Shown here: in pieces, positions 1 through 64,000 of the stretch | How positions within the stretch are numbered: position 1 is the stretch's first letter | Layout of the letters: each line of letters begins with the position of its first letter | NCBI GenBank assembly: GCA_019322475.1 | Contig: JAHWIN010000011.1 | Location: 495 to 64,494, forward strand | Direction of reading: 5' to 3' | Length of the DNA: 64,000 nucleotides | From: Candidatus Woesearchaeota archaeon | GTDB taxonomy: Archaea; Nanobdellota; Nanobdellia; Woesearchaeales; JACPBV01 | Position numbers and translations under genes: made by a program | Notes under the pieces: model-generated | Databases searched by the model: none | Told to the model about the DNA's origin: nothing | What the model saw: the letters and a program-made list of their open reading frames with translations, nothing else

Positions 1-1
1 A

Positions 2-340
2 TCCTCAATCAAGAGGATATCCACAGACTATGGAACCCTAAAGAGGGAAAAGCTTTTCTTAGGCGGAGATTATATTCAGGTTTGTCTTGTCCAGAGCTAT
101 AAGCAGGAAGAGAACTTTGATATGATAAGCTTAGCGATAGTGGATCCTCTGATCAAGGACAGCTTTATGGGCAGGGTTGATAAGAATGCCTTCTTGGTCA
201 AGAAAAGCGTCTCAGAATCCTTTGATGCTGGCACTATAAATGTATCAGGAGGGTACGCATGCTTCCCTGTGATAAACGGCAGGGTAAGCATGCAGTTTGA
301 AGGAAGAGGAGACCATACCCTTATATCAGGATGGAGCTAG
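2..340 (+). CDS. hypothetical protein, C-terminal fragment (the reading frame is open to the window start)
   Basis: The frame of ORF 122..340 has no stop codon back to position 2, so the gene starts upstream of the window. No recognisable motif. Confidence 0.35.
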   Translation, partial: SSIKRISTDYGTLKREKLFLGGDYIQVCLVQSYKQEENFDMISLAIVDPLIKDSFMGRVDKNAFLVKKSVSESFDAGTINVSGGYACFPVINGRVSMQFEGRGDHTLISGWS

Positions 341-421
341 CCAATCAAAATATTTTTAAACCTCCTCACACCCCCTTACCTTAGTTATCTGCTAAAGCTC
401 CTATGGATCCTGGCTTGTTAG

Positions 422-901
422 GTGGTAAAGATCAATTGTGATATGTGTGGTAAGGAGGCAAGGCTTTTCAAGGCAGATGTAGAAGGCTCTCTTCTTAACC
501 TTTGTGAAAGATGTTCTAGGTTTGGAAAGGTTATATCTCCTCTAATTGAACCGATAAAGGTAAATAAGAAAGCCCCTTCTTCCGCTGCCGCTTCAAAAAC
601 CCAGGAGAAAACGGAAGAGCTCGTTCTTTCGATCATTCCTGATTACAGTTCTATAATAAAGAAAAAAAGGGAGGCATTAGGTATAAGCCAGGAGGATTTT
701 GCCAAAAAGATAAATGAAAAGTCTTCCCTGGTCCACAAGCTGGAGACAGGCCAGTTAGAGCCCCCTTTTAGCCTGGCAAGAAAGGTAGAGAAAGCCCTCC
801 ATATAAGGCTGATAGCCCAGCAGGAGCTTAAGCTGGAGGCATTAGCAAGCCCTAAAAGCGGGCATTTCACTATAGGCGACTTTATCAAGATTAAAAGATG
901 A
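422..901 (+). CDS. mbf1: archaeal multiprotein bridging factor 1-like protein (N-terminal Zn ribbon plus C-terminal XRE-type HTH)
   Basis: N-terminal CDMCG...CERC zinc-ribbon pattern. C-terminal stretch 'IKKKREALGISQEDFAKKINEKSSLVHKLETGQ' is typical of the aMBF1/XRE helix-turn-helix. Confidence 0.7.
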   Translation: MVKINCDMCGKEARLFKADVEGSLLNLCERCSRFGKVISPLIEPIKVNKKAPSSAAASKTQEKTEELVLSIIPDYSSIIKKKREALGISQEDFAKKINEKSSLVHKLETGQLEPPFSLARKVEKALHIRLIAQQELKLEALASPKSGHFTIGDFIKIKR

Positions 902-2335
902 TCACCTGCTGAATATGAGCCCTTCACAATCTCCTTCTTTCTTATTATATTCTTCCTTAAAATCTTCTTTTAGCATGCTTAAAAGCTCACTGGTCTTACC
1001 CAGGCACAACACATCAGATGGTGGGCATGGAAGTATATCACAGCTGTCTATCAATATTGCCTTAGCACCCCCTAATCTGGATTTTAGCTGCGTTATCTTA
1101 TCAGAGTTATAGATCGGATAATAGATAATCTCGTCAGCCTTTTTGTCAGACTCAGAGATAAAGATGGGGTTGCTTATCCAGATTCCGTCTTTAGCTTCAT
1201 TTTTTATGTATTCTTTAAATTCAGGATACTCTTTAAAGTTAGGGAACCTCATGCCTATAGAAGACTGCATGATCAGGGCTGAAACCATAATGGCCAAGAT
1301 GAAAACTGTATTCTTTCTCCTTCCTGCTTTCTTGAACATCTTAACAGCCCCATAAGCAGATATCAGGTAAAGATAAGGCAGGAATGTCAGGGCAAACCTG
1401 GTTTCCTTATGTGCTATAGACATAAAAAATATGAAGAATGCCGCAAAGATCCCCAGTACCAGTGACTTACCCATGTCTTTTTTCTTCAGGATAAAAAAAG
1501 CCCCTATGATGGAAAATAAGGTCATAAGATTCTCTGTAAGCAAAAATTTAAGGTAGAAATGAAAAGGCCTGTGATATATCCACCCTGTATTTTTGGTCAT
1601 GAATGCCTGCAGCAGGAAAGGGTATATTGGGTTTTTATAGGCTGTCAGGTTAAATATCAGGTAAGGTATCGATATAGCAAAAGCGCCGGATAAAAGCATA
1701 GTGATCTTATAGGCTTTTTTATCCCCATGGACCAGGATCATGGCTGCCATCGGGACTATCACAAAAAGTTGCAGGAATCTTGTCATGCAGCTTACCCCCA
1801 CCATCATACCGCTCAATATGTATTTTTCTTTAACAAAGAGATAAACAGCCAGAAGTGCAAAGAATGTCGAAGGTATCCCTGTAAGCAGTGTAGAGCTGTA
1901 GAATAAGAACGTAGGGCTCAATGCAAGGAATAATGCGCCTAAAAGGGCAGAATTTTTATCAAAAGCCTCTTTTCCTATAAGGTAGGTAAGCAATATGCAG
2001 CCTGCCCCAAAACCGATCTCCAGGATTCTTCCCACCAGGAGGGGATTTATCCTGATCTTCCATAGGAACCCAAGGATTATTGGCCATAGCACAGGCCTTG
2101 CAGGCTCCCACAGCCCAGCATGTCCAAGGGAGAATATGTATTTTCCCATCCCCATATAGGCTGCAGAGTCCCATAGGATCCCCCTTTGGAAGATTAGATG
2201 GATTATCTTTATAGTTATGAAAAAGGCAGATATTATGTAAAGTGCTCCTTTCCCTGTACAATTCTTCTTAATCTTCTGCAGAAGATCCATATTCCTTGCA
2301 GTTTTCATCATAGTTATAATATCTGCATATCTCAT
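902..2335 (-). CDS. polytopic membrane glycosyltransferase, ArnT/PMT (GT39/GT83)-like, with a C-terminal soluble domain
   Basis: 477 aa with many predicted TM helices and an ArnT/PMT-like layout. The N-terminal globular domain contains CxxC-like pairs. The family assignment is tentative. Confidence 0.5.
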   Translation of the reverse strand: MRYADIITMMKTARNMDLLQKIKKNCTGKGALYIISAFFITIKIIHLIFQRGILWDSAAYMGMGKYIFSLGHAGLWEPARPVLWPIILGFLWKIRINPLLVGRILEIGFGAGCILLTYLIGKEAFDKNSALLGALFLALSPTFLFYSSTLLTGIPSTFFALLAVYLFVKEKYILSGMMVGVSCMTRFLQLFVIVPMAAMILVHGDKKAYKITMLLSGAFAISIPYLIFNLTAYKNPIYPFLLQAFMTKNTGWIYHRPFHFYLKFLLTENLMTLFSIIGAFFILKKKDMGKSLVLGIFAAFFIFFMSIAHKETRFALTFLPYLYLISAYGAVKMFKKAGRRKNTVFILAIMVSALIMQSSIGMRFPNFKEYPEFKEYIKNEAKDGIWISNPIFISESDKKADEIIYYPIYNSDKITQLKSRLGGAKAILIDSCDILPCPPSDVLCLGKTSELLSMLKEDFKEEYNKKEGDCEGLIFSR

Positions 2336-2984
2336 TCAGGACATTGTTCTTTTCCATAAGCCCTTCAAATTTCTCCCCTTCTATGACTATGCTGGGGTAC
2401 TTCTCTATCCCGTATGTATGTTTGATTATGGATATTATGGGTTCATCTGTTTGTTTTGAGTCAAATGAGAAGACGAGCAGTTTGTCCTTGAAAAGCTTCT
2501 TGAGGTATGTAAGGACATATGCCTGGTCTTCACAGTCGGGGCATTCCCCATCATCAGAATAGAAATATAATATTGTGGCTATTTCGCTGTTGCAAAGCTC
2601 TTTTGTCTTTTTTGCAAGAAGCCAGTACCTTACCTGGGCAAGGGCATATTCTCTTTTTAACAGTCCGAAGCTGCCCTTGTTTATCTTGGAGTTTTCATCG
2701 AACCTCTCCAGCCTCTCTCTCGCAGACTCAAGGCTTTTTATGTTGTCTTCAAATGTCTTAGAGACAGCATCGCAGTTCTCCTCCTGGCTTAGCTGATCGA
2801 CAAAAGCATACTGGAGCTGCAGGCTGTTATATTCCAGGTTTTGCAGCCTGTTGACGGATTCTATATACTCCACCCTTCTTCCCTCTATGACAAGCCCCAT
2901 CATCATGCCCAGAAGGAAAATGCCTATCGTGATTATCGCAGCTATGATATATTTTTCAGTGCTTACCTTCCTCATACCTACCAC
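2268..2984 (-). CDS. membrane-anchored thioredoxin/DsbA-like oxidoreductase (CPDC active site)
   Basis: One N-terminal TM helix followed by a 'GECPDCEDQAYV' thioredoxin-fold CxxC motif. The 5' end overlaps the neighbouring ORF, so the true start is probably further downstream. Confidence 0.55.
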   Translation of the reverse strand: MVGMRKVSTEKYIIAAIITIGIFLLGMMMGLVIEGRRVEYIESVNRLQNLEYNSLQLQYAFVDQLSQEENCDAVSKTFEDNIKSLESARERLERFDENSKINKGSFGLLKREYALAQVRYWLLAKKTKELCNSEIATILYFYSDDGECPDCEDQAYVLTYLKKLFKDKLLVFSFDSKQTDEPIISIIKHTYGIEKYPSIVIEGEKFEGLMEKNNVLNEICRYYNYDENCKEYGSSAED

Positions 2985-4231
2985 CTCTGCTTTTTTCCTA
3001 TTATCATTTCAGCGAGTATCCCTATCCATATCACTCCAAGAAGCACAAAATAAGCGAATAAGTAAGCTATTATTGATAATATCCCATATTTGCCTGCATT
3101 TTCCTTTGTGCTTATGTGCGATTTTGCAAATATATAGATGGACAATACAAGCATTATCACAGCAGATATTATGCTTGCAAAATTAAGGTCAAGTATGTGG
3201 AAATCTATCTTGAAGTTCCTTATGAATGTCATGATGTCAAAGCCGACATGCCTAAGCCTTATTATGCTTCCCATAGGTATCCAGAGATTATAGTAAAACA
3301 TAGCCCCTATTATTATGACTGCAAGAAACCCGCTTACTATGATGAGAGGCATCTGGATCAGCCCAAAATCTCCATAGTTTTTGTTGAGCATCATCTTTCG
3401 GTATTTTAATGCATTGTATATGGAGCCCTTATACCACCTGTTCCTTTGCTTATATAGCTGCTTAAGCGTTTTTGGGGCTATGGTCGAAACCTCCCCTTCC
3501 AGCAGCTGGATTATACGGTAATGCTTGCTTTGGAGCCTTAATGCCATCTCCAGGTCCTCAGTAAGGTTGAAGTCTTCATCAAAATAGCCCACCTTCTTCA
3601 GTATTTCTGTCCTGTATATGCTGAACGGTCCGGGTGCAACATGTATGCAGTTCAGCCTGCTCATAAGCTCCTTGTAGAACATGTTTATCAGGTACTCAAA
3701 CCACTGCATCCTTTGCAGGAAGTTTTGTGGTTTTTCTACCTTAAGGACAGGAAGCACACAGGCTATATCCTTTTTGTCAAAATAGGGGAGTATCTTCTTC
3801 AGGGAATCTTCTTTCACAAATGAATCAGCGTCAAGGCAGATGAAGAATTCCCCCTTTGCAGCCTTTAGACCGGCATTCAATGCAGCCCCTTTGCCTTTGT
3901 TTTCCTGGCTTATCAGCCGTATATCAAATCCCTTGTTCTCCTTGATTACCTTCTTGGCAACCTCCTCTGTTTTGTCAGAGCTGCCGTCATTGACAACTAT
4001 AAACTCCATCAGGTTGATTGGGTAATCAAGCTTCAATACAGAGGTTATTGTCCTCTCTATCCTGTCCTCTTCATTGTATGCAGGTATTACTATAGTTGCA
4101 AAAGGAAATCCATTGAGCTTCTTAGGTTTTTCAGCAGGGCTGTCATCCAGCAGTACCAGGAGCCAGAATACCACAAAATAGAGGGCAGCCAGGTATGCAA
4201 ACCAGATGATTATCCTTATGAAAGTTTCCAT
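2978..4231 (-). CDS. processive family-2 glycosyltransferase (cellulose/chitin/PNAG-synthase-like)
   Basis: N-terminal TM helix, then 'IVIPAYNEE', 'NDGSSD', 'LDADS', 'LTEDLE' and the 'QRNRW' (QxxRW) motif, followed by C-terminal TM helices. This is the D,D,D,QxxRW architecture of processive beta-glycosyltransferases. Confidence 0.75.
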   Translation of the reverse strand: METFIRIIIWFAYLAALYFVVFWLLVLLDDSPAEKPKKLNGFPFATIVIPAYNEEDRIERTITSVLKLDYPINLMEFIVVNDGSSDKTEEVAKKVIKENKGFDIRLISQENKGKGAALNAGLKAAKGEFFICLDADSFVKEDSLKKILPYFDKKDIACVLPVLKVEKPQNFLQRMQWFEYLINMFYKELMSRLNCIHVAPGPFSIYRTEILKKVGYFDEDFNLTEDLEMALRLQSKHYRIIQLLEGEVSTIAPKTLKQLYKQRNRWYKGSIYNALKYRKMMLNKNYGDFGLIQMPLIIVSGFLAVIIIGAMFYYNLWIPMGSIIRLRHVGFDIMTFIRNFKIDFHILDLNFASIISAVIMLVLSIYIFAKSHISTKENAGKYGILSIIAYLFAYFVLLGVIWIGILAEMIIGKKQRW

Positions 4232-4359
4232 CTTTTTCGAAAGTTATATTTTCAATATAAATGTTTTGAAAATAACCTTGCCCTGCTGCGAGATGCCCTG
4301 ATCCTGACAGGTTAGCCCTTCTATAAGTTTCTTTGCCCTACAATCGGCTACCTTTTTCC

Positions 4360-5136
4360 TTATCCCTTCCAGAAACCCCTTATTATTTCAGCCCTTTTCT
4401 TATTGAGCCCGCCCAGCCTATAGATAACTACATTTTTTATCCTGTTCCTTTTGGCGATCTCCAGGTCCCTTTTCAGCTCCTCATCTTTCAGCTGCTTTTC
4501 ATCCCCGATTATTCCTTTTCCTATAACCCCCAGCCCGATAAGATAGTTCTCTTTATACTCCTCTTGTCCTTCTCTTATCTGCCTTTCAAGATACCTTTTG
4601 ATCGCCTTGTTCTCTATCATGCTTGTATAAAGCATGCCTATCTTCTTATGATTGTATTCCCTCGGGCTGAAAGAAAGGGCAAGAAACCTGAAAATACGCC
4701 TAAAAAGCGCATTTTCCATGGGATATTCAGCAGTTATTATCCCTTTGTTATATCTCCCGGAATTTTTTATAAATTCCCTTATGATCTTCCTGTTCCTGAA
4801 AAAATTATGCAGCTCTTTTTTCCAGTTGCCTCTTTTTAATGGAAGTTCCGCATCCCAAAGCACCTTGATCCTTTCTTTGTCTTCTTTTAGCTCACCGATG
4901 ACCCTTTTAAGCGCCCCTCTTTTCGAAAAGGGGCTCATCCAGTACCCCTCTTCTTCTTTTAATGTTGGCCAGTATATGATATCTTTTACGTTCTTGTTCT
5001 TGATGATCTTCTCCCTGATGCCCTTAAACTGGCTTAAGCTTGCTGAAGCTATATACACATCTGAAGGGAAGCTTATCATCCTTAATCTTCCCAGGCTTTC
5101 TCTGGTTGGAAACTCTTCAAAAAATCCGATCCTCAT
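4360..5136 (-). CDS. hypothetical protein in the glycosyltransferase cluster (possible polysaccharide-modifying enzyme)
   Basis: 258-aa ORF with no recognised motif, sitting in the same orientation between two GT2 genes. Confidence 0.35.
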   Translation of the reverse strand: MRIGFFEEFPTRESLGRLRMISFPSDVYIASASLSQFKGIREKIIKNKNVKDIIYWPTLKEEEGYWMSPFSKRGALKRVIGELKEDKERIKVLWDAELPLKRGNWKKELHNFFRNRKIIREFIKNSGRYNKGIITAEYPMENALFRRIFRFLALSFSPREYNHKKIGMLYTSMIENKAIKRYLERQIREGQEEYKENYLIGLGVIGKGIIGDEKQLKDEELKRDLEIAKRNRIKNVVIYRLGGLNKKRAEIIRGFWKG

Positions 5137-5831
5137 TTTTTATAGTCAAACCTGTACCTGAAGACATCCTTCCTGATTGGCCCGATAATAGCTTGGTATG
5201 CTGTTGCCATGACTATTGTAGAACCAACCTTTATCCTTCCGAATGTATCGAACCTTCTTACAGAGGTGTCTATCTTCCTGTTAAGTATCCCGAATCTTCC
5301 ATGTTTAAGGCACCTCTTTATGTAGTCATTTTCTTCAAACATAGTCAATTCCTCATCAAATCCTTTGATCCTATTGTGTATGCTTTTTTTGACCAAGATG
5401 CAGCACCCCCCAAGTACAGGGGAGACCTTCTCAGAGACCTTGACGAAGCCGTTAAAGATCTTAAAATAGGCCTTGTCTTCTAATCTGTTGCTCATGGGCC
5501 TAAGAAGGCAGCCTGCAGCCCCAAGTTTCTTTTTCTTGAACTCGTCAAGGATGCCTTTGATAAACCCCTCTTCAAGGCAGCAGTCAGCATCGAGAAAAAG
5601 AAGAAGGCTCCCCTTTGCTGATTTAGCCCCCCTGTTCCTCCCTATCCCGGGTTTATTCCCTCCTTTAACTATCCTGCATCTGAACCTTCTTGCTATATCC
5701 CTTGTCTTGTCCTTTGAATTGTTATCAGCTATTATTATCTCATAATCCTTTATGTTCTGCATTTTTATCGAATCTAGGAGTTTGCCGAGGTATTTTCCCT
5801 CATTATATGTTGGAATTATGATGCTAAGCAT
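5133..5831 (-). CDS. family-2 glycosyltransferase (dolichyl-phosphate sugar synthase-like)
   Basis: 'LSIIIPTYNEGKYL', 'EIIIADNNSKDKT' and 'LDADC' are the GT2 DxD signature motifs. The protein is soluble and 232 aa long. Confidence 0.7.
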   Translation of the reverse strand: MLSIIIPTYNEGKYLGKLLDSIKMQNIKDYEIIIADNNSKDKTRDIARRFRCRIVKGGNKPGIGRNRGAKSAKGSLLLFLDADCCLEEGFIKGILDEFKKKKLGAAGCLLRPMSNRLEDKAYFKIFNGFVKVSEKVSPVLGGCCILVKKSIHNRIKGFDEELTMFEENDYIKRCLKHGRFGILNRKIDTSVRRFDTFGRIKVGSTIVMATAYQAIIGPIRKDVFRYRFDYKK

Positions 5832-5913
5832 AATCCTGATTAAGTTAGGGGAATATATAAATCTATGGCAAAATTTATAATTTAGTTATCCTTCCCTTCT
5901 GTAGGGGATTGTT

Positions 5914-6618
5914 ATGGATAAGATAAATTCCGGAAGCAGGATTCTTGACAGCATGATTGGCGGAGGCTATGAAAGTGACATAATAACCACCATATATGGC
6001 CCTGCAGGCTCAGGCAAGACGCTCTTGTGCCTTCTTTGCAGCATCAACATAGCCAGGAACAGGAAGAAAGTTATTTATGTTGATACAGAAAATAATTTCT
6101 CTGTAGAGAGGCTCAAGCAGATAGCAAAATACGACTATCACAAGATACTTGGCAGGATGGTATTCTTGAAGCCGACATCATTTGAAGAGCAGAAAGATGC
6201 CTTTGACAGGCTAAGGAAGATAATGGACAATGGCATAGGCCTTATAGTTGTTGACACCATAGCCATGCTTTACAGGCTTGAGCTGGGAAAAAACGACCAG
6301 GTTTATGATGTCAACAGGGAATTGGGGAGGCAGATCTCCTACCTGGGCGAGATAGCAAGAAAAAAGAACATCCCCGTCTTGATAACAAACCAGGTCTATG
6401 CAGACTTTGAGAAAAAGGGAAAAGTAAACCTTGTTGGAGGGGATCTTCTGAAATACAGCTCCAAATGCCTCTTAGAGCTGCAGATAACCCCTGCACGAAA
6501 CAGGAGATGCATAGTAAGGAAGCACAGGTCCATAAGTGAGGATAAGGAGATTATCTTCAGGATAGTTGAAGGCGGTATGATCGGCACAAAAGAGGGAAAG
6601 GGCTTTAAGTTCTTTTGA
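5914..6618 (+). CDS. radB: RadB (archaeal RadA paralogue; RecA-family ATPase)
   Basis: Walker A 'GPAGSGKT', Walker B 'LIVVDT', a ~230-aa RecA core and no N-terminal HhH domain. Confidence 0.75.
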   Translation: MDKINSGSRILDSMIGGGYESDIITTIYGPAGSGKTLLCLLCSINIARNRKKVIYVDTENNFSVERLKQIAKYDYHKILGRMVFLKPTSFEEQKDAFDRLRKIMDNGIGLIVVDTIAMLYRLELGKNDQVYDVNRELGRQISYLGEIARKKNIPVLITNQVYADFEKKGKVNLVGGDLLKYSSKCLLELQITPARNRRCIVRKHRSISEDKEIIFRIVEGGMIGTKEGKGFKFF

Positions 6619-6751
6619 CGCATTTAGGCCATACTCTATGATCTCAAGCTGTTCTGTCTTGTTTTTAAGAACATCTCTCCCTCCTCCCCTATTTTATGCT
6701 GTCACCGCCTCAAACAATAGTTTTTTAAACAAAACTTCACTTACATAGGCA

Positions 6752-8317
6752 GTGACTGGTATGAAGCTCAACGAAAAGATAAGGGATTTTAACAAGAAGA
6801 AAAATGGCTTGCCTATAGATAAAGAACTGGTAAAAAAACAGCATGAAAAAGGCAAGCTGACAGCGCAGGAGCGATTAAGCCTCCTTCTTGATGAAGGCAC
6901 ATTCACAGAGATAGGCGAATTTATAGAGTTGAAAAGCCATGATTTCAATCTTCAGGAAAAGAAAAAGGCTGGAGATGGAGTTATCGCAGGCTACGGCCAG
7001 GTTAACGGCAGGCCTGTTTGCGTATATGCGCAGGATTTTACCTTCATGGGCGGGTCTATGGGAGAGATGCACAATAAGAAGATAGCCCAGGTTATGGATT
7101 TTGCTTTAAAGACGGGCTGCCCGATCATAGGGCTTTTTGATTCTGGCGGAGCAAGGATCCAGGAAGGCATCAATGGCCTTGATGGGGGAGGCCACATCTT
7201 TAAGATGAATTCACGCTGTAGCGGCGTAATACCCCAGATAAGCGCAATAATGGGGCCTTGCGCAGGCATCGCAGTATATTCTCCGGCATTGACTGATTTC
7301 GTATTTATGGTTGACAAGATAAGCTACATGTTTATAACCGGACCTGATGTTGTCAGGAGCGTAACAGGAGAAGATGTAGATTTCATGGGCCTTGGAGGCG
7401 CAGATGTCCATAGCACCAAGAGCGGGGTTTCTCATTTCTCTGCCTCAAGCGAGAAAGACTGCATACTGCAGATAAAAAAGCTGCTCAGTTACCTTCCTCA
7501 GAATAACCTTGAGGATACGCCCCCCATAGATATGGGTGACACCCCTGACAGGATAAACAGCAGGCTGAACGAGATAATACCTGCCGATCCGAAAAAAAGT
7601 TACGATGTTAGGGATGTTATAACAGAGATAGTGGATAAGAATTCCTTCTTCGAGGTCCATTCAGGATACGCGCAGAACTGCGTTGTAGGCTTTGCACGCC
7701 TCAACTCCAATGTTGTAGGCATAGTTGCAAACCAGCCAAAGGTCCTTGCAGGCTGCCTTGACGTAAACAGCTCTCAGAAGATATCCCGCTTTGTAAGGTT
7801 CTCTGACTCTTTCAACATACCTTTGATAAACCTTATTGATGTAACAGGATATCTGCCTGGAACAGACCAGGAATATAGTGGTGTGATAAAGCACGGCGCT
7901 AAGATCCTCTATGCTTATTCAGAAGCTACAGTCCCAAAGATAAGCCTTGTTATGAGAAAGGCGTATGGCGGAGCCTATATAGCCTTGGTAAGCAAGGATA
8001 TGGCATATGATTACACCCTTGCATACCCTATGGCAGAGATAGCGGTCATGGGAGCCGAGCAGGCAGTCAATATCCTTAACAAGAGGGACAAGGCCTCTAA
8101 GCAGTGGGATTCCATAAAAAAAGAAAAGACAGCTGAATTCTCTGAAAAATTCTTAAACCCCTATGTGGCTGCAAGCCAGGGAAAGATAGACAAGATAATA
8201 GACCCTAAGGAGACCAGGATTGCACTGATAAGCGCATTGGAGATGCTTATGCCCAAAAGGGAGGCCACAAAAGGCAAAAAGGCCATGCCAAGAAAACACG
8301 GCAATATGCCTCTGTAA
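6752..8317 (+). CDS. acyl-CoA (propionyl/methylmalonyl-CoA) carboxylase, carboxyltransferase subunit
   Basis: 521 aa with the PccB/AccD5-like duplicated crotonase-fold carboxyltransferase domains. Stretches such as 'GGARIQEG' and 'GPCAGIAVYSPALTDF' are characteristic. Confidence 0.85.
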   Translation: MTGMKLNEKIRDFNKKKNGLPIDKELVKKQHEKGKLTAQERLSLLLDEGTFTEIGEFIELKSHDFNLQEKKKAGDGVIAGYGQVNGRPVCVYAQDFTFMGGSMGEMHNKKIAQVMDFALKTGCPIIGLFDSGGARIQEGINGLDGGGHIFKMNSRCSGVIPQISAIMGPCAGIAVYSPALTDFVFMVDKISYMFITGPDVVRSVTGEDVDFMGLGGADVHSTKSGVSHFSASSEKDCILQIKKLLSYLPQNNLEDTPPIDMGDTPDRINSRLNEIIPADPKKSYDVRDVITEIVDKNSFFEVHSGYAQNCVVGFARLNSNVVGIVANQPKVLAGCLDVNSSQKISRFVRFSDSFNIPLINLIDVTGYLPGTDQEYSGVIKHGAKILYAYSEATVPKISLVMRKAYGGAYIALVSKDMAYDYTLAYPMAEIAVMGAEQAVNILNKRDKASKQWDSIKKEKTAEFSEKFLNPYVAASQGKIDKIIDPKETRIALISALEMLMPKREATKGKKAMPRKHGNMPL

Positions 8318-8318
8318 A

Positions 8319-8708
8319 ATGCAGGATTTAAAGGTCAAGCTGGACGGAAAAGATTACGACGTTAAGGTAGAGGAGCTAGACTCTGGAAGGTTGAAGGTAT
8401 ATCTTGATGGGGAATCTTTTGAGGTAGAGACAAGGTCAGACATAGAAAAGCAGCTTTTTGAAGAGGTCAAAAGTTCAGATGATCCAAAAGGAAAAAAGAT
8501 AGTGGCTGCCCCCCTTCCCGGAGCGGTATTTTCTGTATCTGTAAAAGAAGGGGATAAGGTGTCTAAGGGGCAGAAATTGGTAAGCCTTATGGCAATGAAG
8601 ATGGAGAATGAGGTTTGTGCTCCTGTCAAAGGGATTATAAAAGAGATTAAGGTAAAAAAAGGAGATTCTGTCGATAAAGGGGACATCCTCATGCTCTACA
8701 AGGATTGA
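8319..8708 (+). CDS. biotin carboxyl carrier protein (biotin/lipoyl attachment domain)
   Basis: 'LMAMKMENE' matches the A-M-K-M biotinylation motif. The gene is translationally coupled to the upstream carboxyltransferase gene. Confidence 0.8.
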   Translation: MQDLKVKLDGKDYDVKVEELDSGRLKVYLDGESFEVETRSDIEKQLFEEVKSSDDPKGKKIVAAPLPGAVFSVSVKEGDKVSKGQKLVSLMAMKMENEVCAPVKGIIKEIKVKKGDSVDKGDILMLYKD

Positions 8709-8713
8709 CTCTC

Positions 8714-8755
8714 TGATTGCTCAAGCTGGGCACATACCCCTCAGCTTGCTGCGGT
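8714..8755 (+). repeat. 42-nt conserved post-stop element, copy 1 (hairpin plus GCTGCGGT)
   Basis: tgattgctcaagctgg-N11-cccctcagcttgctgcggt starts at the BCCP stop codon. CAAGCTG / CAGCTTG form a 7-bp stem, and a T-run follows. Confidence 0.4.
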
Positions 8756-8909
8756 GGGGATTTTTTATTTTAAGAAGCAGTTAGTTCATTCCACCTGAAT
8801 TCCCTGAGTTTGATCCCCCTTTTTCTTAAGTGCATAGAGATCTCTTCATTCAGTTCAAGCAGGCCCTTAGACTCAGTTAGATAGGCCATCTCCTCTATCT
8901 CTTTTATGT

Positions 8910-9149
8910 TCATTTTTCCTTCTCCCCTGAGGTCTTTCCGAATAATATGCCTGCTAGGACATTAAGGGCCCATGCCTGGAAAACATTGATCTGCAGCTGG
9001 CTGAAATTCTTGAAAACATAGTTCCACAGCCACATTACCGGAAAAGCAAGGATCAATCCCACCAATGCAGACAAAATGATGATAAGAAACATAGTGTATC
9101 CCAACTCAAATATCCTTTTTAATAATGGTGTATTGTCCAAAAAACCCAT
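8910..9149 (-). CDS. small hypothetical membrane protein
   Basis: 79 aa with two hydrophobic helices and no conserved motif. Confidence 0.3.
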   Translation of the reverse strand: MGFLDNTPLLKRIFELGYTMFLIIILSALVGLILAFPVMWLWNYVFKNFSQLQINVFQAWALNVLAGILFGKTSGEKEK

Positions 9150-9275
9150 CTTGATTAATAAGTAATTCGTGCTAATTTATAAATCTTATTGAAAATAAAA
9201 AATAACTGGCACCAGATAGGTTTCTATTGGGCATATCAAACAAAAAAAAATAAATACTCCTCCAATATACTTGAT

Positions 9276-9701
9276 ATGAAGATGGCATCAAATAAGACAG
9301 AGCACAGGGTAAGGTACTCAGACACGGATCATTTTGGTGTTGTTTATTATGCCCGCTATCTTGACTGGTTCGAAGCAGGGAGGACAGAGATTCTAAGGTC
9401 AAAAGGCATCTCTTACGCAGATCTGGAAAAGAAAGGTCTTTTTGCTCCAGTTATAGAGATAAAGGTTAATTACAATAAGCCGGCAAGATACGACGATATT
9501 ATCGAGCTTGAGACCTCTGTTGAAAACATAGGGAATTCAAGCATCAGGTTCAGTTATAAGGTTTTCAGGAACCATCCGGAGTCAGATGGCGAGCAGGCCG
9601 AAAAAGAGCTTTTAGCTGAAGCATATACAGTCAATGTTTTCATCAATAAGGGCATGGAGCCTGTAAGGATACCGGATTACGTTAGGGATATCCTGAAATG
9701 A
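9276..9701 (+). CDS. acyl-CoA thioesterase, hotdog fold (YbgC/4HBT family)
   Basis: Starting at the internal ATG at 9276 gives 'HRVRYSDTDHFGVVYYARYLDWFEAGRTE', the 4HBT/YbgC catalytic signature. The ORF as tracked begins at 9189. Confidence 0.65.
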   Translation: MKMASNKTEHRVRYSDTDHFGVVYYARYLDWFEAGRTEILRSKGISYADLEKKGLFAPVIEIKVNYNKPARYDDIIELETSVENIGNSSIRFSYKVFRNHPESDGEQAEKELLAEAYTVNVFINKGMEPVRIPDYVRDILK

Positions 9702-9774
9702 GCCTGATCATCTGACGATTCTTAAAAAGATAGCAGCCATTAAGAAAAGCCGAAAATATCTGTTTCCCTGCTTT

Positions 9775-10449
9775 TCATTTGGCTATAACATCACCCTCGA
9801 TGATCCTTGTCTTTTTTCCTTTCTTGTCCTTTATTATAAGAAAACAGTCTTTATCAACATCAGTTGCAGTCCCTCTATACGTTTTTCCTATGCTTCTGAC
9901 AACAACCTCAGAGCCTAAGAACGATCTTTTCTTCCACTCATTGATTATCTTATTGTATTTTTTATTTTTAAGTTTCTCAATGTAAGCCTCAAGATGCCTT
10001 AAAACCGCATTTATCAGCCGTTTATTGTCTACATCTTTTCCTATTATCTGGCTTAATGAAACCGCCTTATCCTTCAGGCTCTTGGGAATCTTGTTGTTTG
10101 TGTTTATCCCTATCCCCACTATCGCTTTATCACCTGCCTGTGTCAATATCCCGCATACCTTCTTTTTATTGTAGGTCAGGTCATTAGGCCACTTGATAAC
10201 GGTTTCTACCCTATAAGTATCTTTTATCGCATTGTATACGGACAACGCAGCAGCAAAAGTAAGATAACTCATTTCAAAAGGCTCAAGAACGATAGACATA
10301 TAGGCCCCTCCTCTTAAGGAGCTCCACCTCCTCTTAAATCTTCCCTTCCCTTTTGTCTGGGAGTCTGCTATTATCACCGAATTTACCTTAAACTCCCTGG
10401 CTTTTTCACTTGTAGATCGCAGTTCCTTAAAGTGGTAGGCCTTAAGCAT
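9775..10449 (-). CDS. birA: biotin--[acetyl-CoA-carboxylase] ligase (BirA, catalytic core without the HTH domain)
   Basis: 'GKGRFKRRWSS' matches the biotin-protein-ligase GRGRxGRxW motif. Its 3' end overlaps the biotin carboxylase gene. Confidence 0.75.
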   Translation of the reverse strand: MLKAYHFKELRSTSEKAREFKVNSVIIADSQTKGKGRFKRRWSSLRGGAYMSIVLEPFEMSYLTFAAALSVYNAIKDTYRVETVIKWPNDLTYNKKKVCGILTQAGDKAIVGIGINTNNKIPKSLKDKAVSLSQIIGKDVDNKRLINAVLRHLEAYIEKLKNKKYNKIINEWKKRSFLGSEVVVRSIGKTYRGTATDVDKDCFLIIKDKKGKKTRIIEGDVIAK

Positions 10450-12325
10450 TTTCTCCTGAATTTATCTGCTCCTGCCTCCCGGCCATAGCCCACGCCAAAG
10501 GCATACTCCCTTTCTTTCTCTTTTCCATATGCTGGGAAACAGCTGTGCTTATTATCAGCACCTTCTCTTTTTTGGTAAGGCTGTTTTTCCTTGGCTTCTC
10601 TTTTACAAGCTTCCCTATTATGCCATGCTTTTCTATGAAGCTTGTGGTTATATTGCCTTTGACAAAGCCCTTGCAGTTAAGCACAGCTTTATGGAAAGGG
10701 GCAGTCGTCTCTACGCCTTCTATCATGAACTCATCCAGTGCCCTCTTCATCCTGGCTATGGCTTCATTCCTGTTGGCGCCCTTGCACATTAGTTTAGCTA
10801 TCAAAGAATCATAATGGGGGCTTACAACATGCCCTGTATGGCATGAGCTGCATACCCTTATCCCTGGCCCTCCTGGAGGAAGATAGTTTGTTATTGTGCC
10901 TGTCTGCGGACAAAAATCCTTTGATGGGCACTCTGCATTTATCCTGCACTCTATAGCAGACCCATCTATTTTTATATCCTCCTGCCTGTATGCCAGTTCT
11001 GCGCCTGCAGCAATCTTTATCTGCTCCTTAAGAAGGTCAACACCGGTTATCATCTCAGTTATGCCGTGCTCTACCTGTATCCTTGTGTTCATCTCCATGA
11101 AATAAAAGTTATTCTTGTCGTCAAGAAGGAATTCAACAGTTCCAGCTCCCTCATATTTTACAGATTTCACTATCTGGGTTGCAGCCTTCCCTATGGTCTC
11201 CCTTAATTTTTTGTTTAGGGCAGGGGAAGGTGCCTCTTCTATCAGCTTTTGGTGCCTTCTCTGTATGCTGCAGTCCCTCTCCCCAAGGTGGATAACATTG
11301 CCATGGCTGTCTCCGAGTATCTGGAGTTCTATATGCCTTGGCTCTTCCATGTACTTTTCCATGTACAGCGAATTATCCCCGAAAGAGGCTTCAGCTTCTG
11401 ATCGTGCGCTCTTGAAAGCAGCAGCTATATCTTTTTCATTCCTGACAACCCTCATCCCTTTTCCACCCCCTCCCGATACAGCCTTGATTATAAGCGGATA
11501 ACCTATAATCTTGGCTGATTTTAATGCATCAGCCTCGTCTTTTAATGACCCTCTTCCCATGATAACAGGGATGCCTAGGCTTTTTATGGTCTCTTTTGCC
11601 CTGTCCTTATTGCCCATAAGCACTATTGACTTTGAGGAAGGCCCTACAAACTTGATCCTATTCTGCTCGCATATCCTTGCGAAATCGCTGTTTTCTGAAA
11701 GGAACCCGTATCCAGGATGTATTGCATCTGCATTTGCCTTTTTGGCTATCCTTATTATCCTTTTATAGTCCAGGTAAGAATTAGAGCCCTCCCCCACGCA
11801 ATATTTTTCATCTGCAAACCTTACTGCCAGGGTTTTCTTGTCCTGTTTTGAATATACCACAACTGTTTTTATGCCTAGTTCCCTGCATGCCCTCAGTATC
11901 CTTAATGCTATCTCGCCCCTGTTTGCTATAAGCACCTTCTTGAACAGCTTTTCCCTGCTTACCTTGGTATACTCCTTTTCCTCTTCTACATTGGTCAATC
12001 CTTTAGCGAGCATATCCAGGAAGGATTTGGATGATCTGTCTTTGATTATCTTGTTGATCTGGCTTTCAGTAAGGTTAGGGAGCTTTTTTGCAAAGTTCTT
12101 TGCTATAAGGTCCCCAAACCCGTTTATATCAGGATTATGCATCAGTTTTTCATCTTTCTCTAGGGTAACTAGATGTGATTTTATTATCTTCTCTATCTCA
12201 TTGCATATATAAGGGACCCTGTCGTGGGTTTTCTTAGCTACCCTTTTCAGAAAGCCATAGCTCTTTGCCATCGGCAGAAGCAGCTTGTTTACAGTATCTG
12301 CCACCCTTCTCTCTGTGCTTCCCAT
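10442..12325 (-). CDS. biotin carboxylase subunit (AccC/PycA-like, ATP-grasp)
   Basis: 'KVLIANRGEIALRILRACRELGI', 'GGGGKGMRVV', 'EMNTRIQVEH' and 'SPHYDSLIAKL' mark the biotin carboxylase domains. The tracked ORF adds a ~130-aa N-terminal stretch, so the true start may be an internal Met. Confidence 0.85.
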   Translation of the reverse strand: MGSTERRVADTVNKLLLPMAKSYGFLKRVAKKTHDRVPYICNEIEKIIKSHLVTLEKDEKLMHNPDINGFGDLIAKNFAKKLPNLTESQINKIIKDRSSKSFLDMLAKGLTNVEEEKEYTKVSREKLFKKVLIANRGEIALRILRACRELGIKTVVVYSKQDKKTLAVRFADEKYCVGEGSNSYLDYKRIIRIAKKANADAIHPGYGFLSENSDFARICEQNRIKFVGPSSKSIVLMGNKDRAKETIKSLGIPVIMGRGSLKDEADALKSAKIIGYPLIIKAVSGGGGKGMRVVRNEKDIAAAFKSARSEAEASFGDNSLYMEKYMEEPRHIELQILGDSHGNVIHLGERDCSIQRRHQKLIEEAPSPALNKKLRETIGKAATQIVKSVKYEGAGTVEFLLDDKNNFYFMEMNTRIQVEHGITEMITGVDLLKEQIKIAAGAELAYRQEDIKIDGSAIECRINAECPSKDFCPQTGTITNYLPPGGPGIRVCSSCHTGHVVSPHYDSLIAKLMCKGANRNEAIARMKRALDEFMIEGVETTAPFHKAVLNCKGFVKGNITTSFIEKHGIIGKLVKEKPRKNSLTKKEKVLIISTAVSQHMEKRKKGSMPLAWAMAGRQEQINSGENA

Positions 12326-12558
12326 ATTAGGATATAGTTGGTTTTTTCTTTAAAAATGTTGGTTTTTTCTAAGGGCTCTTATCAAACAGCAGGGGGCCTC
12401 AACTTGCCATTTATCCAAAATGTAGCTTATTTGCCCCATACCCCCTCCAAAAACCGCCACATTTAAATAGCCATAATAATTCTTGACCCCCAGTATACAG
12501 AAAATTCGAATTCTGTACGAGTTGGAAGTATAACTAAACTAAAAGGTGAATATATAAG

Positions 12559-12741
12559 ATGGGATTTGAAAGCAGTTTTGGAGAAAGAGAGATGCACAAG
12601 GCAACATGTGCAGATTGTGGTAATGAATGTGAGGTTCCTTTCAAGCCAACAGAAGGCAGGCCTGTATATTGCAGGGAATGCTACCAGAAGCACAGGAAGC
12701 CAAGGTCAGGCGGAAGAGGCGGATTCAAGCCTAGGTTTTGA
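12559..12741 (+). CDS. small zinc-ribbon protein with a C-terminal RGG/basic tail
   Basis: CADCG...CRECY is a four-cysteine ribbon followed by 'RSGGRGGFKPRF'. It lies upstream of the acdh-etfBA genes on the same strand. Confidence 0.45.
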   Translation: MGFESSFGEREMHKATCADCGNECEVPFKPTEGRPVYCRECYQKHRKPRSGGRGGFKPRF

Positions 12742-12836
12742 TCATTCTGTTTCTTTTTTATATTTTTTAAAATTTTTTAAGAGCAATCTTTATAAATCAC
12801 TATGGATTTCTTGTTTTTCAAGGGGGATGTTTTTCG

Positions 12837-13991
12837 ATGGATTTTACATTTACGCCAGAGCAGTCAGCTATAAAGAAGATGATCACAGAGTTTGTAGACT
12901 CTGAAGTCAAGCCTTATGCAGATGATGCAGATAAGGAAGAGATATTCCCTGAAGAGCAGATAGGCAAGCTGGCTAAGCTCGGAATCATGGGCATGTCTAT
13001 ACCTAAGAAGTATGGCGGGACCGAGCTGGATAATGTTTCTCAGACTATAATAATGGAAGAGGTCAGCAGGGGCTGCAGCGCAACAGCAGTCACTATGGGC
13101 GCACATTCAAGTCTTGCATGCCATCCTATAGTCAATTTTGGCACTGAAGAACAGAAAAAAAGGTTTCTGCCAAAACTCGCTTCTGGGGAATATTTAGGTG
13201 CATTTGCCCTTACAGAGCCCAATGCAGGAAGCGACGCAGTCAATGTCCAGACTACCGCAGTTCGTGAAAAAGATAATTACATAATAAACGGAAATAAGAT
13301 CTTCATTACAAACGGCGGTAAAGCAGACCTCATAAACATAGTGGCTACGACCGACAGGGGCAAAAAGCACCATGGCCTGAGCATATTTGCTGTAGAGGCA
13401 AAAAAGGCTAAGGGATTCAGCCTCGGCAAAAAAGAGGATAAGCTTGGCCTGAGGGGCTCCAATACCCAGGAGCTCGTCTTTGAGGATATGGAGATCCCAA
13501 AGGAAAACCTTATTGGGGGTATTGAAGGTGAGGGGTTTAAGATAGCTATGAGCGTTTTCAACTCAGGGAGGATAGGCATAGGCGTCCAGGGAGTTGGCAT
13601 TGCCCAGGCTGCTTTTGACGAAGCCTTGAGGTATGTCCAGGAGAGGGAGCAGTTCGGCAGGAAGCTCCATAAGTTCCAGGCTTTGCAGTTCATGCTTTCA
13701 GATATGGCAGTTAGGATAGATGCTGCAAGGCTTTTGTGCTATAGGGCAGCGCATACTAAAGATAAGGGAAAAAGGTATGTAAAAGATGCTGCTATGGCAA
13801 AGGTGTATGGCTCAGAGACAGCCATGGATGTGGCAAGAAAAGCCCTACAGATACACGGCGGCTACGGCTATATCAAGGATTACCCTCTGGAAAGGTTTTA
13901 CAGGGACGCCAAGATAACAGAGATCTATGAGGGCACGTCTGAAGTGCAGAGGCTCGTTATAGCAGCAGAGCTTTTAGGCAGGGGCTTTTGA
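12837..13991 (+). CDS. acyl-CoA dehydrogenase (short/medium-chain type)
   Basis: Full-length ACAD fold. The C-terminal '[13 protein letters not shown]' contains the catalytic-Glu signature. Confidence 0.85.
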
Positions 13992-14061
13992 ATAAACGAA
14001 AAGAGATAACATCTGGGCTATACCAGAACTATAAGATTAGAGGATCAGGCACACGATCAAA

Positions 14062-14856
14062 ATGAAAATAATAGTATGTATCAAGCAGGTTCCTGACACT
14101 AATAAGGTAAAGATAAACCCTAAGACAGGAACATTGGTCAGGGAAGGGGTCAAGGCGATAATGAACCCCGAGGATAAGCATGCTTTGATAGAGGCAGTAA
14201 GGATAAAGAAGGATCATGGCGCTAAGGTGGCTGCCCTTTCTATGGGCCCCCCTCAGGCAGAAGATGTATTGAGGGAAGCATTGGCCCTGGGTGCAGACGA
14301 AGCCATATTATTGTGCGATAGGGCATTTGCAGGCTCAGACACATGGGCAACAGCAAATGCCATAGGTGCAGCTGTAAGGTCTATCGGGGATTGTAGCTTA
14401 TTGTTGTTTGGAAGGCAGGCTATAGACGGAGACACAGCCCAGGTTGGCCCCCAGGTAGCAGAGTTTCTTAACATGCCTCAGATAACATATGCCCGGAAGA
14501 TAGAGATTATCGGTGATAAGGTGAGGGTTGAAAGGCAGATGGAAGACGGCTACGAGATAATAGAGTCAAAGATGCCCTGCCTTATAACCTGCATGGAAGA
14601 GCTAAACAAGATGGAATATCCTTCTTTGGGCGGCATAAGGGAAGCATATATGGAAAAAAAGGTAAATGTTCTTGGGATGAAAGACATAGGTGCGGACAGC
14701 TCAACTGTAGGGCTGCTAAGCTCTCCCACCTCTGTAAAAAGATCATTCACCCCTCCGCCAAAAGGCAGCGGCCAGATGATAAAAGGCTCTGCCAAAGAGG
14801 CTGCAGATAAGATAGTTTCTTTATTGAAAGAGAAAGAGATGGTAGGTGCATTCTGA
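14062..14856 (+). CDS. etfB: electron transfer flavoprotein, beta subunit
   Basis: 'MKIIVCIKQVPD' is the EtfB N-terminal signature, and the gene is ATGA-coupled to etfA. Confidence 0.8.
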   Translation: MKIIVCIKQVPDTNKVKINPKTGTLVREGVKAIMNPEDKHALIEAVRIKKDHGAKVAALSMGPPQAEDVLREALALGADEAILLCDRAFAGSDTWATANAIGAAVRSIGDCSLLLFGRQAIDGDTAQVGPQVAEFLNMPQITYARKIEIIGDKVRVERQMEDGYEIIESKMPCLITCMEELNKMEYPSLGGIREAYMEKKVNVLGMKDIGADSSTVGLLSSPTSVKRSFTPPPKGSGQMIKGSAKEAADKIVSLLKEKEMVGAF

Positions 14857-16028
14857 TGGTAAAGGCAAGGCTGTCTATGAACTGCCCTGAAACCCAGCTT
14901 AACCTGGGAGGCATAGTCTTGATAAAGGGAAATGATTTTGAGGACATCCCTGATCTGCCTGAGGTTCAGCAGGCCATAGCTAATGGCTATTTAGAGGTCC
15001 TTGCTGAAAAGAAGAAAGAGGGACCCAAGGAAAAAAAAGAAGGCAGCGAGATCCTGGTATTTGCAGAGCAAAGGAACGGCAGGATAGCAAGAGTAGTCTT
15101 TGAGCTTTTGGGAAAAGCAGGGGAATTGGCAGATAAGTTAGGGGTAAATACAGCAGCCATACTTTTGGCAGATAAGGATGATGGCTTAAGCAAAGAGATC
15201 ATAAGTTACGGAGCAGATAAGGTTTATCTTGCTCGATCACCTTTATTAAAAGACTACCAGACAGGCTTATATGCAAAATCAATATCAAAACATATACAGG
15301 ATACAAAGCCCCAGATAGTCCTTTATGGAGCGACACACATAGGAAGGGATTTGGCCCCCAGGATAGCCCAAAGGCTCGGCACAGGATTGACAGCAGACTG
15401 TACAGATCTGAGCATCACTGATGAGGGTTTGTTGTTGCAGACAAGGCCCGCATTTGGGGGAAACCTTATGGCTCAGATAATATGCAAAAAGCACAGGCCC
15501 CAGATGTCCACAGTAAGGCCGGGAGTCATGAAGATAAAGGAAAAGGATGAAAGCAGAAAAGGGGAGGTGGTAGCTATAACTCCAGATATCTCTGAAAAAG
15601 ACAGGCTCACAACTCTTGTAAAGGTGATAAAAGAGGCAAAAAAGAAAGTAAACCTTGAGGAAGCTGATATTATAGTTGCTGGAGGCAGGGGCCTTGGAAA
15701 AAAGGAAAATTTTAAGCTTATAACTGATCTTGCAGCCATTCTTAATGCAGAGGTTGGAGCTTCAAGAGCTGCTGTAGATTCAGGCTGGATATCCAAAGAC
15801 CACCAGGTTGGGCAGACCGGAAAGACAGTACGGCCTAAGCTCTATATTGCAGTAGGCATCTCAGGAGCTATCCAGCACAAGGCTGGGATGCAGGACTCCA
15901 GTTTGATAATAGCAATAAACAAGGATTCAGAAGCACCTATATTCGAGGTGGCAGATTACGGGATAGTTGGGGATCTGTTCCAGGTAGTTCCAGAGGTCAT
16001 AAGCAGGCTGAAGCAGGAAAAAGTGTAA
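14856..16028 (+). CDS. etfA: electron transfer flavoprotein, alpha subunit (with a ~65-aa N-terminal extension)
   Basis: 'ILVFAEQRNG' and the FAD-binding 'GISGAIQHKAGM' segment are EtfA hallmarks. The start codon overlaps the etfB stop. Confidence 0.8.
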   Translation: MVKARLSMNCPETQLNLGGIVLIKGNDFEDIPDLPEVQQAIANGYLEVLAEKKKEGPKEKKEGSEILVFAEQRNGRIARVVFELLGKAGELADKLGVNTAAILLADKDDGLSKEIISYGADKVYLARSPLLKDYQTGLYAKSISKHIQDTKPQIVLYGATHIGRDLAPRIAQRLGTGLTADCTDLSITDEGLLLQTRPAFGGNLMAQIICKKHRPQMSTVRPGVMKIKEKDESRKGEVVAITPDISEKDRLTTLVKVIKEAKKKVNLEEADIIVAGGRGLGKKENFKLITDLAAILNAEVGASRAAVDSGWISKDHQVGQTGKTVRPKLYIAVGISGAIQHKAGMQDSSLIIAINKDSEAPIFEVADYGIVGDLFQVVPEVISRLKQEKV

Positions 16029-16125
16029 GCTGATTCTTTATATGATGTCGTTTCTAAAAGTGATATTCTAAAGTACCAGTCCAGTGATAAGTGCTTCTAT
16101 AGTACAGTAGCACCCTGTTTGCCGC

Positions 16126-16893
16126 GTGCGGCATACAGAGTGCCACCGTACTGCTATAATCTCTGGATGTTATCCTGCCTATATGCTTAAAAGCCAAATA
16201 ACCATAAGTTTTATAATGAAAATAAGCTTTTCTAACATTATGATTCATCCTATACAGAGGCTTATAGTCCCCCCTTTATTGAAATTGGTGTGGGTAAAGG
16301 AGATAAAAGGCATAGAGAACATTCCAAGGGATGGGCTTTTTGTGGTTACGCCTAATCATCAGAGCTTTTTCGATGACTGGCTTGTCCCAAGCATAATCAT
16401 GCCTTATCTAGGCAAAGAGCTCCATATGTATGTAAACAGGAACTATTTTAAGAACAGGCTCTTTAGGATGTACTGTAACCACCATAAGTGTATCCCTGTT
16501 GAGGTTCATGAAAGCAGGGATAAAAAAGAGCTTAATGAAGCAGCGTTCCAGAAAGCCCTGTACTACTTAAGAAAAAAAGAGCCGATATGCATATATCCTG
16601 AAGGCCACAGGAGCTTTGATGGAGAGCTGCAAAAGGCAAAAGTAGGTGCTGCAAGGCTGGCGATAGCTGCTAAGGTTCCTGTGCTGCCTGTAGGAATATC
16701 AGGGTCAAGAGAGGTTTTGCCTAAAGACAAGTCATTCCCCTCCCTTAAAAGAAAGATCAGCATAATCATAGGAAAGCCGATACAATTAAATAACTATTAT
16801 GGCCACGAGGATGATAGAATGGCTTTAAAGGAAGCAACAGCCTTGATCATGAAAGAGATAGCAGGATTGATAGGCAAGGAGTATAATTATTAA
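16126..16893 (+). CDS. PlsC-family lysophospholipid/1-acyl-sn-glycerol-3-phosphate acyltransferase
   Basis: HX4D acyltransferase motif 'NHQSFFDDW' and 'YPEGHRS' block. The true start is probably the internal Met near 'MKISFSN'. Confidence 0.65.
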   Translation: MRHTECHRTAIISGCYPAYMLKSQITISFIMKISFSNIMIHPIQRLIVPPLLKLVWVKEIKGIENIPRDGLFVVTPNHQSFFDDWLVPSIIMPYLGKELHMYVNRNYFKNRLFRMYCNHHKCIPVEVHESRDKKELNEAAFQKALYYLRKKEPICIYPEGHRSFDGELQKAKVGAARLAIAAKVPVLPVGISGSREVLPKDKSFPSLKRKISIIIGKPIQLNNYYGHEDDRMALKEATALIMKEIAGLIGKEYNY

Positions 16894-16894
16894 G

Positions 16895-17527
16895 ATGGAC
16901 TACCCTATATGGGGGCGTATAATCCCCCCAGTCATTGGATTATGGATAAAAAAGATAAATGGGCTAGAGAACATACCAAAAACAGGAGGCCTTGTAGTAT
17001 CTGCTAATCATTCAAGCTACCTTGACCATCTGATGATATCTTCCATAGTCGTTAAGTATTCAGGAAGGAAGATCCATTACCTTGCAAAGAAAGAGCACTT
17101 CGAAAAATTTTTCCAGAGGCTTTGGCATAAGAATGTCGGAGCAATCCCGATAGATCGCCAGTCAGGAGGCAAAGAGGCATTAAATACCGCAGTTAAATAT
17201 TTAAATGATGGAAAGATAATAGGGGTATATCCTGAAGGGACAAGGACGCTTACAGGAAAGCTTCAAAGGGCAAGGACCGGGGCTGCCAGGCTTGCCTTAG
17301 CAGCTAAGGTTCCTGTTTTGCCTATAGGCCTTATAGGTACATTTGATATAATGCCCAAAGGCCAGCACTACCCTAAGATGAAAAGGGCAGTAGTAAATAT
17401 CGGAAAGCCCCTTTATTTTAAGGAGTATTATGGAAAAGAAGAGGATAAGGCGATAATAAGGTTGGTGACCACTAAGATAATGAGGGAGATTGCCTCATTA
17501 TGCGGGCAAAGATATGAGTTTGATTAA
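16895..17527 (+). CDS. PlsC-family 1-acyl-sn-glycerol-3-phosphate acyltransferase (second paralogue)
   Basis: 'NHSSYLDHL' (HX4D), 'YPEGTRT' and 'PVLPIG' acyltransferase blocks. Confidence 0.7.
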   Translation: MDYPIWGRIIPPVIGLWIKKINGLENIPKTGGLVVSANHSSYLDHLMISSIVVKYSGRKIHYLAKKEHFEKFFQRLWHKNVGAIPIDRQSGGKEALNTAVKYLNDGKIIGVYPEGTRTLTGKLQRARTGAARLALAAKVPVLPIGLIGTFDIMPKGQHYPKMKRAVVNIGKPLYFKEYYGKEEDKAIIRLVTTKIMREIASLCGQRYEFD

Positions 17528-17528
17528 G

Positions 17529-18503
17529 ATGAAAATAGCGGTTATAGGTGCAGGAGGATGGGGAACGACCCTCGCCAATCTTTTGGCTGAAAAGAACAAG
17601 GATGTTACCCTGTGGGCTCTTGAAAAAGAGGTAGTTGACGAGATAAGCTCTAAAAGGGAAAATTCACGGTTTCTACCGGGAATAAAGCTTCTTGGAAACA
17701 TCACCCCAACAAATGATCTGGAAGATGCCGTTACTGATAAGGATTTTATCATAACTGCAATACCCTCTTCATTCATTAGGGGGATGGCAAAAGAGATGTC
17801 CCGGTTTATCAGCCCGGATACTATTGTAATATCTGTGACAAAAGGCCTCGAAGACATGACATTCAAGAGGATGTCAGAGATCCTGGAAGACGAATTAAAA
17901 AACAGGGTAATCGCATTGTCCGGCCCCAATCACGCAGAGGAGGTCAGCAGGAAGATACCTACAGCGACAGTCATAGCATCCAAACATTCAGGCATCCTTC
18001 CTAAGGCCAAGGCAGTCCTGGAAACCCCTTATTTTAAGGTTTACCCTCATGACGATGTCGTAGGGATAGAGATATGCGGCGCAGTCAAGAATATAACTGC
18101 TATAGCCATAGGCGTTTGTGATGCCCTTAAATTAGGCGACAATGCAAAAGCGTCTATAATAACATTGGGCCTTACCGAGATGAGCCGGGTAGGAAGATTT
18201 TTTGGGGCAAAAAGGGCAACATTCTACGGCTTAGCCGGAGTAGGCGACCTTATAGCTACATGCACCTCAAAGCATTCCCGGAATAGGTTTGTAGGGGAAA
18301 GGATTGCAGAGGGAAAATCATTTGAAGATATAAGGGAAGAGATGCACGGAATGGTTGCAGAAGGAATAAGGGCAGCAAAGTCTGTTTATGATCTGGCAAA
18401 AAAAGAGGACATAGACCTCCCTTTGACAACCCAGGTCTATAAGGTCCTCTATGAGAAAAAAGACCTGAAAAAAGCCATAAACGACCTTATTACCCTCATC
18501 TGA
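17529..18503 (+). CDS. gpsA: NAD(P)H-dependent glycerol-3-phosphate dehydrogenase (GpsA; makes the bacterial-type sn-G3P backbone)
   Basis: 'MKIAVIGAGGWGTTLANLL' is the GpsA Rossmann signature and the protein is GpsA-like throughout. Start placed at ATG 17529; the tracked ORF begins at 17490. Confidence 0.8.
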   Translation: MKIAVIGAGGWGTTLANLLAEKNKDVTLWALEKEVVDEISSKRENSRFLPGIKLLGNITPTNDLEDAVTDKDFIITAIPSSFIRGMAKEMSRFISPDTIVISVTKGLEDMTFKRMSEILEDELKNRVIALSGPNHAEEVSRKIPTATVIASKHSGILPKAKAVLETPYFKVYPHDDVVGIEICGAVKNITAIAIGVCDALKLGDNAKASIITLGLTEMSRVGRFFGAKRATFYGLAGVGDLIATCTSKHSRNRFVGERIAEGKSFEDIREEMHGMVAEGIRAAKSVYDLAKKEDIDLPLTTQVYKVLYEKKDLKKAINDLITLI

Positions 18504-18518
18504 ACAGCTTTAATGGTT

Positions 18519-19121
18519 TTACTCCTCTGTAAAATCCTCGATATTCTCTTTGAATTCGCTGTCCTTTTTTATTATTCCTCTTCCTTTCAGGTATTCCCTT
18601 GCAAGTATATAGAATATCAGGCCAAGGCTTTTCTTCCCCTTGTTGTTGCACGGAACGACTAAGTCTATATTGTTTGACTGGTTGTTAGTATCGCACAATG
18701 CTACGATAGGGATCCCTATCTTGTTTCCGTCTATTATTGCATTCCTGTCAGGCCATGAATCTGTGGCAAAAAGTATCTTGGATTCGGAATATATGTCCAA
18801 TGCAGGATTTGTAAGCATCCCTGGCGGGTATCTCCCTGTTATTATCTTTATGCCTGTAGCCTTTCCAAACGCCTTTATAGATTTCCAAGCATTCTCTCTC
18901 CTGCTCACTACAACGATATCCTCCGGAGCGTATTGCGAAAGGAAATTAGCTGCTATCCTTATCCTCTCATCTATCCTGCTTAGGTTCAGTATGCTCAGCC
19001 CGTCAGGCCTAGTCTTGTAGATGAACTGTTCCATATAGCGTGTCTTGAATTTTGTTCCTATGTGGATTCCTGACTTAAGGTACTGGTCCTGAGGTATTAA
19101 AAGCTGCTTTTGTTCTGCCAT
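18519..19121 (-). CDS. rps2: ribosomal protein uS2
   Basis: 'LLIPQDQYLKSGIHIGT' and 'DLVVPCNNKGKKSLGLIFYILARE' are S2 signatures. Confidence 0.85.
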   Translation of the reverse strand: MAEQKQLLIPQDQYLKSGIHIGTKFKTRYMEQFIYKTRPDGLSILNLSRIDERIRIAANFLSQYAPEDIVVVSRRENAWKSIKAFGKATGIKIITGRYPPGMLTNPALDIYSESKILFATDSWPDRNAIIDGNKIGIPIVALCDTNNQSNNIDLVVPCNNKGKKSLGLIFYILAREYLKGRGIIKKDSEFKENIEDFTEE

Positions 19122-19243
19122 CGTATTATCCTCCTATATGTTGGCTGCGCTTCTTTATAACCCAAGCGCATCTTTGTTTTAGCCATAGCCGGCTGAAACT
19201 TAGGTATTGCTATATAGGATTCTATCTTTGTTTAAAAACCTTG

Positions 19244-19470
19244 CGGAACTTCGTATGTATTAAGCTTAGTCGAGGTTGTTGCCAAAACGATGGGGGTCAT
19301 CAATTTGTGAGGCTCTCTTAATTGTATCTTTTAGTCGACAGGGGGGACGCCCCCTCCGGGGGATGTCGAATATCAAAGGATAGGATTAAGAGCCGAACCC
19401 GATGACCCCCGACTGAAAGGAGAGTTTTGGCAACAACCTCACAGTCGGAGCTTAATACATACGGAACTTC
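19244..19470. other. about 227-bp structured element bounded by ~45-nt imperfect inverted repeats (candidate ncRNA or MITE-like element)
   Basis: The 5' arm cggaacttcgtatgtattaagcttagtcgaggttgttgccaaaac is reverse-complemented at the 3' end. Inside is a nested GATGGGGGTCATC / GATGACCCCCGA helix and a G/C-rich core (gggggacgccccctccggggg) in an otherwise AT-rich intergenic region. Confidence 0.35.
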
Positions 19471-19535
19471 AAACTAAACAGCTAAATAAGTGCCAGCAGC
19501 TGAACTATAGCTCCAGAAAACCCCCTACATGAAAA

Positions 19536-20066
19536 CTATACAGAAAAGACAGCAACATCCTCATAAACAGGCCCCTTTGGCGTCAATCTGCTCTTTACCA
19601 GCCTGAAATCCCTGATATCTATAGCCTTGCCCTTAACATCTATCTTTTTCAGGCTTCCTATAAGTTCTTCTTTTTCCGTTACAGACTTTACCCTTGCTAG
19701 TGTTATATGCGGCTTAAACTCAAAATCCTTCTTGATCTTAAGGTCCTTTAAGGCAGTTTCAACACCCTCCTGCAGCCTCATGACCTCTTCAGAAGGCTTT
19801 ACCCCTACCCATATCACCCTTATATAATCCTCGCTTGGAAAGACCCCTATCTTGTCCAGCTTAAGCTTAAACGGCCTAAAGCTTACCTTTTTAAGCCTTT
19901 TTTTGGCCTCTTCTGCCCTTTCTTCAGGCACCTTTCCAAGAAACTTTAAGGTGATGTGGAAGCTTTCTGTTTTCTTCAGTTTAGCCAGCTTATCATCTAT
20001 CTTGTTCTGTATCCCTTCCAGCTCTTTCTTTAATCCGCTAAATTCTATAGCAACAAAAAGCCTCAT
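19536..20066 (-). CDS. RNA 2',3'-cyclic phosphodiesterase / 2'-5' RNA ligase (LigT, 2H family)
   Basis: Two H-x-T-x motifs ('FHITLKFLG' and 'PHITLARV') in a ~175-aa protein. Confidence 0.8.
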   Translation of the reverse strand: MRLFVAIEFSGLKKELEGIQNKIDDKLAKLKKTESFHITLKFLGKVPEERAEEAKKRLKKVSFRPFKLKLDKIGVFPSEDYIRVIWVGVKPSEEVMRLQEGVETALKDLKIKKDFEFKPHITLARVKSVTEKEELIGSLKKIDVKGKAIDIRDFRLVKSRLTPKGPVYEDVAVFSV

Positions 20067-20141
20067 GCCAAAAGGGCATAGATTTAGCTATATAAACCTT
20101 ATTAAAAAGAAAAATAAAAAAATATCAAGAATAAGTTCAGC

Positions 20142-20507
20142 TTACTCTTCTTTCTTCTCTTCTTCCTGAGCTGGCTCTTCGCCAAAATCTTCCGTATCTT
20201 CTGCTTTTGGCTCTTCTTCCTGAGCTGGCTCTTCGCCTGCTTCTGGAGCAGCTTCTGCAGGAGCTTCTTCGCTGGATGGAGCGCTGCCTTCACCGACAAC
20301 CTCTCCAAAGCCGACCCTTCTCAATACCCTTGTTACCTTAACCTTTACTTCATCTCCTTCTTTGGTGTTAGGCACAAAGATGACAAAGCCGTCTTTCTTT
20401 GCTATTCCGTCTCCTTTCTCTCCTACAGCCTCTATCTTCACGTCTATCTCATCCCCAACCTTTACTGGGGCCATAAAACTTCTATTTGGTCTAAAATCTC
20501 TTTCCAT
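20142..20507 (-). CDS. TRAM-domain protein with an acidic repeat tail
   Basis: 'GDEIDVKIEAVGEKGDGIAKKDGFVIFVPNTKEGDEVKVKV' is a TRAM/OB-type segment. The C-terminus carries 'EEPAQEEE' repeats. Confidence 0.6.
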   Translation of the reverse strand: MERDFRPNRSFMAPVKVGDEIDVKIEAVGEKGDGIAKKDGFVIFVPNTKEGDEVKVKVTRVLRRVGFGEVVGEGSAPSSEEAPAEAAPEAGEEPAQEEEPKAEDTEDFGEEPAQEEEKKEE

Positions 20508-20642
20508 ATTCTATTTCACCTTATCTAATATTTGCGTGCTCTCGCACAATCTTACACTACGTGTAATACCCCCTAAGAATAGCCAGGAGTATTTAAAACT
20601 GATGGTTTTTCACCCACCATCCAAATAAAAATCAAAAAAAAA

Positions 20643-21707
20643 TCAAATATCCTTAAGCCCCTCCTCAGTCACCATAAAAGAGCATTCCCCGTCAGCAAGG
20701 TAAGGGGAATCTACAAGCTTAGCAACCCTGCACCCTTTCTTCCCTCTTCTTAGGTATATCCTTGTCTGGGAGTTATGCGCCACTATATGCCCCCCTATGG
20801 CTTCAGTCGGATCCCCGAAGAACATATCCGGCTTTGCCATGACCTGGTTGGTGACATATGTGCATAGGTTGTTGGCTTCTGCCACCTTGGCTAGTATATG
20901 CATATGCTTGTTTAGCTTCTGCTGCCTGTCTGCCAATGTTCCTCTTCCTATAAACTCTGCCCTGAAATGGGCTGTCAGAGAATCTACTATGGCTAATTTT
21001 ATATTCAGGCCCTGCTTCTTTATCAGGTCGTCTATCTTCTCTGCAAGAAGCATCTGATGGTCTGAATTATAGGCCCTTGCAACCTTTATCCTTTTTAGGG
21101 CATCATCAGGATCCATCCCAACCCCTTTTGCTATCTGCACTATCCTTTCAGGCCTGAACGTTGACTCTGTATCTATAAAGACGACATAGGATCCGGGAAT
21201 ATCCTTAAGGCAGTTTACGCTTAATATGTGCGCCAATTGTGTTTTTCCTCCGCCGTATGCAGAAAAGACCTCCGTTATCCCTCTCGATTCAAACCCTCCG
21301 CCTATCAATGAGTCAAAGGATTTGCTGCCTGTGCTTATCTTTATTGTGGTGCTTCTCTTCTCTAATATGTCCATTCCCGACTCAAACCCCATGTCCAATG
21401 AAGCTCTTGCAGCAGCTATCACCTTTTTAGCAGCTGATTGCGCCATCCCTGTAACCTCGATAAGCTCTCCGGGCGTTGCAACAGCGACAGCCATCAGGTC
21501 ATTATACCCTACAGTCTTTAGTTTTTCAACAGTAGCAGGCCCTACGCCAGGAAGGTCGCTAAGAGTTTTTTCCTTCTCTTTCTTCTCCTTTTTTTCTTGA
21601 TCTTCAGTTAAGCTTTCTTCCATTGTCTCTTCCTTAGGCTCTTCTTGTTCCATCTCATCATCTTTTTCTTCAATCTGTTGTTCTTCTTTCTTTTTCATCA
21701 TGATCAC
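20643..21707 (-). CDS. radA: DNA repair and recombination protein RadA
   Basis: N-terminal HhH segment 'LPGVGPATVEKL' followed by a RecA core with a Walker A-like segment. An acidic stretch of about 50 aa precedes the HhH. Confidence 0.9.
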   Translation of the reverse strand: MIMMKKKEEQQIEEKDDEMEQEEPKEETMEESLTEDQEKKEKKEKEKTLSDLPGVGPATVEKLKTVGYNDLMAVAVATPGELIEVTGMAQSAAKKVIAAARASLDMGFESGMDILEKRSTTIKISTGSKSFDSLIGGGFESRGITEVFSAYGGGKTQLAHILSVNCLKDIPGSYVVFIDTESTFRPERIVQIAKGVGMDPDDALKRIKVARAYNSDHQMLLAEKIDDLIKKQGLNIKLAIVDSLTAHFRAEFIGRGTLADRQQKLNKHMHILAKVAEANNLCTYVTNQVMAKPDMFFGDPTEAIGGHIVAHNSQTRIYLRRGKKGCRVAKLVDSPYLADGECSFMVTEEGLKDI

Positions 21708-21708
21708 C

Positions 21709-22029
21709 TCACATAACTATCTCTTCATCCATCATGCTGCCATTATCTCCTTTTTCTTTATCAGAAGATGAGCCTTGCCCTTTTAGGACAAGGTACTCAT
21801 ACGCCTTCTGCAGGACTAGGCTGGCTTTTGGCAGGTCATTAAGCCTTAAAGAATTAGATGTCTGCCATTTCCCTTCTTTATCTGTATATCTTCTCTGTAG
21901 GGTTATAGTCCTGTATTCTACAGGCCCCCCATCCTTCTTGTTTGTGCCGTTATTTTTCCATATCGTAGCACTTATGGCACCAGTGCTGAACTTCTTCTCT
22001 GGCAGATTGCCAGCTTTTTCTCCATTCAT
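21709..22029 (-). CDS. hypothetical small protein (possible PC4/YdbC-like ssDNA-binding fold)
   Basis: Weak resemblance to PC4/YdbC-like ssDNA-binding proteins, by eye only. Adjacent to radA. Confidence 0.3.
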   Translation of the reverse strand: MNGEKAGNLPEKKFSTGAISATIWKNNGTNKKDGGPVEYRTITLQRRYTDKEGKWQTSNSLRLNDLPKASLVLQKAYEYLVLKGQGSSSDKEKGDNGSMMDEEIVM

Positions 22030-22300
22030 TTAAAACACCTCTTTCCTTTCGGTTTTTGTTTCAAACCCACCTTATTTAGGAAGAGCAAGCTTCCGGCGGG
22101 CGAGGTATTGCTTTATGAGCAACCTATTAAGTTAAGCCATAGTCCTTTATATACCTTGCGCGCACTTGGCAAGTGGCAAGTGGACCATGGATTTTAGCCC
22201 TACAAAGCCTGAAAAGCCAAAATTTAAAGGAATCAGGGTTGGCAAGTGGAAACCCCCCAAACACCTAATTTCTAACTAAACCTGCAGAATACTAAGCTGT

Positions 22301-22924
22301 TCACTTCTGTTTCCGTTTTATCGGAAAAAGCCTCATTATTGCCAATAAGGCGATGATTGCACTTAAGATAATTGCTATAGGGATAATGTTTGATTTTTTC
22401 TGTTTATCTTCAATTACATAATCCTGATCAGTTATCATATCAGGTTCATCCATTTTTTCTTCACAATCCAGAGTTTCTTCCAGCCATCCATAGTCCAAGG
22501 AAGGGCACACTCTTCCCAAGAATTCAATCTCTTCAGCCCGTTTCCAGCCTGCAGGCAATTTTCCGCACCTGTCGATGTCTTCGACAAAGGCGCATATCTG
22601 TTCCACATCATTTACTACAGCATCCTCACAGTCTCCATTAGCCCCCGAATGCTGGACAGTGCAGCAGAAATCGCTTTTTATTGGGGCGCAGTCTGAACTT
22701 CTCTGCACCTCATCATAACCCTGAGGGCATTGGAACCCTTCGATGGTCTTCCACCCACCCGGAACAGTGCAGGTCATGCATTCATCTCCCATGAAAAATT
22801 CAGAGCACTCTTTTGTTTGCTCGTTTATCCCATATCGGGGTAAGGCCTGCGCAGCAAAGACAGCCAAAGGGATAGATAAGGCAAAGAATGCTGTAAATAG
22901 GATTGATATTGGTTTTTTTCTCAT
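22301..22924 (-). CDS. secreted cysteine-rich protein with a C-terminal TM anchor and basic tail
   Basis: N-terminal signal peptide, 16 Cys in the ectodomain, and a C-terminal 'PIAIILSAIIALLAIMRLFPIKRKQK' anchor reminiscent of sorting signals. Confidence 0.45.
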   Translation of the reverse strand: MRKKPISILFTAFFALSIPLAVFAAQALPRYGINEQTKECSEFFMGDECMTCTVPGGWKTIEGFQCPQGYDEVQRSSDCAPIKSDFCCTVQHSGANGDCEDAVVNDVEQICAFVEDIDRCGKLPAGWKRAEEIEFLGRVCPSLDYGWLEETLDCEEKMDEPDMITDQDYVIEDKQKKSNIIPIAIILSAIIALLAIMRLFPIKRKQK

Positions 22925-23057
22925 TATTCATATCTTAATCTTTGATCATTATAAATATTTCTAAAATAAAGGATATGATAATCTATTCCTCTTGGCTTTG
23001 CACTTTTATTAACCTTATTTATGTGCACTTTGTAATTAATGTGCAAGCCGTTCTTCT

Positions 23058-23516
23058 TCATATCCCTATTAGCTTGCATACTATCAAAACGCCCAGAATA
23101 AAAAAGATAATCTTCTCAGCTAAGGACCCGACCTTGATGATCCCTCTGGCCTTCATCCTGCTTAGAGGATAAAAAAGCCGCACTCCTTTTTTTGTAGCCA
23201 TATCAAGAAGAAGATGCCCTAGATACCCAAAAATAACCGCCATCCCGGCAAATTTCAGTCCAAAAACAAAAAAAACAGCAGATATCACCAATGGAAAATA
23301 AACAGTATGGAACACACCTCTATGGCTGAATAAGCTGCTCAGGTATGAAAACGGCCTAAGCCCCTTGGATATCTTTGATGAGCTGTTGTCGATGTCAGGA
23401 AATACCGAAAAAAACAGCAAGACTGCAATAAACAATATCTGTTTTTCTACCTTAAAATAATCAACCAGATAAAGCCCTATAAGAAACCCAAAAGCCAGAT
23501 GTGTCCTGAAAAGCAT
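23058..23516 (-). CDS. membrane-bound metal-dependent hydrolase, DUF457/YdjM family
   Basis: Four TM helices with conserved His/Asp positions ('HRGVFHT', 'GHLLLD'). Confidence 0.5.
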   Translation of the reverse strand: MLFRTHLAFGFLIGLYLVDYFKVEKQILFIAVLLFFSVFPDIDNSSSKISKGLRPFSYLSSLFSHRGVFHTVYFPLVISAVFFVFGLKFAGMAVIFGYLGHLLLDMATKKGVRLFYPLSRMKARGIIKVGSLAEKIIFFILGVLIVCKLIGI

Positions 23517-23518
23517 CT

Positions 23519-24694
23519 TTATATATCTTCAAACCCAGGAAGTTTATCGCCAGATCCATCGCTCTTATTTGTCTCTCCTGAGATCTCCTCTGCGCTTGAG
23601 CTGTCGACAACTACACTTTCCTCACCGCTATCAGGCTTGGCCACATCCTCTTTTTTCTCTGGCTCTTCTTCAATACCCTCTTCTTTCTTGTTCTCAGCCT
23701 CTTTCTTGAGCCTCTCTATCTCTTCCTTAGGGTCAGGCTTCGGAAAGACCCTGTTTGCTACAAACTCCAGCCTGTCAAAAAGCTCGTTCTTGCTTGTTCT
23801 CCCTATGACCTTTATTATGTTGCCAAGAAGGCTTGTTTTTACCTCTTCAAACCTCTCCGGATTATCCTTATACTCCAGTATCTTCTGCTGGTCCATCTCA
23901 AGGAGGTTTTCAGCCTGTCTCCTGAAAAATACAGCCCTTATGGATTCTGAGCCGTCATCTATTATAGCGTTCAATACATATGAATAAGCAGGCTCTACAG
24001 TCTGATGGCTCTCGCAGAAAAATCCTCCTTCCCTTTGCCTTACCCTTTTGTTGCACTCAGGGCAGACCTCAAAGAACCTTGGCTCAAATACCTGCAATAC
24101 TGTCCCGAGAAGCTCAACATCATTATCCTCTTCTTTAAGCTCGCTGATCTTCTTCCTTGTAGATGAATATGCCTTTACCTCCCCTAATGTCTCACCTTCA
24201 GGGTTTATCTCTATCTTGCTTCTGTCACCAAGATGGATCTCAGTCCTGTTGTTGTTCTCTCTCGTATATCCTGAGATTATCTTTACAACATCCCCTTCTT
24301 TTATGTCCTTTAAGGAATCTGTCTGTGATCCCCACATGACAACCCTTATAGAGCCCGTCTCATCTGCTATTACTATATTAGCGACCTTTCCCGGGCTTCC
24401 GTCCTTCCTTTGGAACTCAGTTATAGGATATGTCTGCTGGACCTTCCCTACAGTCTCAACATCCCTCATCCCCGCAAGTATGTTCTTTATCTGCAGCCTT
24501 GTGGCAGCAGCAGCCTCTTCTATAAGCTTTATCCCAAGGTCATTTGCAATTATATGCGCCGCTCCTTCTTCAGAGACAAGTCCTGAAAGCTGCTCCATCT
24601 TCTGCTTTATCTTAGAATTGATCTCATCTTCGCTCATCCCTGATTTCTCTTTTATCTTTTCAACGATCTGAGACAGAGGTATTTTTATCATCAT
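23519..24694 (-). CDS. replication protein A-like ssDNA-binding protein (OB folds plus Zn ribbon)
   Basis: 'ANIVIADETGSIRVVMW' is a typical RPA OB-fold segment and 'CPECNKRVRQREGGFFCESH' is a zinc ribbon. The C-terminal tail is acidic. Confidence 0.65.
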   Translation of the reverse strand: MMIKIPLSQIVEKIKEKSGMSEDEINSKIKQKMEQLSGLVSEEGAAHIIANDLGIKLIEEAAAATRLQIKNILAGMRDVETVGKVQQTYPITEFQRKDGSPGKVANIVIADETGSIRVVMWGSQTDSLKDIKEGDVVKIISGYTRENNNRTEIHLGDRSKIEINPEGETLGEVKAYSSTRKKISELKEEDNDVELLGTVLQVFEPRFFEVCPECNKRVRQREGGFFCESHQTVEPAYSYVLNAIIDDGSESIRAVFFRRQAENLLEMDQQKILEYKDNPERFEEVKTSLLGNIIKVIGRTSKNELFDRLEFVANRVFPKPDPKEEIERLKKEAENKKEEGIEEEPEKKEDVAKPDSGEESVVVDSSSAEEISGETNKSDGSGDKLPGFEDI

Positions 24695-24836
24695 GATAAG
24701 GTATCTAAATCCATTTAAATAATTTTATGTTTTGGAATATAATGGTTCTAAAATCAAAGATAGTGTGATTAAGCTGAACTACATATTTACTATCTCCTCA
24801 GCTATTCTTCATCATATGCACATAACTTTTAGCGTT

Positions 24837-26168
24837 TCAGGGCTCTATGGCTATCTGGGAGGAGCCCCTCTCACTCGGGGGTATATTCACCCTTTTGGCT
24901 ATTATCTCCTTCATCTCATTGCCTGCATCATCCTCTGCAGTAACTGCAAAATAATACCTGCCTTCAAACCCGTCTAGGAGTATATTATTCTCCCCCTTAG
25001 TAATCGGAATTTCCAGCTTATTCATCTGGCCTGTGCTGATAGGTGGTTTTGAAGGGCTGTCTTTACCCCCTATATTGATTATCTTCTTATAATAGACCTT
25101 ATAGCTTGAAGCATCAGAGGCATTGTTCCTCCATGTAAGATACCACCCATCCTCTCCTTTTTCCAAAAGATTCCCTTCTTCATCTGTTATTATCTCTGTG
25201 GCAGGAGGCTCAAAATCATCCTTGAACCTTAGCCCGTATTTGGCTATCATCTCCTTTTCATAATAAGGGTTTTCAAAGGAACCATCCTTTATTTTGACAA
25301 GTAATGTATAAGTCTTCTCAGGATAAAGCTTAGATTCTTCACCTGAAATAGCAGGGGCATCAGCTATAGGCACTATCGGGATTATCTCATAATCCTCGAT
25401 CCCCTCTACTCCATCTTCACCCTTGACCCCTTTTATTATCCTGTCCTTGTCAGAGCACACTATAAAATCATCGCCGTCATCAGCCTCATAGCTCCCTTTC
25501 TTAAGGCACTCGACAACACTTTCCTTTATCTCCTTAGCTTTTTCACCATACTCTTCAAATTTATCTATAAAATTATACCCTCCTTCATAGCTGAAAGAAG
25601 GCTTTAGCGAATAATCAGAATGCCCTTCCTCAGAACTCACTATCAGGTCCTGGGCTGCAATCCCGTTGACCATGATTGTATCTCCCTTATTCTCAAAGGT
25701 AAAGTCATAATTATCCAAAGGTATGGGAACAGCAGGATACGCCTTAAGGTACACATCAAGCTTCCTGTTGAGGAAATAAGAAAAGCCCACAGCAAGGTCC
25801 CTCTCTTCAGGATAGCACTCTGTCGTAATAGTGATCCCGCCCTCTTCACTTTCAAAAGTCTCCCAAAGGGAATATCCATCATCACCATACACATATTTCC
25901 CGCACTCACTATTATGGAACCCCCCATTGCTTCCAAGATCATAAACTGCATCATAAAATGCGTATTCTGCTGATTGGTCTATGTATTTTTTTATCTTAAT
26001 GGCATCATACATCAGTTTATAAGAGTCTAAAAAAACCTCTCCTATGAATTCTGTTTCTTTTGGAAGGTTTCTGGAACAATTCAATCCATAGAATAGCAAC
26101 AAGGATATTGCAAGGAAAAAAATTACAGGATAATACAATATCATTGCTCTTTTATTCAATACCATCAT
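24837..26168 (-). CDS. large secreted/anchored surface protein at the downstream end of the pilin-like operon
   Basis: N-terminal 'NKRAMILYYPVIFFLAISLLLF' hydrophobic anchor followed by a ~400-aa acidic ectodomain. Start is coupled to the upstream gene by a 4-nt overlap. Confidence 0.4.
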   Translation of the reverse strand: MMVLNKRAMILYYPVIFFLAISLLLFYGLNCSRNLPKETEFIGEVFLDSYKLMYDAIKIKKYIDQSAEYAFYDAVYDLGSNGGFHNSECGKYVYGDDGYSLWETFESEEGGITITTECYPEERDLAVGFSYFLNRKLDVYLKAYPAVPIPLDNYDFTFENKGDTIMVNGIAAQDLIVSSEEGHSDYSLKPSFSYEGGYNFIDKFEEYGEKAKEIKESVVECLKKGSYEADDGDDFIVCSDKDRIIKGVKGEDGVEGIEDYEIIPIVPIADAPAISGEESKLYPEKTYTLLVKIKDGSFENPYYEKEMIAKYGLRFKDDFEPPATEIITDEEGNLLEKGEDGWYLTWRNNASDASSYKVYYKKIINIGGKDSPSKPPISTGQMNKLEIPITKGENNILLDGFEGRYYFAVTAEDDAGNEMKEIIAKRVNIPPSERGSSQIAIEP

Positions 26169-26761
26169 GGGCCACTTGATTCTCCTAGCTCCTTTAATGT
26201 CTTTTCATATTTTGTTAGATTTCTCCCTGTCCCATGAGTTAAGTCTACTCCTATTAAAGGAACGCCCCTATCTGGATTGGGGGTTATAGCTCTGGAATAT
26301 CCTGCATCGCTTGAGATTATGCCCTCAGTAGAGCTTATCTGCACCTTAAAGCCTATAGATTCTAAGGTTAGGTATGTTTTCTTCCCCTTTTCAACCTCCT
26401 GTCTTTTAGATTCATCATATATCTTAAGGTTATAGTAATCACTCTCAAATATCTCGGTGGCTTTCTTTTCAAGCTCATGATAATTATCTTTATTAAAAGA
26501 ATCAACTATCAACTCACTAAAACTTTTCATCTCTCCGCCAGACTCAACCCTCGTTTCCAAAATCTCTATCATTTTTTGTTCTGCCTTAAGGTTATTCAAT
26601 TTGCCCCTTATTAGGATATGATCAGCCTTGTCTTTTGTCCTGCTGCGGACCCCCAGAAAAAGGACAATAGCTACAATTCCACAGACTCCAAACAAAAAAG
26701 AAGCAAGGTCATCAACTGCAATCCCCTTTTTTGACTTGAGTAGCTTATGCATTTTGCTCAC
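26165..26761 (-). CDS. pilin-like protein (class III signal peptide-like N-terminus)
   Basis: 'KSKKGIAVDDLASFLFGVCGIVAIVLFLGV' is a basic residue, Gly, then a hydrophobic helix. Overlaps the flanking genes. Confidence 0.4.
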   Translation of the reverse strand: MSKMHKLLKSKKGIAVDDLASFLFGVCGIVAIVLFLGVRSRTKDKADHILIRGKLNNLKAEQKMIEILETRVESGGEMKSFSELIVDSFNKDNYHELEKKATEIFESDYYNLKIYDESKRQEVEKGKKTYLTLESIGFKVQISSTEGIISSDAGYSRAITPNPDRGVPLIGVDLTHGTGRNLTKYEKTLKELGESSGP

Positions 26762-27266
26762 TTATTATCAGTTCCCCCCCTATTATTTCATTATTATAAG
26801 ATATATCCATCTTCATAGTTTTTCTTTTTGTGCTGATCTTCTCATCCCAATTCCTGCTTCTTATCACCTTGGGACCTATCTTTTTCTCTTTAGGAAGCTT
26901 AAGTTCCAGCTTAAACGCTATTTTTTTGCTTTTATCTCCTACATCATAGCATGAATGCAGGTTCTCTTCTGTAAATCTGCTAAATTCTATGGTTTTGGGA
27001 TTATTTATCCTGTCTAGAGCAAAGCAGTCATCAGAAAAGAACCTTTCGATATATGAAAATTCCTCTATCCCTTCTGGAATACTTGCACTACTTTCAACCT
27101 GGTTGTATATAGCCAACATAAAAATTATTAGCATGATACTTAGGGCTATGCCAAAAATAATGTAAGGGATTAATGAACCTCCAGGATAAAATGATATCCC
27201 TTTTTTATGCAGCTTCTTCATTTTCTTAACGTATCCGCCATAGCTAAACTTATAGGATCTATCCAA
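26745..27266 (-). CDS. pilin-like protein (class III signal peptide)
   Basis: The 'HKKGI' / 'SFYPGGSLIPYIIFGIALSIMLIIF' N-terminus. Confidence 0.4.
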   Translation of the reverse strand: MDRSYKFSYGGYVKKMKKLHKKGISFYPGGSLIPYIIFGIALSIMLIIFMLAIYNQVESSASIPEGIEEFSYIERFFSDDCFALDRINNPKTIEFSRFTEENLHSCYDVGDKSKKIAFKLELKLPKEKKIGPKVIRSRNWDEKISTKRKTMKMDISYNNEIIGGELIISEQNA

Positions 27267-28246
27267 TCAGGCTTAATAGTCTCTCCTGCCTCTTGGCCAG
27301 CATAATTATCAATCTCGATTACCATGGCTATCTTATCATTATCCAGCATGGGTTCACCATCCTGGGGAACCAACGCTGCTCCAGTAATCTTGCCTGATTC
27401 ATCATTCTTCAGGATGTTATTGATCATCAAGCACCCCATCTTCTTTATCTCCTCTTTTCTTGGGGATTTAGGGGAGAAGTATATCCTGATATTATTGCCC
27501 TCACTCTCTCTTTCCCCTACCTGTATCCTTATGACAGCATCTACACCACCCACTTTATCTTCCATCCTGCTTTCAGCTAAGCTTAGTGGATTATTGCCTA
27601 TATCCTCTATATACTCATTTCTTGCGTGCTCTGCCTTAATATCATTTCCTAGTCTGATCATAAATGAGGCTGCTATAAGGTTAGCCGCTTTCCCTTTTTC
27701 AATATCCTGGTCTTTGCCGATTCCAGAATCTACAAGGATACTTTTTATCTTTGGCTTTTCTGCAATCTCTTCACATTTAAGCCTTCTCAGGTCAGGCTTT
27801 TTTTCGCTTACTATTATCTCCCCTGCTATCTTTCCAACATACAGTTCTTTAGGCTTATTTATAACTTCAGTTAAAGGAGCATAATTAGAGCTTCCTGCAA
27901 AGGCATATGTAGATTCTGTAACATCATCAGCTGTAGAAGAAACACTCACAGTATAGTCCCTTATGATTATATCCATATTAGAGACATCCTCAGGATATTT
28001 GGTTATAGTATTGACCCCGTTAGGGACAAGATACATCTGTTCTATCATAAGCCCTATATCCTTTGCAGCCCTTATTTTAGGTATAGCATCACCATACCCA
28101 TAGCTGTAGGCTAATCCCTGGAACGTCAAGATAACGATAGCAGTCACTATTATTTCTATGCCCACCTTATAAAGTAGCTGCCCTCTTTTTGAGTTTACCC
28201 TTATCCTATCAAACCCAAAAAACCTCTTTTTTTCTTTGGTTCCCAC
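27218..28246 (-). CDS. pilin-like protein with a large globular domain (class III signal peptide)
   Basis: 'SKRGQ' followed by 'LLYKVGIEIIVTAIVILTF' matches the archaeal prepilin pattern [KR]G[QA]-hydrophobic. Confidence 0.45.
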   Translation of the reverse strand: MGTKEKKRFFGFDRIRVNSKRGQLLYKVGIEIIVTAIVILTFQGLAYSYGYGDAIPKIRAAKDIGLMIEQMYLVPNGVNTITKYPEDVSNMDIIIRDYTVSVSSTADDVTESTYAFAGSSNYAPLTEVINKPKELYVGKIAGEIIVSEKKPDLRRLKCEEIAEKPKIKSILVDSGIGKDQDIEKGKAANLIAASFMIRLGNDIKAEHARNEYIEDIGNNPLSLAESRMEDKVGGVDAVIRIQVGERESEGNNIRIYFSPKSPRKEEIKKMGCLMINNILKNDESGKITGAALVPQDGEPMLDNDKIAMVIEIDNYAGQEAGETIKPDWIDPISLAMADTLRK

Positions 28247-28247
28247 A

Positions 28248-29045
28248 TTAACCTTCTTCTTCCCCCTTATCCTCTGGAATGCATGTCTCTTTATAGCATA
28301 TCCCTGTTACGCCCTTGTATTTTTGTATATAAACCGCCCTGTTTCTTTGGTCAAATACGAGGGGGGAACTGGTGCTATGGAAAGATCCCTCACTGTCTGC
28401 TACCAGGGTATATCCCCAAAGGGCTATGCTCATCAATGTATTTTCTGCACTCTCCTTATTATATCTCTCAAAAGTAAAACCTCCCTTTAGGAAAAAATTT
28501 TGGTAAAAAGGCTTTACATCCATCTCTATATCTTTTAATGGAACATCCGATAAAAAATCAACATAATCCATACTCATGCATTTGGCTTTATGGTTGCAGA
28601 AAACCTCTTCAACACCGCCTATCTCTTCACCTTGCCATCCTTCCTGGCATAGGCAAACACATGCTTTCCTGTCTTCACAATTATCCGGCCGTTTAATTAC
28701 TATTGCTTTTTTATATCTGCCTGTAACACGCTCATAAGCCCCGATGCTTATCTCCTCAGAATACTTAGAAAATCCGTATATTGCAGTTCCTTTGTCCATT
28801 ATTAGGTTCATGCTTCTTGTACCGCCCTCTTCAGTCTCTTTTATCACTTCTATAAACCTGTTAAAAGACTGCTCTCCTCCGCTCGTCACCCTAAATAGTG
28901 ACTTTGCCAGGAATATTGCTGATAAGAAGAACAAGAGGGCTATGATTAGCCTTAGCAGGAACTCAGTCATAAGCCCTCTTCTTTTTTTTGCTATAGAAAA
29001 ATCTAAGATGCCTCTGCATTTTCTTGATTTTTTAGATGAACTCAT
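28248..29045 (-). CDS. cysteine-rich pilin-like protein (class III signal peptide)
   Basis: 'KKRRGL' followed by 'MTEFLLRLIIALLFFLSAIF'. The ectodomain contains the Cys cluster 'CEDRKACVCLCQEGW...CNHKAKC'. Confidence 0.45.
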   Translation of the reverse strand: MSSSKKSRKCRGILDFSIAKKRRGLMTEFLLRLIIALLFFLSAIFLAKSLFRVTSGGEQSFNRFIEVIKETEEGGTRSMNLIMDKGTAIYGFSKYSEEISIGAYERVTGRYKKAIVIKRPDNCEDRKACVCLCQEGWQGEEIGGVEEVFCNHKAKCMSMDYVDFLSDVPLKDIEMDVKPFYQNFFLKGGFTFERYNKESAENTLMSIALWGYTLVADSEGSFHSTSSPLVFDQRNRAVYIQKYKGVTGICYKETCIPEDKGEEEG

Positions 29046-29073
29046 TGTTTTTTAACACCAATCCATGTTTCTA

Positions 29074-29418
29074 TTAAGTTTTTTCTACTTCCTTTTTCTG
29101 AGGAGTTATACATTTTCTGTCTATGCTGGTAGGGTCTTTCTCATAATCTTCTAAATCCTTTTTACTGACACATCCCCCAAACTCGCTTACCCCTGGATCA
29201 CATGGGCATTTATCCACCATGTCAAGGATATTGTCTCCATCCCAATCCCCTATCAGGCTGTGCGCCTGTCTGGACTCTTTTCCTATAAGGCTGTTGAATA
29301 TCAGCAATAAGACAGTAGCAGTTACTAAAAGGATTGCTGCAACTATGACAACTGTCAATGACATCTCTATAGCTTTTTTATTCTTTCTCATTTTTACACC
29401 TCTCCTATATTCTCCCAA
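29074..29418 (-). CDS. small pilin-like protein (class III signal peptide)
   Basis: 'NKKAI' followed by 'EMSLTVVIVAAILLVTATVLLLIF', then a CxC-containing C-terminal domain. Confidence 0.45.
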   Translation of the reverse strand: MGEYRRGVKMRKNKKAIEMSLTVVIVAAILLVTATVLLLIFNSLIGKESRQAHSLIGDWDGDNILDMVDKCPCDPGVSEFGGCVSKKDLEDYEKDPTSIDRKCITPQKKEVEKT

Positions 29419-29440
29419 GTTCTATCTTTAATCTTGAACT

Positions 29441-30928
29441 CTAAGCCAATATCAGTTTACACTCCTTTGAGCCTTTCTCAGCGACAAAAAAGCTGTGTTT
29501 ATATTGTTTGTCTATGTTTACACATTCCTCCCTTGTAACGCTTGGAGTGATTCCAACAAACATATCCTTTGCCTCATCAAAAGAAGCGCAGTACCCCATA
29601 TCATCGATGCACCCTTCATCTATATTATCCACTAATTTATCATAAAATATAGCATAATGCGGCCTAAATGCCTCTATCAGGGTCAGAGAGCATTGCTTTC
29701 TTGTGACTATCCAGTTTCCATAAGCAGACGTTTTTTCTATAGTTTCCATAACATTTTCCTCAACCTTATCTATGTAACCTTCTTTTTTCCCATATCTGGC
29801 TAATTCTCTAAGTATCTTATCAGAGGGATTTAGCTTGCCGATCATAAAATAATTCCATAAGGCATGATAAGCTATACATATGCCTTCATCACTATCTTTT
29901 TTATCTTTTTCTTCTTTTAAGCTTTCATCTACTGCAAACTCAGTAAGCATAAGATTAAACTGGGTACACGGAGGCTCAAAGCTGAACCAGGGATTGTCTT
30001 TGTTTGTCCAGCCCTCCGAAGAGTCGCAGATGCAATTAGCCCCTTTAGAGGATTCACCTTCACAGAATAAGCTTTCTGCTTTGACGCATGGAGGATCAAA
30101 GCTTGCCCATGGCTCTTTCTCATTCACGCACCCTTCTTCTATGTTGCAGATTTGTTTTCCATCCTTCATTACCTGGCAGTATTTTTTAGTGCATTCCCTC
30201 CCATTCTCAGTTCTTGTTTTCATATCATTGTTATCAAAACCATGCAGGCCTGGGATATAACCAACACCATAGGTCTTTCCAGTTTCAGGATCGATCACCC
30301 GGTCATCAGTAAAGAAACAGGCAAGATTTTCCCCTTCAGGCTTGTACAATGCAGGATACTTTGGAAAAAGATAATAAGGATTTGTATTTCCAAAATATAT
30401 TGCATTTCTTTTTTTGATTTCTGCCCTTTCCAACTTAGCATATTTAGCGACTATATCATCATCTTTATCAGGGATGGCTATGCAGGGCATTATCCCCTCA
30501 ACAAAATGATCAGCGACACGCTGTTTTTTAACATTAAGCAGCCTCATGTTCGTCCCTTTTTTTTCCTCAACATACTCAAGTTCTATTGTATACTCCTTCA
30601 TTTCTAAAGTGCCATAGCCGGAAAAGCAGTCATTATCCTCTTTGCATAAGGCAAACGCTTCATATAAGCTGTCAAATATGTTTTTAATCTCCTCTGGAAC
30701 AGCCTCTTCCGGAGAAATCTCCTTTTCATATCTCCCGGGCAAAAATCTTTCAAAGCCCTTAGCTGCTTCCGCCGCCCTGGGTATAAGCCCTCCAGAAGAA
30801 AAAAATATGCCTCCTATGATAATAAAGACTATTAGTAAGATGGAGATTGTCATAACAGTCCCTGAAATGGCTTTTTTATTCATTAAACTTAACCCCTCTA
30901 CACCACTTGCTTCTCCAATAAATAACAA
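29441..30928 (-). CDS. large cysteine-rich pilin-like/adhesin protein with internal W-x-SF-[DE]-PPC repeats
   Basis: N-terminal 'NKKAI' followed by 'SGTVMTISILLIVFIIIGGIFF'. The ectodomain repeats 'KEPWASFDPPC' and 'DNPWFSFEPPC' between Cys-rich segments. Confidence 0.45.
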   Translation of the reverse strand: MLFIGEASGVEGLSLMNKKAISGTVMTISILLIVFIIIGGIFFSSGGLIPRAAEAAKGFERFLPGRYEKEISPEEAVPEEIKNIFDSLYEAFALCKEDNDCFSGYGTLEMKEYTIELEYVEEKKGTNMRLLNVKKQRVADHFVEGIMPCIAIPDKDDDIVAKYAKLERAEIKKRNAIYFGNTNPYYLFPKYPALYKPEGENLACFFTDDRVIDPETGKTYGVGYIPGLHGFDNNDMKTRTENGRECTKKYCQVMKDGKQICNIEEGCVNEKEPWASFDPPCVKAESLFCEGESSKGANCICDSSEGWTNKDNPWFSFEPPCTQFNLMLTEFAVDESLKEEKDKKDSDEGICIAYHALWNYFMIGKLNPSDKILRELARYGKKEGYIDKVEENVMETIEKTSAYGNWIVTRKQCSLTLIEAFRPHYAIFYDKLVDNIDEGCIDDMGYCASFDEAKDMFVGITPSVTREECVNIDKQYKHSFFVAEKGSKECKLILA

Positions 30929-31105
30929 GTCTTGTTTCTATCTCAATCTTAATCTATTTCCACCCAAAAAACCGGTTTACTATGCCTATTATCTGCTCCC
31001 TCAATCCTCCATAAAAAAATAGTATAAAGATGGCAAATAAAAATAATAGCGCCCACCATATCACTTTTTCCCATGGAAGCGCCAAAGCGCCTTTTTTATC
31101 TTTCA

Positions 31106-32125
31106 TTATTCACCACTAATATCTGATTGTATATCACAAAGGCCTTCAACATCATTCAGCCGTGAGATAAGTATAGCGTTTGTTACTTCTTCCGGATAAG
31201 GGTCACTCTTCCACAAAAATCTTCTTAGATCCCCAAATAGGGCAGTCTTTGATACATATGTTATTGCATACGTCTCTTCCAATGGCCTAAAATCTTCGAT
31301 GCCTTCAACATCAATGATTGCCTTGCCTTCCCCTTCATACTCTTGGATATACCTTTCATAACTTAAAAAATTATTTTCCTCTATGCAGCATTTCTCTCCC
31401 TCGCTTCCCTTGCATGACCATCCTTTATATTCTTCCAGCCCCTCGCCACATTCATCACTGCATACCCCCCCTTTATTTAAGCACTCTACTTTTTTATTGC
31501 AGCATACCTCTTTTTTTATCTCTCCATCCACCTTTTTGCTCGGGCATCTGCTGGATGGTGTTTCTTTTTCATCGCTTTCACACACCTCTCTGCACCAGCC
31601 CCCTCCTTGTATATTGCATTTGTTGCTCTTATCTATCACGATATGCTGGGTATCCTGAAGAAACTGCTTTAATCCTGTAGCAGAAAAAGATCCTACATCC
31701 TTGTTTATGTTGAAATCATAGCATATAAAGCATTTCTTTTCTCCTGTCCATGTAGTCCCGAACATATCATCTTTTGTCCCTTCCAGCCACATCCACCAGC
31801 ATCTGGCTGCCAGATCCCCTATCTCCATCATGGCCCCCTCAGTCTCATCCCCTGTATACTTTACATAACCTGGATCAGGTACATCTTTATGGATAATTTT
31901 GCATGTCCTTGGAGCCAGGTTAAAAAGGGTAAATCCGAACTTCTCAACCTCTGTTTTTGTCCTAAGTGCGTTAAAGCCCCTGCATAGCTGTTCAGATGTT
32001 GCTGCTTCTGCCTTGGAAAAAAACATCCCATGTAGGTTTACGATCATAAGCGCAGAAAAAAGCAGGATGGTAGTGGATACAATAAACTTCATCCCCAGGG
32101 CTTTCTTATTTCGACCTGATAACAT
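31106..32125 (-). CDS. secreted cysteine-rich protein (possible pilin/adhesin)
   Basis: N-terminal 'NKKAL' followed by 'GMKFIVSTTILLFSALMIV'. A dense Cys block 'CREVCESDE...CCNKKVECLNKGGVCSDECGEG...CKGSEGEKCC'. Confidence 0.4.
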   Translation of the reverse strand: MLSGRNKKALGMKFIVSTTILLFSALMIVNLHGMFFSKAEAATSEQLCRGFNALRTKTEVEKFGFTLFNLAPRTCKIIHKDVPDPGYVKYTGDETEGAMMEIGDLAARCWWMWLEGTKDDMFGTTWTGEKKCFICYDFNINKDVGSFSATGLKQFLQDTQHIVIDKSNKCNIQGGGWCREVCESDEKETPSSRCPSKKVDGEIKKEVCCNKKVECLNKGGVCSDECGEGLEEYKGWSCKGSEGEKCCIEENNFLSYERYIQEYEGEGKAIIDVEGIEDFRPLEETYAITYVSKTALFGDLRRFLWKSDPYPEEVTNAILISRLNDVEGLCDIQSDISGE

Positions 32126-32434
32126 TAATTATCCCCCTTAACATTAAGAAGAAAACTACTGTAAGGAATAATGCCACTATAATCTTAAATAAGTCCGCTG
32201 ACAGACCCTTCTTCCACCTCATCATCCTACTCTCGAAAACCATAGTCATCTACAGGCGTAATTTCTATTTAAATCTTTTGAATCCTCCCGAAGAAAACAG
32301 TCCATTCTTTAAAAAAAAGCTCTGCATATAATCCATCCTCTGGCAGGCATGATGCTCAAAACACCATATAATCAAGCTAAGATCCTTCATAAAAACAGTT
32401 AACCTTAAATAAAAGTACATACTTAGTACGTATT

Positions 32435-33214
32435 ATGCAGAAACTGGTATTCAGGAAAAAAGTATCTAAAGGAAGCAGGTTTAATCAGATATATATCCCC
32501 AAATGCCTTGAAAACAGGATATCAGTGGGGGATGAGGTAGAGGTAAGGCTGGTAAAAAAGCATATAGGCCTTTACTATTCCAGGGGATTAGGAAAATTGT
32601 CCGCTTTCAAGGAGAACCTGATAAGGGACATCTTCTCTTTCCTGGAAAGTTTCGATAAGATCCTGAACATATTTGTAGTAGGCTCATTTTTATCCATGAA
32701 GATAGATTACAATGACATAGACATAGTTATAATAACTGAAGAGAGGGAAGATGGCATCGAAGAGCAGGTTTATGGCAAGCTTATAGATAAGTTCAACCTA
32801 AAGTTCCATATCCTCAATATAGGGAGGAAAAAGCTGGAATACCTGCTTAAGGCCTGCCCCCTGACCAGGGCCATGTTCAGCCTTTATGTCAGCAATAAAG
32901 ACGTCAATTTAGAAAAAAAGAAAATAATCGATAAAAATCATCTAAGCTTTTTGCTTATGATGCCCGAAGACCTGCTTGAGATAAGGCTAAGCAGCAGGGT
33001 CTTTTTCGATAACCTAAGGAGGTTGATAGTTATTGAAATGTTTTTAGATGATAAAAGTTTAGAGCTAGAGGATGTAAGCTCGGAATTAAGCGATTTGATA
33101 GGTAAAAGGCTATACCAAAGGATGAAAGATAACCTGGAGGTAGAAGAGAGGGTTGTTGGAGATATGAGGGCTGTCATAAAGGCAAAGCTGATAAGGATAA
33201 GAAAGATGATCTAG
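32435..33214 (+). CDS. nucleotidyltransferase-domain protein with an N-terminal AbrB/SpoVT-like domain
   Basis: 'QIYIPKCLENRISVGDEVEVRLV' resembles a swapped-hairpin AbrB-like barrel. 'VVGSFLSMKIDYNDIDIVII' is the minimal-NTase GS...D.D motif. Confidence 0.5.
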   Translation: MQKLVFRKKVSKGSRFNQIYIPKCLENRISVGDEVEVRLVKKHIGLYYSRGLGKLSAFKENLIRDIFSFLESFDKILNIFVVGSFLSMKIDYNDIDIVIITEEREDGIEEQVYGKLIDKFNLKFHILNIGRKKLEYLLKACPLTRAMFSLYVSNKDVNLEKKKIIDKNHLSFLLMMPEDLLEIRLSSRVFFDNLRRLIVIEMFLDDKSLELEDVSSELSDLIGKRLYQRMKDNLEVEERVVGDMRAVIKAKLIRIRKMI

Positions 33215-33220
33215 ATTAAG

Positions 33221-33538
33221 ATGGGGAAAAAAGGCGATATAGACCAATTGGCCAATATAATGTCAAGGGCATTAAGGCATAAGATAGGCTCGATAGTCAA
33301 CAAGGACGAGTTCTACGCTGAAAGATACTCAAGAGATTCTGAAAACCTTATGAAAGAGGCTGAAAAGGTCCTGGACAGAAGAAAATGGAACAAGGAGGAT
33401 AAGGCAGATATCAGGGAAAGATTGAAGGAGAAGCTGCTTAAAGAGCTGAAAGAAAAGGATTTTCTTGACCAAAAGAAATTTGATATCATGGATGAAGAGG
33501 CGGATAAGGCTTTAGAAAGGTTCGGGTTGATGCCTTGA
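33221..33538 (+). CDS. hypothetical charged helical protein (possible partner of the upstream NTase)
   Basis: 105-aa Lys/Glu-rich protein, 7 nt downstream of the NTase gene. Confidence 0.3.
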   Translation: MGKKGDIDQLANIMSRALRHKIGSIVNKDEFYAERYSRDSENLMKEAEKVLDRRKWNKEDKADIRERLKEKLLKELKEKDFLDQKKFDIMDEEADKALERFGLMP

Positions 33539-33540
33539 TA

Positions 33541-33798
33541 TCATCCAACACAACACGCGCTCTCAGGCTCATCGCAGTCAGACCAGCCCCCTTCCTTGGG
33601 AGTAATCTCATTGCCCGAATAAGGCTTGCAGCAGTAGTTCGTAGTCCCTGAAATCCTGCATACGTTTACAGAAGAGCTTTGCTCTGTCTTTTTAACATTC
33701 TCTTCAAAATTAGCCATCCAGGAAAAGATAAGCACAGCGACAATGACAAGGACTACTATAGAAAAGATAGTTGTCTTAGAAACACCTCTATTGTCCAT
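33541..33798 (-). CDS. small cysteine-containing pilin (class III signal peptide, 'CCKP' motif)
   Basis: 'NRGVSKTTIFSIVVLVIVAVLIF' prepilin-like N-terminus. The C-terminal domain has 'YCCKPYSG' and a terminal 'ACC'. Confidence 0.5.
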   Translation of the reverse strand: MDNRGVSKTTIFSIVVLVIVAVLIFSWMANFEENVKKTEQSSSVNVCRISGTTNYCCKPYSGNEITPKEGGWSDCDEPESACCVG

Positions 33799-33827
33799 TT
33801 TAAATAAAAAAAGAAAAAATAAAAAGA

Positions 33828-34223
33828 TTAGCAGTCGTTTTTATCTATGGTTGTCCATATGCATCCTGCATGTTCTGGAGATTCGCATGCTGTCCTATCA
33901 TTGCTGAAAACACCGCAGTCCTTTCCATCATCTCCATAAGTTTCAGTGCATGCCTCTGCTTTTGTAGGCTTGCAGCAGATCTCTCCTGCAGTGACGTCTG
34001 AGAATTGCCCGTATACCCTTAGGCATATAGAGCTGCACCCTTCAATCTCGCTCTTTACCAGACCGTTAGCCTCAGCGCATGTCCCTCCTTTCGTGACATC
34101 AGAGACGCCCTTGCTGAAGACCCCCATCCTGCCTGTAAATACAGCCCATAGGACCACCAGCACGATAAGGACTATAGCTGCTATTATTATCGTGTTCAGG
34201 CTCAATCCTTGTCCCTTTTTCAT
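33828..34223 (-). CDS. small cysteine-rich pilin (class III signal peptide, 'CCKP' motif)
   Basis: 'MKKGQ' followed by 'GLSLNTIIIAAIVLIVLVVLW' is a textbook archaeal prepilin N-terminus. The ectodomain has ten Cys including 'EICCKPTKAE'. Confidence 0.55.
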   Translation of the reverse strand: MKKGQGLSLNTIIIAAIVLIVLVVLWAVFTGRMGVFSKGVSDVTKGGTCAEANGLVKSEIEGCSSICLRVYGQFSDVTAGEICCKPTKAEACTETYGDDGKDCGVFSNDRTACESPEHAGCIWTTIDKNDC

Positions 34224-34324
34224 AATTATGCACCTCTTTGTTTATTCTAAATGCTGATTATACCTTATAACTATTGTATGTTATATTTAAAACTTTCGGG
34301 TCGTGCTTAAAAAACAGCATTATT

Positions 34325-34819
34325 TTAGCATATGTCTATAGACAGATAAAGTATCTTTTCACCGGAAGCGTCTATAGGTATGGGGTCTGTCTTATGCTTC
34401 TTTTCCCCCGGGCATCCTCTTTCGCTTTTCACATCGACTATTGTCGCCTCCTCCGCCCTTGCCTCAAAATCATAATTTATGTGCCATTTTTCAAGCGTTT
34501 GGTTAAGTATATCCTTCGTCATCTCATTTATATACTGGCAGGAGCTTTTCCCGCCCCTGCACATAACCTGCGGATTCTCATGATCCCTCCCGCAGTCTTT
34601 ATAGAGCTCTTTTATGCTCATCCTGTGGGTGCTGCAGTTCTCTGTAGTTGTTCCCATAAGGGTGCTTAAGATGTTGGAGGCAATCTCAGTCTGCGTATAC
34701 CCTTTTTTGTACTCAAAAGGCTCTTTTAGCATTATGAACCTGATAGCAAAAAGCATGATTATTGATATCAGTATGACTATTATAGCGAGCCCCATTATCT
34801 CCATCTGTGCTTTTTTCAT
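34325..34819 (-). CDS. pilin-like protein (class III signal peptide)
   Basis: 'MKKAQ' followed by '[19 protein letters not shown]'. The globular domain carries eight Cys. Confidence 0.5.
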
Positions 34820-34918
34820 ATTATAGCAAGCGACACAAATTTTTATACAATATACAGGTCACTTGCTTATTACTAAAAGACAAGATTTGTTCAAAAACTT
34901 TTCTTTTAGTATAATCGT

Positions 34919-35422
34919 TCACTTTTTATAAAATTCTATGGCCAGGATCCCAAAGCCGATATCCTCTGAAGTTCCGTTGAATAAGGAGACAGGTATGAAT
35001 GTTGAAAGCCTGTTCGAATAGTTTGCCATGGTGCCGTTATATAATATCCACATTTTTTTTTCTGGAAATATCTCTTCAACCCATATCCTGCTGGACTCAA
35101 AAACATCGTAATAATATATGTTGTTTTCCCTTACAGTCCCGGAAGCGGCCTCCAGCTTCATGATGTCTATGCACCCCTCTGTTATTATGTTCTCTCTGGA
35201 GCATTGAAGCTCAGGAAGGAATGAAGCCTTCTGCGCTGCCTGTATGGCCTCCAGCTGGATGTTCTCCTCCATCTCCGTCTTTGAAGACCCGCTTATGACA
35301 TTCATGTAGAAGACAAAGCCGAACATTACAAATACTATGAAGATGAAGAGTATGGCCACGGATTCGCCCATCTGTATCTGTGCTTTTTCATCCTTCATTT
35401 TTTTCAGTAGATAAGTGTGCAT
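34919..35422 (-). CDS. pilin-like protein (class III signal peptide)
   Basis: 'DEKAQ' followed by 'IQMGESVAILFIFIVFVMF'. Confidence 0.45.
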   Translation of the reverse strand: MHTYLLKKMKDEKAQIQMGESVAILFIFIVFVMFGFVFYMNVISGSSKTEMEENIQLEAIQAAQKASFLPELQCSRENIITEGCIDIMKLEAASGTVRENNIYYYDVFESSRIWVEEIFPEKKMWILYNGTMANYSNRLSTFIPVSLFNGTSEDIGFGILAIEFYKK

Positions 35423-36465
35423 GAGTGCAGCTTTGCCAGGTTGTTTGCGCTTCCCTCTTCCCCGCTTATGTCCTTTGCAGCATCCTTTATGTCATCCATA
35501 TCCTCCTGACTAGTGCCTGGAAAATCAGAAGCCATCTTTTCTGATCCTTCCTTTATGGTTTCTATGCCTGTTATTGCATGGTCATATGCAGTTGAGCAAT
35601 GGCTATTTCCTGCATATACCACTTTCATCCTGGACGACCTGTTAAGGTAAACCCTGCTTACCAGGCTTAGTTTTCTGAAAGCCTTCCTCATCACACAGTC
35701 ATACATCTCCTTGTCTTCTGCAAATATCGCCCCAAATAAGCTTTCTTCCTTTAGGTAATGGCTTTTTCCCTCTGATCTCCACTCTGCCCCGTTCTTTTCC
35801 AGAAACTCTATCGTTCCTGTAGGCTCTATAAGGCTTGAATCCTTCAATGTAGTAAGATTGGCTGCTGTTAAGCTTTCATCATCCATCCCGCTAAGCTTTT
35901 GCAGTATGGCATCAGCATTGGAATTGCCCAGCAGTATTACCTTGACCTTATAGTTGTTCTTGTCTATCAGGCTGCCAAGCTCTGCTTCTGTAGTTAATTC
36001 CTTGTTCATCTCCTTTGGCAGCTTATCATAGATCCTCTGCCCCAGCCCCTCATTGTTGTCGACTATTATATACCTTAGCTGAGGATCTGTAAGATAAAGG
36101 AAGTTGGTTGCCCTGTAAGGCACGTTCCAGTCCAGTGCCCAGGTTATCATCTCTTTGCCCTTCAATACCCCTGGAGAGAATATAACATTGCCCCTTGTCG
36201 ATTTTGGGCTCACCCCTATAAAGTACCTGTTGCACTCAAATCCTATGTCAATGTTAGGCAGGTCTATGATATTGACGGTATTCATGGAAGCCTGGGCCCC
36301 CGTAAGCAGGGACTCAAGCTTTGTGACTATGCTTCCTTCAGTCCTTACTTCAGAGAATTCCCTCTGTTTATTGACAACATTTATGAAGAATATGAATATG
36401 ACAGCCCCCGCTATAAGTATGAATATCCAGTTGAAATGTACCTCTATCATGCCTCTTTTTTCCAT
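35404..36465 (-). CDS. large pilin-like protein (class III signal peptide) at the head of the five-gene pilin sub-cluster
   Basis: 'MEKRG' followed by 'MIEVHFNWIFILIAGAVIFIFF', then a 320-aa globular domain with no nucleotide-binding motif. Confidence 0.45.
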   Translation of the reverse strand: MEKRGMIEVHFNWIFILIAGAVIFIFFINVVNKQREFSEVRTEGSIVTKLESLLTGAQASMNTVNIIDLPNIDIGFECNRYFIGVSPKSTRGNVIFSPGVLKGKEMITWALDWNVPYRATNFLYLTDPQLRYIIVDNNEGLGQRIYDKLPKEMNKELTTEAELGSLIDKNNYKVKVILLGNSNADAILQKLSGMDDESLTAANLTTLKDSSLIEPTGTIEFLEKNGAEWRSEGKSHYLKEESLFGAIFAEDKEMYDCVMRKAFRKLSLVSRVYLNRSSRMKVVYAGNSHCSTAYDHAITGIETIKEGSEKMASDFPGTSQEDMDDIKDAAKDISGEEGSANNLAKLHSCTLIY

Positions 36466-36614
36466 CAGAAGCTTTATCTCTTATTGTCTTATTTATATTT
36501 ATTGGAAATTTCGCCTCATGGAAACCCCTGATGACTGTTCCGTGTTTGCCAAGAAAGCAAAAGCTGCGCCTCTCTGGAATAGATTAAAAGATAGAACTAA
36601 ACCCTATATCCCTG

Positions 36615-37211
36615 TTAGATATTCTTATTTTTTGCAGGCGCCTTTTTCCTCTTAGGCATTGCCTTTTCATCGGCTTTCCCGCTTTTATCTTCTTTGCCCT
36701 TTTTTGCCTTATCTTCAGCTACAGCATCCTTTTTGATTTCTTTCTTCTGGATGCCCTTAGCTTCTTTTACAGGCTTTTTCTTTTCCTTAGCTTCTGTTTT
36801 CCCGCCCTTTTTCTTCTCTTCAGAAACATCATTCTGGCCTTCCTTTTTTCCCCTTATCCTTCTTGGCCTTTCTCCTTTCTCCTTTCTCTTTGTTTCCCAC
36901 ACAGGTATATTCAGTTTGTCGAATTCCTTCTTGACATCCTCATGAGAAGCCCCTTTTTTGATATCTATCTTCCTTGAGGTAGGCTCCAGATGCAGCATAT
37001 TGCATTTCCTCCTCCTGACATTGCCGTCTATAAGAACATGATTGTTGTCTAAGATTTCCAGAATTACAGCCTCTCTGCCTGCATCCCTTCCGCATGTCTT
37101 TATGCAGATCCTTCCTGTTTCCATCATTTTTAGTTCCTCCGGTCTCTCTGTATATGGGCATAGTTGCCTTATTGCCCTGGAGACTTCATTCCTTTCTTGC
37201 CTTTTCGACAA
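36615..37211 (-). CDS. rpl14e: ribosomal protein eL14 (KOW) with a lysine-rich C-terminal extension
   Basis: 'GRICIKTCGRDAGREAVILEILDNNHVLIDG' is the L14e KOW core. The C-terminal ~100 aa are K/E-rich. Confidence 0.7.
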   Translation of the reverse strand: MSKRQERNEVSRAIRQLCPYTERPEELKMMETGRICIKTCGRDAGREAVILEILDNNHVLIDGNVRRRKCNMLHLEPTSRKIDIKKGASHEDVKKEFDKLNIPVWETKRKEKGERPRRIRGKKEGQNDVSEEKKKGGKTEAKEKKKPVKEAKGIQKKEIKKDAVAEDKAKKGKEDKSGKADEKAMPKRKKAPAKNKNI

Positions 37212-37455
37212 ACAATGATTTCATGCATCTGCCGCATAGCGCTCCGCCATAAGGCCTGTTCACCTTCTTCCTGCTTTTGGCCATCTTCTTCATCTTATAA
37301 GGCCTCTCTCTGGCTATTCCTGGAAGTACAGCACCGCATTTTCCGCACTTGGCAGCCTTGGGCTTCCTGTGCTTGTAATGGGTTGTAGTCCTGCCTCCGG
37401 GAGTTTTTACACATATCCTCCTTAAAGACCTTGATCTTTTTCTTGGTTGCGGCAT
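37186..37455 (-). CDS. rpl34e: ribosomal protein eL34
   Basis: 'VKTPGGRTTTHYKHRK' and 'CGKCGAVLPG...CGRC' form the zinc-binding eL34 pattern. Confidence 0.7.
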   Translation of the reverse strand: MPQPRKRSRSLRRICVKTPGGRTTTHYKHRKPKAAKCGKCGAVLPGIARERPYKMKKMAKSRKKVNRPYGGALCGRCMKSLFVEKARKE

Positions 37456-37470
37456 TTTACTTTCACAAAT

Positions 37471-38217
37471 CTAGTACACTTTAAAAAGCTTTCTTAATGC
37501 TATGCTGAATATGATTGATAACAGGATATATGTCCCAAGCCATCCAAGCTTCCATCCAAAAAGGTTAAGCACCTTTATCTTGTTGTTGTCTACGCTTATC
37601 TGCTTTACGGTCTTGTCCTTGACCTGTTCTATGGGCTTGCTGTATTTCTGTTCCTCATTTATCGTAAGCTCTTTTGTATAGCTTTTATGGCCTATATTGT
37701 ACTCAAGAAGGTATTCTCCCTCCTCTCCTTTTAGTATCCATTTCGTTTCCCCGTCGCTTATGGTCTTGTTTAGCTCCCCATCACTTTCTATGCCGTTGGG
37801 AAGAACAAGCTCAACATCCCCCTTCACATTTTCATAAAAAGACATGGTTGTTGTAAACTCCTGGCTGGGCCTTATAGGAGAATACGCAAGGTTTGCATTC
37901 ATCCATCCGAATATCAGTATTATCGGTATAAATGTAAAAAGCATGGACCTCATAGAATGGGTCATGTATTTCATGTTCGTCTGCATGGCTTTCTTCTGGA
38001 CCTGCATCATCTTTTGGGGCTCGCTCCTTAGCTCCTTCATCTCTTTCTGCAGCTCCTTCATCTCTCCCTTGAGATCCTTCATAAGGCTCTGGTTGGTGGT
38101 GTACTTATAGATGGCTGTTATCAGTACAGTTATCAAAAAAGCCATTATGACTACCACCCAGAGAATAGGCAGTTTTAGTAATGGGTCAAATATTGGGCTT
38201 AATATACCTTCTAGCAT
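37471..38217 (-). CDS. DUF106-family membrane protein (archaeal Oxa1/YidC/EMC3-like insertase)
   Basis: TM1, then a coiled-coil 'MKDLKGEMKELQKEMKELR', then TM2 and TM3. It lies immediately downstream of secY as in other archaea, and has an extra ~90-aa C-terminal domain. Confidence 0.55.
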   Translation of the reverse strand: MLEGILSPIFDPLLKLPILWVVVIMAFLITVLITAIYKYTTNQSLMKDLKGEMKELQKEMKELRSEPQKMMQVQKKAMQTNMKYMTHSMRSMLFTFIPIILIFGWMNANLAYSPIRPSQEFTTTMSFYENVKGDVELVLPNGIESDGELNKTISDGETKWILKGEEGEYLLEYNIGHKSYTKELTINEEQKYSKPIEQVKDKTVKQISVDNNKIKVLNLFGWKLGWLGTYILLSIIFSIALRKLFKVY

Positions 38218-38241
38218 TTTATATTATACCTCTTTTTTGTT

Positions 38242-39648
38242 TTAGCTTATAAACTTTCTCATAGCAGGGTACATGTCCATCATGTGCTGCTTGGCTATCT
38301 CTTCATATAGGCTGTATACTATCATGACAGCAAGCAGGATGCCCATCCCGCTGCTTAAGCAGCTGCTTAGGTCAGCAAGTGCTGCCAAGAGCCCCACTGC
38401 TATGCCCCCCATTATGGTCAGGGGCCAGATATACCTTTTAAGCAGGCTTTCAAGTACCCTTTGATCCCTTCTGAAACCGGGTATCTGAAGACCTGATGCC
38501 ATCATCTGCTTAGCCTGTGATTTAGCGTCCATGCCTGATGTCTGGACCCAGAATATGCTGAATATTACAGATCCGCCCACCATGAATAATGTGTATACAG
38601 ATGCCTGTATTAGGTGCTCTCCCGTCAATGAATGGGTGAGTATGTTGGTGACTACCTGGGGATGCTGCATCCAATATACAAAACCCCCTACAAGCTGTCC
38701 GCTTCCCTCGCTGAATCTTGCAAATATGTTAGGCCCTATCCAGTTCTGCATCAGCCTCCCCCAAAGCTGGAAATTAGCCATCAATGCAGCTACAAGTATG
38801 ACTGGGATGTTGCTTGTATATAGGAATGCCAGCGGCCACCTTATGCCCTGCCCCCTAACTCTTCCAAAAGAAAGTGGTATTTCAACCTTCATCGCTTGGG
38901 CATAGACCACCACCATAAAGACCAGCGCTGTTGATATCAGTGCAGCAAGCTTGATTCCTGCAGTGGTTGGGTCTCCTGCAGCCAATGCCTGGAATAATGC
39001 AGGTACAGCCCCTACAGAATATGTTACACCTGTCAATCCTCCTGGCCCCGGAAGCCAGTTCAATGCCTGGATAAATATCTGCTGTGAGACTCCCGCAGCT
39101 ATGAACAGTGATACTCCTGAACCAAAGCCCCACTTGCTGACAACCTCATCAAGGAATAATATGAGCATGCCCCCTAAAAAAAGCTGGAATACGAGCAGAA
39201 GCTGTATCTGGAAGAAAAGAGGTGTTCCTCTCAATGCCTCAGGCGGAGAAAGGCCGCCCATAAATACATATACTACAGCCTCAAATATCGTGAAGAATAT
39301 TGCCAGCAGCTTTTGGATCCCCTCAAAGTTCTTCTTCCCTTCTGTTGTGGTAAGGTCAAACTTTACTATCTCAGACCCGTTCAAAAGCTGCAAGACGATA
39401 GAGGCAGTGACTATAGGCCCTATCCCTAATGATACTATGGATCCGAAATTAGCTGCCAGTATTATTGAAAGGTATTCAAACTGCGCTAGTTTGTTTGGGC
39501 CTAGCCCGAAAAGCGGCATAAGCCCAAGAACAAAGAATATGACCAGTACTATCAATGTCCATTTTAGCTTTTCTTTAAAGGACAGTTTTTTTTGGGTTGG
39601 GCCGCCAACCTCAGGAAGATTGTCAAGAATGGTTCTCCAGATAGACAT
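38242..39648 (-). CDS. secY: preprotein translocase subunit SecY
   Basis: 468 aa with ten TM helices and SecY blocks such as 'GLGPNKLAQFEYLSIILAANFGS' and 'GSGVSLFIAAGV'. It terminates the r-protein operon. Confidence 0.9.
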   Translation of the reverse strand: MSIWRTILDNLPEVGGPTQKKLSFKEKLKWTLIVLVIFFVLGLMPLFGLGPNKLAQFEYLSIILAANFGSIVSLGIGPIVTASIVLQLLNGSEIVKFDLTTTEGKKNFEGIQKLLAIFFTIFEAVVYVFMGGLSPPEALRGTPLFFQIQLLLVFQLFLGGMLILFLDEVVSKWGFGSGVSLFIAAGVSQQIFIQALNWLPGPGGLTGVTYSVGAVPALFQALAAGDPTTAGIKLAALISTALVFMVVVYAQAMKVEIPLSFGRVRGQGIRWPLAFLYTSNIPVILVAALMANFQLWGRLMQNWIGPNIFARFSEGSGQLVGGFVYWMQHPQVVTNILTHSLTGEHLIQASVYTLFMVGGSVIFSIFWVQTSGMDAKSQAKQMMASGLQIPGFRRDQRVLESLLKRYIWPLTIMGGIAVGLLAALADLSSCLSSGMGILLAVMIVYSLYEEIAKQHMMDMYPAMRKFIS

Positions 39649-39649
39649 T

Positions 39650-40102
39650 TTACTTGGGAGGCTTTGCCTCTTCTTTTTTTATGCTGCTCAAGATGACCTC
39701 TCCGCCAGCCTTTTTGACTTTCTCTACAGCATTTTTAGATGCACTTTCGACCTTTATCTTTAGTTTGGAATCGATTCTGCCCCTTCCTAGGAGCTTGCCA
39801 TACCCTAATTTCCCCAGGTCGATGAGGTTCCCTTCCTTCAGGAAGATTTCAGGATGTTCACATATGAGATCGAGATTGACAGCTTTTGCCTCTTTCCTTG
39901 CGCCTTTGGTCTTGAACCCGTGCTTTCCGAAATATTTCTTGTCCTTCCAGTATCTTGGCTTCATGGCATCTCCCCTTTTTCCGCTGCCTGCCATGCCTCT
40001 TCCGCCTCTGCTTCCGGCACCCCTGTGCTTTTTCTTGCTGCCCCATCCGTGGGTATGTGTGCCTCTCTGCCTGCTGAATTTCTTTCTTTTGTTGATTGTC
40101 AT
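39650..40102 (-). CDS. rpl15: ribosomal protein uL15
   Basis: The Gly/Arg-rich N-terminus 'THGWGSKKKHRGAGSRGGRGMAG' is typical of L15. Confidence 0.85.
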   Translation of the reverse strand: MTINKRKKFSRQRGTHTHGWGSKKKHRGAGSRGGRGMAGSGKRGDAMKPRYWKDKKYFGKHGFKTKGARKEAKAVNLDLICEHPEIFLKEGNLIDLGKLGYGKLLGRGRIDSKLKIKVESASKNAVEKVKKAGGEVILSSIKKEEAKPPK

Positions 40103-40534
40103 TTAGATCATCCTTTTCAATAGGTCATTGATCTTATCTCCCCTGTACCCCAATGCCCCGTGGGACTTGAACCCCACTTTTATGCCTTTTCTTCCGAAAC
40201 CCTTTTTAGGGGGGCTGAGCCTGAAGAAAGGCTTGATCTTCTTTCCGTCGATAACTATAAACTTAGAGTCATACTTTATCCTGCCTTTCCTGTCTTCACC
40301 CCTTCCTTTGAATTCTTCCCCTCTTTTTTCCACTACCTCTTTATGCATCTCATCGCTTATCTCCCCATAGGTTACAAAGTCCTTGACCTTGTTGATCATG
40401 CCTTTATAGGTAGGATTGTCCTCTACTATAGTGCAGTAATTCTTCCTGTACAGTCTTAAAAGGGTTAAGGTGTCCTTGATGTCTCCCTTTACGTTTATGG
40501 ATCCTCTAACCCTTACTATTGCTATCTTGCTCAT
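40103..40534 (-). CDS. rpl30: ribosomal protein uL30
   Basis: 'IAIVRVRGSINV' and 'TLLRLYRKNYCTIV' are L30 signatures. Confidence 0.8.
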   Translation of the reverse strand: MSKIAIVRVRGSINVKGDIKDTLTLLRLYRKNYCTIVEDNPTYKGMINKVKDFVTYGEISDEMHKEVVEKRGEEFKGRGEDRKGRIKYDSKFIVIDGKKIKPFFRLSPPKKGFGRKGIKVGFKSHGALGYRGDKINDLLKRMI

Positions 40535-41399
40535 TTTCCTCTGCCTTCTCGCATATTTTTCCTTCTACTATCCCAAGCTCTTCAAAATGCTTTGTGCTTG
40601 CTTTCACCTTGACCAGCTGGTTAAGGGCGTCAAAGCAGGCTGATAGAAGGTTGCTTTTTGTCTTTGTCTGCCCTTTTGTTTTTGACCATATGTCCTTGAT
40701 GCCTGCAAGCTTTAATACCTTTTGGCATTCGTTCTCTACCCTCAGCCCTGTCCCTTTTGGGGCAGGGATCAGCTCGATGACGCATGACCCGCATTTGCCT
40801 TTCACTGCAAAAGGGATTGTATGCGCCTCTTTGCACCCGCATTGCCATGACCCGCATCCTCTCCTTATCTTTATTATGTTTAGTTTGGACCTTCTTAGCG
40901 CTTTTTCTCTTGCAGGCACGGTTTCTTTGCTTTTCCCATATCCTAATCCTACATGGCCGTTATTGTCTCCCATAGCAGCAAATATGGCAAAATGGGGCTT
41001 GTTCCCTTCCTGGGTCTTTTTCTGTGTCTGCTTGAATATCCTTCTTTTTCCCCCTCCAAACTTCCCTTTTGACTGCCCTATCAATAAAAGGTCGGTTGAC
41101 AGGTTAGGGAGCAGAACATCTATGATCTCAGCTTCCAGTACCTTAAGCCCTTTGTCCATTATCTCATCAATATCCTTTATTTCTTCATCCTTTACCTTCT
41201 GGCCCAGGCTTGTTTTTGGTTTCCATGCAGTCTTGTCAAATCCTCTCTTGTCCTTGATCTCCTGGACTATCTGTTTTTCTACGTTTCCTACTTTCTCTTG
41301 ATTAGGTTTATTTTCTTCTTCAGGCATTTTATGCACCCATAATCTTGTTTTTTGTTTCTTCGAATTTATCTCCATTAAAATCCTTGATGTGTTTTCCAT
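40506..41399 (-). CDS. rps5: ribosomal protein uS5 (with an unusual Cys cluster)
   Basis: S5 dsRBD and C-terminal domain. The segment 'GCGSWQCGCKEAHTIPFAVKGKCGSCVIELIPAPKGTG' has five Cys where other archaeal uS5 have one. Confidence 0.8.
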   Translation of the reverse strand: MENTSRILMEINSKKQKTRLWVHKMPEEENKPNQEKVGNVEKQIVQEIKDKRGFDKTAWKPKTSLGQKVKDEEIKDIDEIMDKGLKVLEAEIIDVLLPNLSTDLLLIGQSKGKFGGGKRRIFKQTQKKTQEGNKPHFAIFAAMGDNNGHVGLGYGKSKETVPAREKALRRSKLNIIKIRRGCGSWQCGCKEAHTIPFAVKGKCGSCVIELIPAPKGTGLRVENECQKVLKLAGIKDIWSKTKGQTKTKSNLLSACFDALNQLVKVKASTKHFEELGIVEGKICEKAEENEQDSNSKG

Positions 41400-41811
41400 T
41401 TATCCTGTCATCTGCAGGAAGTATGCTTTTTGAATGGGGTATATTTATTTCTGCGTCAACACATCCTTTTAAAAGGGCATATATCCTTGAGCCCTTGACA
41501 GACTTTTGAAGCCCCATATCGAAGATAAGGTCCTTGATTCCTTTTTTCTTGGCTTTGCTTCCTATCAGCACCCCTACAAGATAGGCTGAAGGTATGTTCC
41601 CTTTGTTTCCTTCATATCCGTATTTTTTTAGCTCAGAGCTGTGCCCTGCCAATATTACCTTATCCCCGTTTTCACCGTATTCTGTTATCTGGGCTGATAT
41701 GTTCTTCAGGCTTTTTCTTACTACAAGCCTGGGCTTATTTGAGGATAATATCCTTAGCCTTTTCCTATAATCTGTTTTTCCGTTCTTTTTTCTTTTAAAG
41801 CCCAGTTTCAT
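41329..41811 (-). CDS. rpl18: ribosomal protein uL18
   Basis: 'TDYRKRLRILSSNKPRLVVRKS' is the L18 signature. The tracked N-terminus overlaps rps5, so the true start is probably internal. Confidence 0.8.
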   Translation of the reverse strand: MKLGFKRKKNGKTDYRKRLRILSSNKPRLVVRKSLKNISAQITEYGENGDKVILAGHSSELKKYGYEGNKGNIPSAYLVGVLIGSKAKKKGIKDLIFDMGLQKSVKGSRIYALLKGCVDAEINIPHSKSILPADDRINGKHIKDFNGDKFEETKNKIMGA

Positions 41812-42251
41812 TTTTTCATCATCTCTTCCAGATACAGCTTGATATGCCGTCTGCTCCTGAAAAATCCTCCTTTGGATCTTAGGTAAATATCCTTATAGGT
41901 TGCATTGTCGATTATTTTTTTCTCTTTCAGCTCCTTTAGCAGTTTCCTTTGGGACCTTATCTTGTTCATCCACTCCTTCTTTTTGGGTATCCTTGCCCCT
42001 CTGCTGCCCCTTATTGAGCCCATCCCTTTTTGTTTCCCTTTTCTTTTTTGCACAAGCCGCTTCCTGGCTCTTCCTCTTGAAACGCCCTTAACATGGACCT
42101 TGCTTATGGCCTTGTCTTTTATAAGGCTTCTTATGTCTGCCTTGGTTATCGATTCCTTTATCTCCTCTAGCCTGTCCTGGTCTAATCTTATCCTCTTCTT
42201 AGAGCATTTCAATATCTGGGCAGCCAGCCTTTTGCGCTTGTTTAGTTTCAT
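41808..42251 (-). CDS. rpl19e: ribosomal protein eL19
   Basis: 'LKLNKRKRLAAQILKCSKKRIRLD' is the eL19 N-terminal signature. Confidence 0.85.
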   Translation of the reverse strand: MKLNKRKRLAAQILKCSKKRIRLDQDRLEEIKESITKADIRSLIKDKAISKVHVKGVSRGRARKRLVQKRKGKQKGMGSIRGSRGARIPKKKEWMNKIRSQRKLLKELKEKKIIDNATYKDIYLRSKGGFFRSRRHIKLYLEEMMKK

Positions 42252-42268
42252 TTTTTATCGTTACGCCC

Positions 42269-42841
42269 TTAAATTTCCCTTTTTGTGAGAAGCTTGTCTT
42301 TCTCTTTCTTCTCATTTTCTTTCTTTTCTTCGTCGGTTAGCTTCTCCTCAAGTTTTTCTCCTTCCTTGCTTTTTTCCTCTTTCTTCTTTTTCTTCTTCTC
42401 TTCCTTGACCTTTTTATTATCAAGCCTGTTTTTTAGGCCCTCTTCCTTCCTTTTCAGGTACTCATCAGCATCAAGGTTTATTATCTTTATTCCATCTTCT
42501 TTTGCTTTTTTCAGCAGCATGATCTTGTTCTTAAGGTTGACGCATGAAGCTATGATTGCCCCTTCTTTCTCCTTATCTGCCCTGCTCAATTCCTCTTTAT
42601 TGTGTATTATCCTTATCTTTAGTCCCTCTCTGCTTAAGCCCCTTGTTCCTTTTGGGCCCCCATAGCCTGTAGAGACCTTTCTGGCATGGCCTTTTTTCTT
42701 CAGCCTTATCTTTGAATGAAGCCCCCTTGGCTTTACCCATCTCTTCTTAAGCCTTTTTTTATGGGCATCCTGCCTTATAAAGCTGGGCTTTTTAAGTTTC
42801 ATGTTTTTTCTCACTTCCAACAGCCGGTTTATTTCGCTCAT
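42269..42841 (-). CDS. rpl32e: ribosomal protein eL32 with a K/E-rich C-terminal extension
   Basis: 'WVKPRGLHSKIRLKKKGH' is the eL32 core. It is followed by about 60 aa of KEK-rich low-complexity sequence. Confidence 0.8.
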   Translation of the reverse strand: MSEINRLLEVRKNMKLKKPSFIRQDAHKKRLKKRWVKPRGLHSKIRLKKKGHARKVSTGYGGPKGTRGLSREGLKIRIIHNKEELSRADKEKEGAIIASCVNLKNKIMLLKKAKEDGIKIINLDADEYLKRKEEGLKNRLDNKKVKEEKKKKKKEEKSKEGEKLEEKLTDEEKKENEKKEKDKLLTKREI

Positions 42842-42869
42842 TTTATCTTCACTGCATCTGCATGCCTTT

Positions 42870-43430
42870 TTATTCTATGGTCTTTTCCCCTTTAGAGGTT
42901 ATATAGCATCCATCTTGGAATATCCTTCGGTCATATTTGGTTCTTTGAACCTTCTGTTCTATGTCAGCCGCAACCTGGCTTGCCAGCTCTTTATCAGGTG
43001 ACCTTACTATTATTATGTCCCCTTCAACCTTCACATCAGCCCCTTCCTTTATCTTAAGTATCCTTGGGATCTTCTCCCCGAAAAAATTCTTTATTATAAG
43101 CTCATCTCCTTTTACAGAAACGTTCATAGGAAAATGCCCCGAGCAGATCTTTAGCCTGTAATCATAGCTTTCATTTGCCCCCTTTAGCATGTTCTTTATA
43201 TGGGCTCTGAATGTATTTACAAGCTTCTGCTCTCTTTTGGTGGATCTTAGCGCCTTTAGCACTATCTTGTTCCCTTCCTTGCTTATGCTTATCCTTGGAT
43301 TAAAAAGCTTTTTGGAAGCCTCTCCGGCCTTCCCCTGTACCTTTACTAAAGGCCCGGCTACCTCAGCCTTGATCCCCTCTGGAATTTCTATCTCAGCCTT
43401 TATTTCCTTTTTTTCTTTGGCCATTTTCAT
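42870..43430 (-). CDS. rpl6: ribosomal protein uL6
   Basis: Duplicated L6 alpha/beta domains ('GHFPMNVSVKGDELIIKNFFGEK'). Confidence 0.85.
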   Translation of the reverse strand: MKMAKEKKEIKAEIEIPEGIKAEVAGPLVKVQGKAGEASKKLFNPRISISKEGNKIVLKALRSTKREQKLVNTFRAHIKNMLKGANESYDYRLKICSGHFPMNVSVKGDELIIKNFFGEKIPRILKIKEGADVKVEGDIIIVRSPDKELASQVAADIEQKVQRTKYDRRIFQDGCYITSKGEKTIE

Positions 43431-43476
43431 CTGGTTTTGATCATCAGGTGCATATTTGTCTTGCAGCCCCCTGTTT

Positions 43477-43866
43477 TCAGTAGCAGTAAGCTATAAGTTT
43501 TCCTCCCAATCCTTTTTTCTTGGCTTCATTATGCATCATTATCCCTTTAGGCGTAGATACAAAGACTATCCCAAAATCCTTTGCAGGAAGATACCTTTTC
43601 TCGAATTTTTCATAGCCGTCTTTCTTGACGCTGTATCTTGGCTTTATGGCGCCGCATTTGTTCAGCTTGCCTAGAAGATTGACATTTATCACGCTGCCTT
43701 TAGATGTTATAGTCTCTTCAAATGACCCTATGTACCCGTTTTCGTTCATTATCCTGAGCACTTCCTTGATTATCTTGGAGCAGGGCCGTATATTGCACTC
43801 TTTCTTTCCTATCTTCTCTAGGCTTAATATGGCCGATAAAGCCGTTGCTAATGTGTCATTCAGCAT
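43477..43866 (-). CDS. rps8: ribosomal protein uS8
   Basis: 'DTLATALSAI' and 'GYIGSFEE' are S8 signatures. Confidence 0.85.
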   Translation of the reverse strand: MLNDTLATALSAILSLEKIGKKECNIRPCSKIIKEVLRIMNENGYIGSFEETITSKGSVINVNLLGKLNKCGAIKPRYSVKKDGYEKFEKRYLPAKDFGIVFVSTPKGIMMHNEAKKKGLGGKLIAYCY

Positions 43867-43875
43867 TTTTTGACC

Positions 43876-44106
43876 TCAGTTATATTTTTTAAAGCTTAGT
43901 TTGGTAGCGATGTTTCTAAAGCATCTTCTGCATACGTTCAGGCTGTATTTGCCTATGTGCCCTCTTGGGCTTCCGCATATCCTGCAGTGTTTGGTGGTTG
44001 GCCCGAATTTTCTTTCCTTGGGGGCATTATGCTTTAAAAATCTTTTAAGCTTGACAGGCTTTGCCTCCAGCTGCTTGAAGACTTTCCTATGGTCCGAATA
44101 AGTCAT
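43876..44106 (-). CDS. rps14: ribosomal protein uS14 (zinc-binding type)
   Basis: 'CRICGSPRGHIGKYSLNVCRRCFR' is the four-Cys S14 type-Z motif. Confidence 0.85.
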   Translation of the reverse strand: MTYSDHRKVFKQLEAKPVKLKRFLKHNAPKERKFGPTTKHCRICGSPRGHIGKYSLNVCRRCFRNIATKLSFKKYN

Positions 44107-44108
44107 TA

Positions 44109-44618
44109 TTATTCACCTACCTCAACATTGAATTTTTTCTTCATGAACTCTATTGCCTCTTCTTTCTTTATCCTGTTCTTAGGGGCTATCTTTTTCCTCA
44201 TTATCCTCCTTCTTTTTATCCTGAATCCGGGCCTTTCAAAAGTTACACAGGCCTCAAGCCCCATTATCCCTATCTTAGGGTCATACTTGACCCCCTGTAT
44301 GTCTATATACTCATTGATTCCGAATGCTATGTTTCCTTCTTTGTCAAACTGCTTTATGCTTAGCTTATTCTCCTTAGCGTCCAATAGCTTGATAAGGGCC
44401 TCTTCAGCCTTTTTCCTTCTTAATGTAAGCTTGCACCCTATTGGTAGCCCTGGCCTCAATCCCCATCCGGGGATCCTTTTTTTTGTAAATGTTTTAACGG
44501 GGTCTATCCCGGTTATCATCTTTAAGAGCAGCATGCCTTTCTCCAGCTTGGACTGGTCTTTTCCTGCCCCTATGTTAAGCGTAACCTTCTCTATCCGTAT
44601 CTCTTTCATAACGTTCAT
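44109..44618 (-). CDS. rpl5: ribosomal protein uL5
   Basis: L5 blocks 'IEKVTLNIG' and 'GFRIKRR'. Confidence 0.85.
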   Translation of the reverse strand: MNVMKEIRIEKVTLNIGAGKDQSKLEKGMLLLKMITGIDPVKTFTKKRIPGWGLRPGLPIGCKLTLRRKKAEEALIKLLDAKENKLSIKQFDKEGNIAFGINEYIDIQGVKYDPKIGIMGLEACVTFERPGFRIKRRRIMRKKIAPKNRIKKEEAIEFMKKKFNVEVGE

Positions 44619-44619
44619 T

Positions 44620-45312
44620 TTATTCCTTTATTTTCAGTGAGATTGCGGGCTTGTCTTTTCCCACGACAAAAACATACTTTTTCAGGGTTTCTACCATATC
44701 TCCCTTTTCCCCTTTATAGATGACCTTGTTTAGTATGACATCCTCTATCTTCCCGATATCCCCTACGTGTTTCCCCCCTATAAGGTACACACAGCATCCT
44801 TTTTCAAGCTTTATGTGCTCCTTTATCTCATGTTTAGGGAGGCTGATGATTACAGTATCTCCTACCCTGTAGCTGTCTTTTTCTGTCAATATATTCTTTC
44901 CGTCATAAAGGTTGAGCTGGACTTTCCCCCCTACCTTGGTCTTTCCGGTGATCCTGCAGGGTTTGATAGCAGATTCCTTCTTGTCTATTGGAATGATGCT
45001 GATCTTGCCTTTATCGAGCAGGGCCCTGAATCTCTCGTCGCTTTCCTTTACCTCTATAACATCCATAAGGCCTACAGGAAACTTTAGTTCATCCCTCCTG
45101 ACCCCGTCTATTAGTACATTTTTCTCATGGAGCATCCTTTTTGCCTCTTTTGAGTTCTTGGCTGTTCCCAATATGTCTCTTATCACCAGCTTAAGCGGGA
45201 GCCCCATGCTGATAGGGTGGGGTCCGGGGCACGCCTTTGTGACAAAAGTTACCCCCCTTTTTTTTATAGGCCATGATCTGGGGATTGCCAGCCTTTTTAG
45301 GTGTGATTTCAT
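44620..45312 (-). CDS. rps4e: ribosomal protein eS4
   Basis: 'HLKRLAIPRSWPIKKRG' is the eS4 N-terminus. The protein also has S4 and KOW domains. Confidence 0.85.
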   Translation of the reverse strand: MKSHLKRLAIPRSWPIKKRGVTFVTKACPGPHPISMGLPLKLVIRDILGTAKNSKEAKRMLHEKNVLIDGVRRDELKFPVGLMDVIEVKESDERFRALLDKGKISIIPIDKKESAIKPCRITGKTKVGGKVQLNLYDGKNILTEKDSYRVGDTVIISLPKHEIKEHIKLEKGCCVYLIGGKHVGDIGKIEDVILNKVIYKGEKGDMVETLKKYVFVVGKDKPAISLKIKE

Positions 45313-45767
45313 TTTTTCTCCTTTCTTCCCTCTGTTGTTTGGATCCCTCTTTTCCTGTCGATTATCTTCTGCCTCATCTTGTCATCAAGATTAAGCTCGG
45401 TTATCATCAGGTTTGAAGGGTTGATCATATATGTTGTCTTGCTTCCCTCTTTCTTGCTTATCTCTATTCCGCTTATCCTTGCTTTCCCTTTCTTTAGGTC
45501 GACTTTTTCTACGTTCCCTCTGTGTTTCTTGAACTGGCCCCTCATCACCTTTACCTTGTCGCCTTTTTTTAGCCCCAGGCTCCTGATCTTATACTTCTTT
45601 ATGAGCTCCTTTGAAAGATGGGAATGGGCAAACTTCTGTTTTATGTGCAGGGGAGCATTATACCTGTATTTCCTTTGCTTCCTTACCTGCTTGCTGCTTT
45701 TCCACTTGGCTGAAAATTTTTTCTTCATTATACCACTATCCTTGCCATCTTGGCTACACCGGGCCAC
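45309..45767 (-). CDS. rpl24: ribosomal protein uL24 (KOW)
   Basis: 'KKGDKVKVMRGQFKKHRGNVEKV' is the L24 KOW motif. Confidence 0.8.
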   Translation of the reverse strand: MARCSQDGKDSGIMKKKFSAKWKSSKQVRKQRKYRYNAPLHIKQKFAHSHLSKELIKKYKIRSLGLKKGDKVKVMRGQFKKHRGNVEKVDLKKGKARISGIEISKKEGSKTTYMINPSNLMITELNLDDKMRQKIIDRKRGIQTTEGRKEKK

Positions 45768-46129
45768 CTTTCAGTGGCCTCTTTCGCTATTGGCCCCTTG
45801 AATATGGTCCCTTTGGGGTTTCCTTTCTCGTCCTTAAGTACGACTGCTGAATTATCCTCAAATTTTACGCTCATCCCATCCGGCCTTTTATACTCTTTTT
45901 TTTGCCTTACTATGACTGCCAGGACGGTCTGTTTTCTCATCTCAGGCTTCCCTCTGACTACAGATGCAAGTATCAGGTCTCCTACGCCTGCAGCCTGAAG
46001 CCTCCCCTTTACTGTCTTGTTCCTGTATACGCTGCAGACCTTTATTACTTTAGCTCCTGAATTGTCGCATGTGCTTACTTTCGCCCCTAATGGAAGGGCC
46101 CTAGTTACTTTCGCTTTTACCGCTTGCAT
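45728..46129 (-). CDS. rpl14: ribosomal protein uL14
   Basis: 'STCDNSGAKVIKV' and 'VLAVIVRQKK' are L14 signatures. Confidence 0.85.
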   Translation of the reverse strand: MQAVKAKVTRALPLGAKVSTCDNSGAKVIKVCSVYRNKTVKGRLQAAGVGDLILASVVRGKPEMRKQTVLAVIVRQKKEYKRPDGMSVKFEDNSAVVLKDEKGNPKGTIFKGPIAKEATERWPGVAKMARIVV

Positions 46130-46547
46130 CTTCTGCCTTCAACTCTTCCTTTTCTGTTTTTCTTGTTTTGCCCTCTTCCAGGGACTCTATCCTTTCCTCA
46201 AATCCTTTCTCTTTACCGAGGTTTTCTATTATCACAAAATTCTTTGTTTTGCTTAATGGCCTGCATTCAGATATCCTGACTATGTCCCCTTTCTTTGCAT
46301 TTATGCACGAGGGATTATGCGCTTTTAGCCTGGTCCTTCTTTTTTCATACCTTTCATACTTGGGGATATAAGCCTGCCTTATGAACTCTATCGTTGCAGT
46401 CTTTTGCATCTTTGTGGATATTATGACTCCTGTTAATATCTTTCCTCGGCATTTTAGGCTGCCGTGGAATGGACATCCTTTATCCTTGCATTCCTTTGCA
46501 TTTCCGGATTTTACTTTTATGCCTATATTCTTGCTCTTTCTTTCCAT
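46101..46547 (-). CDS. rps17: ribosomal protein uS17
   Basis: 'CPFHGSLKCRGKILTGVIISTKM' and 'KKGDIVRISECRPLSKTK' are S17 OB-fold signatures. Confidence 0.85.
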   Translation of the reverse strand: MERKSKNIGIKVKSGNAKECKDKGCPFHGSLKCRGKILTGVIISTKMQKTATIEFIRQAYIPKYERYEKRRTRLKAHNPSCINAKKGDIVRISECRPLSKTKNFVIIENLGKEKGFEERIESLEEGKTRKTEKEELKAEDASGKSESN

Positions 46548-46561
46548 TTTTTCCTCATGCT

Positions 46562-46870
46562 TTACATAATCTCTATGGTCTCTGGTGCAAAACCAGACTG
46601 GATAAGCATCTCTTTGACCTTCTGCTTATGGTCTCCTTGCAGCTCTATCTTTCCGTCTTTTGCTGTTCCGCCGCAAGCAAATTGTGTTTTTAGCTTTTTA
46701 GCCAGCCCCTTTAGGTTGATCTCTTTCTGATCTATGCCTTCAACGACAGTGCTTATCTTGTTGAACTTTTTCTTCACTGCTTTCACGATTATCTTCTGGC
46801 TTTCTTTCGCTATCGTTTCACAGACGCAAAGCTCTTTTGGTAATCCGCACTTGGTGCATATTTCGCTCAT
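46562..46870 (-). CDS. sui1: translation initiation factor aSUI1 (eIF1 homologue)
   Basis: N-terminal '[14 protein letters not shown]' Zn motif and a SUI1 domain '[31 protein letters not shown]'. Located inside the r-protein operon, as in other archaea. Confidence 0.75.
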
Positions 46871-47184
46871 GTTTTGTTATCTGCCTCCGGTTTTTTTTCA
46901 TTTAATATCGTTAATATCCTTGCGATGTTCTTTTTTATCTGTTTGGCCTGGCCGGGGCTTTTAGGGGTCGTTCCTGTCGCTATCTGGGCATTTAGCTTGA
47001 TGAGCTCTTTCCTTAGTTCTGCCAGCTTAGCTTCAAGGTCCTCCTTACCCATTGACCTTAGTTCCTTTATCTTCATCCTTTTTCTCCCCTTTCTTCTTTT
47101 TATTCTCTTTTGGTTCTTCCTTCTTTTCCTTTTGGCTTTCTTTCTTCTTTTTGGTTTTACCCTCTTCTTTTGCGCTTTCCGCAT
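46867..47184 (-). CDS. rpl29: ribosomal protein uL29 (with a basic N-terminal extension)
   Basis: '[28 protein letters not shown]' is the L29 core. The tracked ORF adds a 36-aa K/R-rich N-terminus, so the true start may be the internal Met. Confidence 0.8.
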
Positions 47185-47812
47185 CTTCTTCTGTTTCTTC
47201 TATTCTCTCTTCTTTCTCGTCTAGTACGTCTATATTGTCAGGAAGCTTGATATCAGGGGGCATTATGGATATCTTTATCCCTACGATGCCCGACTTCAGT
47301 TGTGCTACAGCATAAGCCTTGTGGACGCCTTCTATGGATATGTCTCCGCATTTCCTAAGATACCCTGAATAAAACCTCCAGTTCTTAGCCCTTGAGCTTG
47401 GTATCTTTCCGCTTAGTATTATCTCTATCCCCAGAGCCCCGGAACCCATGACCTCGGTCATTACCTTATGGCCTATCCCTTTAAAGTTCTTTGTTCCGAA
47501 CCTCTCAAGGTATGATGCGATGTTCTCAGCCATTATAGAGGCGTTAAGCCCCCTGTTTTCTACCTCAGAGATCTCTATCTGGGGGTTCTCCAGCTCAAAT
47601 CTCTTCTTCAATGTTTTTGTAAGCAGCTTTATGTTCTGGCCTTTTCTTCCTACCACAAGGCCGGGCCTTGAAGAGTATACAACAACCTTTTCTCCCAACG
47701 GTGTTTTTTGTACCTTTACATGGCTTAGCCCAGCATTTTTTAGGCCGCTTTTTACATATTCCTGTATCTGGAATTCCTTTATCTTTTCAGTCACAAATTT
47801 TCTTTCTATCAT
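47045..47812 (-). CDS. rps3: ribosomal protein uS3 (KH domain) with an acidic/lysine-rich tail
   Basis: A KH domain plus the S3 C-terminal domain. The C-terminal ~60 aa are E/K-rich. Confidence 0.85.
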   Translation of the reverse strand: MIERKFVTEKIKEFQIQEYVKSGLKNAGLSHVKVQKTPLGEKVVVYSSRPGLVVGRKGQNIKLLTKTLKKRFELENPQIEISEVENRGLNASIMAENIASYLERFGTKNFKGIGHKVMTEVMGSGALGIEIILSGKIPSSRAKNWRFYSGYLRKCGDISIEGVHKAYAVAQLKSGIVGIKISIMPPDIKLPDNIDVLDEKEERIEETEEDAESAKEEGKTKKKKESQKEKKEEPKENKKKKGEKKDEDKGTKVNG

Positions 47813-48345
47813 TTTTTGCCCTTTTTTCCTGCATCCTTCTGTTTTTTAGGCTCTTTTTTGGGAGCTTCCTTGTTTTTTTCTTTCTTTCCTTTTTCTTTTG
47901 CCTTTTTGTTTTCTGATTCCTGGACTATTATCTCTATATGCGTCCTCTTGGCTTTCCTCCTCCTTTGCCTTCCGTAACGCCATGGCCTGCTTGCCAGCTG
48001 CGCATTTATGTGCGGGATATAAAGGTCAGAGGTGTTGATTCCCTTGAACTGGGCATTGGCCTCTGCACATTCTATTAGCTTAAGGATCTCAATCGAAGCG
48101 TTTTTAGGGTATCTCCCGGGCCCCATCCCTTTCTTGTGGCTCAGGTCTCTTTTGAACCTCTTGAACTCGATTGCCTCTTTCCCGGCTATGACATTCTTTA
48201 ATATCTCTTTTGCCCTGCCGGTTTTCTTGTTCCTTATCAGGTTGCATATCTCTACGCTGAACTTTGTGGATATGGGGATAGACCTCCCTACCGCTCTGGC
48301 CATGTTCTCCTTGTCATATTTTTTGGTTGAATATTTATATGCCAT
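47809..48345 (-). CDS. rpl22: ribosomal protein uL22
   Basis: 'ARAVGRSIPISTKFSVEICNLIR' is the L22 signature. Confidence 0.85.
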   Translation of the reverse strand: MAYKYSTKKYDKENMARAVGRSIPISTKFSVEICNLIRNKKTGRAKEILKNVIAGKEAIEFKRFKRDLSHKKGMGPGRYPKNASIEILKLIECAEANAQFKGINTSDLYIPHINAQLASRPWRYGRQRRRKAKRTHIEIIVQESENKKAKEKGKKEKNKEAPKKEPKKQKDAGKKGKK

Positions 48346-48349
48346 GTTT

Positions 48350-48733
48350 CTATTTCACCGATAATGCAGATGAGCTTCTTGTAGCGCCTATTCCTGGAGC
48401 AGAATGCTCTACTTTTCCTCTTGTTATTACAAACTCCCCTAGGTGGTGCCCTATCATCTCTTCCTGGATCATCACAGGGGAAAATGTTTTTCCGTTATGG
48501 ATCCCTATGTTGGTCCCTACCATCTCAGGAAGTATTATCATGTCCTTGCAGTGGGTCTCTATATTCCTCTTATTGGATCTTATCCTCTTTAGTAATATCT
48601 TCTGCTGGTCGCTGAATCCCCTCTTCAGGCTTCTCCTTGCCCTTGAAGGCAGCAAAGGCATGAGCTCATTTAGGCTCATCGCTTTTAGTTCATCCAGCGT
48701 TTTTCCCTTGTAATTGAATTCTTTCTTTGCCAT
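48350..48733 (-). CDS. rps19: ribosomal protein uS19
   Basis: '[17 protein letters not shown]' is the S19 signature. Confidence 0.85.
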
Positions 48734-48757
48734 TTTTATGTATTACCTCTATAAGCC

Positions 48758-49474
48758 TTATCTTTTCTTCCTTCCTGTCCTCCTGGCAGCTATCTTTCCA
48801 ACCTTCCTTCCAGGTGGAGCGTCCCTTGATACGGTAGAGGCCTTTCCTTTGCTGCATGTGCTGGATCCTCCGAAAGGATGTGAAACAGCGTTCATGGCAA
48901 CACCGCATACCTTGGGGTATTTTTTGTTTCTCGCCTTCATGGCATAATGCTTGAATCCTGCTTTTAGGAATGGCTTGTCTTTTTTTCCGGATCCTGCTAT
49001 CTCTCCGATAGTGGCCCTGCACTTTGGGTTGAATCTCCCTTCCTTTTTAGAGGGCAGCAATATGATTACCTTATCCCTCATCTTGGATACTACCTTTGCA
49101 GAAGCGCCCGATGACCTTACGAATTTGCCGCCGTCTCCTGGCTGGTTTTCTATATTATATACTCTTGTCCCTTCAGGGATGTCCTTTAAGAAGAGAACAT
49201 TCCCTTTTTTGACAGCAGCTCCTTCTCCCATCTCTATCTCGCTCCCTACCCTTATGCCGTCTGGAGCCTGCAGCAGCCTTTTGTTTCCGTCTTCATACAT
49301 TACATCTGCTAAAGGGGCGCTATGCCCGGGGCAGTGGATTATATCTACGACCTTGCCTTTGCAGCGTTCTTCCTGATATGCTCCGTAAGTGGCTTTTCCT
49401 TTGTACCTGAAGCTTGGAGCCCTGTAAGTAGGCGATCCTTTTCCTCGTTTTTGCTGGATTAGGTTTTTTCCCAT
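48758..49474 (-). CDS. rpl2: ribosomal protein uL2
   Basis: L2 blocks including 'GGSSTCSKGKASTVSRDAPPGRKVG'. Confidence 0.9.
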   Translation of the reverse strand: MGKNLIQQKRGKGSPTYRAPSFRYKGKATYGAYQEERCKGKVVDIIHCPGHSAPLADVMYEDGNKRLLQAPDGIRVGSEIEMGEGAAVKKGNVLFLKDIPEGTRVYNIENQPGDGGKFVRSSGASAKVVSKMRDKVIILLPSKKEGRFNPKCRATIGEIAGSGKKDKPFLKAGFKHYAMKARNKKYPKVCGVAMNAVSHPFGGSSTCSKGKASTVSRDAPPGRKVGKIAARRTGRKKR

Positions 49475-49508
49475 TTTATCATGCTGTTATATTATCCTGT
49501 TTGATTGC

Positions 49509-49805
49509 CTACATCAGCCCCAGCTTTGTTGCAGTGTCGATAGCCGGGTTGTCGTTTGAAAACCTAACGTATGCCCTTTTCTTTCCATCAGGCCCGATTA
49601 GGGTATTCACTTTTTCGATCTTTACCTTGAATATCTTTTCTATGGCCTCTTTGACATCTTTTTTAGTGGCTTTCCTGTCTACCTCGAATAGGAGCTTGTT
49701 CTCGCTCTCCATCATCCTTATCGCTTTTTCTGTAGACAGCGGATTTTTTATTGTTTTGTATATGTCCATTTTACATGAATAGTTTCTTTTTTTCAAGCTC
49801 CTCAA
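49509..49805 (-). CDS. rpl23: ribosomal protein uL23
   Basis: 'NKLLFEVDRKATKKDVKEAIEKIFKVKIEKVNTL' is the L23 signature. Confidence 0.85.
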   Translation of the reverse strand: MRSLKKRNYSCKMDIYKTIKNPLSTEKAIRMMESENKLLFEVDRKATKKDVKEAIEKIFKVKIEKVNTLIGPDGKKRAYVRFSNDNPAIDTATKLGLM

Positions 49806-50577
49806 CAGCCCCTTTGCTCCATACTGTCAGCCTTCCTGGAACAGCTCCTGGAGCAAGCATGTTTGCATTTATGTTCTTGACTTCACATACATCTATCCCT
49901 GGTATGTTCTCTGCGGATTTGATAAGCTTGCATTCCTTTGAAACTACGATCAGCGGACCTTTCTTTTTCTTGTATTTTCTTCCCCTTAGCTTGCCCTTTC
50001 CTGCCCTTACCTTCTTCTTCTCACACCTCTTTAGCTCATCTTCCAGGCCGAATAAGGCTAAAACATCCTTTACCTTTTTTGTCTTGTCTATAGCCTCTAT
50101 CTCTGAATTGATTATGATAGGGTAATTGTCTGTGATTCTATGCCCTCTTTCACTCACTAATTTTTTATCTATGCTGGCAGCGATAGCTGATCTTATTGCC
50201 GTTTTTCTTTCCTTCTTGTTTATCTTCTGCCACCAGATCTTCTCAGATTTAGGGGGGTGTGCTCTCCTTCCTCCGACAGTCCCCGGAGCGATAGCCCCTG
50301 CCCAGTTCATCCTCGTTCCCCTTCTTGAAAGTATCTTTCTTGGAACCCTTGATATCCCGAATCCATAACTTCCCCTGTAATTATGCCTCCTTCTTGAGAT
50401 CTTGCCGGAAGCCCTTTTGCCTGCTTCAGTAGAAGCCCCGTACCTCTGCCTTTTATGTGACATTATGGCAAGGACAGCCCTCTTTATCAGGTCAGGCCTT
50501 ATATCTTCTTCAAACTGCTTAGGCAGCTTTATCTTTCCTTTTTCCTTGCTTTCCAGATCAAAAACCTTTGCTTCCAT
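49771..50577 (-). CDS. rpl4: ribosomal protein uL4
   Basis: L4 fold with the motif 'GRGTRMNWAGAIAPGTVGGRRAHPPK'. Confidence 0.85.
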   Translation of the reverse strand: MEAKVFDLESKEKGKIKLPKQFEEDIRPDLIKRAVLAIMSHKRQRYGASTEAGKRASGKISRRRHNYRGSYGFGISRVPRKILSRRGTRMNWAGAIAPGTVGGRRAHPPKSEKIWWQKINKKERKTAIRSAIAASIDKKLVSERGHRITDNYPIIINSEIEAIDKTKKVKDVLALFGLEDELKRCEKKKVRAGKGKLRGRKYKKKKGPLIVVSKECKLIKSAENIPGIDVCEVKNINANMLAPGAVPGRLTVWSKGAVEELEKKKLFM

Positions 50578-50596
50578 CTTTATCTTATCCTTCTTA

Positions 50597-51559
50597 TCAT
50601 TGCACGATATTTTTTATTATAGGAGCTTCCTTAGGGATATTTTTATTTGCCCTTATAGGCATGTTAAGCCTTATCATCCTTTTTTTAGGCCCCCCTATTG
50701 ATCCTTTTATCAGGACATAGGGGTTCTTGACAAGCCCATAGCTTATGAACCCGCCTTTAGGGTTGATCTCCTCTGGTTTCTCTCCTATCTTTATCAGCCA
50801 TTTGTTATATTCAGTCCTTTGGAAATATCCTGTCTGGCCTGCATGGGGTATTTTCCACATTATGTTTACCTGCCCGCACCATGGCCCTAATGATCCGGGA
50901 TTCCTCCTGCCTTTCTCTGCCTTGTGGTTTTTTCTCCCTATGCCGAATCTTTTGACGGGCCCTTGCAGCCCTTTTCCTTTTGTTATGGTATGAACATCAA
51001 GCTGGTTTCCCTCCTGGAAAACATCCTTTATGTTGATCTCTTTTCCAAGTATATTTTTTGCATAATTAAGCTTCTCTTCTTTCTTACCGCCGATAGCTAT
51101 CTCGAATAGCTCAGGTTTCTTCTTACCTATCCTTGTCAGCTTAGGCTGGGTATATACTACTAAGGTTATGTCGTCAAAATCCTTTGCCTCTTCTTTTTTC
51201 TTCTCCTTTTTAGGCATTATGATCCTTCTCTTAAGTTCCTTGTCCAGGTTGTCAGCAGGAATGTCAGAGACAGCCCTTAGGCCGTCGATGGTTTTTTTGT
51301 AAAAGCGGATAGAAGCAGTCTTTAATGGGGGGCATTCGACGATAGTAGCAGGGCAGAATATTGTTCCCCCTTTTGTCATGGAATTTGGGTTGTTGTCATT
51401 GATCATCAGATGGGCCATGCCTACCTTATATCCTGCAAAGCCAAGCAGCTTTGCCTCCTTTATATTAGCCCAGGACCTTACTCTGGCTACCTCTCTCTTG
51501 GCCCTCTTCCTTGGATGATAGGCCAGGCTTCCGAATCTTGGTCTTCTTGTTGTAGGCAT
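50597..51559 (-). CDS. rpl3: ribosomal protein uL3
   Basis: 'MPTTRRPRFGSLAYHPRKRA' is the archaeal L3 N-terminus. It is the first gene of the operon. Confidence 0.9.
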   Translation of the reverse strand: MPTTRRPRFGSLAYHPRKRAKREVARVRSWANIKEAKLLGFAGYKVGMAHLMINDNNPNSMTKGGTIFCPATIVECPPLKTASIRFYKKTIDGLRAVSDIPADNLDKELKRRIIMPKKEKKKEEAKDFDDITLVVYTQPKLTRIGKKKPELFEIAIGGKKEEKLNYAKNILGKEINIKDVFQEGNQLDVHTITKGKGLQGPVKRFGIGRKNHKAEKGRRNPGSLGPWCGQVNIMWKIPHAGQTGYFQRTEYNKWLIKIGEKPEEINPKGGFISYGLVKNPYVLIKGSIGGPKKRMIRLNMPIRANKNIPKEAPIIKNIVQ

Positions 51560-51837
51560 TTTTTATCCGAAATATTATATTTTTTGTTTCTGCTTCAGCT
51601 CACCCCTGAATCTTGTTCCGGGATATGTTATTGATTTGTAGTTTTTGATACAGCCCCGTATCTCATTGGGTTTGTAGCTTAAAAAAGCCTTTTATTAAAG
51701 CCTTTGCTAGAAATTTATTCCGTACTGAAAAGCTTCTTTTCAGGCTATATATGCAATGTACATAACATGTTTAGGTACACATAATTTGTTGAGAATTACT
51801 GAGAGTATATGGCTCTTTATAAATGTTACTGTGCTTT

Positions 51838-53490
51838 TCATGTTTTTTCTTCTTTTTTCACCTCTTCCTTAGCCCCTTCATTTCCTTTCTTGCCCTTCTC
51901 TCCCTCTTTCTTGCTCCCTTCAATTCCATCTTCTTTCCTCCTTTTCCCTTTACTGTCCTTCTTAACATATCTTGTCTTTATCCTGCAGTAATTCACAGGG
52001 TTCCTTACCCTTTGGCATATGCTGTCAGGCACACATACCCTGAAGTCCTTGTAATATGTGGAATTGGCGCAGTTAGGGGGCAGTATTTTTTTTGCCCTTT
52101 GCTTATGATACCTTAACTGCCCCTTTATCAGCACCTCCCTCAGCGGCTCTGGATTTTTTTTGTTCCATTCCTCTAATATCTTCTCTATCTCATCGTACCC
52201 CCACCCCACAGAAGTAAGGAAGTTTGTCAGGATAAACAGGCTTCTTTTCTTTCCGTCACTTACGCCCTTAAGTATAGATGATATGCACGGAGGGAAAAAT
52301 TGCTCAGGAACAGCCTCCTCAGGGATCTCATACTCCTTCTCTTCCTTGATGCCCTCCCCTTCTGTTTTTGCCTTAAAGTCAAAAGCCTGCACCAGCAGGT
52401 TCTTAGCCTCATTTTTGGCAGCCTGGTTCCTGTCCAGGAACCTGTACTTTGAGGTCCTTACGTTCTTTGCTATGGCTGCCTCTTTCCTGAACTGCATCAC
52501 CTTGCTTGGGTTTATAGGAACAGAGACCAGCCCTGACTTCTCGTTAAAGCTGTAAGGCATCCTGTACAGGTGCCGTGATGTTATCAGCAGCGTATCCACA
52601 TCGATAAAGCATGAGGGGTCTATATGGCTGTATATCTCATAGGAATTACAGTAAGGGCACCTCTCTTTTTTTGATGTGTCTGCAAAGCTTCTTGTTTTGG
52701 TCACCTCGCCCATCTTATCAACTCTTTTCATAAGCGAGTTGCACCTCTTGCATTTTATTGCAGAAGAAGGCAGGTCTGATCCTTGGGTATATCCGCATCT
52801 GCTGCACCCGTAAGAATAGGATTTCTCTTTCTTAGGGATGTTTCTCTTGCATCTTCTGCATACTTTTTTTATTATGTCCTCTTTCTTTTTTCCTATCTTG
52901 CCTGCAATGTCGCCTTTCTCCCTTTCGATCTTTTCAAGCAGCTTCTTGGTAAACGCAAGGTCCATCTCTTCGCTGTCTATAAAATAGACCAGGTACTCTG
53001 CGATCCTCCTTGCCCCTTCCGGAAAAAGCAGCCTGCTTTCCTTTCCGTTTACCTGCTCTGGAAACGCCTCAAAAGGCACGCCTATATGAAACCCCTTGTT
53101 TCCGGAGAACTTGCAGCTTATCGAGCTGACGTCATGCATCCTCAAGGCCCGTATTATAAGGTCAGCTATTATCTTGGAAAATTCAAAGTCTATAGAGTCG
53201 ATGTCCAGGACCAGGTCCCACCCCACCCTCAACTCCTCCATATCCTGCCTCTTCATCATGGGGTCAAGCTGCAGGGCATTCCTCCAAAGCTCCTCAGAGC
53301 CGTGGAATGATGTAGCCCCCTGTTTGGCAAGCTCAAGTATATCCTGGGGATATTTTAGGATATCAGGCCTTTTCCCAAATCCCTTATCCCCAAACTTGAT
53401 AGCGATCTCCCTGTCCTTTGCATTCTCGATTATCTCATCCTGTATCTCTTTGCGCTTATACAGCTTAAGGCTTTGGCTTAAGGTTATCAT
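51838..53490 (-). CDS. DNA primase, single-polypeptide PriS catalytic domain fused to a PriL-like C-terminal domain
   Basis: PriS motifs 'DLVLDIDS' and 'SGNKGFHIGVP'. Central Zn-ribbon repeats (CRRC...CSRC, CKRC, CPYC). A C-terminal 'FFPPCISSILKG...GWGYDEIEKILEEW' resembles the PriL C-terminal domain with its PPC motif. Confidence 0.7.
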   Translation of the reverse strand: MITLSQSLKLYKRKEIQDEIIENAKDREIAIKFGDKGFGKRPDILKYPQDILELAKQGATSFHGSEELWRNALQLDPMMKRQDMEELRVGWDLVLDIDSIDFEFSKIIADLIIRALRMHDVSSISCKFSGNKGFHIGVPFEAFPEQVNGKESRLLFPEGARRIAEYLVYFIDSEEMDLAFTKKLLEKIEREKGDIAGKIGKKKEDIIKKVCRRCKRNIPKKEKSYSYGCSRCGYTQGSDLPSSAIKCKRCNSLMKRVDKMGEVTKTRSFADTSKKERCPYCNSYEIYSHIDPSCFIDVDTLLITSRHLYRMPYSFNEKSGLVSVPINPSKVMQFRKEAAIAKNVRTSKYRFLDRNQAAKNEAKNLLVQAFDFKAKTEGEGIKEEKEYEIPEEAVPEQFFPPCISSILKGVSDGKKRSLFILTNFLTSVGWGYDEIEKILEEWNKKNPEPLREVLIKGQLRYHKQRAKKILPPNCANSTYYKDFRVCVPDSICQRVRNPVNYCRIKTRYVKKDSKGKRRKEDGIEGSKKEGEKGKKGNEGAKEEVKKEEKT

Positions 53491-53522
53491 CTCTCCCGAA
53501 AAGGATAATTTTTATATTTATA

Positions 53523-53942
53523 ATGCTTTTGCTGTGCCCATTAGTAGCTAAGCCTAACAACATGAAACACAAGAAAGAATTGCTGGAATGGATAGAAAAG
53601 CTCAGGGACTCAGATAGGATTATCTTAGTAGAAGGAAAAAAAGACAAGGCAGCGCTAAGAAACCTGGGCATAGGCAATGTAGTCCAGCTCAACAAAAGAC
53701 CATTATATATAGTAGTAGAGGAGCTTGCAGAAAAAAGCAAAGGTGTTATGATCCTGACAGACCTCGACAGGAAAGGAAAGCAGCTTTATGCAAAGCTCAA
53801 CCATCATCTCCAGTCCCTCGGCGTTAAGATAGACAACCGCTTCAGGAATTTCCTCTTCAGGAAAACCCAGTTAAGGCAGATAGAGGGAATGGATAGTTAT
53901 GTCGCTAAGGCTGAGCTTGGTTCTAAGCATCCGTTGGTTTAG
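53523..53942 (+). CDS. small Toprim-domain protein
   Basis: 'IILVEGKKDKAAL' and 'VMILTDLDRKGKQLY' supply the Toprim Glu and DxD motifs. The true start is probably the internal Met (MKHKKELLEW). Confidence 0.6.
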   Translation: MLLLCPLVAKPNNMKHKKELLEWIEKLRDSDRIILVEGKKDKAALRNLGIGNVVQLNKRPLYIVVEELAEKSKGVMILTDLDRKGKQLYAKLNHHLQSLGVKIDNRFRNFLFRKTQLRQIEGMDSYVAKAELGSKHPLV

Positions 53943-54085
53943 GTATTGCTGTTTAATGCACTTCTTAAAATTGTTGAACCTGTTTTCTTCCCCCCTCTAA
54001 GCTTAACCACCCATTTATAACGCTCCCTCCCCCCAACAACCAAAAAGAACAAAGCTTATAAATAAAAAATGTATTCTCAGGCCTT

Positions 54086-54943
54086 ATGGCATTCGGAAAC
54101 CAATTAAAGACAGTAGCCCTTCTCGGCCTTCTTACAGGTTTATTGTTATGGATAGGATCGTTCTGGGGAAGGTCAGGATTGTTCTTCGCTTTAGTCTTCT
54201 CTGTGATCATGAACTTCGGCTCTTACTGGTTTAGCGACAAGATTGCATTAGCCATCTATAGGGCAAAAGAGGTCAAGGAAAATGAAGCCCCAAGGCTCCA
54301 TAAGATAGTGAGGGAAGTTTCTCATCTTGCCAAGATTCCCATGCCAAAAGTATATATCCTTCCTGCCCCTTATGCAAACGCATTCGCTACCGGAAGGAAC
54401 AGGAAGCACGCTGCCGTTGCAGCCACCCAGGGAATATTAGACCTGTTGAGTGATGATGAGCTGAAAGGGGTGATCGCCCATGAAGTGTCCCACATAAAGC
54501 ACAACGACATATTGATACAGAGCGTTGCAGCGACTATCGCAGGAGTCATATCTTACATAGCCATGATAGCAAGATGGAGCGCTATCTTCGGAGGCTTCGG
54601 AGGAAGGGACAGGGACAGCGGATCTATGATAGAGCTTCTTGTCCTGGCTATACTGACCCCATTGTTAGCTACAATAATCCGGTTAGCGATATCAAGAAGC
54701 AGGGAGTACCTTGCAGATGAATCAGGCGCCAGGTTATTGCACAACGGCTATAGCCTTGCAGACGCTTTAGAAAAGCTTGAGGACTCGACAAAGCACGTTT
54801 CATTAAGGCCCACCTCGCAGTCTCAGGCAACAGCTCACATGTTTATCAGCTCGCCATTCAGGGGAAAGACTTTCTTATCACTTTTCATGACCCACCCTTC
54901 CACAGGATCAAGGGTAAAAAGGCTGAGGTCTATGAATTTCTGA
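54086..54943 (+). CDS. htpX: HtpX-like M48 membrane zinc metalloprotease
   Basis: 'HEVSHIKHND' is the HExxH motif of M48. The protein has four TM helices and a C-terminal 'MTHPS' block. Confidence 0.8.
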   Translation: MAFGNQLKTVALLGLLTGLLLWIGSFWGRSGLFFALVFSVIMNFGSYWFSDKIALAIYRAKEVKENEAPRLHKIVREVSHLAKIPMPKVYILPAPYANAFATGRNRKHAAVAATQGILDLLSDDELKGVIAHEVSHIKHNDILIQSVAATIAGVISYIAMIARWSAIFGGFGGRDRDSGSMIELLVLAILTPLLATIIRLAISRSREYLADESGARLLHNGYSLADALEKLEDSTKHVSLRPTSQSQATAHMFISSPFRGKTFLSLFMTHPSTGSRVKRLRSMNF

Positions 54944-54986
54944 TTGGCGTCCATCTCTTTTCTTTTTTCCCTTAACCTCTGCCAAT

Positions 54987-55035
54987 TTGTTACTCCTACA
55001 GATTTCCTCATCTTTTGTTTCTGTAGGGGTAACAA
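54987..55035. terminator. 16-bp inverted repeat hairpin between convergent htpX and the helicase gene (possible bidirectional terminator)
   Basis: TTGTTACTCCTACAGA, a 17-nt loop, then TCTGTAGGGGTAACAA, with one mismatch. T-rich runs flank it. Confidence 0.3.
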
Positions 55036-55079
55036 ATTTATGTAGGAGGTGATGATAGAAAACCTATCCCTTCTGATCC

Positions 55080-57323
55080 TCAATTCTCAAAAACTATCCT
55101 AAGTATCTCCTCCCCAAATCTCCTGACCTTATTCGGCCCAAGCCCATAGATCTCATACAATTCTTCAACAGATGATGGCCTGTTCACGCAAAGCTCGTTT
55201 AATGTCTTGTCGCTGAAGATATGGAAAGGCAACAGCTTCAATTCCTTTGACTTCTCCAGCCTCCACCTCCTGAGCTCAGAAGACAGGCTGCTCCCTGATT
55301 TTTCTCTTGTATCTCTCTTCTCTATATGCCCTAATTTCCCATTGCTTAGCTTCATCACAGTATCCTTATAGCTCTTAACACCTCTTTCTTCACCGCCGCC
55401 CATAATACCCTTATCATTAGAAACCCCATCATTTTGTATTATCCCTGTAGTCCTGTCATCGATGAAATGGGTAAGCGTAGAGTAATAGCTTATGATAAGC
55501 TTAGACTTTGCCCTTGAAAGGGCAACATACAAAACCCTTAACTCTTCCCCGTACTTGTCATAGCCCTCATCCGTCTTCAATATGTCCAGTATGGGGTGCT
55601 CAGAAGCCCTGCAAGGAAAATTGAAGTCGTTTGCCCCTATGACATATACAGTACTGGCTTCCAGCCCTTTTATGGCATGTATCGTGGATAATGTTATCTG
55701 GTTTTCCTTGGGCTCTATGTTGGATTTTTTGTCCTCCACAGTCCTTTTTATGAAATCTATCCTGAACTGCCTGAGCCTTTTTGATATCCTGTCAAGCTGC
55801 CTGTTCGTCCTTGCCAGAACAAATACCTCTTTCCTTTCTGTCTTTAGGCTGAGTATGCTCTGCGCAACAAACAGGTGCTCTGCTTCCTCATTATCATGTT
55901 CTACAAGAAGGACATCCTTTTCAGCAGATGCATTTTTTTCGCAGCAGCTTATTTCAGGCATCCCCATCGTCCTTATGACAGAATTCAGCGTTTTGATTAT
56001 GCCTTCTTTTGACCTGTAGTTTATCTTCAGCTCTAAGGCCTTGCATTTTGGATATTTTTCCTTGAATCCGGTTATGTGCCTTATCTCAGACCCCCTCCAT
56101 CCGAATATGCTCTGCCTTGGATCTCCGACAGCAAAGATATTCCCGGGATTAAGCTGTTCTATGAGCCTTATCTGCATATTGTTTACATCCTGGTACTCAT
56201 CAACAAGAACGTGCTCAAATTTGGGGATAGTCCCAGGAAATCTGGAAAACAGCTCCATAGTATGCACGATCTGGTCAGTATAATCCCTGTACCCCAGTTT
56301 TTTTTTATAATATGCTATCTTTTCCAAAGCCCCCAGGACAAGCCCCGCAGTATCTATCTCTTTTCCTGAGCATCCGTCTTTGGCAGCATCCTTAAGCTCG
56401 CTAAGCTCTTTTTTCATGTTCCTGTAATGGTCCATGACTGCAAACAGGTCATTTACAAGCCTAAGGTACAAGGTCATCTTATCCTCGGAAAAATGCTTCC
56501 TGTGGCTGAAATAAAGGTCCACAGCAGACTCCTGCGTATGCCCCATCTCCTTCAATACGTGGTTTACAAGAAGTATCCTTTTCCTGAAGTCCAGGACCCC
56601 GTAATTCCTGTCATAGATAAGATGCCCTGACCTGAGGAGCATCTTTTCACAGAATGAGTTGAATGTCTCGACCTGGAGATTATTCCCGGGCATCATATCT
56701 TCCAGCCTTTTTATCATCTCCTTCCTTGCTTTCCTTGTGAATGTTATTGCAAGTATTTTTTCATCGCCTATGTTCTTAAGCTTCGAAAGGAACTCTATCC
56801 TTTTTGTAAGCACCTTTGTCTTTCCTGTTCCTGCCCCTGCAACACAAAGTATATGCCTTGAATTGTCTATTACAGCTTTTTTCTGAAAGTCATTAAGCCC
56901 CTTGAGAAAATCACCTAATAATGAAAAGATCCTTCTGTCATCATCAGTGACAGGCTCAGCCATTTGATCGATTATTTTTTTTGTACTGTCGCCTTTGCCT
57001 TTGTTGCTGATCTCTTTTTTCCCTTTCTTGGTGAGGCAGACTACAGTATAATATTTATTAGGGTCGGGCTTCTTCACCTCGATAAGGCCCTTATACTCTA
57101 GCTCGCTCAAAAGCCTCTCTGTATCCTCTTTTGTAAACCCTCCAAGGCACCCGAAGTATCTGTTCTTGTCAAACCTGTGCCTGACTGCCCTTTCCGTCTT
57201 TTTTCCCCTTAATACATCAACAAGGTACCTTCTTCCTACCTTAAACCTAAGCTCATCAATAGCCTTCAATGCCATTATCTGGTTTGGCTCATCTATGAAT
57301 TCCTCCATTTTATCCTTTTCCAT
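55080..57323 (-). CDS. UvrD/PcrA-family superfamily-1 helicase with an N-terminal winged-helix domain and a C-terminal HRDC-like domain
   Basis: Walker A 'CVAGAGTGKT' and the UvrD motifs. The N-terminal ~120 aa form a wH-like domain. The C-terminal 'LNELCVNRPSSVEELYEIYGLGPNKVRRFGEEIL' fits an HRDC domain. Confidence 0.75.
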   Translation of the reverse strand: MEKDKMEEFIDEPNQIMALKAIDELRFKVGRRYLVDVLRGKKTERAVRHRFDKNRYFGCLGGFTKEDTERLLSELEYKGLIEVKKPDPNKYYTVVCLTKKGKKEISNKGKGDSTKKIIDQMAEPVTDDDRRIFSLLGDFLKGLNDFQKKAVIDNSRHILCVAGAGTGKTKVLTKRIEFLSKLKNIGDEKILAITFTRKARKEMIKRLEDMMPGNNLQVETFNSFCEKMLLRSGHLIYDRNYGVLDFRKRILLVNHVLKEMGHTQESAVDLYFSHRKHFSEDKMTLYLRLVNDLFAVMDHYRNMKKELSELKDAAKDGCSGKEIDTAGLVLGALEKIAYYKKKLGYRDYTDQIVHTMELFSRFPGTIPKFEHVLVDEYQDVNNMQIRLIEQLNPGNIFAVGDPRQSIFGWRGSEIRHITGFKEKYPKCKALELKINYRSKEGIIKTLNSVIRTMGMPEISCCEKNASAEKDVLLVEHDNEEAEHLFVAQSILSLKTERKEVFVLARTNRQLDRISKRLRQFRIDFIKRTVEDKKSNIEPKENQITLSTIHAIKGLEASTVYVIGANDFNFPCRASEHPILDILKTDEGYDKYGEELRVLYVALSRAKSKLIISYYSTLTHFIDDRTTGIIQNDGVSNDKGIMGGGEERGVKSYKDTVMKLSNGKLGHIEKRDTREKSGSSLSSELRRWRLEKSKELKLLPFHIFSDKTLNELCVNRPSSVEELYEIYGLGPNKVRRFGEEILRIVFEN

Positions 57324-57327
57324 ATTT

Positions 57328-59544
57328 TTATATCCTATATCCAGAATCAGTTATCTCTTTTATCCTTTTTGCCTTTAAGGTTCCTATCTTTTCTACCTTC
57401 TTCAGCTCCTCTTCGCCGGCATTGACAACGCCCTTTACAGAGCCAAACTCCCTTAATAATGGCTTTGCTAATGTGGCCCCTACGCCTGGAAGGGCGCCTA
57501 TTATGTACTCCTGCCACTCGTTCAACGGCATCTCCCTTTTAGCGTTATGCATGCTGAAATCACTTCCCCCTTCCTCCTGCTCCCTTTTGGCTATTATCTT
57601 TAGGAATGCAGAGCTTTCCCTGCTGTTCTTGGTGAAGATTACAGGAACCCCATAGCTTACAGCTATTGTAGAGATCATGCCCCTTATAGAGTTGGGATGG
57701 ACATTCCTTATTGAATAGATATCCCCCTCGCCCTCTACCATGACCAAAGGCCTTTCAAAATTCTTTCGTAGCTCTTTAACCTGCTGGAGCAGCCTGCCGT
57801 CGATTATTGAATTGACAAAATCCTCTGAGGTCTTGAACTCTACCCCTATCCTGGATGAAAGCAGGTAATCAGCATTGTCCATCTTCTCAAGCTGTATCTT
57901 TGCACCAAGGTCTATGAGCTCTTTTATCACAGCAGACCCCTTCTCCCTGTGATCCACTATTATCTTTACTTTTTCATCAGGGGCAGAATATCTCTCAAGC
58001 GTGGGCTGCGAGCTTAATTTCACCCCCAGCTTTCTTTTTATCTGGTCAAGTGTCCTGTACATCCTCTTCTCCTTGTGGTGTGCAGACCACTTATATCCCA
58101 CATCCCTTGTTTCCAAAGCCATCAGTACTATAACTCTTCCGGATTCATGCCTGCCTGTCCTCCCCCTTCTTTGTATGGTCCTTATTGCAGAAGGGATAGG
58201 CTCATAGAATATGACCAAAGGGACCTTAGGTACGTCAAGGCCCTCCTCCCCTACAGATGTTGCCACAAGGACATTGAACTCCCCTTCCCTGAACTTATCT
58301 AATACATCTCTCTGCTCCTTCTGGCTTAATCCGGTTCCTTCTTTCTTGGTCTGTCCTACAAAAAGTTTCGCCTTGACCCCGGGAATTGTCCCTAGCTCAT
58401 TTACTATCCCTGCAGCATTGTCCCTGTATTGGTTAAAAACGATAAGCTTTAGGCTGTTATTTTCCTCTATCCCTTTCCTGATTATCCTCTTAAGCTCTGC
58501 AAGCTTGGGATGCATCACCTTTTCCTCAAAAAGCTTGTACAGCTTCGCCCTTGATATCCTGAAATTTATGTCGCTTACTATGTTCTTGACAGCCTTTGTC
58601 TTGCCGCTGGCTGCATCTTTTTGCAGTTTCTCAAGATAGCTGTGAAGCGCGCTTACACCCTGGGTTTCAAGAAGCTCGACAGCATGCTGTATCTTCATTA
58701 TCTCTGCCAATAAGGATATTGCCTTCCATACTACAAAATCCCTTTCTCCTGAAGCAGCCCTCCCCCTTAGCTGGGCCTGCAGCTTTAGAAGGTCTGTTTT
58801 GTTCACATACTTCAGCTCTATATCCTTCCTGTGAAGTATCCCCCATGCCTTTAGTTTTTCAACCCTTTCTTTTAGAAAAAGGGCAAGCTGCTTTTGGATA
58901 TCCTTGAACTCCTGTGGAAGCTTGACCTTTACCCAGTCTATCTTGATATCCTGCACATAAGGCTTTACATCAGGGTCATCATCAGTCCTTACCTCTATCT
59001 GCTCTATGCTCAGGTTTGTGCATATCTCTTCTATCTTCTCAATCTCAGTTCCGGGAGAAGCGGTCAATGCCAATATTCTTGGATATTTTGCCCTCTTTAC
59101 ATACTGCTTTGCCAGCCACACATAAGCGTAATCCCCGACAGCCCTGTGCGCCTCATCAACACCCAATAAGGAGACATCATCAAGCTTTATCCTCCCTGCT
59201 ATAACATCATTCTCAAGCCCCTGCGGCGTAGAGAATATTATCTTTGAGTTTTCCCATAGCTCAGCCCTTTTCTCAGGCTTGACATAGCCTGTAAAGACAG
59301 CCATCTTCTCTTCAGCGATTTCAAAATATTTCTTAAAGACCTCCAGGTACTGGTCTATAAGCGGCCTTGTCGGCCCTATAAAAAGAACCTTGCTCAAAGG
59401 ATATAATCTCATCCTATGTGCAGCAAGCATGAGGAATATGTTCGTCTTCCCCAGCCCTGTAGGAAGCACGACCAGGCTGTTCTTGGCTGCACAGCTGTTG
59501 AAGATGGTCTGCTGGTAAAGCCTGGGCTCAAAGTTTTTTATCAT
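57328..59544 (-). CDS. hef: Hef (helicase-associated fork-specific endonuclease; XPF/FANCM homologue)
   Basis: SF2 helicase 'PTGLGKT' and 'DEAHRA'. The C-terminal ERCC4 nuclease segment 'GVEFKTSEDFVNSIIDGRLLQQ' is followed by an HhH2 region. Confidence 0.8.
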   Translation of the reverse strand: MIKNFEPRLYQQTIFNSCAAKNSLVVLPTGLGKTNIFLMLAAHRMRLYPLSKVLFIGPTRPLIDQYLEVFKKYFEIAEEKMAVFTGYVKPEKRAELWENSKIIFSTPQGLENDVIAGRIKLDDVSLLGVDEAHRAVGDYAYVWLAKQYVKRAKYPRILALTASPGTEIEKIEEICTNLSIEQIEVRTDDDPDVKPYVQDIKIDWVKVKLPQEFKDIQKQLALFLKERVEKLKAWGILHRKDIELKYVNKTDLLKLQAQLRGRAASGERDFVVWKAISLLAEIMKIQHAVELLETQGVSALHSYLEKLQKDAASGKTKAVKNIVSDINFRISRAKLYKLFEEKVMHPKLAELKRIIRKGIEENNSLKLIVFNQYRDNAAGIVNELGTIPGVKAKLFVGQTKKEGTGLSQKEQRDVLDKFREGEFNVLVATSVGEEGLDVPKVPLVIFYEPIPSAIRTIQRRGRTGRHESGRVIVLMALETRDVGYKWSAHHKEKRMYRTLDQIKRKLGVKLSSQPTLERYSAPDEKVKIIVDHREKGSAVIKELIDLGAKIQLEKMDNADYLLSSRIGVEFKTSEDFVNSIIDGRLLQQVKELRKNFERPLVMVEGEGDIYSIRNVHPNSIRGMISTIAVSYGVPVIFTKNSRESSAFLKIIAKREQEEGGSDFSMHNAKREMPLNEWQEYIIGALPGVGATLAKPLLREFGSVKGVVNAGEEELKKVEKIGTLKAKRIKEITDSGYRI

Positions 59545-59605
59545 TCAAGCCAGAAGCAAGCTGCATTTCTTTATATATCTTTTTGATAAGTCTTTCCCTT
59601 CTCCC

Positions 59606-60163
59606 TTAATAATCATGCCCCGGAGCAAGTATCTTATATCCTATTTTCCCAATCTTCTCCAGGCTCCCTTCCATCTTTCCAGGGTCAGAAAAAGGAAAAT
59701 CAACCCTCCCAAACCCGTTGAAGAAAAGGGTGTCTCCGGAAAATAATACTTTTTCCTTCTCATAATAGATGCAGACGCTCCCTTTTGTATGCCCCGGCGT
59801 ATCTATTATCTTAAGGCCTGAAAAGTCCCTCAGCTCATTCAGCTTTGCCTTGAACTCCTCAGCAAGGACAGGGTCCCCTATAGCATACATCCTGTTCTTG
59901 TTAAGCAGGCTTATCTCTCCCTTAGAGGCATAAAACCTTGCATTGGGGAAAAGATCATAGTTCCCGATATGGTCATAATGAAGATGGGTAAACAATACCC
60001 TGTTGACATTCTCCAGGCCGACAGCATTTTTAAGTTCCCTCTCAACAAGATCCCTATAAGCCCTAGGCCCTGTATCTATTACGATCTTCTCCTTGAGGTC
60101 AAGAAAATAGACATTGCTGTCAACGTTCAGCTTCCATACCCTTGGGGCTATCTCTTCCATCAT
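59606..60163 (-). CDS. MBL-fold metallo-hydrolase
   Basis: 'FTHLHYDHIGN' matches the HxHxDH metallo-beta-lactamase motif. Confidence 0.7.
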   Translation of the reverse strand: MMEEIAPRVWKLNVDSNVYFLDLKEKIVIDTGPRAYRDLVERELKNAVGLENVNRVLFTHLHYDHIGNYDLFPNARFYASKGEISLLNKNRMYAIGDPVLAEEFKAKLNELRDFSGLKIIDTPGHTKGSVCIYYEKEKVLFSGDTLFFNGFGRVDFPFSDPGKMEGSLEKIGKIGYKILAPGHDY

Positions 60164-60252
60164 TAAAAAAGTTACCCTAAGCAGATATATAAATCTTTAG
60201 CCGCACAATCTCCAGATAGGGTATAGCTTGCTTAATAACCTAATGACCTTAT

Positions 60253-60582
60253 CTAAGGCCAGTTAAAATGCCCTTTTATAAAGCCCTGCTCATGTAGATA
60301 ATAGCTGAATATGGCGCCTAAGACAAACAGGACAGTGGTGGCCAGCCAGTTGCCATATCTGGACCCTAGAAGATACCCTATAAGGAACCCCAAGATTGTC
60401 AGGGCGTAAGGAAGCACCATAGTTTTTTTCCTGGCATATATCCATCTTCCTGCCATCATCCCGACAACAAAGATTATCATGTAGCTGAGCACAGCGCTTG
60501 GCGCCAGCAATGAGAATACGAACCCTGTAACAAGAAGTATAAAGGCTATGAACTCTACCCAGTTTCCCATATCCATTAACAT
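60253..60582 (-). CDS. small hypothetical membrane protein
   Basis: Three or four TM helices and no recognisable motif. Confidence 0.35.
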   Translation of the reverse strand: MLMDMGNWVEFIAFILLVTGFVFSLLAPSAVLSYMIIFVVGMMAGRWIYARKKTMVLPYALTILGFLIGYLLGSRYGNWLATTVLFVLGAIFSYYLHEQGFIKGHFNWP

Positions 60583-60585
60583 TTT

Positions 60586-61353
60586 TTATCTTTTGGGCCA
60601 GGGCCCGCTCCATGCTTTTCTTTCAAAAAATAGGTAATACAGCAGCCAGCATATTACCCCTATGGCTATCGAACCGAAAACAGCCATCAGCACATTTATG
60701 TCAAGAAGCAGCAATACTGCTGCAGCGATTACTACGCTGAAGATAAACGCATATGCCATCCTGCTTCCAAAATAAAGCCTGTTCCCGCTTAGAGGCGGTA
60801 TCGGGAGTATGTCATAGACAGCAAAGATAAGGCAGAACACGATCAGCTTTTCTATCAGTGCGCTATAAGCAAAAGCATTGACTATCTTGAAAAATGCGGC
60901 TATCGTTATAAGCGTAAATGTCCCTGCCACAGCAATCATCCCGTGCTGGAAATAGCCCAGCCCATACCTGAAGTGGCCTATCCTGTGTCCGGCAAGATGG
61001 TGTATCATGATGCCTCCTGGCAAAAGGACCCATACCCTGCCCCTGGATATGAAAGCAAAGACCAGCCCTATCAAAAGCCCGGTCATCCACATCTTATATT
61101 CAGTATTGTATCCTACGCTCCAGCCAGCCAGCTTCTGCACAAAGTTATATATGATGAGGACCAACGTAACTATCAGCGCAGCATTGAACCAGTTAAATAA
61201 TCCTGTGGCAAGGCTGAACCTCTCTTTGCCCCACTCATCAAAGGATATTATGAAAGAGATTATGGCTATGGATATGATAAATCCTCTTAGCTCGGCAGGG
61301 TTAAACTTGTAGTATCTCTTTATCTTCCCTCCCATATCGACTAAACGGCCCAT
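60586..61353 (-). CDS. polytopic membrane protein resembling a catalytically degenerate M50 site-2 protease
   Basis: 'ILPIPPLSGNRL' resembles the S2P 'LLPIPPLDGG' motif with the Asp replaced by Ser. 'HHLAGH' sits where the HExxH motif would be and lacks the Glu. Confidence 0.35.
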   Translation of the reverse strand: MGRLVDMGGKIKRYYKFNPAELRGFIISIAIISFIISFDEWGKERFSLATGLFNWFNAALIVTLVLIIYNFVQKLAGWSVGYNTEYKMWMTGLLIGLVFAFISRGRVWVLLPGGIMIHHLAGHRIGHFRYGLGYFQHGMIAVAGTFTLITIAAFFKIVNAFAYSALIEKLIVFCLIFAVYDILPIPPLSGNRLYFGSRMAYAFIFSVVIAAAVLLLLDINVLMAVFGSIAIGVICWLLYYLFFERKAWSGPWPKR

Positions 61354-61375
61354 CTTACACTATAACTAACCTCCT

Positions 61376-62113
61376 CTATATATAAATATTTTGGGTTTGG
61401 TGGTCCACGCTTATAGAATAACTCACATCAACCTTATTTATCCCCTTTTTGACCATATCTATAATTTCATCCTCATGCCCAGCCCCCATCACAGCCAGTA
61501 TTTTCTTATCCTCTTTCATCTTCATAAGCTTGACCAGCTTTTTAGCCATCACCTTATTCCTCTCCTCGATAAGCACCTTATAGATGTTAGGATACCTTTT
61601 CTTGACTTTCCCTACCAGCTTCTTTATTATCTTCTTGCTCGGCACAGTCCTCAGGTCAAACTCCACCTCCCTTTTCCTTAGGGCAACAGCCTTGAATACA
61701 TCCACTATAAAATTCCACTTCTCCTTCCATGTGATAGACTTTGAGAGCCTCCTTAAGGTGATCTCGATGTTCTGGTCTATCAGCGCCAGCTCTATCTTGT
61801 TTTTCCTGGCAAGCCTTACAGCCTGCTTCATCTCAGATCCTGGCATCACCCCTACATACTCCCCCAGTTTTTTTTCAGCCCACGCCCCTATCAGGGAAAA
61901 AAGAAAGCCTTTGAATCCGATCTTAAATATATTATAGAGCCTTACCTTCTCTTTTTTGGAGCTCATCAGTGCATAAAGCCTTTGTTTATCCAGCTCTAAG
62001 GCAATTACATCCGGCTTTTTCTTTTCTATAGCCTCCTTGACCTCGTCCAGGCTCTGTTTTGCTATATGCGAAGTCCCGATTATGCTTAGATTCCTGTATT
62101 CTTCCATAACCAA
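61376..62113 (-). CDS. TraB/PrgY/GumN-family protein
   Basis: 'LSIIGTSHIAKQSLDEVKEAIEKKKPDVIALELD' is the TraB-family N-terminal signature. Confidence 0.6.
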   Translation of the reverse strand: MVMEEYRNLSIIGTSHIAKQSLDEVKEAIEKKKPDVIALELDKQRLYALMSSKKEKVRLYNIFKIGFKGFLFSLIGAWAEKKLGEYVGVMPGSEMKQAVRLARKNKIELALIDQNIEITLRRLSKSITWKEKWNFIVDVFKAVALRKREVEFDLRTVPSKKIIKKLVGKVKKRYPNIYKVLIEERNKVMAKKLVKLMKMKEDKKILAVMGAGHEDEIIDMVKKGINKVDVSYSISVDHQTQNIYI

Positions 62114-62176
62114 AGAAAAATCGCTACATTTATATATCTAATGTTATACATCATCCTATGCCCGCTATTATAGTGG

Positions 62177-62515
62177 ATGGCGTGTGTATTTTGTTTGTAC
62201 GTTTGTATTGATTCAACAAGACTGGAGGGGATTTCAATGCTGAAGATGAAAAGGATTTCAGAAACATATGATATGAAGGTATTTACAGATACAGGGGATT
62301 ATTTCGGTGATATTGAAGAGTCTATACTTGCTACAAATAAGGTTTTCGGATGGAGGGTAAAGGCCACAAAGAACTCCTTTTTGACAAAGGTTCTTGGTTC
62401 AGCAAAAGGCGTTATAGTGCCTCACCAGTTGGTAAAGGCAATAGGTGACATCCTTATCATAAGCAAGGCAGCTGTTCCTTCTTATTCAGGTGAAGAGGGA
62501 GAAGCACATTCATGA
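62177..62515 (+). CDS. small PRC-barrel-like protein
   Basis: 'MKVFTDTGDYFGDIEESIL...GVIVPHQ' has beta-barrel-like periodicity. The true start is probably at the internal 'MLKMKR'. Confidence 0.35.
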   Translation: MACVFCLYVCIDSTRLEGISMLKMKRISETYDMKVFTDTGDYFGDIEESILATNKVFGWRVKATKNSFLTKVLGSAKGVIVPHQLVKAIGDILIISKAAVPSYSGEEGEAHS

Positions 62516-62516
62516 T

Positions 62517-62558
62517 TGATTGCTCAAACTGGATACCTGCCTCTCAGCTTGCTGCGGT
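62517..62558 (+). repeat. 42-nt conserved post-stop element, copy 2
   Basis: tgattgctcaaactgg-N11-cctctcagcttgctgcggt starts at the stop codon of the 62177..62515 ORF. It is near-identical to copy 1. Confidence 0.4.
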
Positions 62559-62663
62559 TTGAACTATCTCATCCTTAACAGCCTATCTTTATCTGTAGGG
62601 CATGTTTTCTTAGCCCTCCATTTTGCTAAAATATTTAAACTAACCCTTTCTACTTTACTGTAT

Positions 62664-62765
62664 ACGGCAGTGGTCTAGTGGCTATGATTCGAGCTTCCCA
62701 AGCTCGCTACCCGGGAGATTGCAGCCTTTCGCTGCAATCCGGGGATTCAAGTCCCGGCTGCCGTA
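62664..62765 (+). tRNA. intron-containing tRNA (anticodon arm reads CCC, i.e. Gly, with a ~28-nt insertion between the anticodon stem and T-arm)
   Basis: Acceptor ACGGCAG / CTGCCGT, extended to 10 bp by flanking TAT / ATA. D-loop AGTGG. Anticodon arm CGAGC-TTCCCAA-GCTCG. T-arm CCGGGG-ATTCAAG-TCCCGG. A 32-nt segment containing the GATTGCAGC / GCTGCAATC hairpin sits where a 4-5-nt variable loop is expected. Duplicated CCGGG at both junctions. Confidence 0.55.
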
Positions 62766-62841
62766 TACATCTTTTGATCTTGACAGGATAGGTTTTTTCA
62801 AATAGCAAATTTTATAAACAATAAGGATAAAATCAAATCCT

Positions 62842-63423
62842 ATGGCATGGACATTTTTGCACGAACTTAAGAGGAAAGCTATCCACGTTACTATACTTCT
62901 TATCATACTCCTTTATTCCCTCTTGGAAAAAAATATCTCTAAGCAGATGTCTCTATTTGTGCTTGTTTTTATCCTTTTGTTCATCCTTCTTATGGAGTAT
63001 ATAAGGCTTGAGCTTAATATAGAGATTCCTGTACTGCAGCAGATAATCAGGGCAAAGGAAGAAAGAAGGATGCATGGAGCTACATACTTCCTTTCAGCCA
63101 CCATAATCTCTCTGGCGGTCTTTGACTTCAGGATAGCGCTGGCAGCCCTTCTTATGGCTGTTTTTGGAGATATGTTTGCAGCGATAATAGGCCATAGGTT
63201 TGGGAAGACCCTGCTCTTTAAGAATAAGACGCTAAGCGGCTGCTTGGCAGAACTGGTCATAAACCTTATCGTAGGCCTGATAGTCCTGAACAACATCTAT
63301 ATAATAACCTCCATGGCATTTACAGCTACGATTGTAGAATCATTCGTCAGTGAGCTTGACGACAACCTCTTTGTCCCCTTGTTTGCAGGTTTTGTAGGGC
63401 AGCTATTGTTCTTCTTGATATGA
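62842..63423 (+). CDS. CTP-dependent polyprenol (dolichol) kinase-family membrane protein
   Basis: 'LKRKAIHV' and 'FGDMFAAIIGHRFGK' match the DolK/phytol-kinase GDxxAxxxGxxxG motif. Five or six TM helices. Confidence 0.5.
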   Translation: MAWTFLHELKRKAIHVTILLIILLYSLLEKNISKQMSLFVLVFILLFILLMEYIRLELNIEIPVLQQIIRAKEERRMHGATYFLSATIISLAVFDFRIALAALLMAVFGDMFAAIIGHRFGKTLLFKNKTLSGCLAELVINLIVGLIVLNNIYIITSMAFTATIVESFVSELDDNLFVPLFAGFVGQLLFFLI

Positions 63424-63533
63424 AATTTTTACACAAGGCAGCAGGTGTTACAAAATCTGGTTGGCCATAGGCCTTTGTGCAAACTTTGAGCCCCTTTGCC
63501 TTGTTCTGTAATGCTGATTAAGATAAAAAGCCC

Positions 63534-63998
63534 TTATTTAAATCTATCCCTTATTTGCTCTTCAGTCATCTGCTCAACCATCTCAAACATGGAATTGAGG
63601 CCTTTCTCCAGGGCCCCTCTTTCACATATGTTATTATGGGTATAGGGATATACTATCCACCTCTTGTCCGTCTTGGAGAATGGGTTTACAAAATATACCC
63701 CTAATCTTTTAAATCTTGCAAGCTTGTCCCAATTCTTCAATAAGGCATCAAGGTTGGCCCTTGTATTGAAAACAGCCAGGCCAAAATAACCATCTTCATC
63801 AAACTTGGTTATCATCTCATCGATATCCTTGATTATGGGCTTGACGATAAAGAATTGCTCTTTATCCTTGTATTTTACATGCACATCAAACCCGCCCTTT
63901 CCTTTTTCTATAAGCTCTATCTTCCCTGTAAAAGAGTCCCTGTTCTTTAGGAAGTTGATTATCCACTCGGTTAGGTGCTCCTTAGCCGTATCCTTCAT
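63534..63998 (-). CDS. hypothetical protein
   Basis: 154-aa soluble ORF with no recognisable motif. Confidence 0.3.
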   Translation of the reverse strand: MKDTAKEHLTEWIINFLKNRDSFTGKIELIEKGKGGFDVHVKYKDKEQFFIVKPIIKDIDEMITKFDEDGYFGLAVFNTRANLDALLKNWDKLARFKRLGVYFVNPFSKTDKRWIVYPYTHNNICERGALEKGLNSMFEMVEQMTEEQIRDRFK

Positions 63999-64000
63999 GC

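What the first reader, a model, noticed from the sequence alone, without database searches (positions are those of the whole stretch)
29441..30928. 495-aa pilin-like protein with internally repeated W-x-SF-[DE]-PPC cysteine modules
After the prepilin-like N-terminus, the ectodomain contains two near-identical modules, 'CVNEKEPWASFDPPCVKAESLFCEGESSKGANCIC' and 'DSSEGWTNKDNPWFSFEPPCTQ'. Further Cys pairs are spread along the protein. The repeat is conserved and disulfide-rich, and I do not recognise it from any described domain. It could be a binding module displayed at a pilus tip.
Basis: seen in the sequence. Interest (0 to 1): 0.55.

Follow-up and report, generated by a model that had tools for sequence, protein, structure and literature searches.

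The report
Repeated cysteine module in archaeal pilin-like protein
A surface protein of a tiny DPANN archaeon carries two tandem copies of a previously undescribed 40-residue, four-cysteine mini-domain and sits in a cluster of pilus-subunit-like genes, so it is probably a pilus subunit with extra domains attached, though what those domains do is untested.

Summary
The repeat is real. W-x-S-F-[DE]-P-P-C occurs twice, 40 residues apart, inside two tandem ~40-aa four-Cys modules (self-alignment score 89 vs 37±5 in shuffles). The likely start is Met16 (480 aa, not 495). The two quoted strings are out of register. The modules are 37% identical, not near-identical.

An exhaustive HMMER search of 1.84 billion representatives found only 31 relatives. 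The named ones are all DPANN (Woesearchaeota, Pacearchaeota, Nanoarchaeia). No part matches Pfam, NCBIfam, PDB sequences or EGF.

In most relatives the module is single-copy and precedes a conserved ~170-aa domain. The N-terminal ~200-aa domain also exists as stand-alone proteins.

The gene lies among about 14 consecutive ORFs with class III (prepilin-type) signal-like N-termini. In relatives the same gene string includes a T2SSE ATPase and a Peptidase_A24 prepilin peptidase. None of that machinery is in this window.

Best reading: a modular minor pilin of a DPANN type IV filament, with disulfide-stapled mini-domains connecting or presenting a C-terminal domain. A binding role and tip location are plausible but untested. 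Fold-level support for a pilin domain differs between the two models. I rate it a new variant of a known kind, of moderate interest.

The parts
29441..30883 (-). Probable CDS (480 aa from Met16, stop included).
   Evidence: Homologues start MNKKA/MDKKA. 100% match to NCBI hypothetical protein KY358_01410, Ca. Woesearchaeota archaeon.
30794..30883 (-). Class III (prepilin-type) signal-like N-terminus, MNKKA|ISGTVMTISILLIVFIIIGGIFF: a basic leader ending in Ala, then a hydrophobic helix. The cleavage site is inferred.
   Evidence: Sequence. Motif test. Same motif in 27/36 family proteins, the others being mostly truncated calls. Model helix 6-28, pLDDT 86-92.
30191..30793 (-). N-terminal ectodomain ('handle', residues 31-231) with conserved Cys86, Cys134, Cys189 and Cys231. 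It also occurs as stand-alone proteins of about 220-290 aa.
30065..30178 (-). Cys module copy 1 (residues 236-273; Cys236, 246, 252, 266). It is a degenerate copy: the first Cys of the CxC pair is lost (Gln) and a Cys replaces the conserved Trp of GW.
   Evidence: HMM i-E 1.4e-13. Model pLDDT 86-90, but only 2 sequences cover it in the alignment.
29945..30064 (-). Cys module copy 2 (residues 274-313; Cys274, 284, 286, 306). It has the canonical form C-x9-C-I-C-D-S-x2-G-W-T-N-x3-P-W-F-S-F-E-P-P-C.
   Evidence: HMM i-E 5.8e-17. Relatives align to the query from this copy onward.
29444..29944 (-). Linker plus conserved C-terminal alpha/beta domain (residues 314-480). Family-conserved Cys336, 398, 432 and 454; Cys425 and Cys475 occur only in this protein and P0002.
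30954..31106 (-). 50-aa mini pilin-like ORF directly upstream (MKDKKG|ALALPWEKVIWW...). It is below the default ORF length cut-off.
   Evidence: It has a homologue in L001 (2e-20). A 50-aa ORF occupies the equivalent position immediately upstream of the family gene in L003 and L004, and two genes upstream in L005 and L006.
24837..36465 (-). Surrounding cluster of about 14 consecutive minus-strand ORFs with class III signal-like N-termini, several of them Cys-rich. A two-gene plus-strand insert at 32435-33538 interrupts it.
   Evidence: Gene order is shared with L001 and partly with L005.

Best explanation
The gene encodes a modular minor-pilin-like subunit of a DPANN-archaeal type IV filament system.

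Shown. The N-terminus is prepilin-like: a KKA leader followed by a hydrophobic helix. After it comes a ~200-aa domain that also exists as stand-alone proteins. Next are two tandem copies of a ~40-aa four-Cys mini-domain, and then a conserved ~170-aa alpha/beta domain. Each unit holds an even number of conserved Cys. The module plus C-domain cassette is attached to different N-terminal handles in different lineages. Relatives are encoded in gene strings with a T2SSE secretion ATPase, a 9-TM protein and an A24 prepilin peptidase.

Inferred. An A24 peptidase removes the leader after KKA. The hydrophobic helix then anchors the protein in the filament. Because the ectodomain is about 50 kDa, the likely position is the tip, possibly in a complex with the neighbouring minor pilins. 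The four Cys of each module would form two intramodule disulfides, making a rigid mini-domain. The tandem modules would act as a stapled stalk or connector that presents the C-terminal domain, or they may themselves contribute a conserved aromatic surface (W, W, F, F). The likely purpose is contact with a surface or host cell.
For: The repeat is significant. A two-copy architecture is conserved in P0002.

The family splits into separable N-domain hits and module-plus-C-domain hits. P0024 has a four-Cys module joined directly to a different C-terminal domain, without the C-domain, so the module behaves as an autonomous unit. The N-domain of P0005 is homologous to the gene lying downstream of the family member in L002 and L003 (1.6e-21 and 3.6e-19), which shows cassette shuffling between handles.

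Class III-like N-termini occur in 14/16 cluster ORFs against 3/72 elsewhere (p≈1e-11) and in 27/36 family proteins.

Machinery is linked to relatives. L003 has T2SSE (46 bits, cut-off 24.9), a 9-TM 739-aa protein, the family gene, nine more small ORFs and then Peptidase_A24 (33.6 bits, cut-off 26.5). L007 has T2SSE upstream. L002 and L008 have Peptidase_A24 downstream.

Modular pilins with a grafted module, probably at the filament tip, are an established concept (PMC8179133). Large class III signal proteins and Cys-rich components are known in archaeal T4P loci (PMC4858521).
Against: No ATPase, platform protein or A24 peptidase is encoded in the 64-kb window (Pfam; tblastn E>=0.17). No pilin Pfam or NCBIfam signature hits this or any neighbouring protein.

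The alignment behind the model is shallow: 29 rows, and only 2 over module 1. Signal cleavage, disulfides, filament incorporation, tip location and any binding activity are all untested.
Confidence: 0.6

Rival explanations
1. It is a membrane-anchored cell-surface protein. The N-terminal hydrophobic segment acts as an uncleaved signal anchor. The protein is an accessory or assembly factor, or an envelope component, encoded next to pilin genes and is never polymerised into a filament.
For: No pilin family signature hits. Pilin-fold evidence is inconsistent. There is a flexible break after the first helix. The window has no machinery. At about 50 kDa the ectodomain is large for a filament subunit.
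Against: The [KR][KR][GA]-plus-hydrophobic N-terminus is shared by 14/16 cluster ORFs and by the family across lineages. A dedicated A24 peptidase lies in the same gene string in four relatives' loci. Modular pilins of this size are documented (PMC8179133).
Confidence: 0.2
2. The repeated module is itself the ligand-binding unit. In this view it is a small aromatic-rich disulfide knot binding a glycan or host surface molecule, and duplication raises avidity.
For: The module is the most strongly conserved short motif in the family, with invariant or near-invariant W, W, F and PPC. It is an autonomous unit (P0024). Duplication is retained in two diverged orthologues.
Against: It is single-copy in 11 of 13 family members, and in all but one of them (P0024) it directly precedes the larger conserved C-domain, which suits a connector. 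Conserved aromatics in a 40-residue domain may simply form its core. No similarity to any known carbohydrate-binding module was found.
Confidence: 0.12
3. The four Cys of each module coordinate a metal (for example Zn) rather than forming disulfides, as might be expected in an anoxic habitat.
For: There are four Cys per module, including a CxC pair. The organism probably lives in anoxic settings (general knowledge of Woesearchaeota, not tested here).
Against: The spacing C-x9-C-x-C-x19-C lacks the paired CxxC knuckles typical of zinc ribbons (from my own knowledge). Every extracellular unit has an even Cys count. Module 1 relocates one Cys to a different position, which a rewired disulfide tolerates more easily than a tetrahedral metal site.
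Confidence: 0.05
4. The repeat is a chance or low-complexity match, or a copy of a common known domain such as EGF.
For: The CxC...G-aromatic stretch superficially recalls the C-terminal half of EGF.
Against: The self-alignment lies about 10 SD above shuffles. No EGF-type or other Pfam hit appears even at E<=10. hhalign against an EGF profile gives 1.15% probability. The module has four Cys, not six.
Confidence: 0.03

Closest known systems
Modular type IV pilins (e.g. Streptococcus sanguinis PilB and PilC; ETEC CofB; T2SS GspK), as defined in PMC8179133
   Same: An N-terminal class III signal plus hydrophobic helix, followed by a small N-terminal domain and then extra modules grafted C-terminally. 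The gene lies among minor-pilin genes. A tip location is expected because of bulk.
   Different: This protein is archaeal (DPANN). The grafted parts (the four-Cys module ×2 and the ~170-aa C-domain) match no described domain, whereas PilB and PilC carry vWA and lectin domains. A pilin fold for the N-domain is not securely established. No function has been tested.
Archaeal type IV filament loci with many minor pilins and large class III signal 'adhesin or minor pilin' proteins (Makarova et al. 2016, PMC4858521; TFF system 1 / 4A in bioRxiv 10.64898/2026.04.22.720090)
   Same: A long string of class III signal ORFs. In relatives the string contains a secretion ATPase, a multi-TM platform-like protein and an A24 peptidase. 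Cys-rich components presumed to be disulfide-stabilised are also noted there, for Thermoproteales loci.
   Different: None of the pilin or adhesin families in Pfam or NCBIfam detect these proteins. [quoted passage not shown] The window's copy of the locus lacks the machinery genes.
T2SS minor pseudopilins GspI/EpsI/XcpV (PDB 2ret_A, 3ci0_I, 5bw0_B)
EGF-like and other small disulfide-rich extracellular repeats
   Same: A tandem unit of about 40 residues, rich in Cys and short beta hairpins, containing a CxC...G-aromatic stretch, located between larger domains like a stalk.
   Different: It has four Cys, not six. There is no HMM or profile match and no fold match was found.

Membership tests
Type IV pilin / class III signal peptide protein (type IV filament subunit) | Short basic leader ending in G/A, followed directly by a hydrophobic stretch of about 20 residues | tested here: met
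   MNKKA|ISGTVMTISILLIVFIIIGGIFF. The motif test is positive. The motif is conserved in family members.
Type IV pilin / class III signal peptide protein (type IV filament subunit) | N-terminal hydrophobic alpha-helix | tested here: met
   Model helix 6-28 with pLDDT 86-92. It is not continuous with the helix that packs on the sheet: residues 48-63 are low-confidence.
Type IV pilin / class III signal peptide protein (type IV filament subunit) | Leader cleaved by an A24 prepilin peptidase | not testable with these tools
   Needs N-terminal proteomics or an in vitro cleavage assay.
Type IV pilin / class III signal peptide protein (type IV filament subunit) | Globular pilin fold (helix packed on an antiparallel beta-sheet) | tested here: inconclusive
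Type IV pilin / class III signal peptide protein (type IV filament subunit) | Match to a curated pilin family model | tested here: not met
   No Pfam hit at E<=1 and no NCBIfam hit at E<=0.1 for this protein. No pilin model reached its cut-off for the neighbours; the only pilin-named hit was sub-threshold (13.4 bits, cut-off 40). No Pfam hit for the ten relatives scanned.
Type IV pilin / class III signal peptide protein (type IV filament subunit) | Encoded with TFF machinery (secretion ATPase, platform protein, A24 peptidase): in relatives | tested here: met
   L003 has T2SSE, a 9-TM protein and Peptidase_A24 in one string with P0012. L007 has T2SSE. L002 and L008 have Peptidase_A24.
Type IV pilin / class III signal peptide protein (type IV filament subunit) | Encoded with TFF machinery: in this window | tested here: not met
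   Nothing was found by Pfam on all large ORFs or by tblastn with the L003 ATPase, platform protein and peptidase (best E 0.17). The machinery may lie elsewhere in the genome.
Modular pilin (PMC8179133) | A pilin-type N-terminal module with one or more extra, separable modules grafted C-terminally | tested here: met
   The N-domain occurs alone (P0008/P0035, P0017, P0019-32). The module plus C-domain occurs on other handles (P0004-7, 10-12, 14, 16, 18), and one of those handles is homologous to a neighbouring pilin-like gene. This holds only if the N-domain really is a pilin module; see the fold row above.
Modular pilin (PMC8179133) | The grafted module performs a filament-mediated function such as adhesion | not testable with these tools
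   No known functional domain was detected. Binding assays are needed.
EGF-like domain | Six conserved Cys in the EGF spacing | tested here: not met
   There are four Cys per unit, spaced C-x(6-20)-C-x-C-x(19-27)-C.
EGF-like domain | Match to EGF-type HMMs or profiles | tested here: not met
   No Pfam hit at E<=10 on isolated modules other than a sub-threshold DUF5874 match.
EGF-like domain | EGF fold | tested here: inconclusive
   No EGF among the PDB hits. A whole-chain search is insensitive to a 40-residue sub-domain, and the module could not be searched alone.

The most novel reading that the evidence does not exclude
The four-Cys module plus C-domain cassette is a new fold family. It would be the host- or surface-recognition head of a DPANN-specific (Woesearchaeales/Pacearchaeales) type IV filament. 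Its pilins have so far escaped every family model. Shuffling of the cassette between pilin handles, and its duplication, would tune attachment in episymbiosis.
Probability: 0.25. Interest if true: 0.6.

Novelty: new variant of a known kind. Interest (0 to 1): 0.4.

Why it matters
How DPANN archaea attach to and recognise partner cells is largely unknown. The 2016 archaeal T4P census could not identify cognate pilins for nanoarchaeal ATPases (PMC4858521). This locus and its relatives define a concrete, conserved set of candidate filament subunits, including a modular one with undescribed domains. These could be expressed, localised and tested for binding. The module, the C-domain and the N-domain are also three unannotated domain families that could be added to the databases. 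The general principle, a pilin with grafted modules, is already known, so this extends an existing idea and does not overturn it.

Tried and rejected
- A word-indexed search of 5.8 billion proteins with the four-repeat profile found no candidates. With the family profile it found only 3 proteins.
- A scan of GTDB species genomes failed once because no stretch was conserved enough. The second attempt gave 44 pattern matches, none confirmed.
- The afdb50 fold library was unavailable, so there was no comparison with AlphaFold DB.
- A global MAFFT alignment of full-length family members misaligned the module onto the N-domain. I replaced it with HMMER-delimited fragments.
- Structure model 1 (13-row alignment) was poor outside the C-domain (pLDDT 61.8).
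- PDB sequence searches with the protein and with the family profile found nothing.
- Pfam scans of ten relatives found nothing.
- I considered and rejected three ideas: an EGF-like domain; a recent duplication (the repeats are only 52% identical at DNA level here and 67% in L001); and a lost C-terminal domain surviving as a pseudogene remnant (only 22 bp separate the stop from the next conserved gene).
- Model coordinates are not exposed to the sandbox, so Cys-Cys distances could not be measured.

Full report
THE OBSERVATION

The minus-strand ORF 29441-30928 exists. It contains WASFDPPC and WFSFEPPC exactly 40 residues apart, and 19 cysteines. The best off-diagonal Smith-Waterman self-alignment scores 89, against 37.1±5.0 (maximum 51) in 60 shuffles. 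The ungapped 31-residue alignment ICNIEEGCVNEKEPWASFDPPC... / ICDSSEGWTNKDNPWFSFEPPC... scores 81. So the repeat is not chance.

Three details in the finding need correcting. First, the likely start is Met16 (MNKKAISG..., 480 aa, 29441-30883). Homologues start MNKKA/MDKKA and a GAGGGG lies about 10 nt upstream. NCBI annotates Met26 (470 aa, hypothetical protein KY358_01410, Candidatus Woesearchaeota archaeon). In register the units are residues 236-273 (window 30065-30178) and 274-313 (29945-30064). Third, the units are 37% identical in protein and 52% in DNA, so this is an old duplication and the copies are not near-identical.

THE FAMILY

The word-indexed search found only the protein itself and one homologue, P0002 (600 aa, 49% identity). 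P0002 also has two module copies, 60% identical to each other. An exhaustive HMMER search of 1.84 billion cluster representatives found 31 proteins at E<=1e-3. They fall into two separable groups.

Group (a) matches only the N-terminal ~200 residues. It includes stand-alone proteins of about 220-290 aa, such as P0035 (224 aa) on a 24-kb contig.

Group (b) matches from module 2 onward: one module copy plus a conserved ~170-aa domain. In most of these proteins, and in P0002, there then follow one to three copies of a further C-terminal domain (KIS..YS...DLTFI.G...ICCYA) that the window protein lacks.

The module consensus is C-x(6-20)-C-x-C-[DN]-S-x2-G-W-T-[SN]-x3-P-W-x-S-F-[ED]-P-P-C. P0024 has a four-Cys module joined directly to the ICCYA-type domain without the C-domain, so the module behaves as an autonomous unit. 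A module HMM hits only the family gene in each locus examined: twice in the window and L001, once elsewhere.

Named members are Ca. Woesearchaeota, Ca. Pacearchaeota and Ca. Nanoarchaeia, all DPANN.

CYSTEINE BOOKKEEPING (from the sequence and alignments)

- The N-domain has four conserved Cys (86, 134, 189, 231).
- Module 1 has four (236, 246, 252, 266).
- Module 2 has four (274, 284, 286, 306).
- The C-domain has four family-conserved Cys (336, 398, 432, 454).
- Cys425 and Cys475 form an extra pair found only here and in P0002.
- Cys80 is unmatched.

Even counts per unit fit intradomain disulfides. In module 1 the first Cys of the CxC pair is lost and a Cys replaces the conserved Trp of GW, which suggests a rewired pair.

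KNOWN DOMAINS

Pfam returned nothing at E<=1 for the protein. At E<=10 on the isolated modules and C-domain there were only sub-threshold hits that I take to be noise. NCBIfam found nothing. PDB sequence searches with the protein or the family profile found nothing. Pfam found nothing on ten relatives.

hhalign of the 13-instance module alignment against an EGF alignment gave 1.15% probability, with only the CxC aligned. Neither is met.

STRUCTURE

Model 1 used a 13-row alignment and reached mean pLDDT 61.8. It was confident only for residues ~60-130 and the C-domain. Model 2 used a 29-row alignment of HMMER-delimited fragments. It reached mean pLDDT 84.7 and pTM 0.61, with the modules at 75-93 and the C-domain at 88-97. 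Only two rows of that alignment cover module 1, so confidence there should be read with caution.

CONTEXT

In the window, 14 of 16 minus-strand ORFs between 24837 and 36465 have a [KR][KR]?[GA] motif followed by a hydrophobic stretch, against 3 of 72 ORFs elsewhere (Fisher p≈1e-11). With its GTG start, 27218-28246 also fits the pattern. Several of the cluster proteins are Cys-rich.

Gene order around the target is conserved in L001, the contig carrying P0002. The order is: a KK[AG]QG|LSLNTIII pilin-like gene, a two-gene opposite-strand insert, a 339/328-aa gene, a 50-aa mini-pilin, the target, a 105/96-aa gene, a 265/248-aa gene and a 342-aa gene.

Relatives link the family to pilus machinery:
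- In L003 (P0012, Pacearchaeota) the string runs T2SSE ATPase (46 bits), a 739-aa protein with about 9 predicted TM segments, a 50-aa ORF, the family gene, nine more small ORFs and then Peptidase_A24 (33.6 bits).
- L007 (P0016) has a T2SSE ATPase upstream.
- L002 (P0011) and L008 (P0010) have Peptidase_A24 downstream.
- L005 (P0004) resembles the window: the pilin cluster is followed by RPA, YdjM and RadA.

The window itself encodes no ATPase, platform protein or A24 peptidase.

The N-domain of P0005 is homologous to the gene just downstream of the family member in L002 and L003. This shows that the module plus C-domain cassette has been moved between different pilin-like handles.

INTERPRETATION

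The best-supported reading, at about 0.6, is a modular minor-pilin-like subunit of a DPANN type IV filament. Its parts are a prepilin-type N-terminus, a handle domain, two stapled mini-domains and a C-terminal domain. This parallels bacterial modular pilins, which are thought to be tip-exposed (PMC8179133), and the large class III signal 'adhesin or minor pilin' proteins of archaeal T4P loci (PMC4858521; bioRxiv 10.64898/2026.04.22.720090).

Leader cleavage, disulfide formation, filament incorporation, tip position and binding are all inferences. Its constant position between handle and C-domain, and its single-copy state in most relatives, favour the connector role slightly.

The rivals are an unpolymerised signal-anchored surface protein (0.2), the module as the binding unit (0.12), metal-binding Cys (0.05), and chance or a known domain (0.03).

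NOVELTY AND SCORE

The principle is known. The domains and the DPANN locus type are not in any curated family library I could search. I rate it a new variant of a known kind, with interest 0.4.

Noticed in passing
window 30954-31106 (-): A 50-aa ORF (MKDKKG|ALALPWEKVIWWALLFLF...) lies directly upstream of the target and is too short for default ORF lists. It has a homologue in L001 (2e-20). A 50-aa ORF occupies the equivalent position directly upstream of the family gene in L003 and L004, and two genes upstream in L005 and L006. It would be a mini-pilin consisting of little more than the signal and the helix.
   Followed up: partly
window 32106-32249 (-): A 47-aa ORF (…RWKKG|LSADLFKIIVALFLTVVFFLML…) with a class III-like N-terminus lies just upstream of the 339-aa gene. 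L001 (1821-1964) and L005 (362-505) have small hydrophobic ORFs at the equivalent place.
   Followed up: no
window 32435-33538 (+): A two-gene insert on the opposite strand sits in the middle of the pilin-like cluster. It consists of a 259-aa protein with sub-threshold Polbeta / NTP_transf_2 nucleotidyltransferase hits and a 105-aa protein with no hit. Both are conserved at the same position in L001 (941-1720 and 619-939). A regulatory or toxin-antitoxin-like role is possible but untested.
   Followed up: partly
relatives P0002, P0004, P0007 (L001 3245-5047; L005 3191-5248); absent from the window protein: A further undescribed C-terminal domain of about 100 aa (KIS..YS.D..A...[ST]EEE[IV]K..C..W..YDLTFI.G...AC..E...ICCYA) is present in one copy in P0002, two in P0007 and three in P0004. 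It has no Pfam hit.
   Followed up: partly
window 31106-32125 (-) and 33828-34223 (-): Neighbouring pilin-like proteins are very Cys-rich: 18 Cys in 339 aa, with CC and C.C clusters, and 10 Cys in 131 aa. The 131-aa protein (MKKGQG|LSLNTIIIAAIV...) looks like the major-pilin candidate and has paralogues in L001 and L005.
   Followed up: partly
window 20643-24694 (-); L005 11647-14837; L008 13985-16936: The chromosomal neighbourhood downstream of the pilin cluster is conserved across these DPANN lineages: RPA (OB folds), then a YdjM-family membrane protein, then RadA. In L008, L003 and L002 an A24 peptidase, a HIT protein and EF-1-beta lie after the pilin genes (ahead of RPA in L008 and L003). 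These are missing in the window and in L005.
   Followed up: partly
window 16126-18503 (+), with 6752-8317, 10442-12325 and 12837-16028: Genes of the kind I associate (from my own knowledge) with bacterial lipid and fatty-acid metabolism occur in an archaeal contig. They are an NAD-dependent glycerol-3-phosphate dehydrogenase (GpsA-like), two PlsC-type acyltransferases, carboxyltransferase and biotin carboxylase, an acyl-CoA dehydrogenase and ETF alpha/beta. They may bear on ester-lipid synthesis or scavenging in DPANN.
   Followed up: no
window 55080-57323 (-): A 747-aa helicase combines a UvrD/REP core with RQC and HRDC domains. From my own knowledge those two domains are usually associated with RecQ, so the combination is unusual.
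   Followed up: no
window 2268-2984 (-): A 238-aa ORF has a weak hit to the HyaE family (23.9 bits, cut-off 22), which I recall as thioredoxin-like. I checked whether it might be a candidate extracytoplasmic thiol-disulfide oxidoreductase, given the many Cys-rich surface proteins, but did not pursue it.
   Followed up: no

What the first reader, a model, noticed from the sequence alone, without database searches (positions are those of the whole stretch)
62664..62765. tRNA gene with a ~28-nt insertion outside the canonical 37/38 intron position, and a 10-bp extended acceptor helix
The acceptor stem, D-arm, an intact CCC anticodon arm and a T-arm (ATTCAAG loop) are all recognisable. However, 32 nt lie between the anticodon stem and the T-arm where 4-5 are expected. 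That segment contains a 9-bp hairpin (GATTGCAGC / GCTGCAATC) and a duplicated CCGGG at both junctions. The arrangement suggests a non-canonical intron in the variable/T-arm region (BHB-type), as reported for some Thermoproteales and DPANN tRNAs. The flanks TAT / ATA extend acceptor pairing to 10 bp, as in pre-tRNAs processed by the splicing endonuclease.
Basis: seen in the sequence. Interest (0 to 1): 0.55.

Follow-up and report, generated by a model that had tools for sequence, protein, structure and literature searches.

The report
tRNA-Gly gene with T-arm intron
This is a glycine tRNA gene of a Woesearchaeota (DPANN) archaeon, interrupted by a 30-base archaeal-type intron between T-arm positions 53 and 54; this kind of intron is already known, but standard tRNA finders miss the gene.

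Summary
Window 62664-62765 (+) is a real tRNA-Gly(CCC) gene in a Candidatus Woesearchaeota contig. The insertion is a 30-nt intron (62716-62745) between G53 and U54, at the T-stem/T-loop junction. It is not a 28-32-nt insert between the anticodon stem and the T-arm. Removing it gives a canonical 72-nt cloverleaf whose T-arm (CCGGG/TTCAAGT/CCCGG) and acceptor stem are identical to those of intron-less orthologues.

The exon-intron junctions form a bulge-helix-bulge motif:
- a 4-bp helix, C48-G51 paired with intron CGGG;
- a 3-nt bulge GG|A;
- a 9-bp intron hairpin;
- a 3-nt stretch GA|U.

The outer helix is essentially absent, so this is the relaxed HBh' type. A syntenic orthologue (L036) carries the same intron type with three fully compensated base-pair changes in the hairpin. 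In L036 the "CCGGG duplication" shrinks to the four bases needed for the central helix.

The extended acceptor helix exists (12 bp here) but is not conserved. Its 5' half probably lies upstream of the transcription start.

Positions 53/54 and 59/60 are documented non-canonical intron sites, including in the DPANN archaeon ARMAN-2, so this is a new member of a known kind. The more interesting by-product is that the same orthologous gene carries introns at four different positions, or none, among close relatives.

The parts
62630..62639 (+). TATA-like promoter box AATATTTAAA; TTTAAA lies at -30..-25 relative to tRNA position 1
   Evidence: The same box at the same 23-24 nt spacing to A1 occurs in orthologues L001, L009, L011, L028, L030, L040 and L043. 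Its role as a promoter, and a transcription start at about +1, are inferred from the usual archaeal TATA-to-start distance.
62664..62715 (+). 5' exon of tRNA-Gly(CCC), tRNA positions 1-53: acceptor 5' strand, D-arm, anticodon arm (anticodon CCC at 62697-62699), 4-nt variable loop, and T-stem 5' strand CCGGG (62711-62715)
   Evidence: Rfam tRNA alignment. ARAGORN calls tRNA-Gly(ccc) on the spliced sequence. Orthologues have nearly identical exons.
62710..62713 (+). Central BHB helix H, 5' strand (C48 C49 C50 G51); it pairs with 62740-62743
   Evidence: BHB scan: H is 4/4 at this register, which is the top-scoring splice-site pair in the pre-tRNA. The helix is invariant in window and L036.
62714..62716 (+). 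5' splice-site bulge G52 G53 | A; cleavage is predicted between 62715 and 62716
   Evidence: The register rule was validated on the canonical 37/38 introns of L004, L012 and L030, where the scan puts the exon 1 end at position 37. This is the only cut that yields the orthologue-like mature T-arm.
62716..62745 (+). 30-nt BHB intron AGATTGCAGCCTTTCGCTGCAATCCGGGGA, inserted at position 53/54
   Evidence: A homologous 28-nt intron sits at the same position in L036.
62717..62739 (+). Inner helix h': 9-bp hairpin GATTGCAGC / GCTGCAATC with loop CTTTC (62726-62730)
   Evidence: Three of the nine pairs change on both sides between window and L036 (G:C to A:U twice, C:G to U:A once), and 100% of cells stay paired.
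62740..62743 (+). Central BHB helix H, 3' strand (intron CGGG)
   Evidence: This is the only part of the second 'CCGGG' that is kept in L036 (TCGGGA).
62744..62746 (+). 3' splice-site triplet G A | U54; cleavage is predicted between 62745 and 62746. No outer helix closes it (only A46:U55), so the motif is the relaxed HBh' type
   Evidence: The BHB scan gives h = 1. In L036 the triplet is A A | U.
62746..62765 (+). 3' exon: T-loop TTCAAGT, T-stem 3' strand CCCGG, acceptor 3' strand CTGCCGT, discriminator A73. CCA is not encoded
   Evidence: The segment is identical to the T-loop-to-3'-end of the intron-less orthologues L009, L021 and L028.
62772..62775 (+). Short T-run (TTTT) 7 nt after the discriminator; a likely archaeal terminator signal
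   Evidence: Seen directly in the sequence. The terminator role is inferred.

Best explanation
The locus is a functional tRNA-Gly(CCC) gene of a Woesearchaeota (DPANN) archaeon. It is interrupted by a 30-nt archaeal endonuclease-type (BHB) intron at the non-canonical position 53/54.

Proposed mechanism:
1. The gene is transcribed from a TATA-like box about 27 nt upstream, probably starting at or next to A1.
2. In the precursor, the 5' strand of the T-stem (C48-G51) pairs with the intron's 3' CGGG instead of its mature partner. This forms the 4-bp central helix.
3. That helix is followed by the 3-nt bulge G52 G53|A and the 9-bp intron hairpin. The 3' cut site (G A|U54) sits at the other end of the central helix without a closing helix. 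This is the relaxed HBh' motif.
4. The tRNA splicing endonuclease (EndA) cuts after G53 and before U54, and an RtcB-type ligase joins the exons.
5. The T-stem CCGGG:CCCGG and T-loop UUCAAGU can then form, and CCA is added.

Shown: the gene, the intron boundaries, the motif, its conservation with covariation, and the archaeal host.

Inferred: actual cleavage and ligation, the enzyme type, and the transcription start.
For: - Rfam tRNA model: 38.1 bits (above the gathering score of 29) over 62664-62765, with the whole insert placed in the T-loop.
- Deleting 62716-62745 gives a 72-nt sequence that ARAGORN calls tRNA-Gly(ccc).
- Intron-less orthologues at the same syntenic locus have exactly this mature T-arm and acceptor stem: L009 (57.1 bits), L021 and L028.
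- An unbiased scan of all splice-site pairs ranks 53/54 first (H 4/4, h' 9 bp). The same scan places the canonical introns of L004, L012 and L030 at 37/38, which validates the register.
- Only 3.5e-05 of shuffled introns reach H = 4 with h' of at least 6 bp.
- L036 has the same position and architecture with a 28-nt intron. Rfam gives 39.0 bits with a 35-nt T-loop insert. There are 3 compensatory double changes in h', and H and both 3-nt elements are kept.
- The host is Woesearchaeota: the neighbouring Hef-like helicase is 100% identical to an NCBI protein of a Candidatus Woesearchaeota archaeon on a 64,661-bp contig.
- Literature: 53/54 and 59/60 are documented non-canonical intron sites (PMC4090602). 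ARMAN-2 pre-tRNA-Pro(GGG) has introns at 53/54 and 59/60 (PMC3239211). DPANN lineages, with a Woesearchaeota genome among those analysed, carry EndAs with an L3 loop that is associated with increased tRNA gene disruption (PMC5829648).
Against: - There are no RNA data, so splicing is not demonstrated.
- The 3' splice site lacks the outer helix (h = 1 bp). A strict-specificity alpha4 or alpha'2 EndA would not be expected to cut it. The EndA of this genome could not be examined, because none is encoded in the window or in the 44 loci held when the scan was run.
- Covariation rests on only two sequences.
- The thermodynamic MFE of the isolated precursor (-46.6 kcal/mol) is not the cloverleaf-plus-BHB conformer (-36.8 kcal/mol), although it does contain the H and h' core in a slightly shifted register.
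- tRNA-Gly(CCC) is a dispensable isoacceptor in many genomes, so a decaying gene cannot be excluded from this locus alone.
Confidence: 0.88

Rival explanations
1. The gene is a pseudogene or a crippled tRNA gene. On this reading the 30-nt insertion is not removed, the T-arm is destroyed, and the locus is decaying.
For: No expression data exist. ARAGORN in default mode and Rfam whole-window scans do not recognise the gene. The BHB is of the relaxed type, with h = 1 bp.
Against: The exons are intact and nearly identical to those of intron-less orthologues. The promoter box and its spacing are conserved. The insert keeps an exact BHB register. Between window and L036 its hairpin has three compensated double substitutions and no disruptive one, while loop bases drift. 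That pattern indicates selection on RNA structure, not decay.
Confidence: 0.05
2. The molecule is a class-II-like tRNA with a long variable arm. The 9-bp hairpin would be a variable arm, followed by the T-arm CGGGG/ATTCAAG/TCCCG.
For: The L036 precursor's MFE fold forms the intron hairpin followed directly by a 5-bp/7-nt hairpin (the equivalent CGGGA/AUUCAAA/UCCCG). ARAGORN -i draws the hairpin as a long variable arm.
Against: - The pseudo-T-loop AUUCAAG puts U54, U55, C56 and A58 out of register.
- One extra G would separate the T-stem from the acceptor stem.
- About 10 unpaired bases would precede the 'arm'.
- Gly is a class I tRNA, and the orthologues with identical exons have no arm at all.
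- The covariance model prefers the first CCGGG as the T-stem.
- ARAGORN's model has to delete half of the real anticodon stem as a 9-nt 'intron' and change the anticodon to UCC.
Confidence: 0.02
3. The insert is a miniature mobile-element footprint: a 20-25-bp element with 9-bp terminal inverted repeats, flanked by a 5-bp target-site duplication (CCGGG).
For: CCGGG is present on both sides, and the insert has perfect 9-bp inverted repeats.
Against: - There is no other copy of the hairpin or of the tRNA 3' end in the window. Among the loci held, only the orthologous site in L036 has the hairpin.
- In L036 the second 'repeat' is TCGGGA, so only the four bases needed for helix H survive.
- The inverted repeats change by compensated substitutions, which neutral decay of a footprint would not give.
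- 25 nt is far below any known autonomous or miniature element (established knowledge).
Confidence: 0.02

Closest known systems
[quoted passage not shown] 2011, PMC3239211)
   Same: A DPANN host and the same insertion site (53/54). Both are BHB-type introns removed, or presumed to be removed, by the splicing endonuclease. In both, the T-arm can only form after splicing.
   Different: The ARMAN-2 gene has two adjacent introns that together form a strict hBHBh' motif. Here there is a single 53/54 intron with a relaxed HBh' motif. The isoacceptor differs (Gly-CCC versus Pro-GGG). ARMAN-2 uses an epsilon2 EndA, whereas the enzyme here is unknown.
Non-canonical tRNA introns of Thermoproteales and other Crenarchaeota, at positions 20/21, 22/23, 25/26, 29/30, 30/31, 45/46, 53/54, 56/57, 59/60 and others (Marck & Grosjean 2003; Sugahara et al. 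2008; reviewed in PMC4090602)
   Same: The same class of short endonuclease-dependent introns, often with relaxed HBh' or hBH motifs. Closely related genomes differ in intron presence and position.
   Different: The host is a DPANN archaeon rather than a member of the TACK group. The Crenarchaeal (alpha-beta)2 EndA with its CSL loop is not expected here.
[quoted passage not shown]
   Same: This is the type found in most intron-bearing orthologues of the present gene (L001, L029, L037 and others). The T-stem serves as the outer helix, and U54-R57 pairs with the intron's 3' end.
   Different: The window's intron sits 6 nt further 5'. It uses C48-G51 as the central helix and has an inner helix but no outer one, so it is HBh' rather than hBH.

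Membership tests
Archaeal endonuclease-dependent (BHB) tRNA intron, non-canonical position | Removal of the insert restores a canonical cloverleaf tRNA | tested here: met
   The spliced 72-mer is called tRNA-Gly(ccc) by ARAGORN. Its T-arm and acceptor stem are identical to those of the intron-less orthologues L009, L021 and L028.
Archaeal endonuclease-dependent (BHB) tRNA intron, non-canonical position | A 4-bp central helix with both splice sites two nucleotides 3' of its strands (3-nt bulge geometry) | tested here: met
   H is CCCG:CGGG, 4/4 pairs. The bulges are GG|A and GA|U. This is the top-ranked splice-site pair in an unbiased scan whose register was validated on 37/38 introns.
Archaeal endonuclease-dependent (BHB) tRNA intron, non-canonical position | At least one flanking helix (h or h') closes a bulge; this is the relaxed HBh'/hBH definition (PMC5829648, PMC3239211) | tested here: met
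   The inner helix h' has 9 bp directly after the 5' bulge.
Archaeal endonuclease-dependent (BHB) tRNA intron, non-canonical position | The structure is maintained by selection in relatives | tested here: met
   L036 has the same site, with 3 compensatory pairs in h' and H invariant. Only two sequences are available.
Archaeal endonuclease-dependent (BHB) tRNA intron, non-canonical position | The host is an archaeon that encodes EndA and an RtcB-type ligase | tested here: inconclusive
   The host is archaeal (Woesearchaeota). No EndA was found in the window by tblastn or among the 20 ORFs put through Pfam, nor by tblastn in the 44 loci held when the scan was run (the query was verified against PDB 1a79). 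The rest of the genome is not available.
Archaeal endonuclease-dependent (BHB) tRNA intron, non-canonical position | The intron is actually excised and the exons ligated | not testable with these tools
   This needs RNA sequencing or an in vitro cleavage assay.
Strict hBHBh' motif (substrate of alpha4 / alpha'2 EndA) | An outer helix h of at least 2 bp closes the second bulge | tested here: not met
   Only A46:U55 can pair, so h = 1, in both window and L036.
Class II tRNA (long variable arm) | The extra arm lies between positions 44 and 48, is followed by a canonical T-arm, and the isotype is Leu, Ser or Tyr | tested here: not met
   The covariance model places the insert inside the T-loop. 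The alternative T-arm has an out-of-register loop and an extra base before the acceptor stem. The isotype is Gly, and the orthologues lack the arm.
Miniature transposable element with target-site duplication | Multiple dispersed copies, with the duplication conserved as a repeat | tested here: not met
   There is a single copy in the window. Among the loci held it occurs only at the orthologous site. The repeat has degenerated to CGGG in L036.

The most novel reading that the evidence does not exclude
BHB introns may be actively turning over, or even relocating, in this Woesearchaeota clade. The same syntenic tRNA-Gly(CCC) gene carries introns in the D-loop, at 37/38, at 53/54 or at 59/60, or none, among genomes whose neighbouring proteins are 77-90% identical. 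L036 and L001 have identical exons but a 53/54 and a 59/60 intron respectively, which is a shift of exactly 6 nt. The distribution does not follow the neighbour-gene trees.

This would make the clade a natural system for the unsolved question of how endonuclease-type introns are gained or moved. Candidate mechanisms include reverse splicing, allele exchange by recombination, and protection of the T-arm/acceptor integration site. It would also imply that the DPANN alpha4+L3 EndA has broad (HBh' and hBH) specificity.
Probability: 0.3. Interest if true: 0.6.

Novelty: new member of a known kind. Interest (0 to 1): 0.35.

Why it matters
Practical value: the gene is invisible to ARAGORN and to routine Rfam scans. 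Annotation of this MAG would therefore lack tRNA-Gly(CCC). "Missing" tRNAs in DPANN genomes have been attributed to exactly such disrupted genes (PMC5829648).

Biological value: a relaxed HBh' intron in a Woesearchaeote predicts a broad-specificity splicing endonuclease in a lineage reported to have alpha4-type enzymes with an L3 insert, and this prediction can be tested biochemically. The set of orthologues assembled here covers four intron positions plus intron-less alleles at one syntenic locus. It is a compact data set for studying gain, loss and possible relocation of archaeal tRNA introns.

The intron itself is not a new kind of element.

Tried and rejected
- ARAGORN in default mode on the window found no tRNA.
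- Rfam at gathering threshold and at E <= 0.1 on the whole window found nothing. The tRNA model hits only when a 301-nt region is given. This is a filter effect, not evidence of absence.
- ARAGORN -i reports tRNA-Gly(tcc) with a 9-nt 'intron' at 37/38 and a long variable arm over 62663-62766. I rejected it as a forced fit. It removes half of the real anticodon stem, shifts the acceptor stem and gives a poor T-stem.
- Lower ARAGORN thresholds give only obvious false positives inside ORFs.
- An exact-protein look-up of the neighbouring 193-aa protein found nothing on record.
- I looked for EndA in the window. Pfam on 20 ORFs and tblastn with M. jannaschii EndA (query validated) found none. The weak hit at about 34.2 kb lies in pilin-like secreted proteins. 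None of the 44 loci held at that point has one either.
- A MITE or target-site-duplication origin was tested and rejected.
- I looked by eye for sequence similarity between the 53/54 and 59/60 introns, which 'sliding' would predict, and saw none. At 30 nt and this AT content no statistical test would be meaningful.
- The Kaneta et al. supplement, which might hold per-genome Woesearchaeota tRNA tables, is not held as text.
- The L042, L038, L039 and L003 loci do not contain the tRNA in the stretch fetched.

Full report
**1. What is in the sequence**

Window 62664-62765 (+) lies in a 326-nt gap between two ORFs: 62177-62515 (PRC-barrel) and 62842-63423 (a membrane protein with a weak CTP_transf_1 match). 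ARAGORN in default mode and Rfam run over the whole window report nothing. When only 62560-62860 is searched, the Rfam tRNA model matches 62664-62765 end to end with 38.1 bits (gathering score 29, E 8.6e-07). It pairs the first CCGGG (62711-62715) with CCCGG (62753-62757) and leaves 37 nt in the T-loop, which is 7 loop bases plus 30 extra.

Deleting AGATTGCAGCCTTTCGCTGCAATCCGGGGA (62716-62745) gives a 72-nt sequence that ARAGORN calls tRNA-Gly(ccc). Its features are:
- acceptor stem ACGGCAG/CTGCCGT;
- U8;
- a D-arm with the GG of the D-loop;
- anticodon loop UUCCCAA;
- a 4-nt variable loop;
- T-stem CCGGG:CCCGG and T-loop UUCAAGU;
- discriminator A73.

C2:G71, G3:C70 and A73 fit what is established for archaeal/eukaryal glycine identity (my own knowledge, not tested here). 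CCA is not encoded.

**2. Host**

The neighbouring Hef-like helicase-nuclease (57328-59544, -) is 100% identical to an NCBI protein of a Candidatus Woesearchaeota archaeon on a 64,661-bp contig. The next 100+ hits are labelled Woesearchaeota, Nanoarchaeota or Nanoarchaeia. The window is therefore DPANN archaeal DNA with 42% G+C.

**3. The intron and its splicing motif**

I wrote a scan that scores every possible pair of splice sites for BHB geometry. It looks for a 4-bp helix H with each cut two bases 3' of an H strand, an inner helix h' and an outer helix h. On orthologues with ordinary anticodon-loop introns (L004, L012, L030) the best pair is exactly 37/38, with H 4/4, h' 4-7 and h 5-6. This validates the register.

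On the window's precursor the best pair is exon 1 ending at G53 (62715) and exon 2 starting at U54 (62746):
- H = C48C49C50G51 paired with intron CGGG (62710-62713 with 62740-62743), 4/4 pairs;
- 5' bulge G52 G53|A;
- h' = 9 bp (62717-62725 with 62731-62739), loop CUUUC;
- 3' triplet G A|U54;
- outer helix of only A46:U55.

This is the relaxed HBh' form as defined in the literature (PMC5829648, PMC3239211). With the splice sites fixed, 1.1% of shuffled introns give H = 4, 0.056% also give h' of at least 3 bp, and 0.0035% give h' of at least 6 bp.

The H plus h' core also appears, in a one-base-shifted register, in the unconstrained MFE and centroid folds. The cloverleaf-plus-BHB conformer (-36.8 kcal/mol) and a conformer with the T-stem formed (-36.5 kcal/mol) are isoenergetic. 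H uses three bases of the T-stem 5' strand, so the mature T-arm can form only after splicing.

**4. Comparative evidence**

The locus is syntenic in related metagenome contigs, with the gene order 193-aa protein | tRNA | PRC-barrel | TraB | ... | Hef. Pattern scans of the genome and metagenome collections added further orthologues.

- Intron-less alleles (L009, L021, L028) have exactly the T-arm and acceptor stem predicted for the spliced window gene, including the UUCAAGU loop. L009 scores 57.1 bits.
- L036 has Hef 80% and the 193-aa protein 83% identical to the window's. It carries a 28-nt intron at the same site: CCGGG|A AATTATAGC ATT GCTATAATT CGGG AA|TTCAAAT. Rfam gives 39.0 bits with a 35-nt T-loop insert.
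- Aligned to the window, 20 of 30 intron columns are identical. All six substitutions inside h' form three compensated pairs (G:C to A:U twice, C:G to U:A once). H and both 3-nt elements keep their geometry, and 100% of the 56 pair cells are standard pairs. Sliding the partners by 1-3 columns drops pairing to 24-39% and gives no double changes.
- With two sequences this is limited evidence. It is nonetheless the pattern expected of a selected RNA helix, not of a decaying insert.
- In L036 the second 'CCGGG' is TCGGGA. Only the four H-forming bases are kept.
- No other copy of the hairpin or of the tRNA 3' end exists in the window or in the other loci held.

**5. The extended acceptor helix**

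In the window the flanks pair for 5 more positions (TGTAT/ATACA). Across 26 distinct orthologous loci the number of extra pairs ranges from 0 to 5 and is mostly 2. Those two come from bases that are conserved for other reasons (-2A and -1T; A73 and T74).

Upstream, a TATA-like box (AATATTTAAA, 62630-62639) ends 24 nt before A1. The same box at 23-24 nt spacing occurs in L001, L009, L011, L028, L030, L040 and L043. By the usual archaeal TATA-to-start distance, transcription should begin at or within a base or two of A1, a purine after a pyrimidine. On that inference the 5' flank is not part of the RNA, and the 'helix' is a by-product of AT-rich flanks. Leaderless tRNA transcripts are known from Nanoarchaeum equitans, which lacks RNase P (PMC10100707). 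Whether that applies here is untested.

**6. Mechanism (best explanation, confidence 0.88)**

- Shown: a tRNA-Gly(CCC) gene with a 30-nt insert at 53/54; a BHB-type motif in the correct register; conservation with covariation; an archaeal host.
- Inferred: EndA cleaves after G53 and before U54, leaving 2',3'-cyclic phosphate and 5'-OH ends. An RtcB-type ligase joins the exons and may circularise the intron. CCA is then added.
- Enzyme requirement: because the motif lacks the outer helix, the enzyme should have broad specificity. Published work finds that only (alpha-beta)2 and epsilon2 enzymes with a 'specific loop' cut HBh'/hBH substrates efficiently. It also finds that many DPANN lineages have alpha4 enzymes with an L3 insert that goes with more disrupted tRNA genes; a Woesearchaeota genome was among those analysed (PMC5829648).
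- Limitation: I could not examine this genome's EndA. The window and the 44 loci held when I scanned encode none.

**7. Rivals**

- Pseudogene (0.05). This is contradicted by intact exons, a conserved promoter and compensated substitutions.
It needs an out-of-register T-loop, an extra base before the acceptor stem and, in ARAGORN's version, deletion of half the anticodon stem. The orthologues show a class I tRNA.
- Mobile-element footprint (0.02). The insert is single-copy, the 'duplication' is not conserved, and the inverted repeats covary.

**8. Comparison with what is known**

Positions 53/54 and 59/60 are listed among the standard non-canonical sites (PMC4090602). ARMAN-2, also DPANN, has a tRNA-Pro(GGG) with introns at both sites and a tRNA-Cys with a 59/60 hBH intron that is cleaved in vitro (PMC3239211). 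The window's element is therefore a new member of a known kind. It passes every defining test that could be run for 'relaxed BHB intron' and fails the test for the strict hBHBh' form.

**9. What else turned up**

- Among relatives whose neighbouring proteins are 77-90% identical, the same gene is found in several states:
  - no intron (L040, L009, L028, L010, L047);
  - a 53/54 intron (window, L036);
  - a 59/60 intron (L001, L011, L014, L023, L027, L029, L032);
  - 37/38 plus 59/60 (L030/L045, L043, L017, L025);
  - a D-loop intron plus 59/60 (L037).
- In the 59/60 introns the T-stem is the outer helix and U54-R57 pairs with the intron's 3' end. Position 57 covaries with its intron partner: A:U in six sequences and G:C in five.
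- L036 and L001 have identical exons but different intron sites.
- Single-gene NJ trees of Hef and of the 193-aa protein do not group the two 53/54 carriers. The history may be an old intron with repeated loss, allele exchange, or recurrent gain. It remains open.

**10. Verdict**

The boundaries, the T-arm assignment and the significance of the acceptor extension are wrong. The element is ordinary for its class. The intron turnover at one orthologous locus is the part worth following up.

Noticed in passing
window 19245-19470 (either strand): A rod-like hairpin of about 225 nt with near-perfect pairing lies in the gap between an rpS2-like ORF (18519-19121, -) and a LigT-like ORF. Its MFE is -112 kcal/mol, z = -9.5 (+ strand) and -9.8 (- strand). 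No Rfam family matches; the best is c-di-AMP at 14.7 bits, which is noise. There is no clean BHB. Its nature is unknown.
   Followed up: partly
window 19536-20066 (-): This ORF encodes a LigT-like 2',5' RNA ligase / 2H phosphoesterase (PF02834, E 1e-33), an RNA-end-processing enzyme family. No link to the tRNA intron was tested.
   Followed up: no
window 62630-62639, and the same position in L001, L009, L011, L028, L030, L040, L043: A conserved TATA-like box AATATTTAAA ends 23-24 nt upstream of tRNA position 1, with a conserved -2A/-1T. This suggests transcription starts at about A1, giving a leaderless or nearly leaderless pre-tRNA as in Nanoarchaeum equitans. Other orthologues have the box 26-30 nt upstream.
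   Followed up: partly
L001, L030/L045, L037, L043, L011, L032, L023, L017, L014/L022, L027/L019, L029, L025 (tRNA-Gly(CCC) orthologues): Most intron-bearing orthologues have their intron at 59/60 in the T-loop. The introns range from 12 nt to about 70 nt. The T-stem serves as the outer helix and U54-R57 pairs with the intron's 3' YGAA (or YGCA). Position 57 covaries with its intron partner, A:U in six sequences and G:C in five. Several genes have a second intron at 37/38 or in the D-loop.
   Followed up: partly
window, L036, L001, L037, L040, L043, L045: Intron position at this one syntenic locus does not track the similarity of the neighbouring Hef and 193-aa proteins. The window is the most divergent lineage. 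L036, the other 53/54 carrier, groups with 59/60-bearing and intron-less genomes. L036 and L001 have identical exons.
   Followed up: partly
L047, minus strand, within about 140 nt of the contig end (downstream of its intron-less tRNA-Gly(CCC)): A second copy of the tRNA 3' end (CCCGGCTGCCGTAT) lies about 130 nt downstream of the gene. It looks like an att-type direct repeat left by an element that integrated into the T-arm/acceptor region.
   Followed up: no
window 1-64000: This 64-kb window includes a ribosomal-protein operon, yet no tRNA or other RNA family is reported by ARAGORN or by whole-window Rfam scans. The one tRNA found needed a local search, so other disrupted RNA genes could be hidden in the same way. 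G+C-rich islands were listed but only two were inspected.
   Followed up: partly
window 33541-36465 (-): A run of small ORFs with N-terminal hydrophobic segments and Cys-rich C-termini, resembling pilin or secreted proteins. Two of them (34325-34819 and 34919-35422) were put through Pfam and matched nothing. They were seen while chasing a spurious EndA tblastn hit.
   Followed up: no
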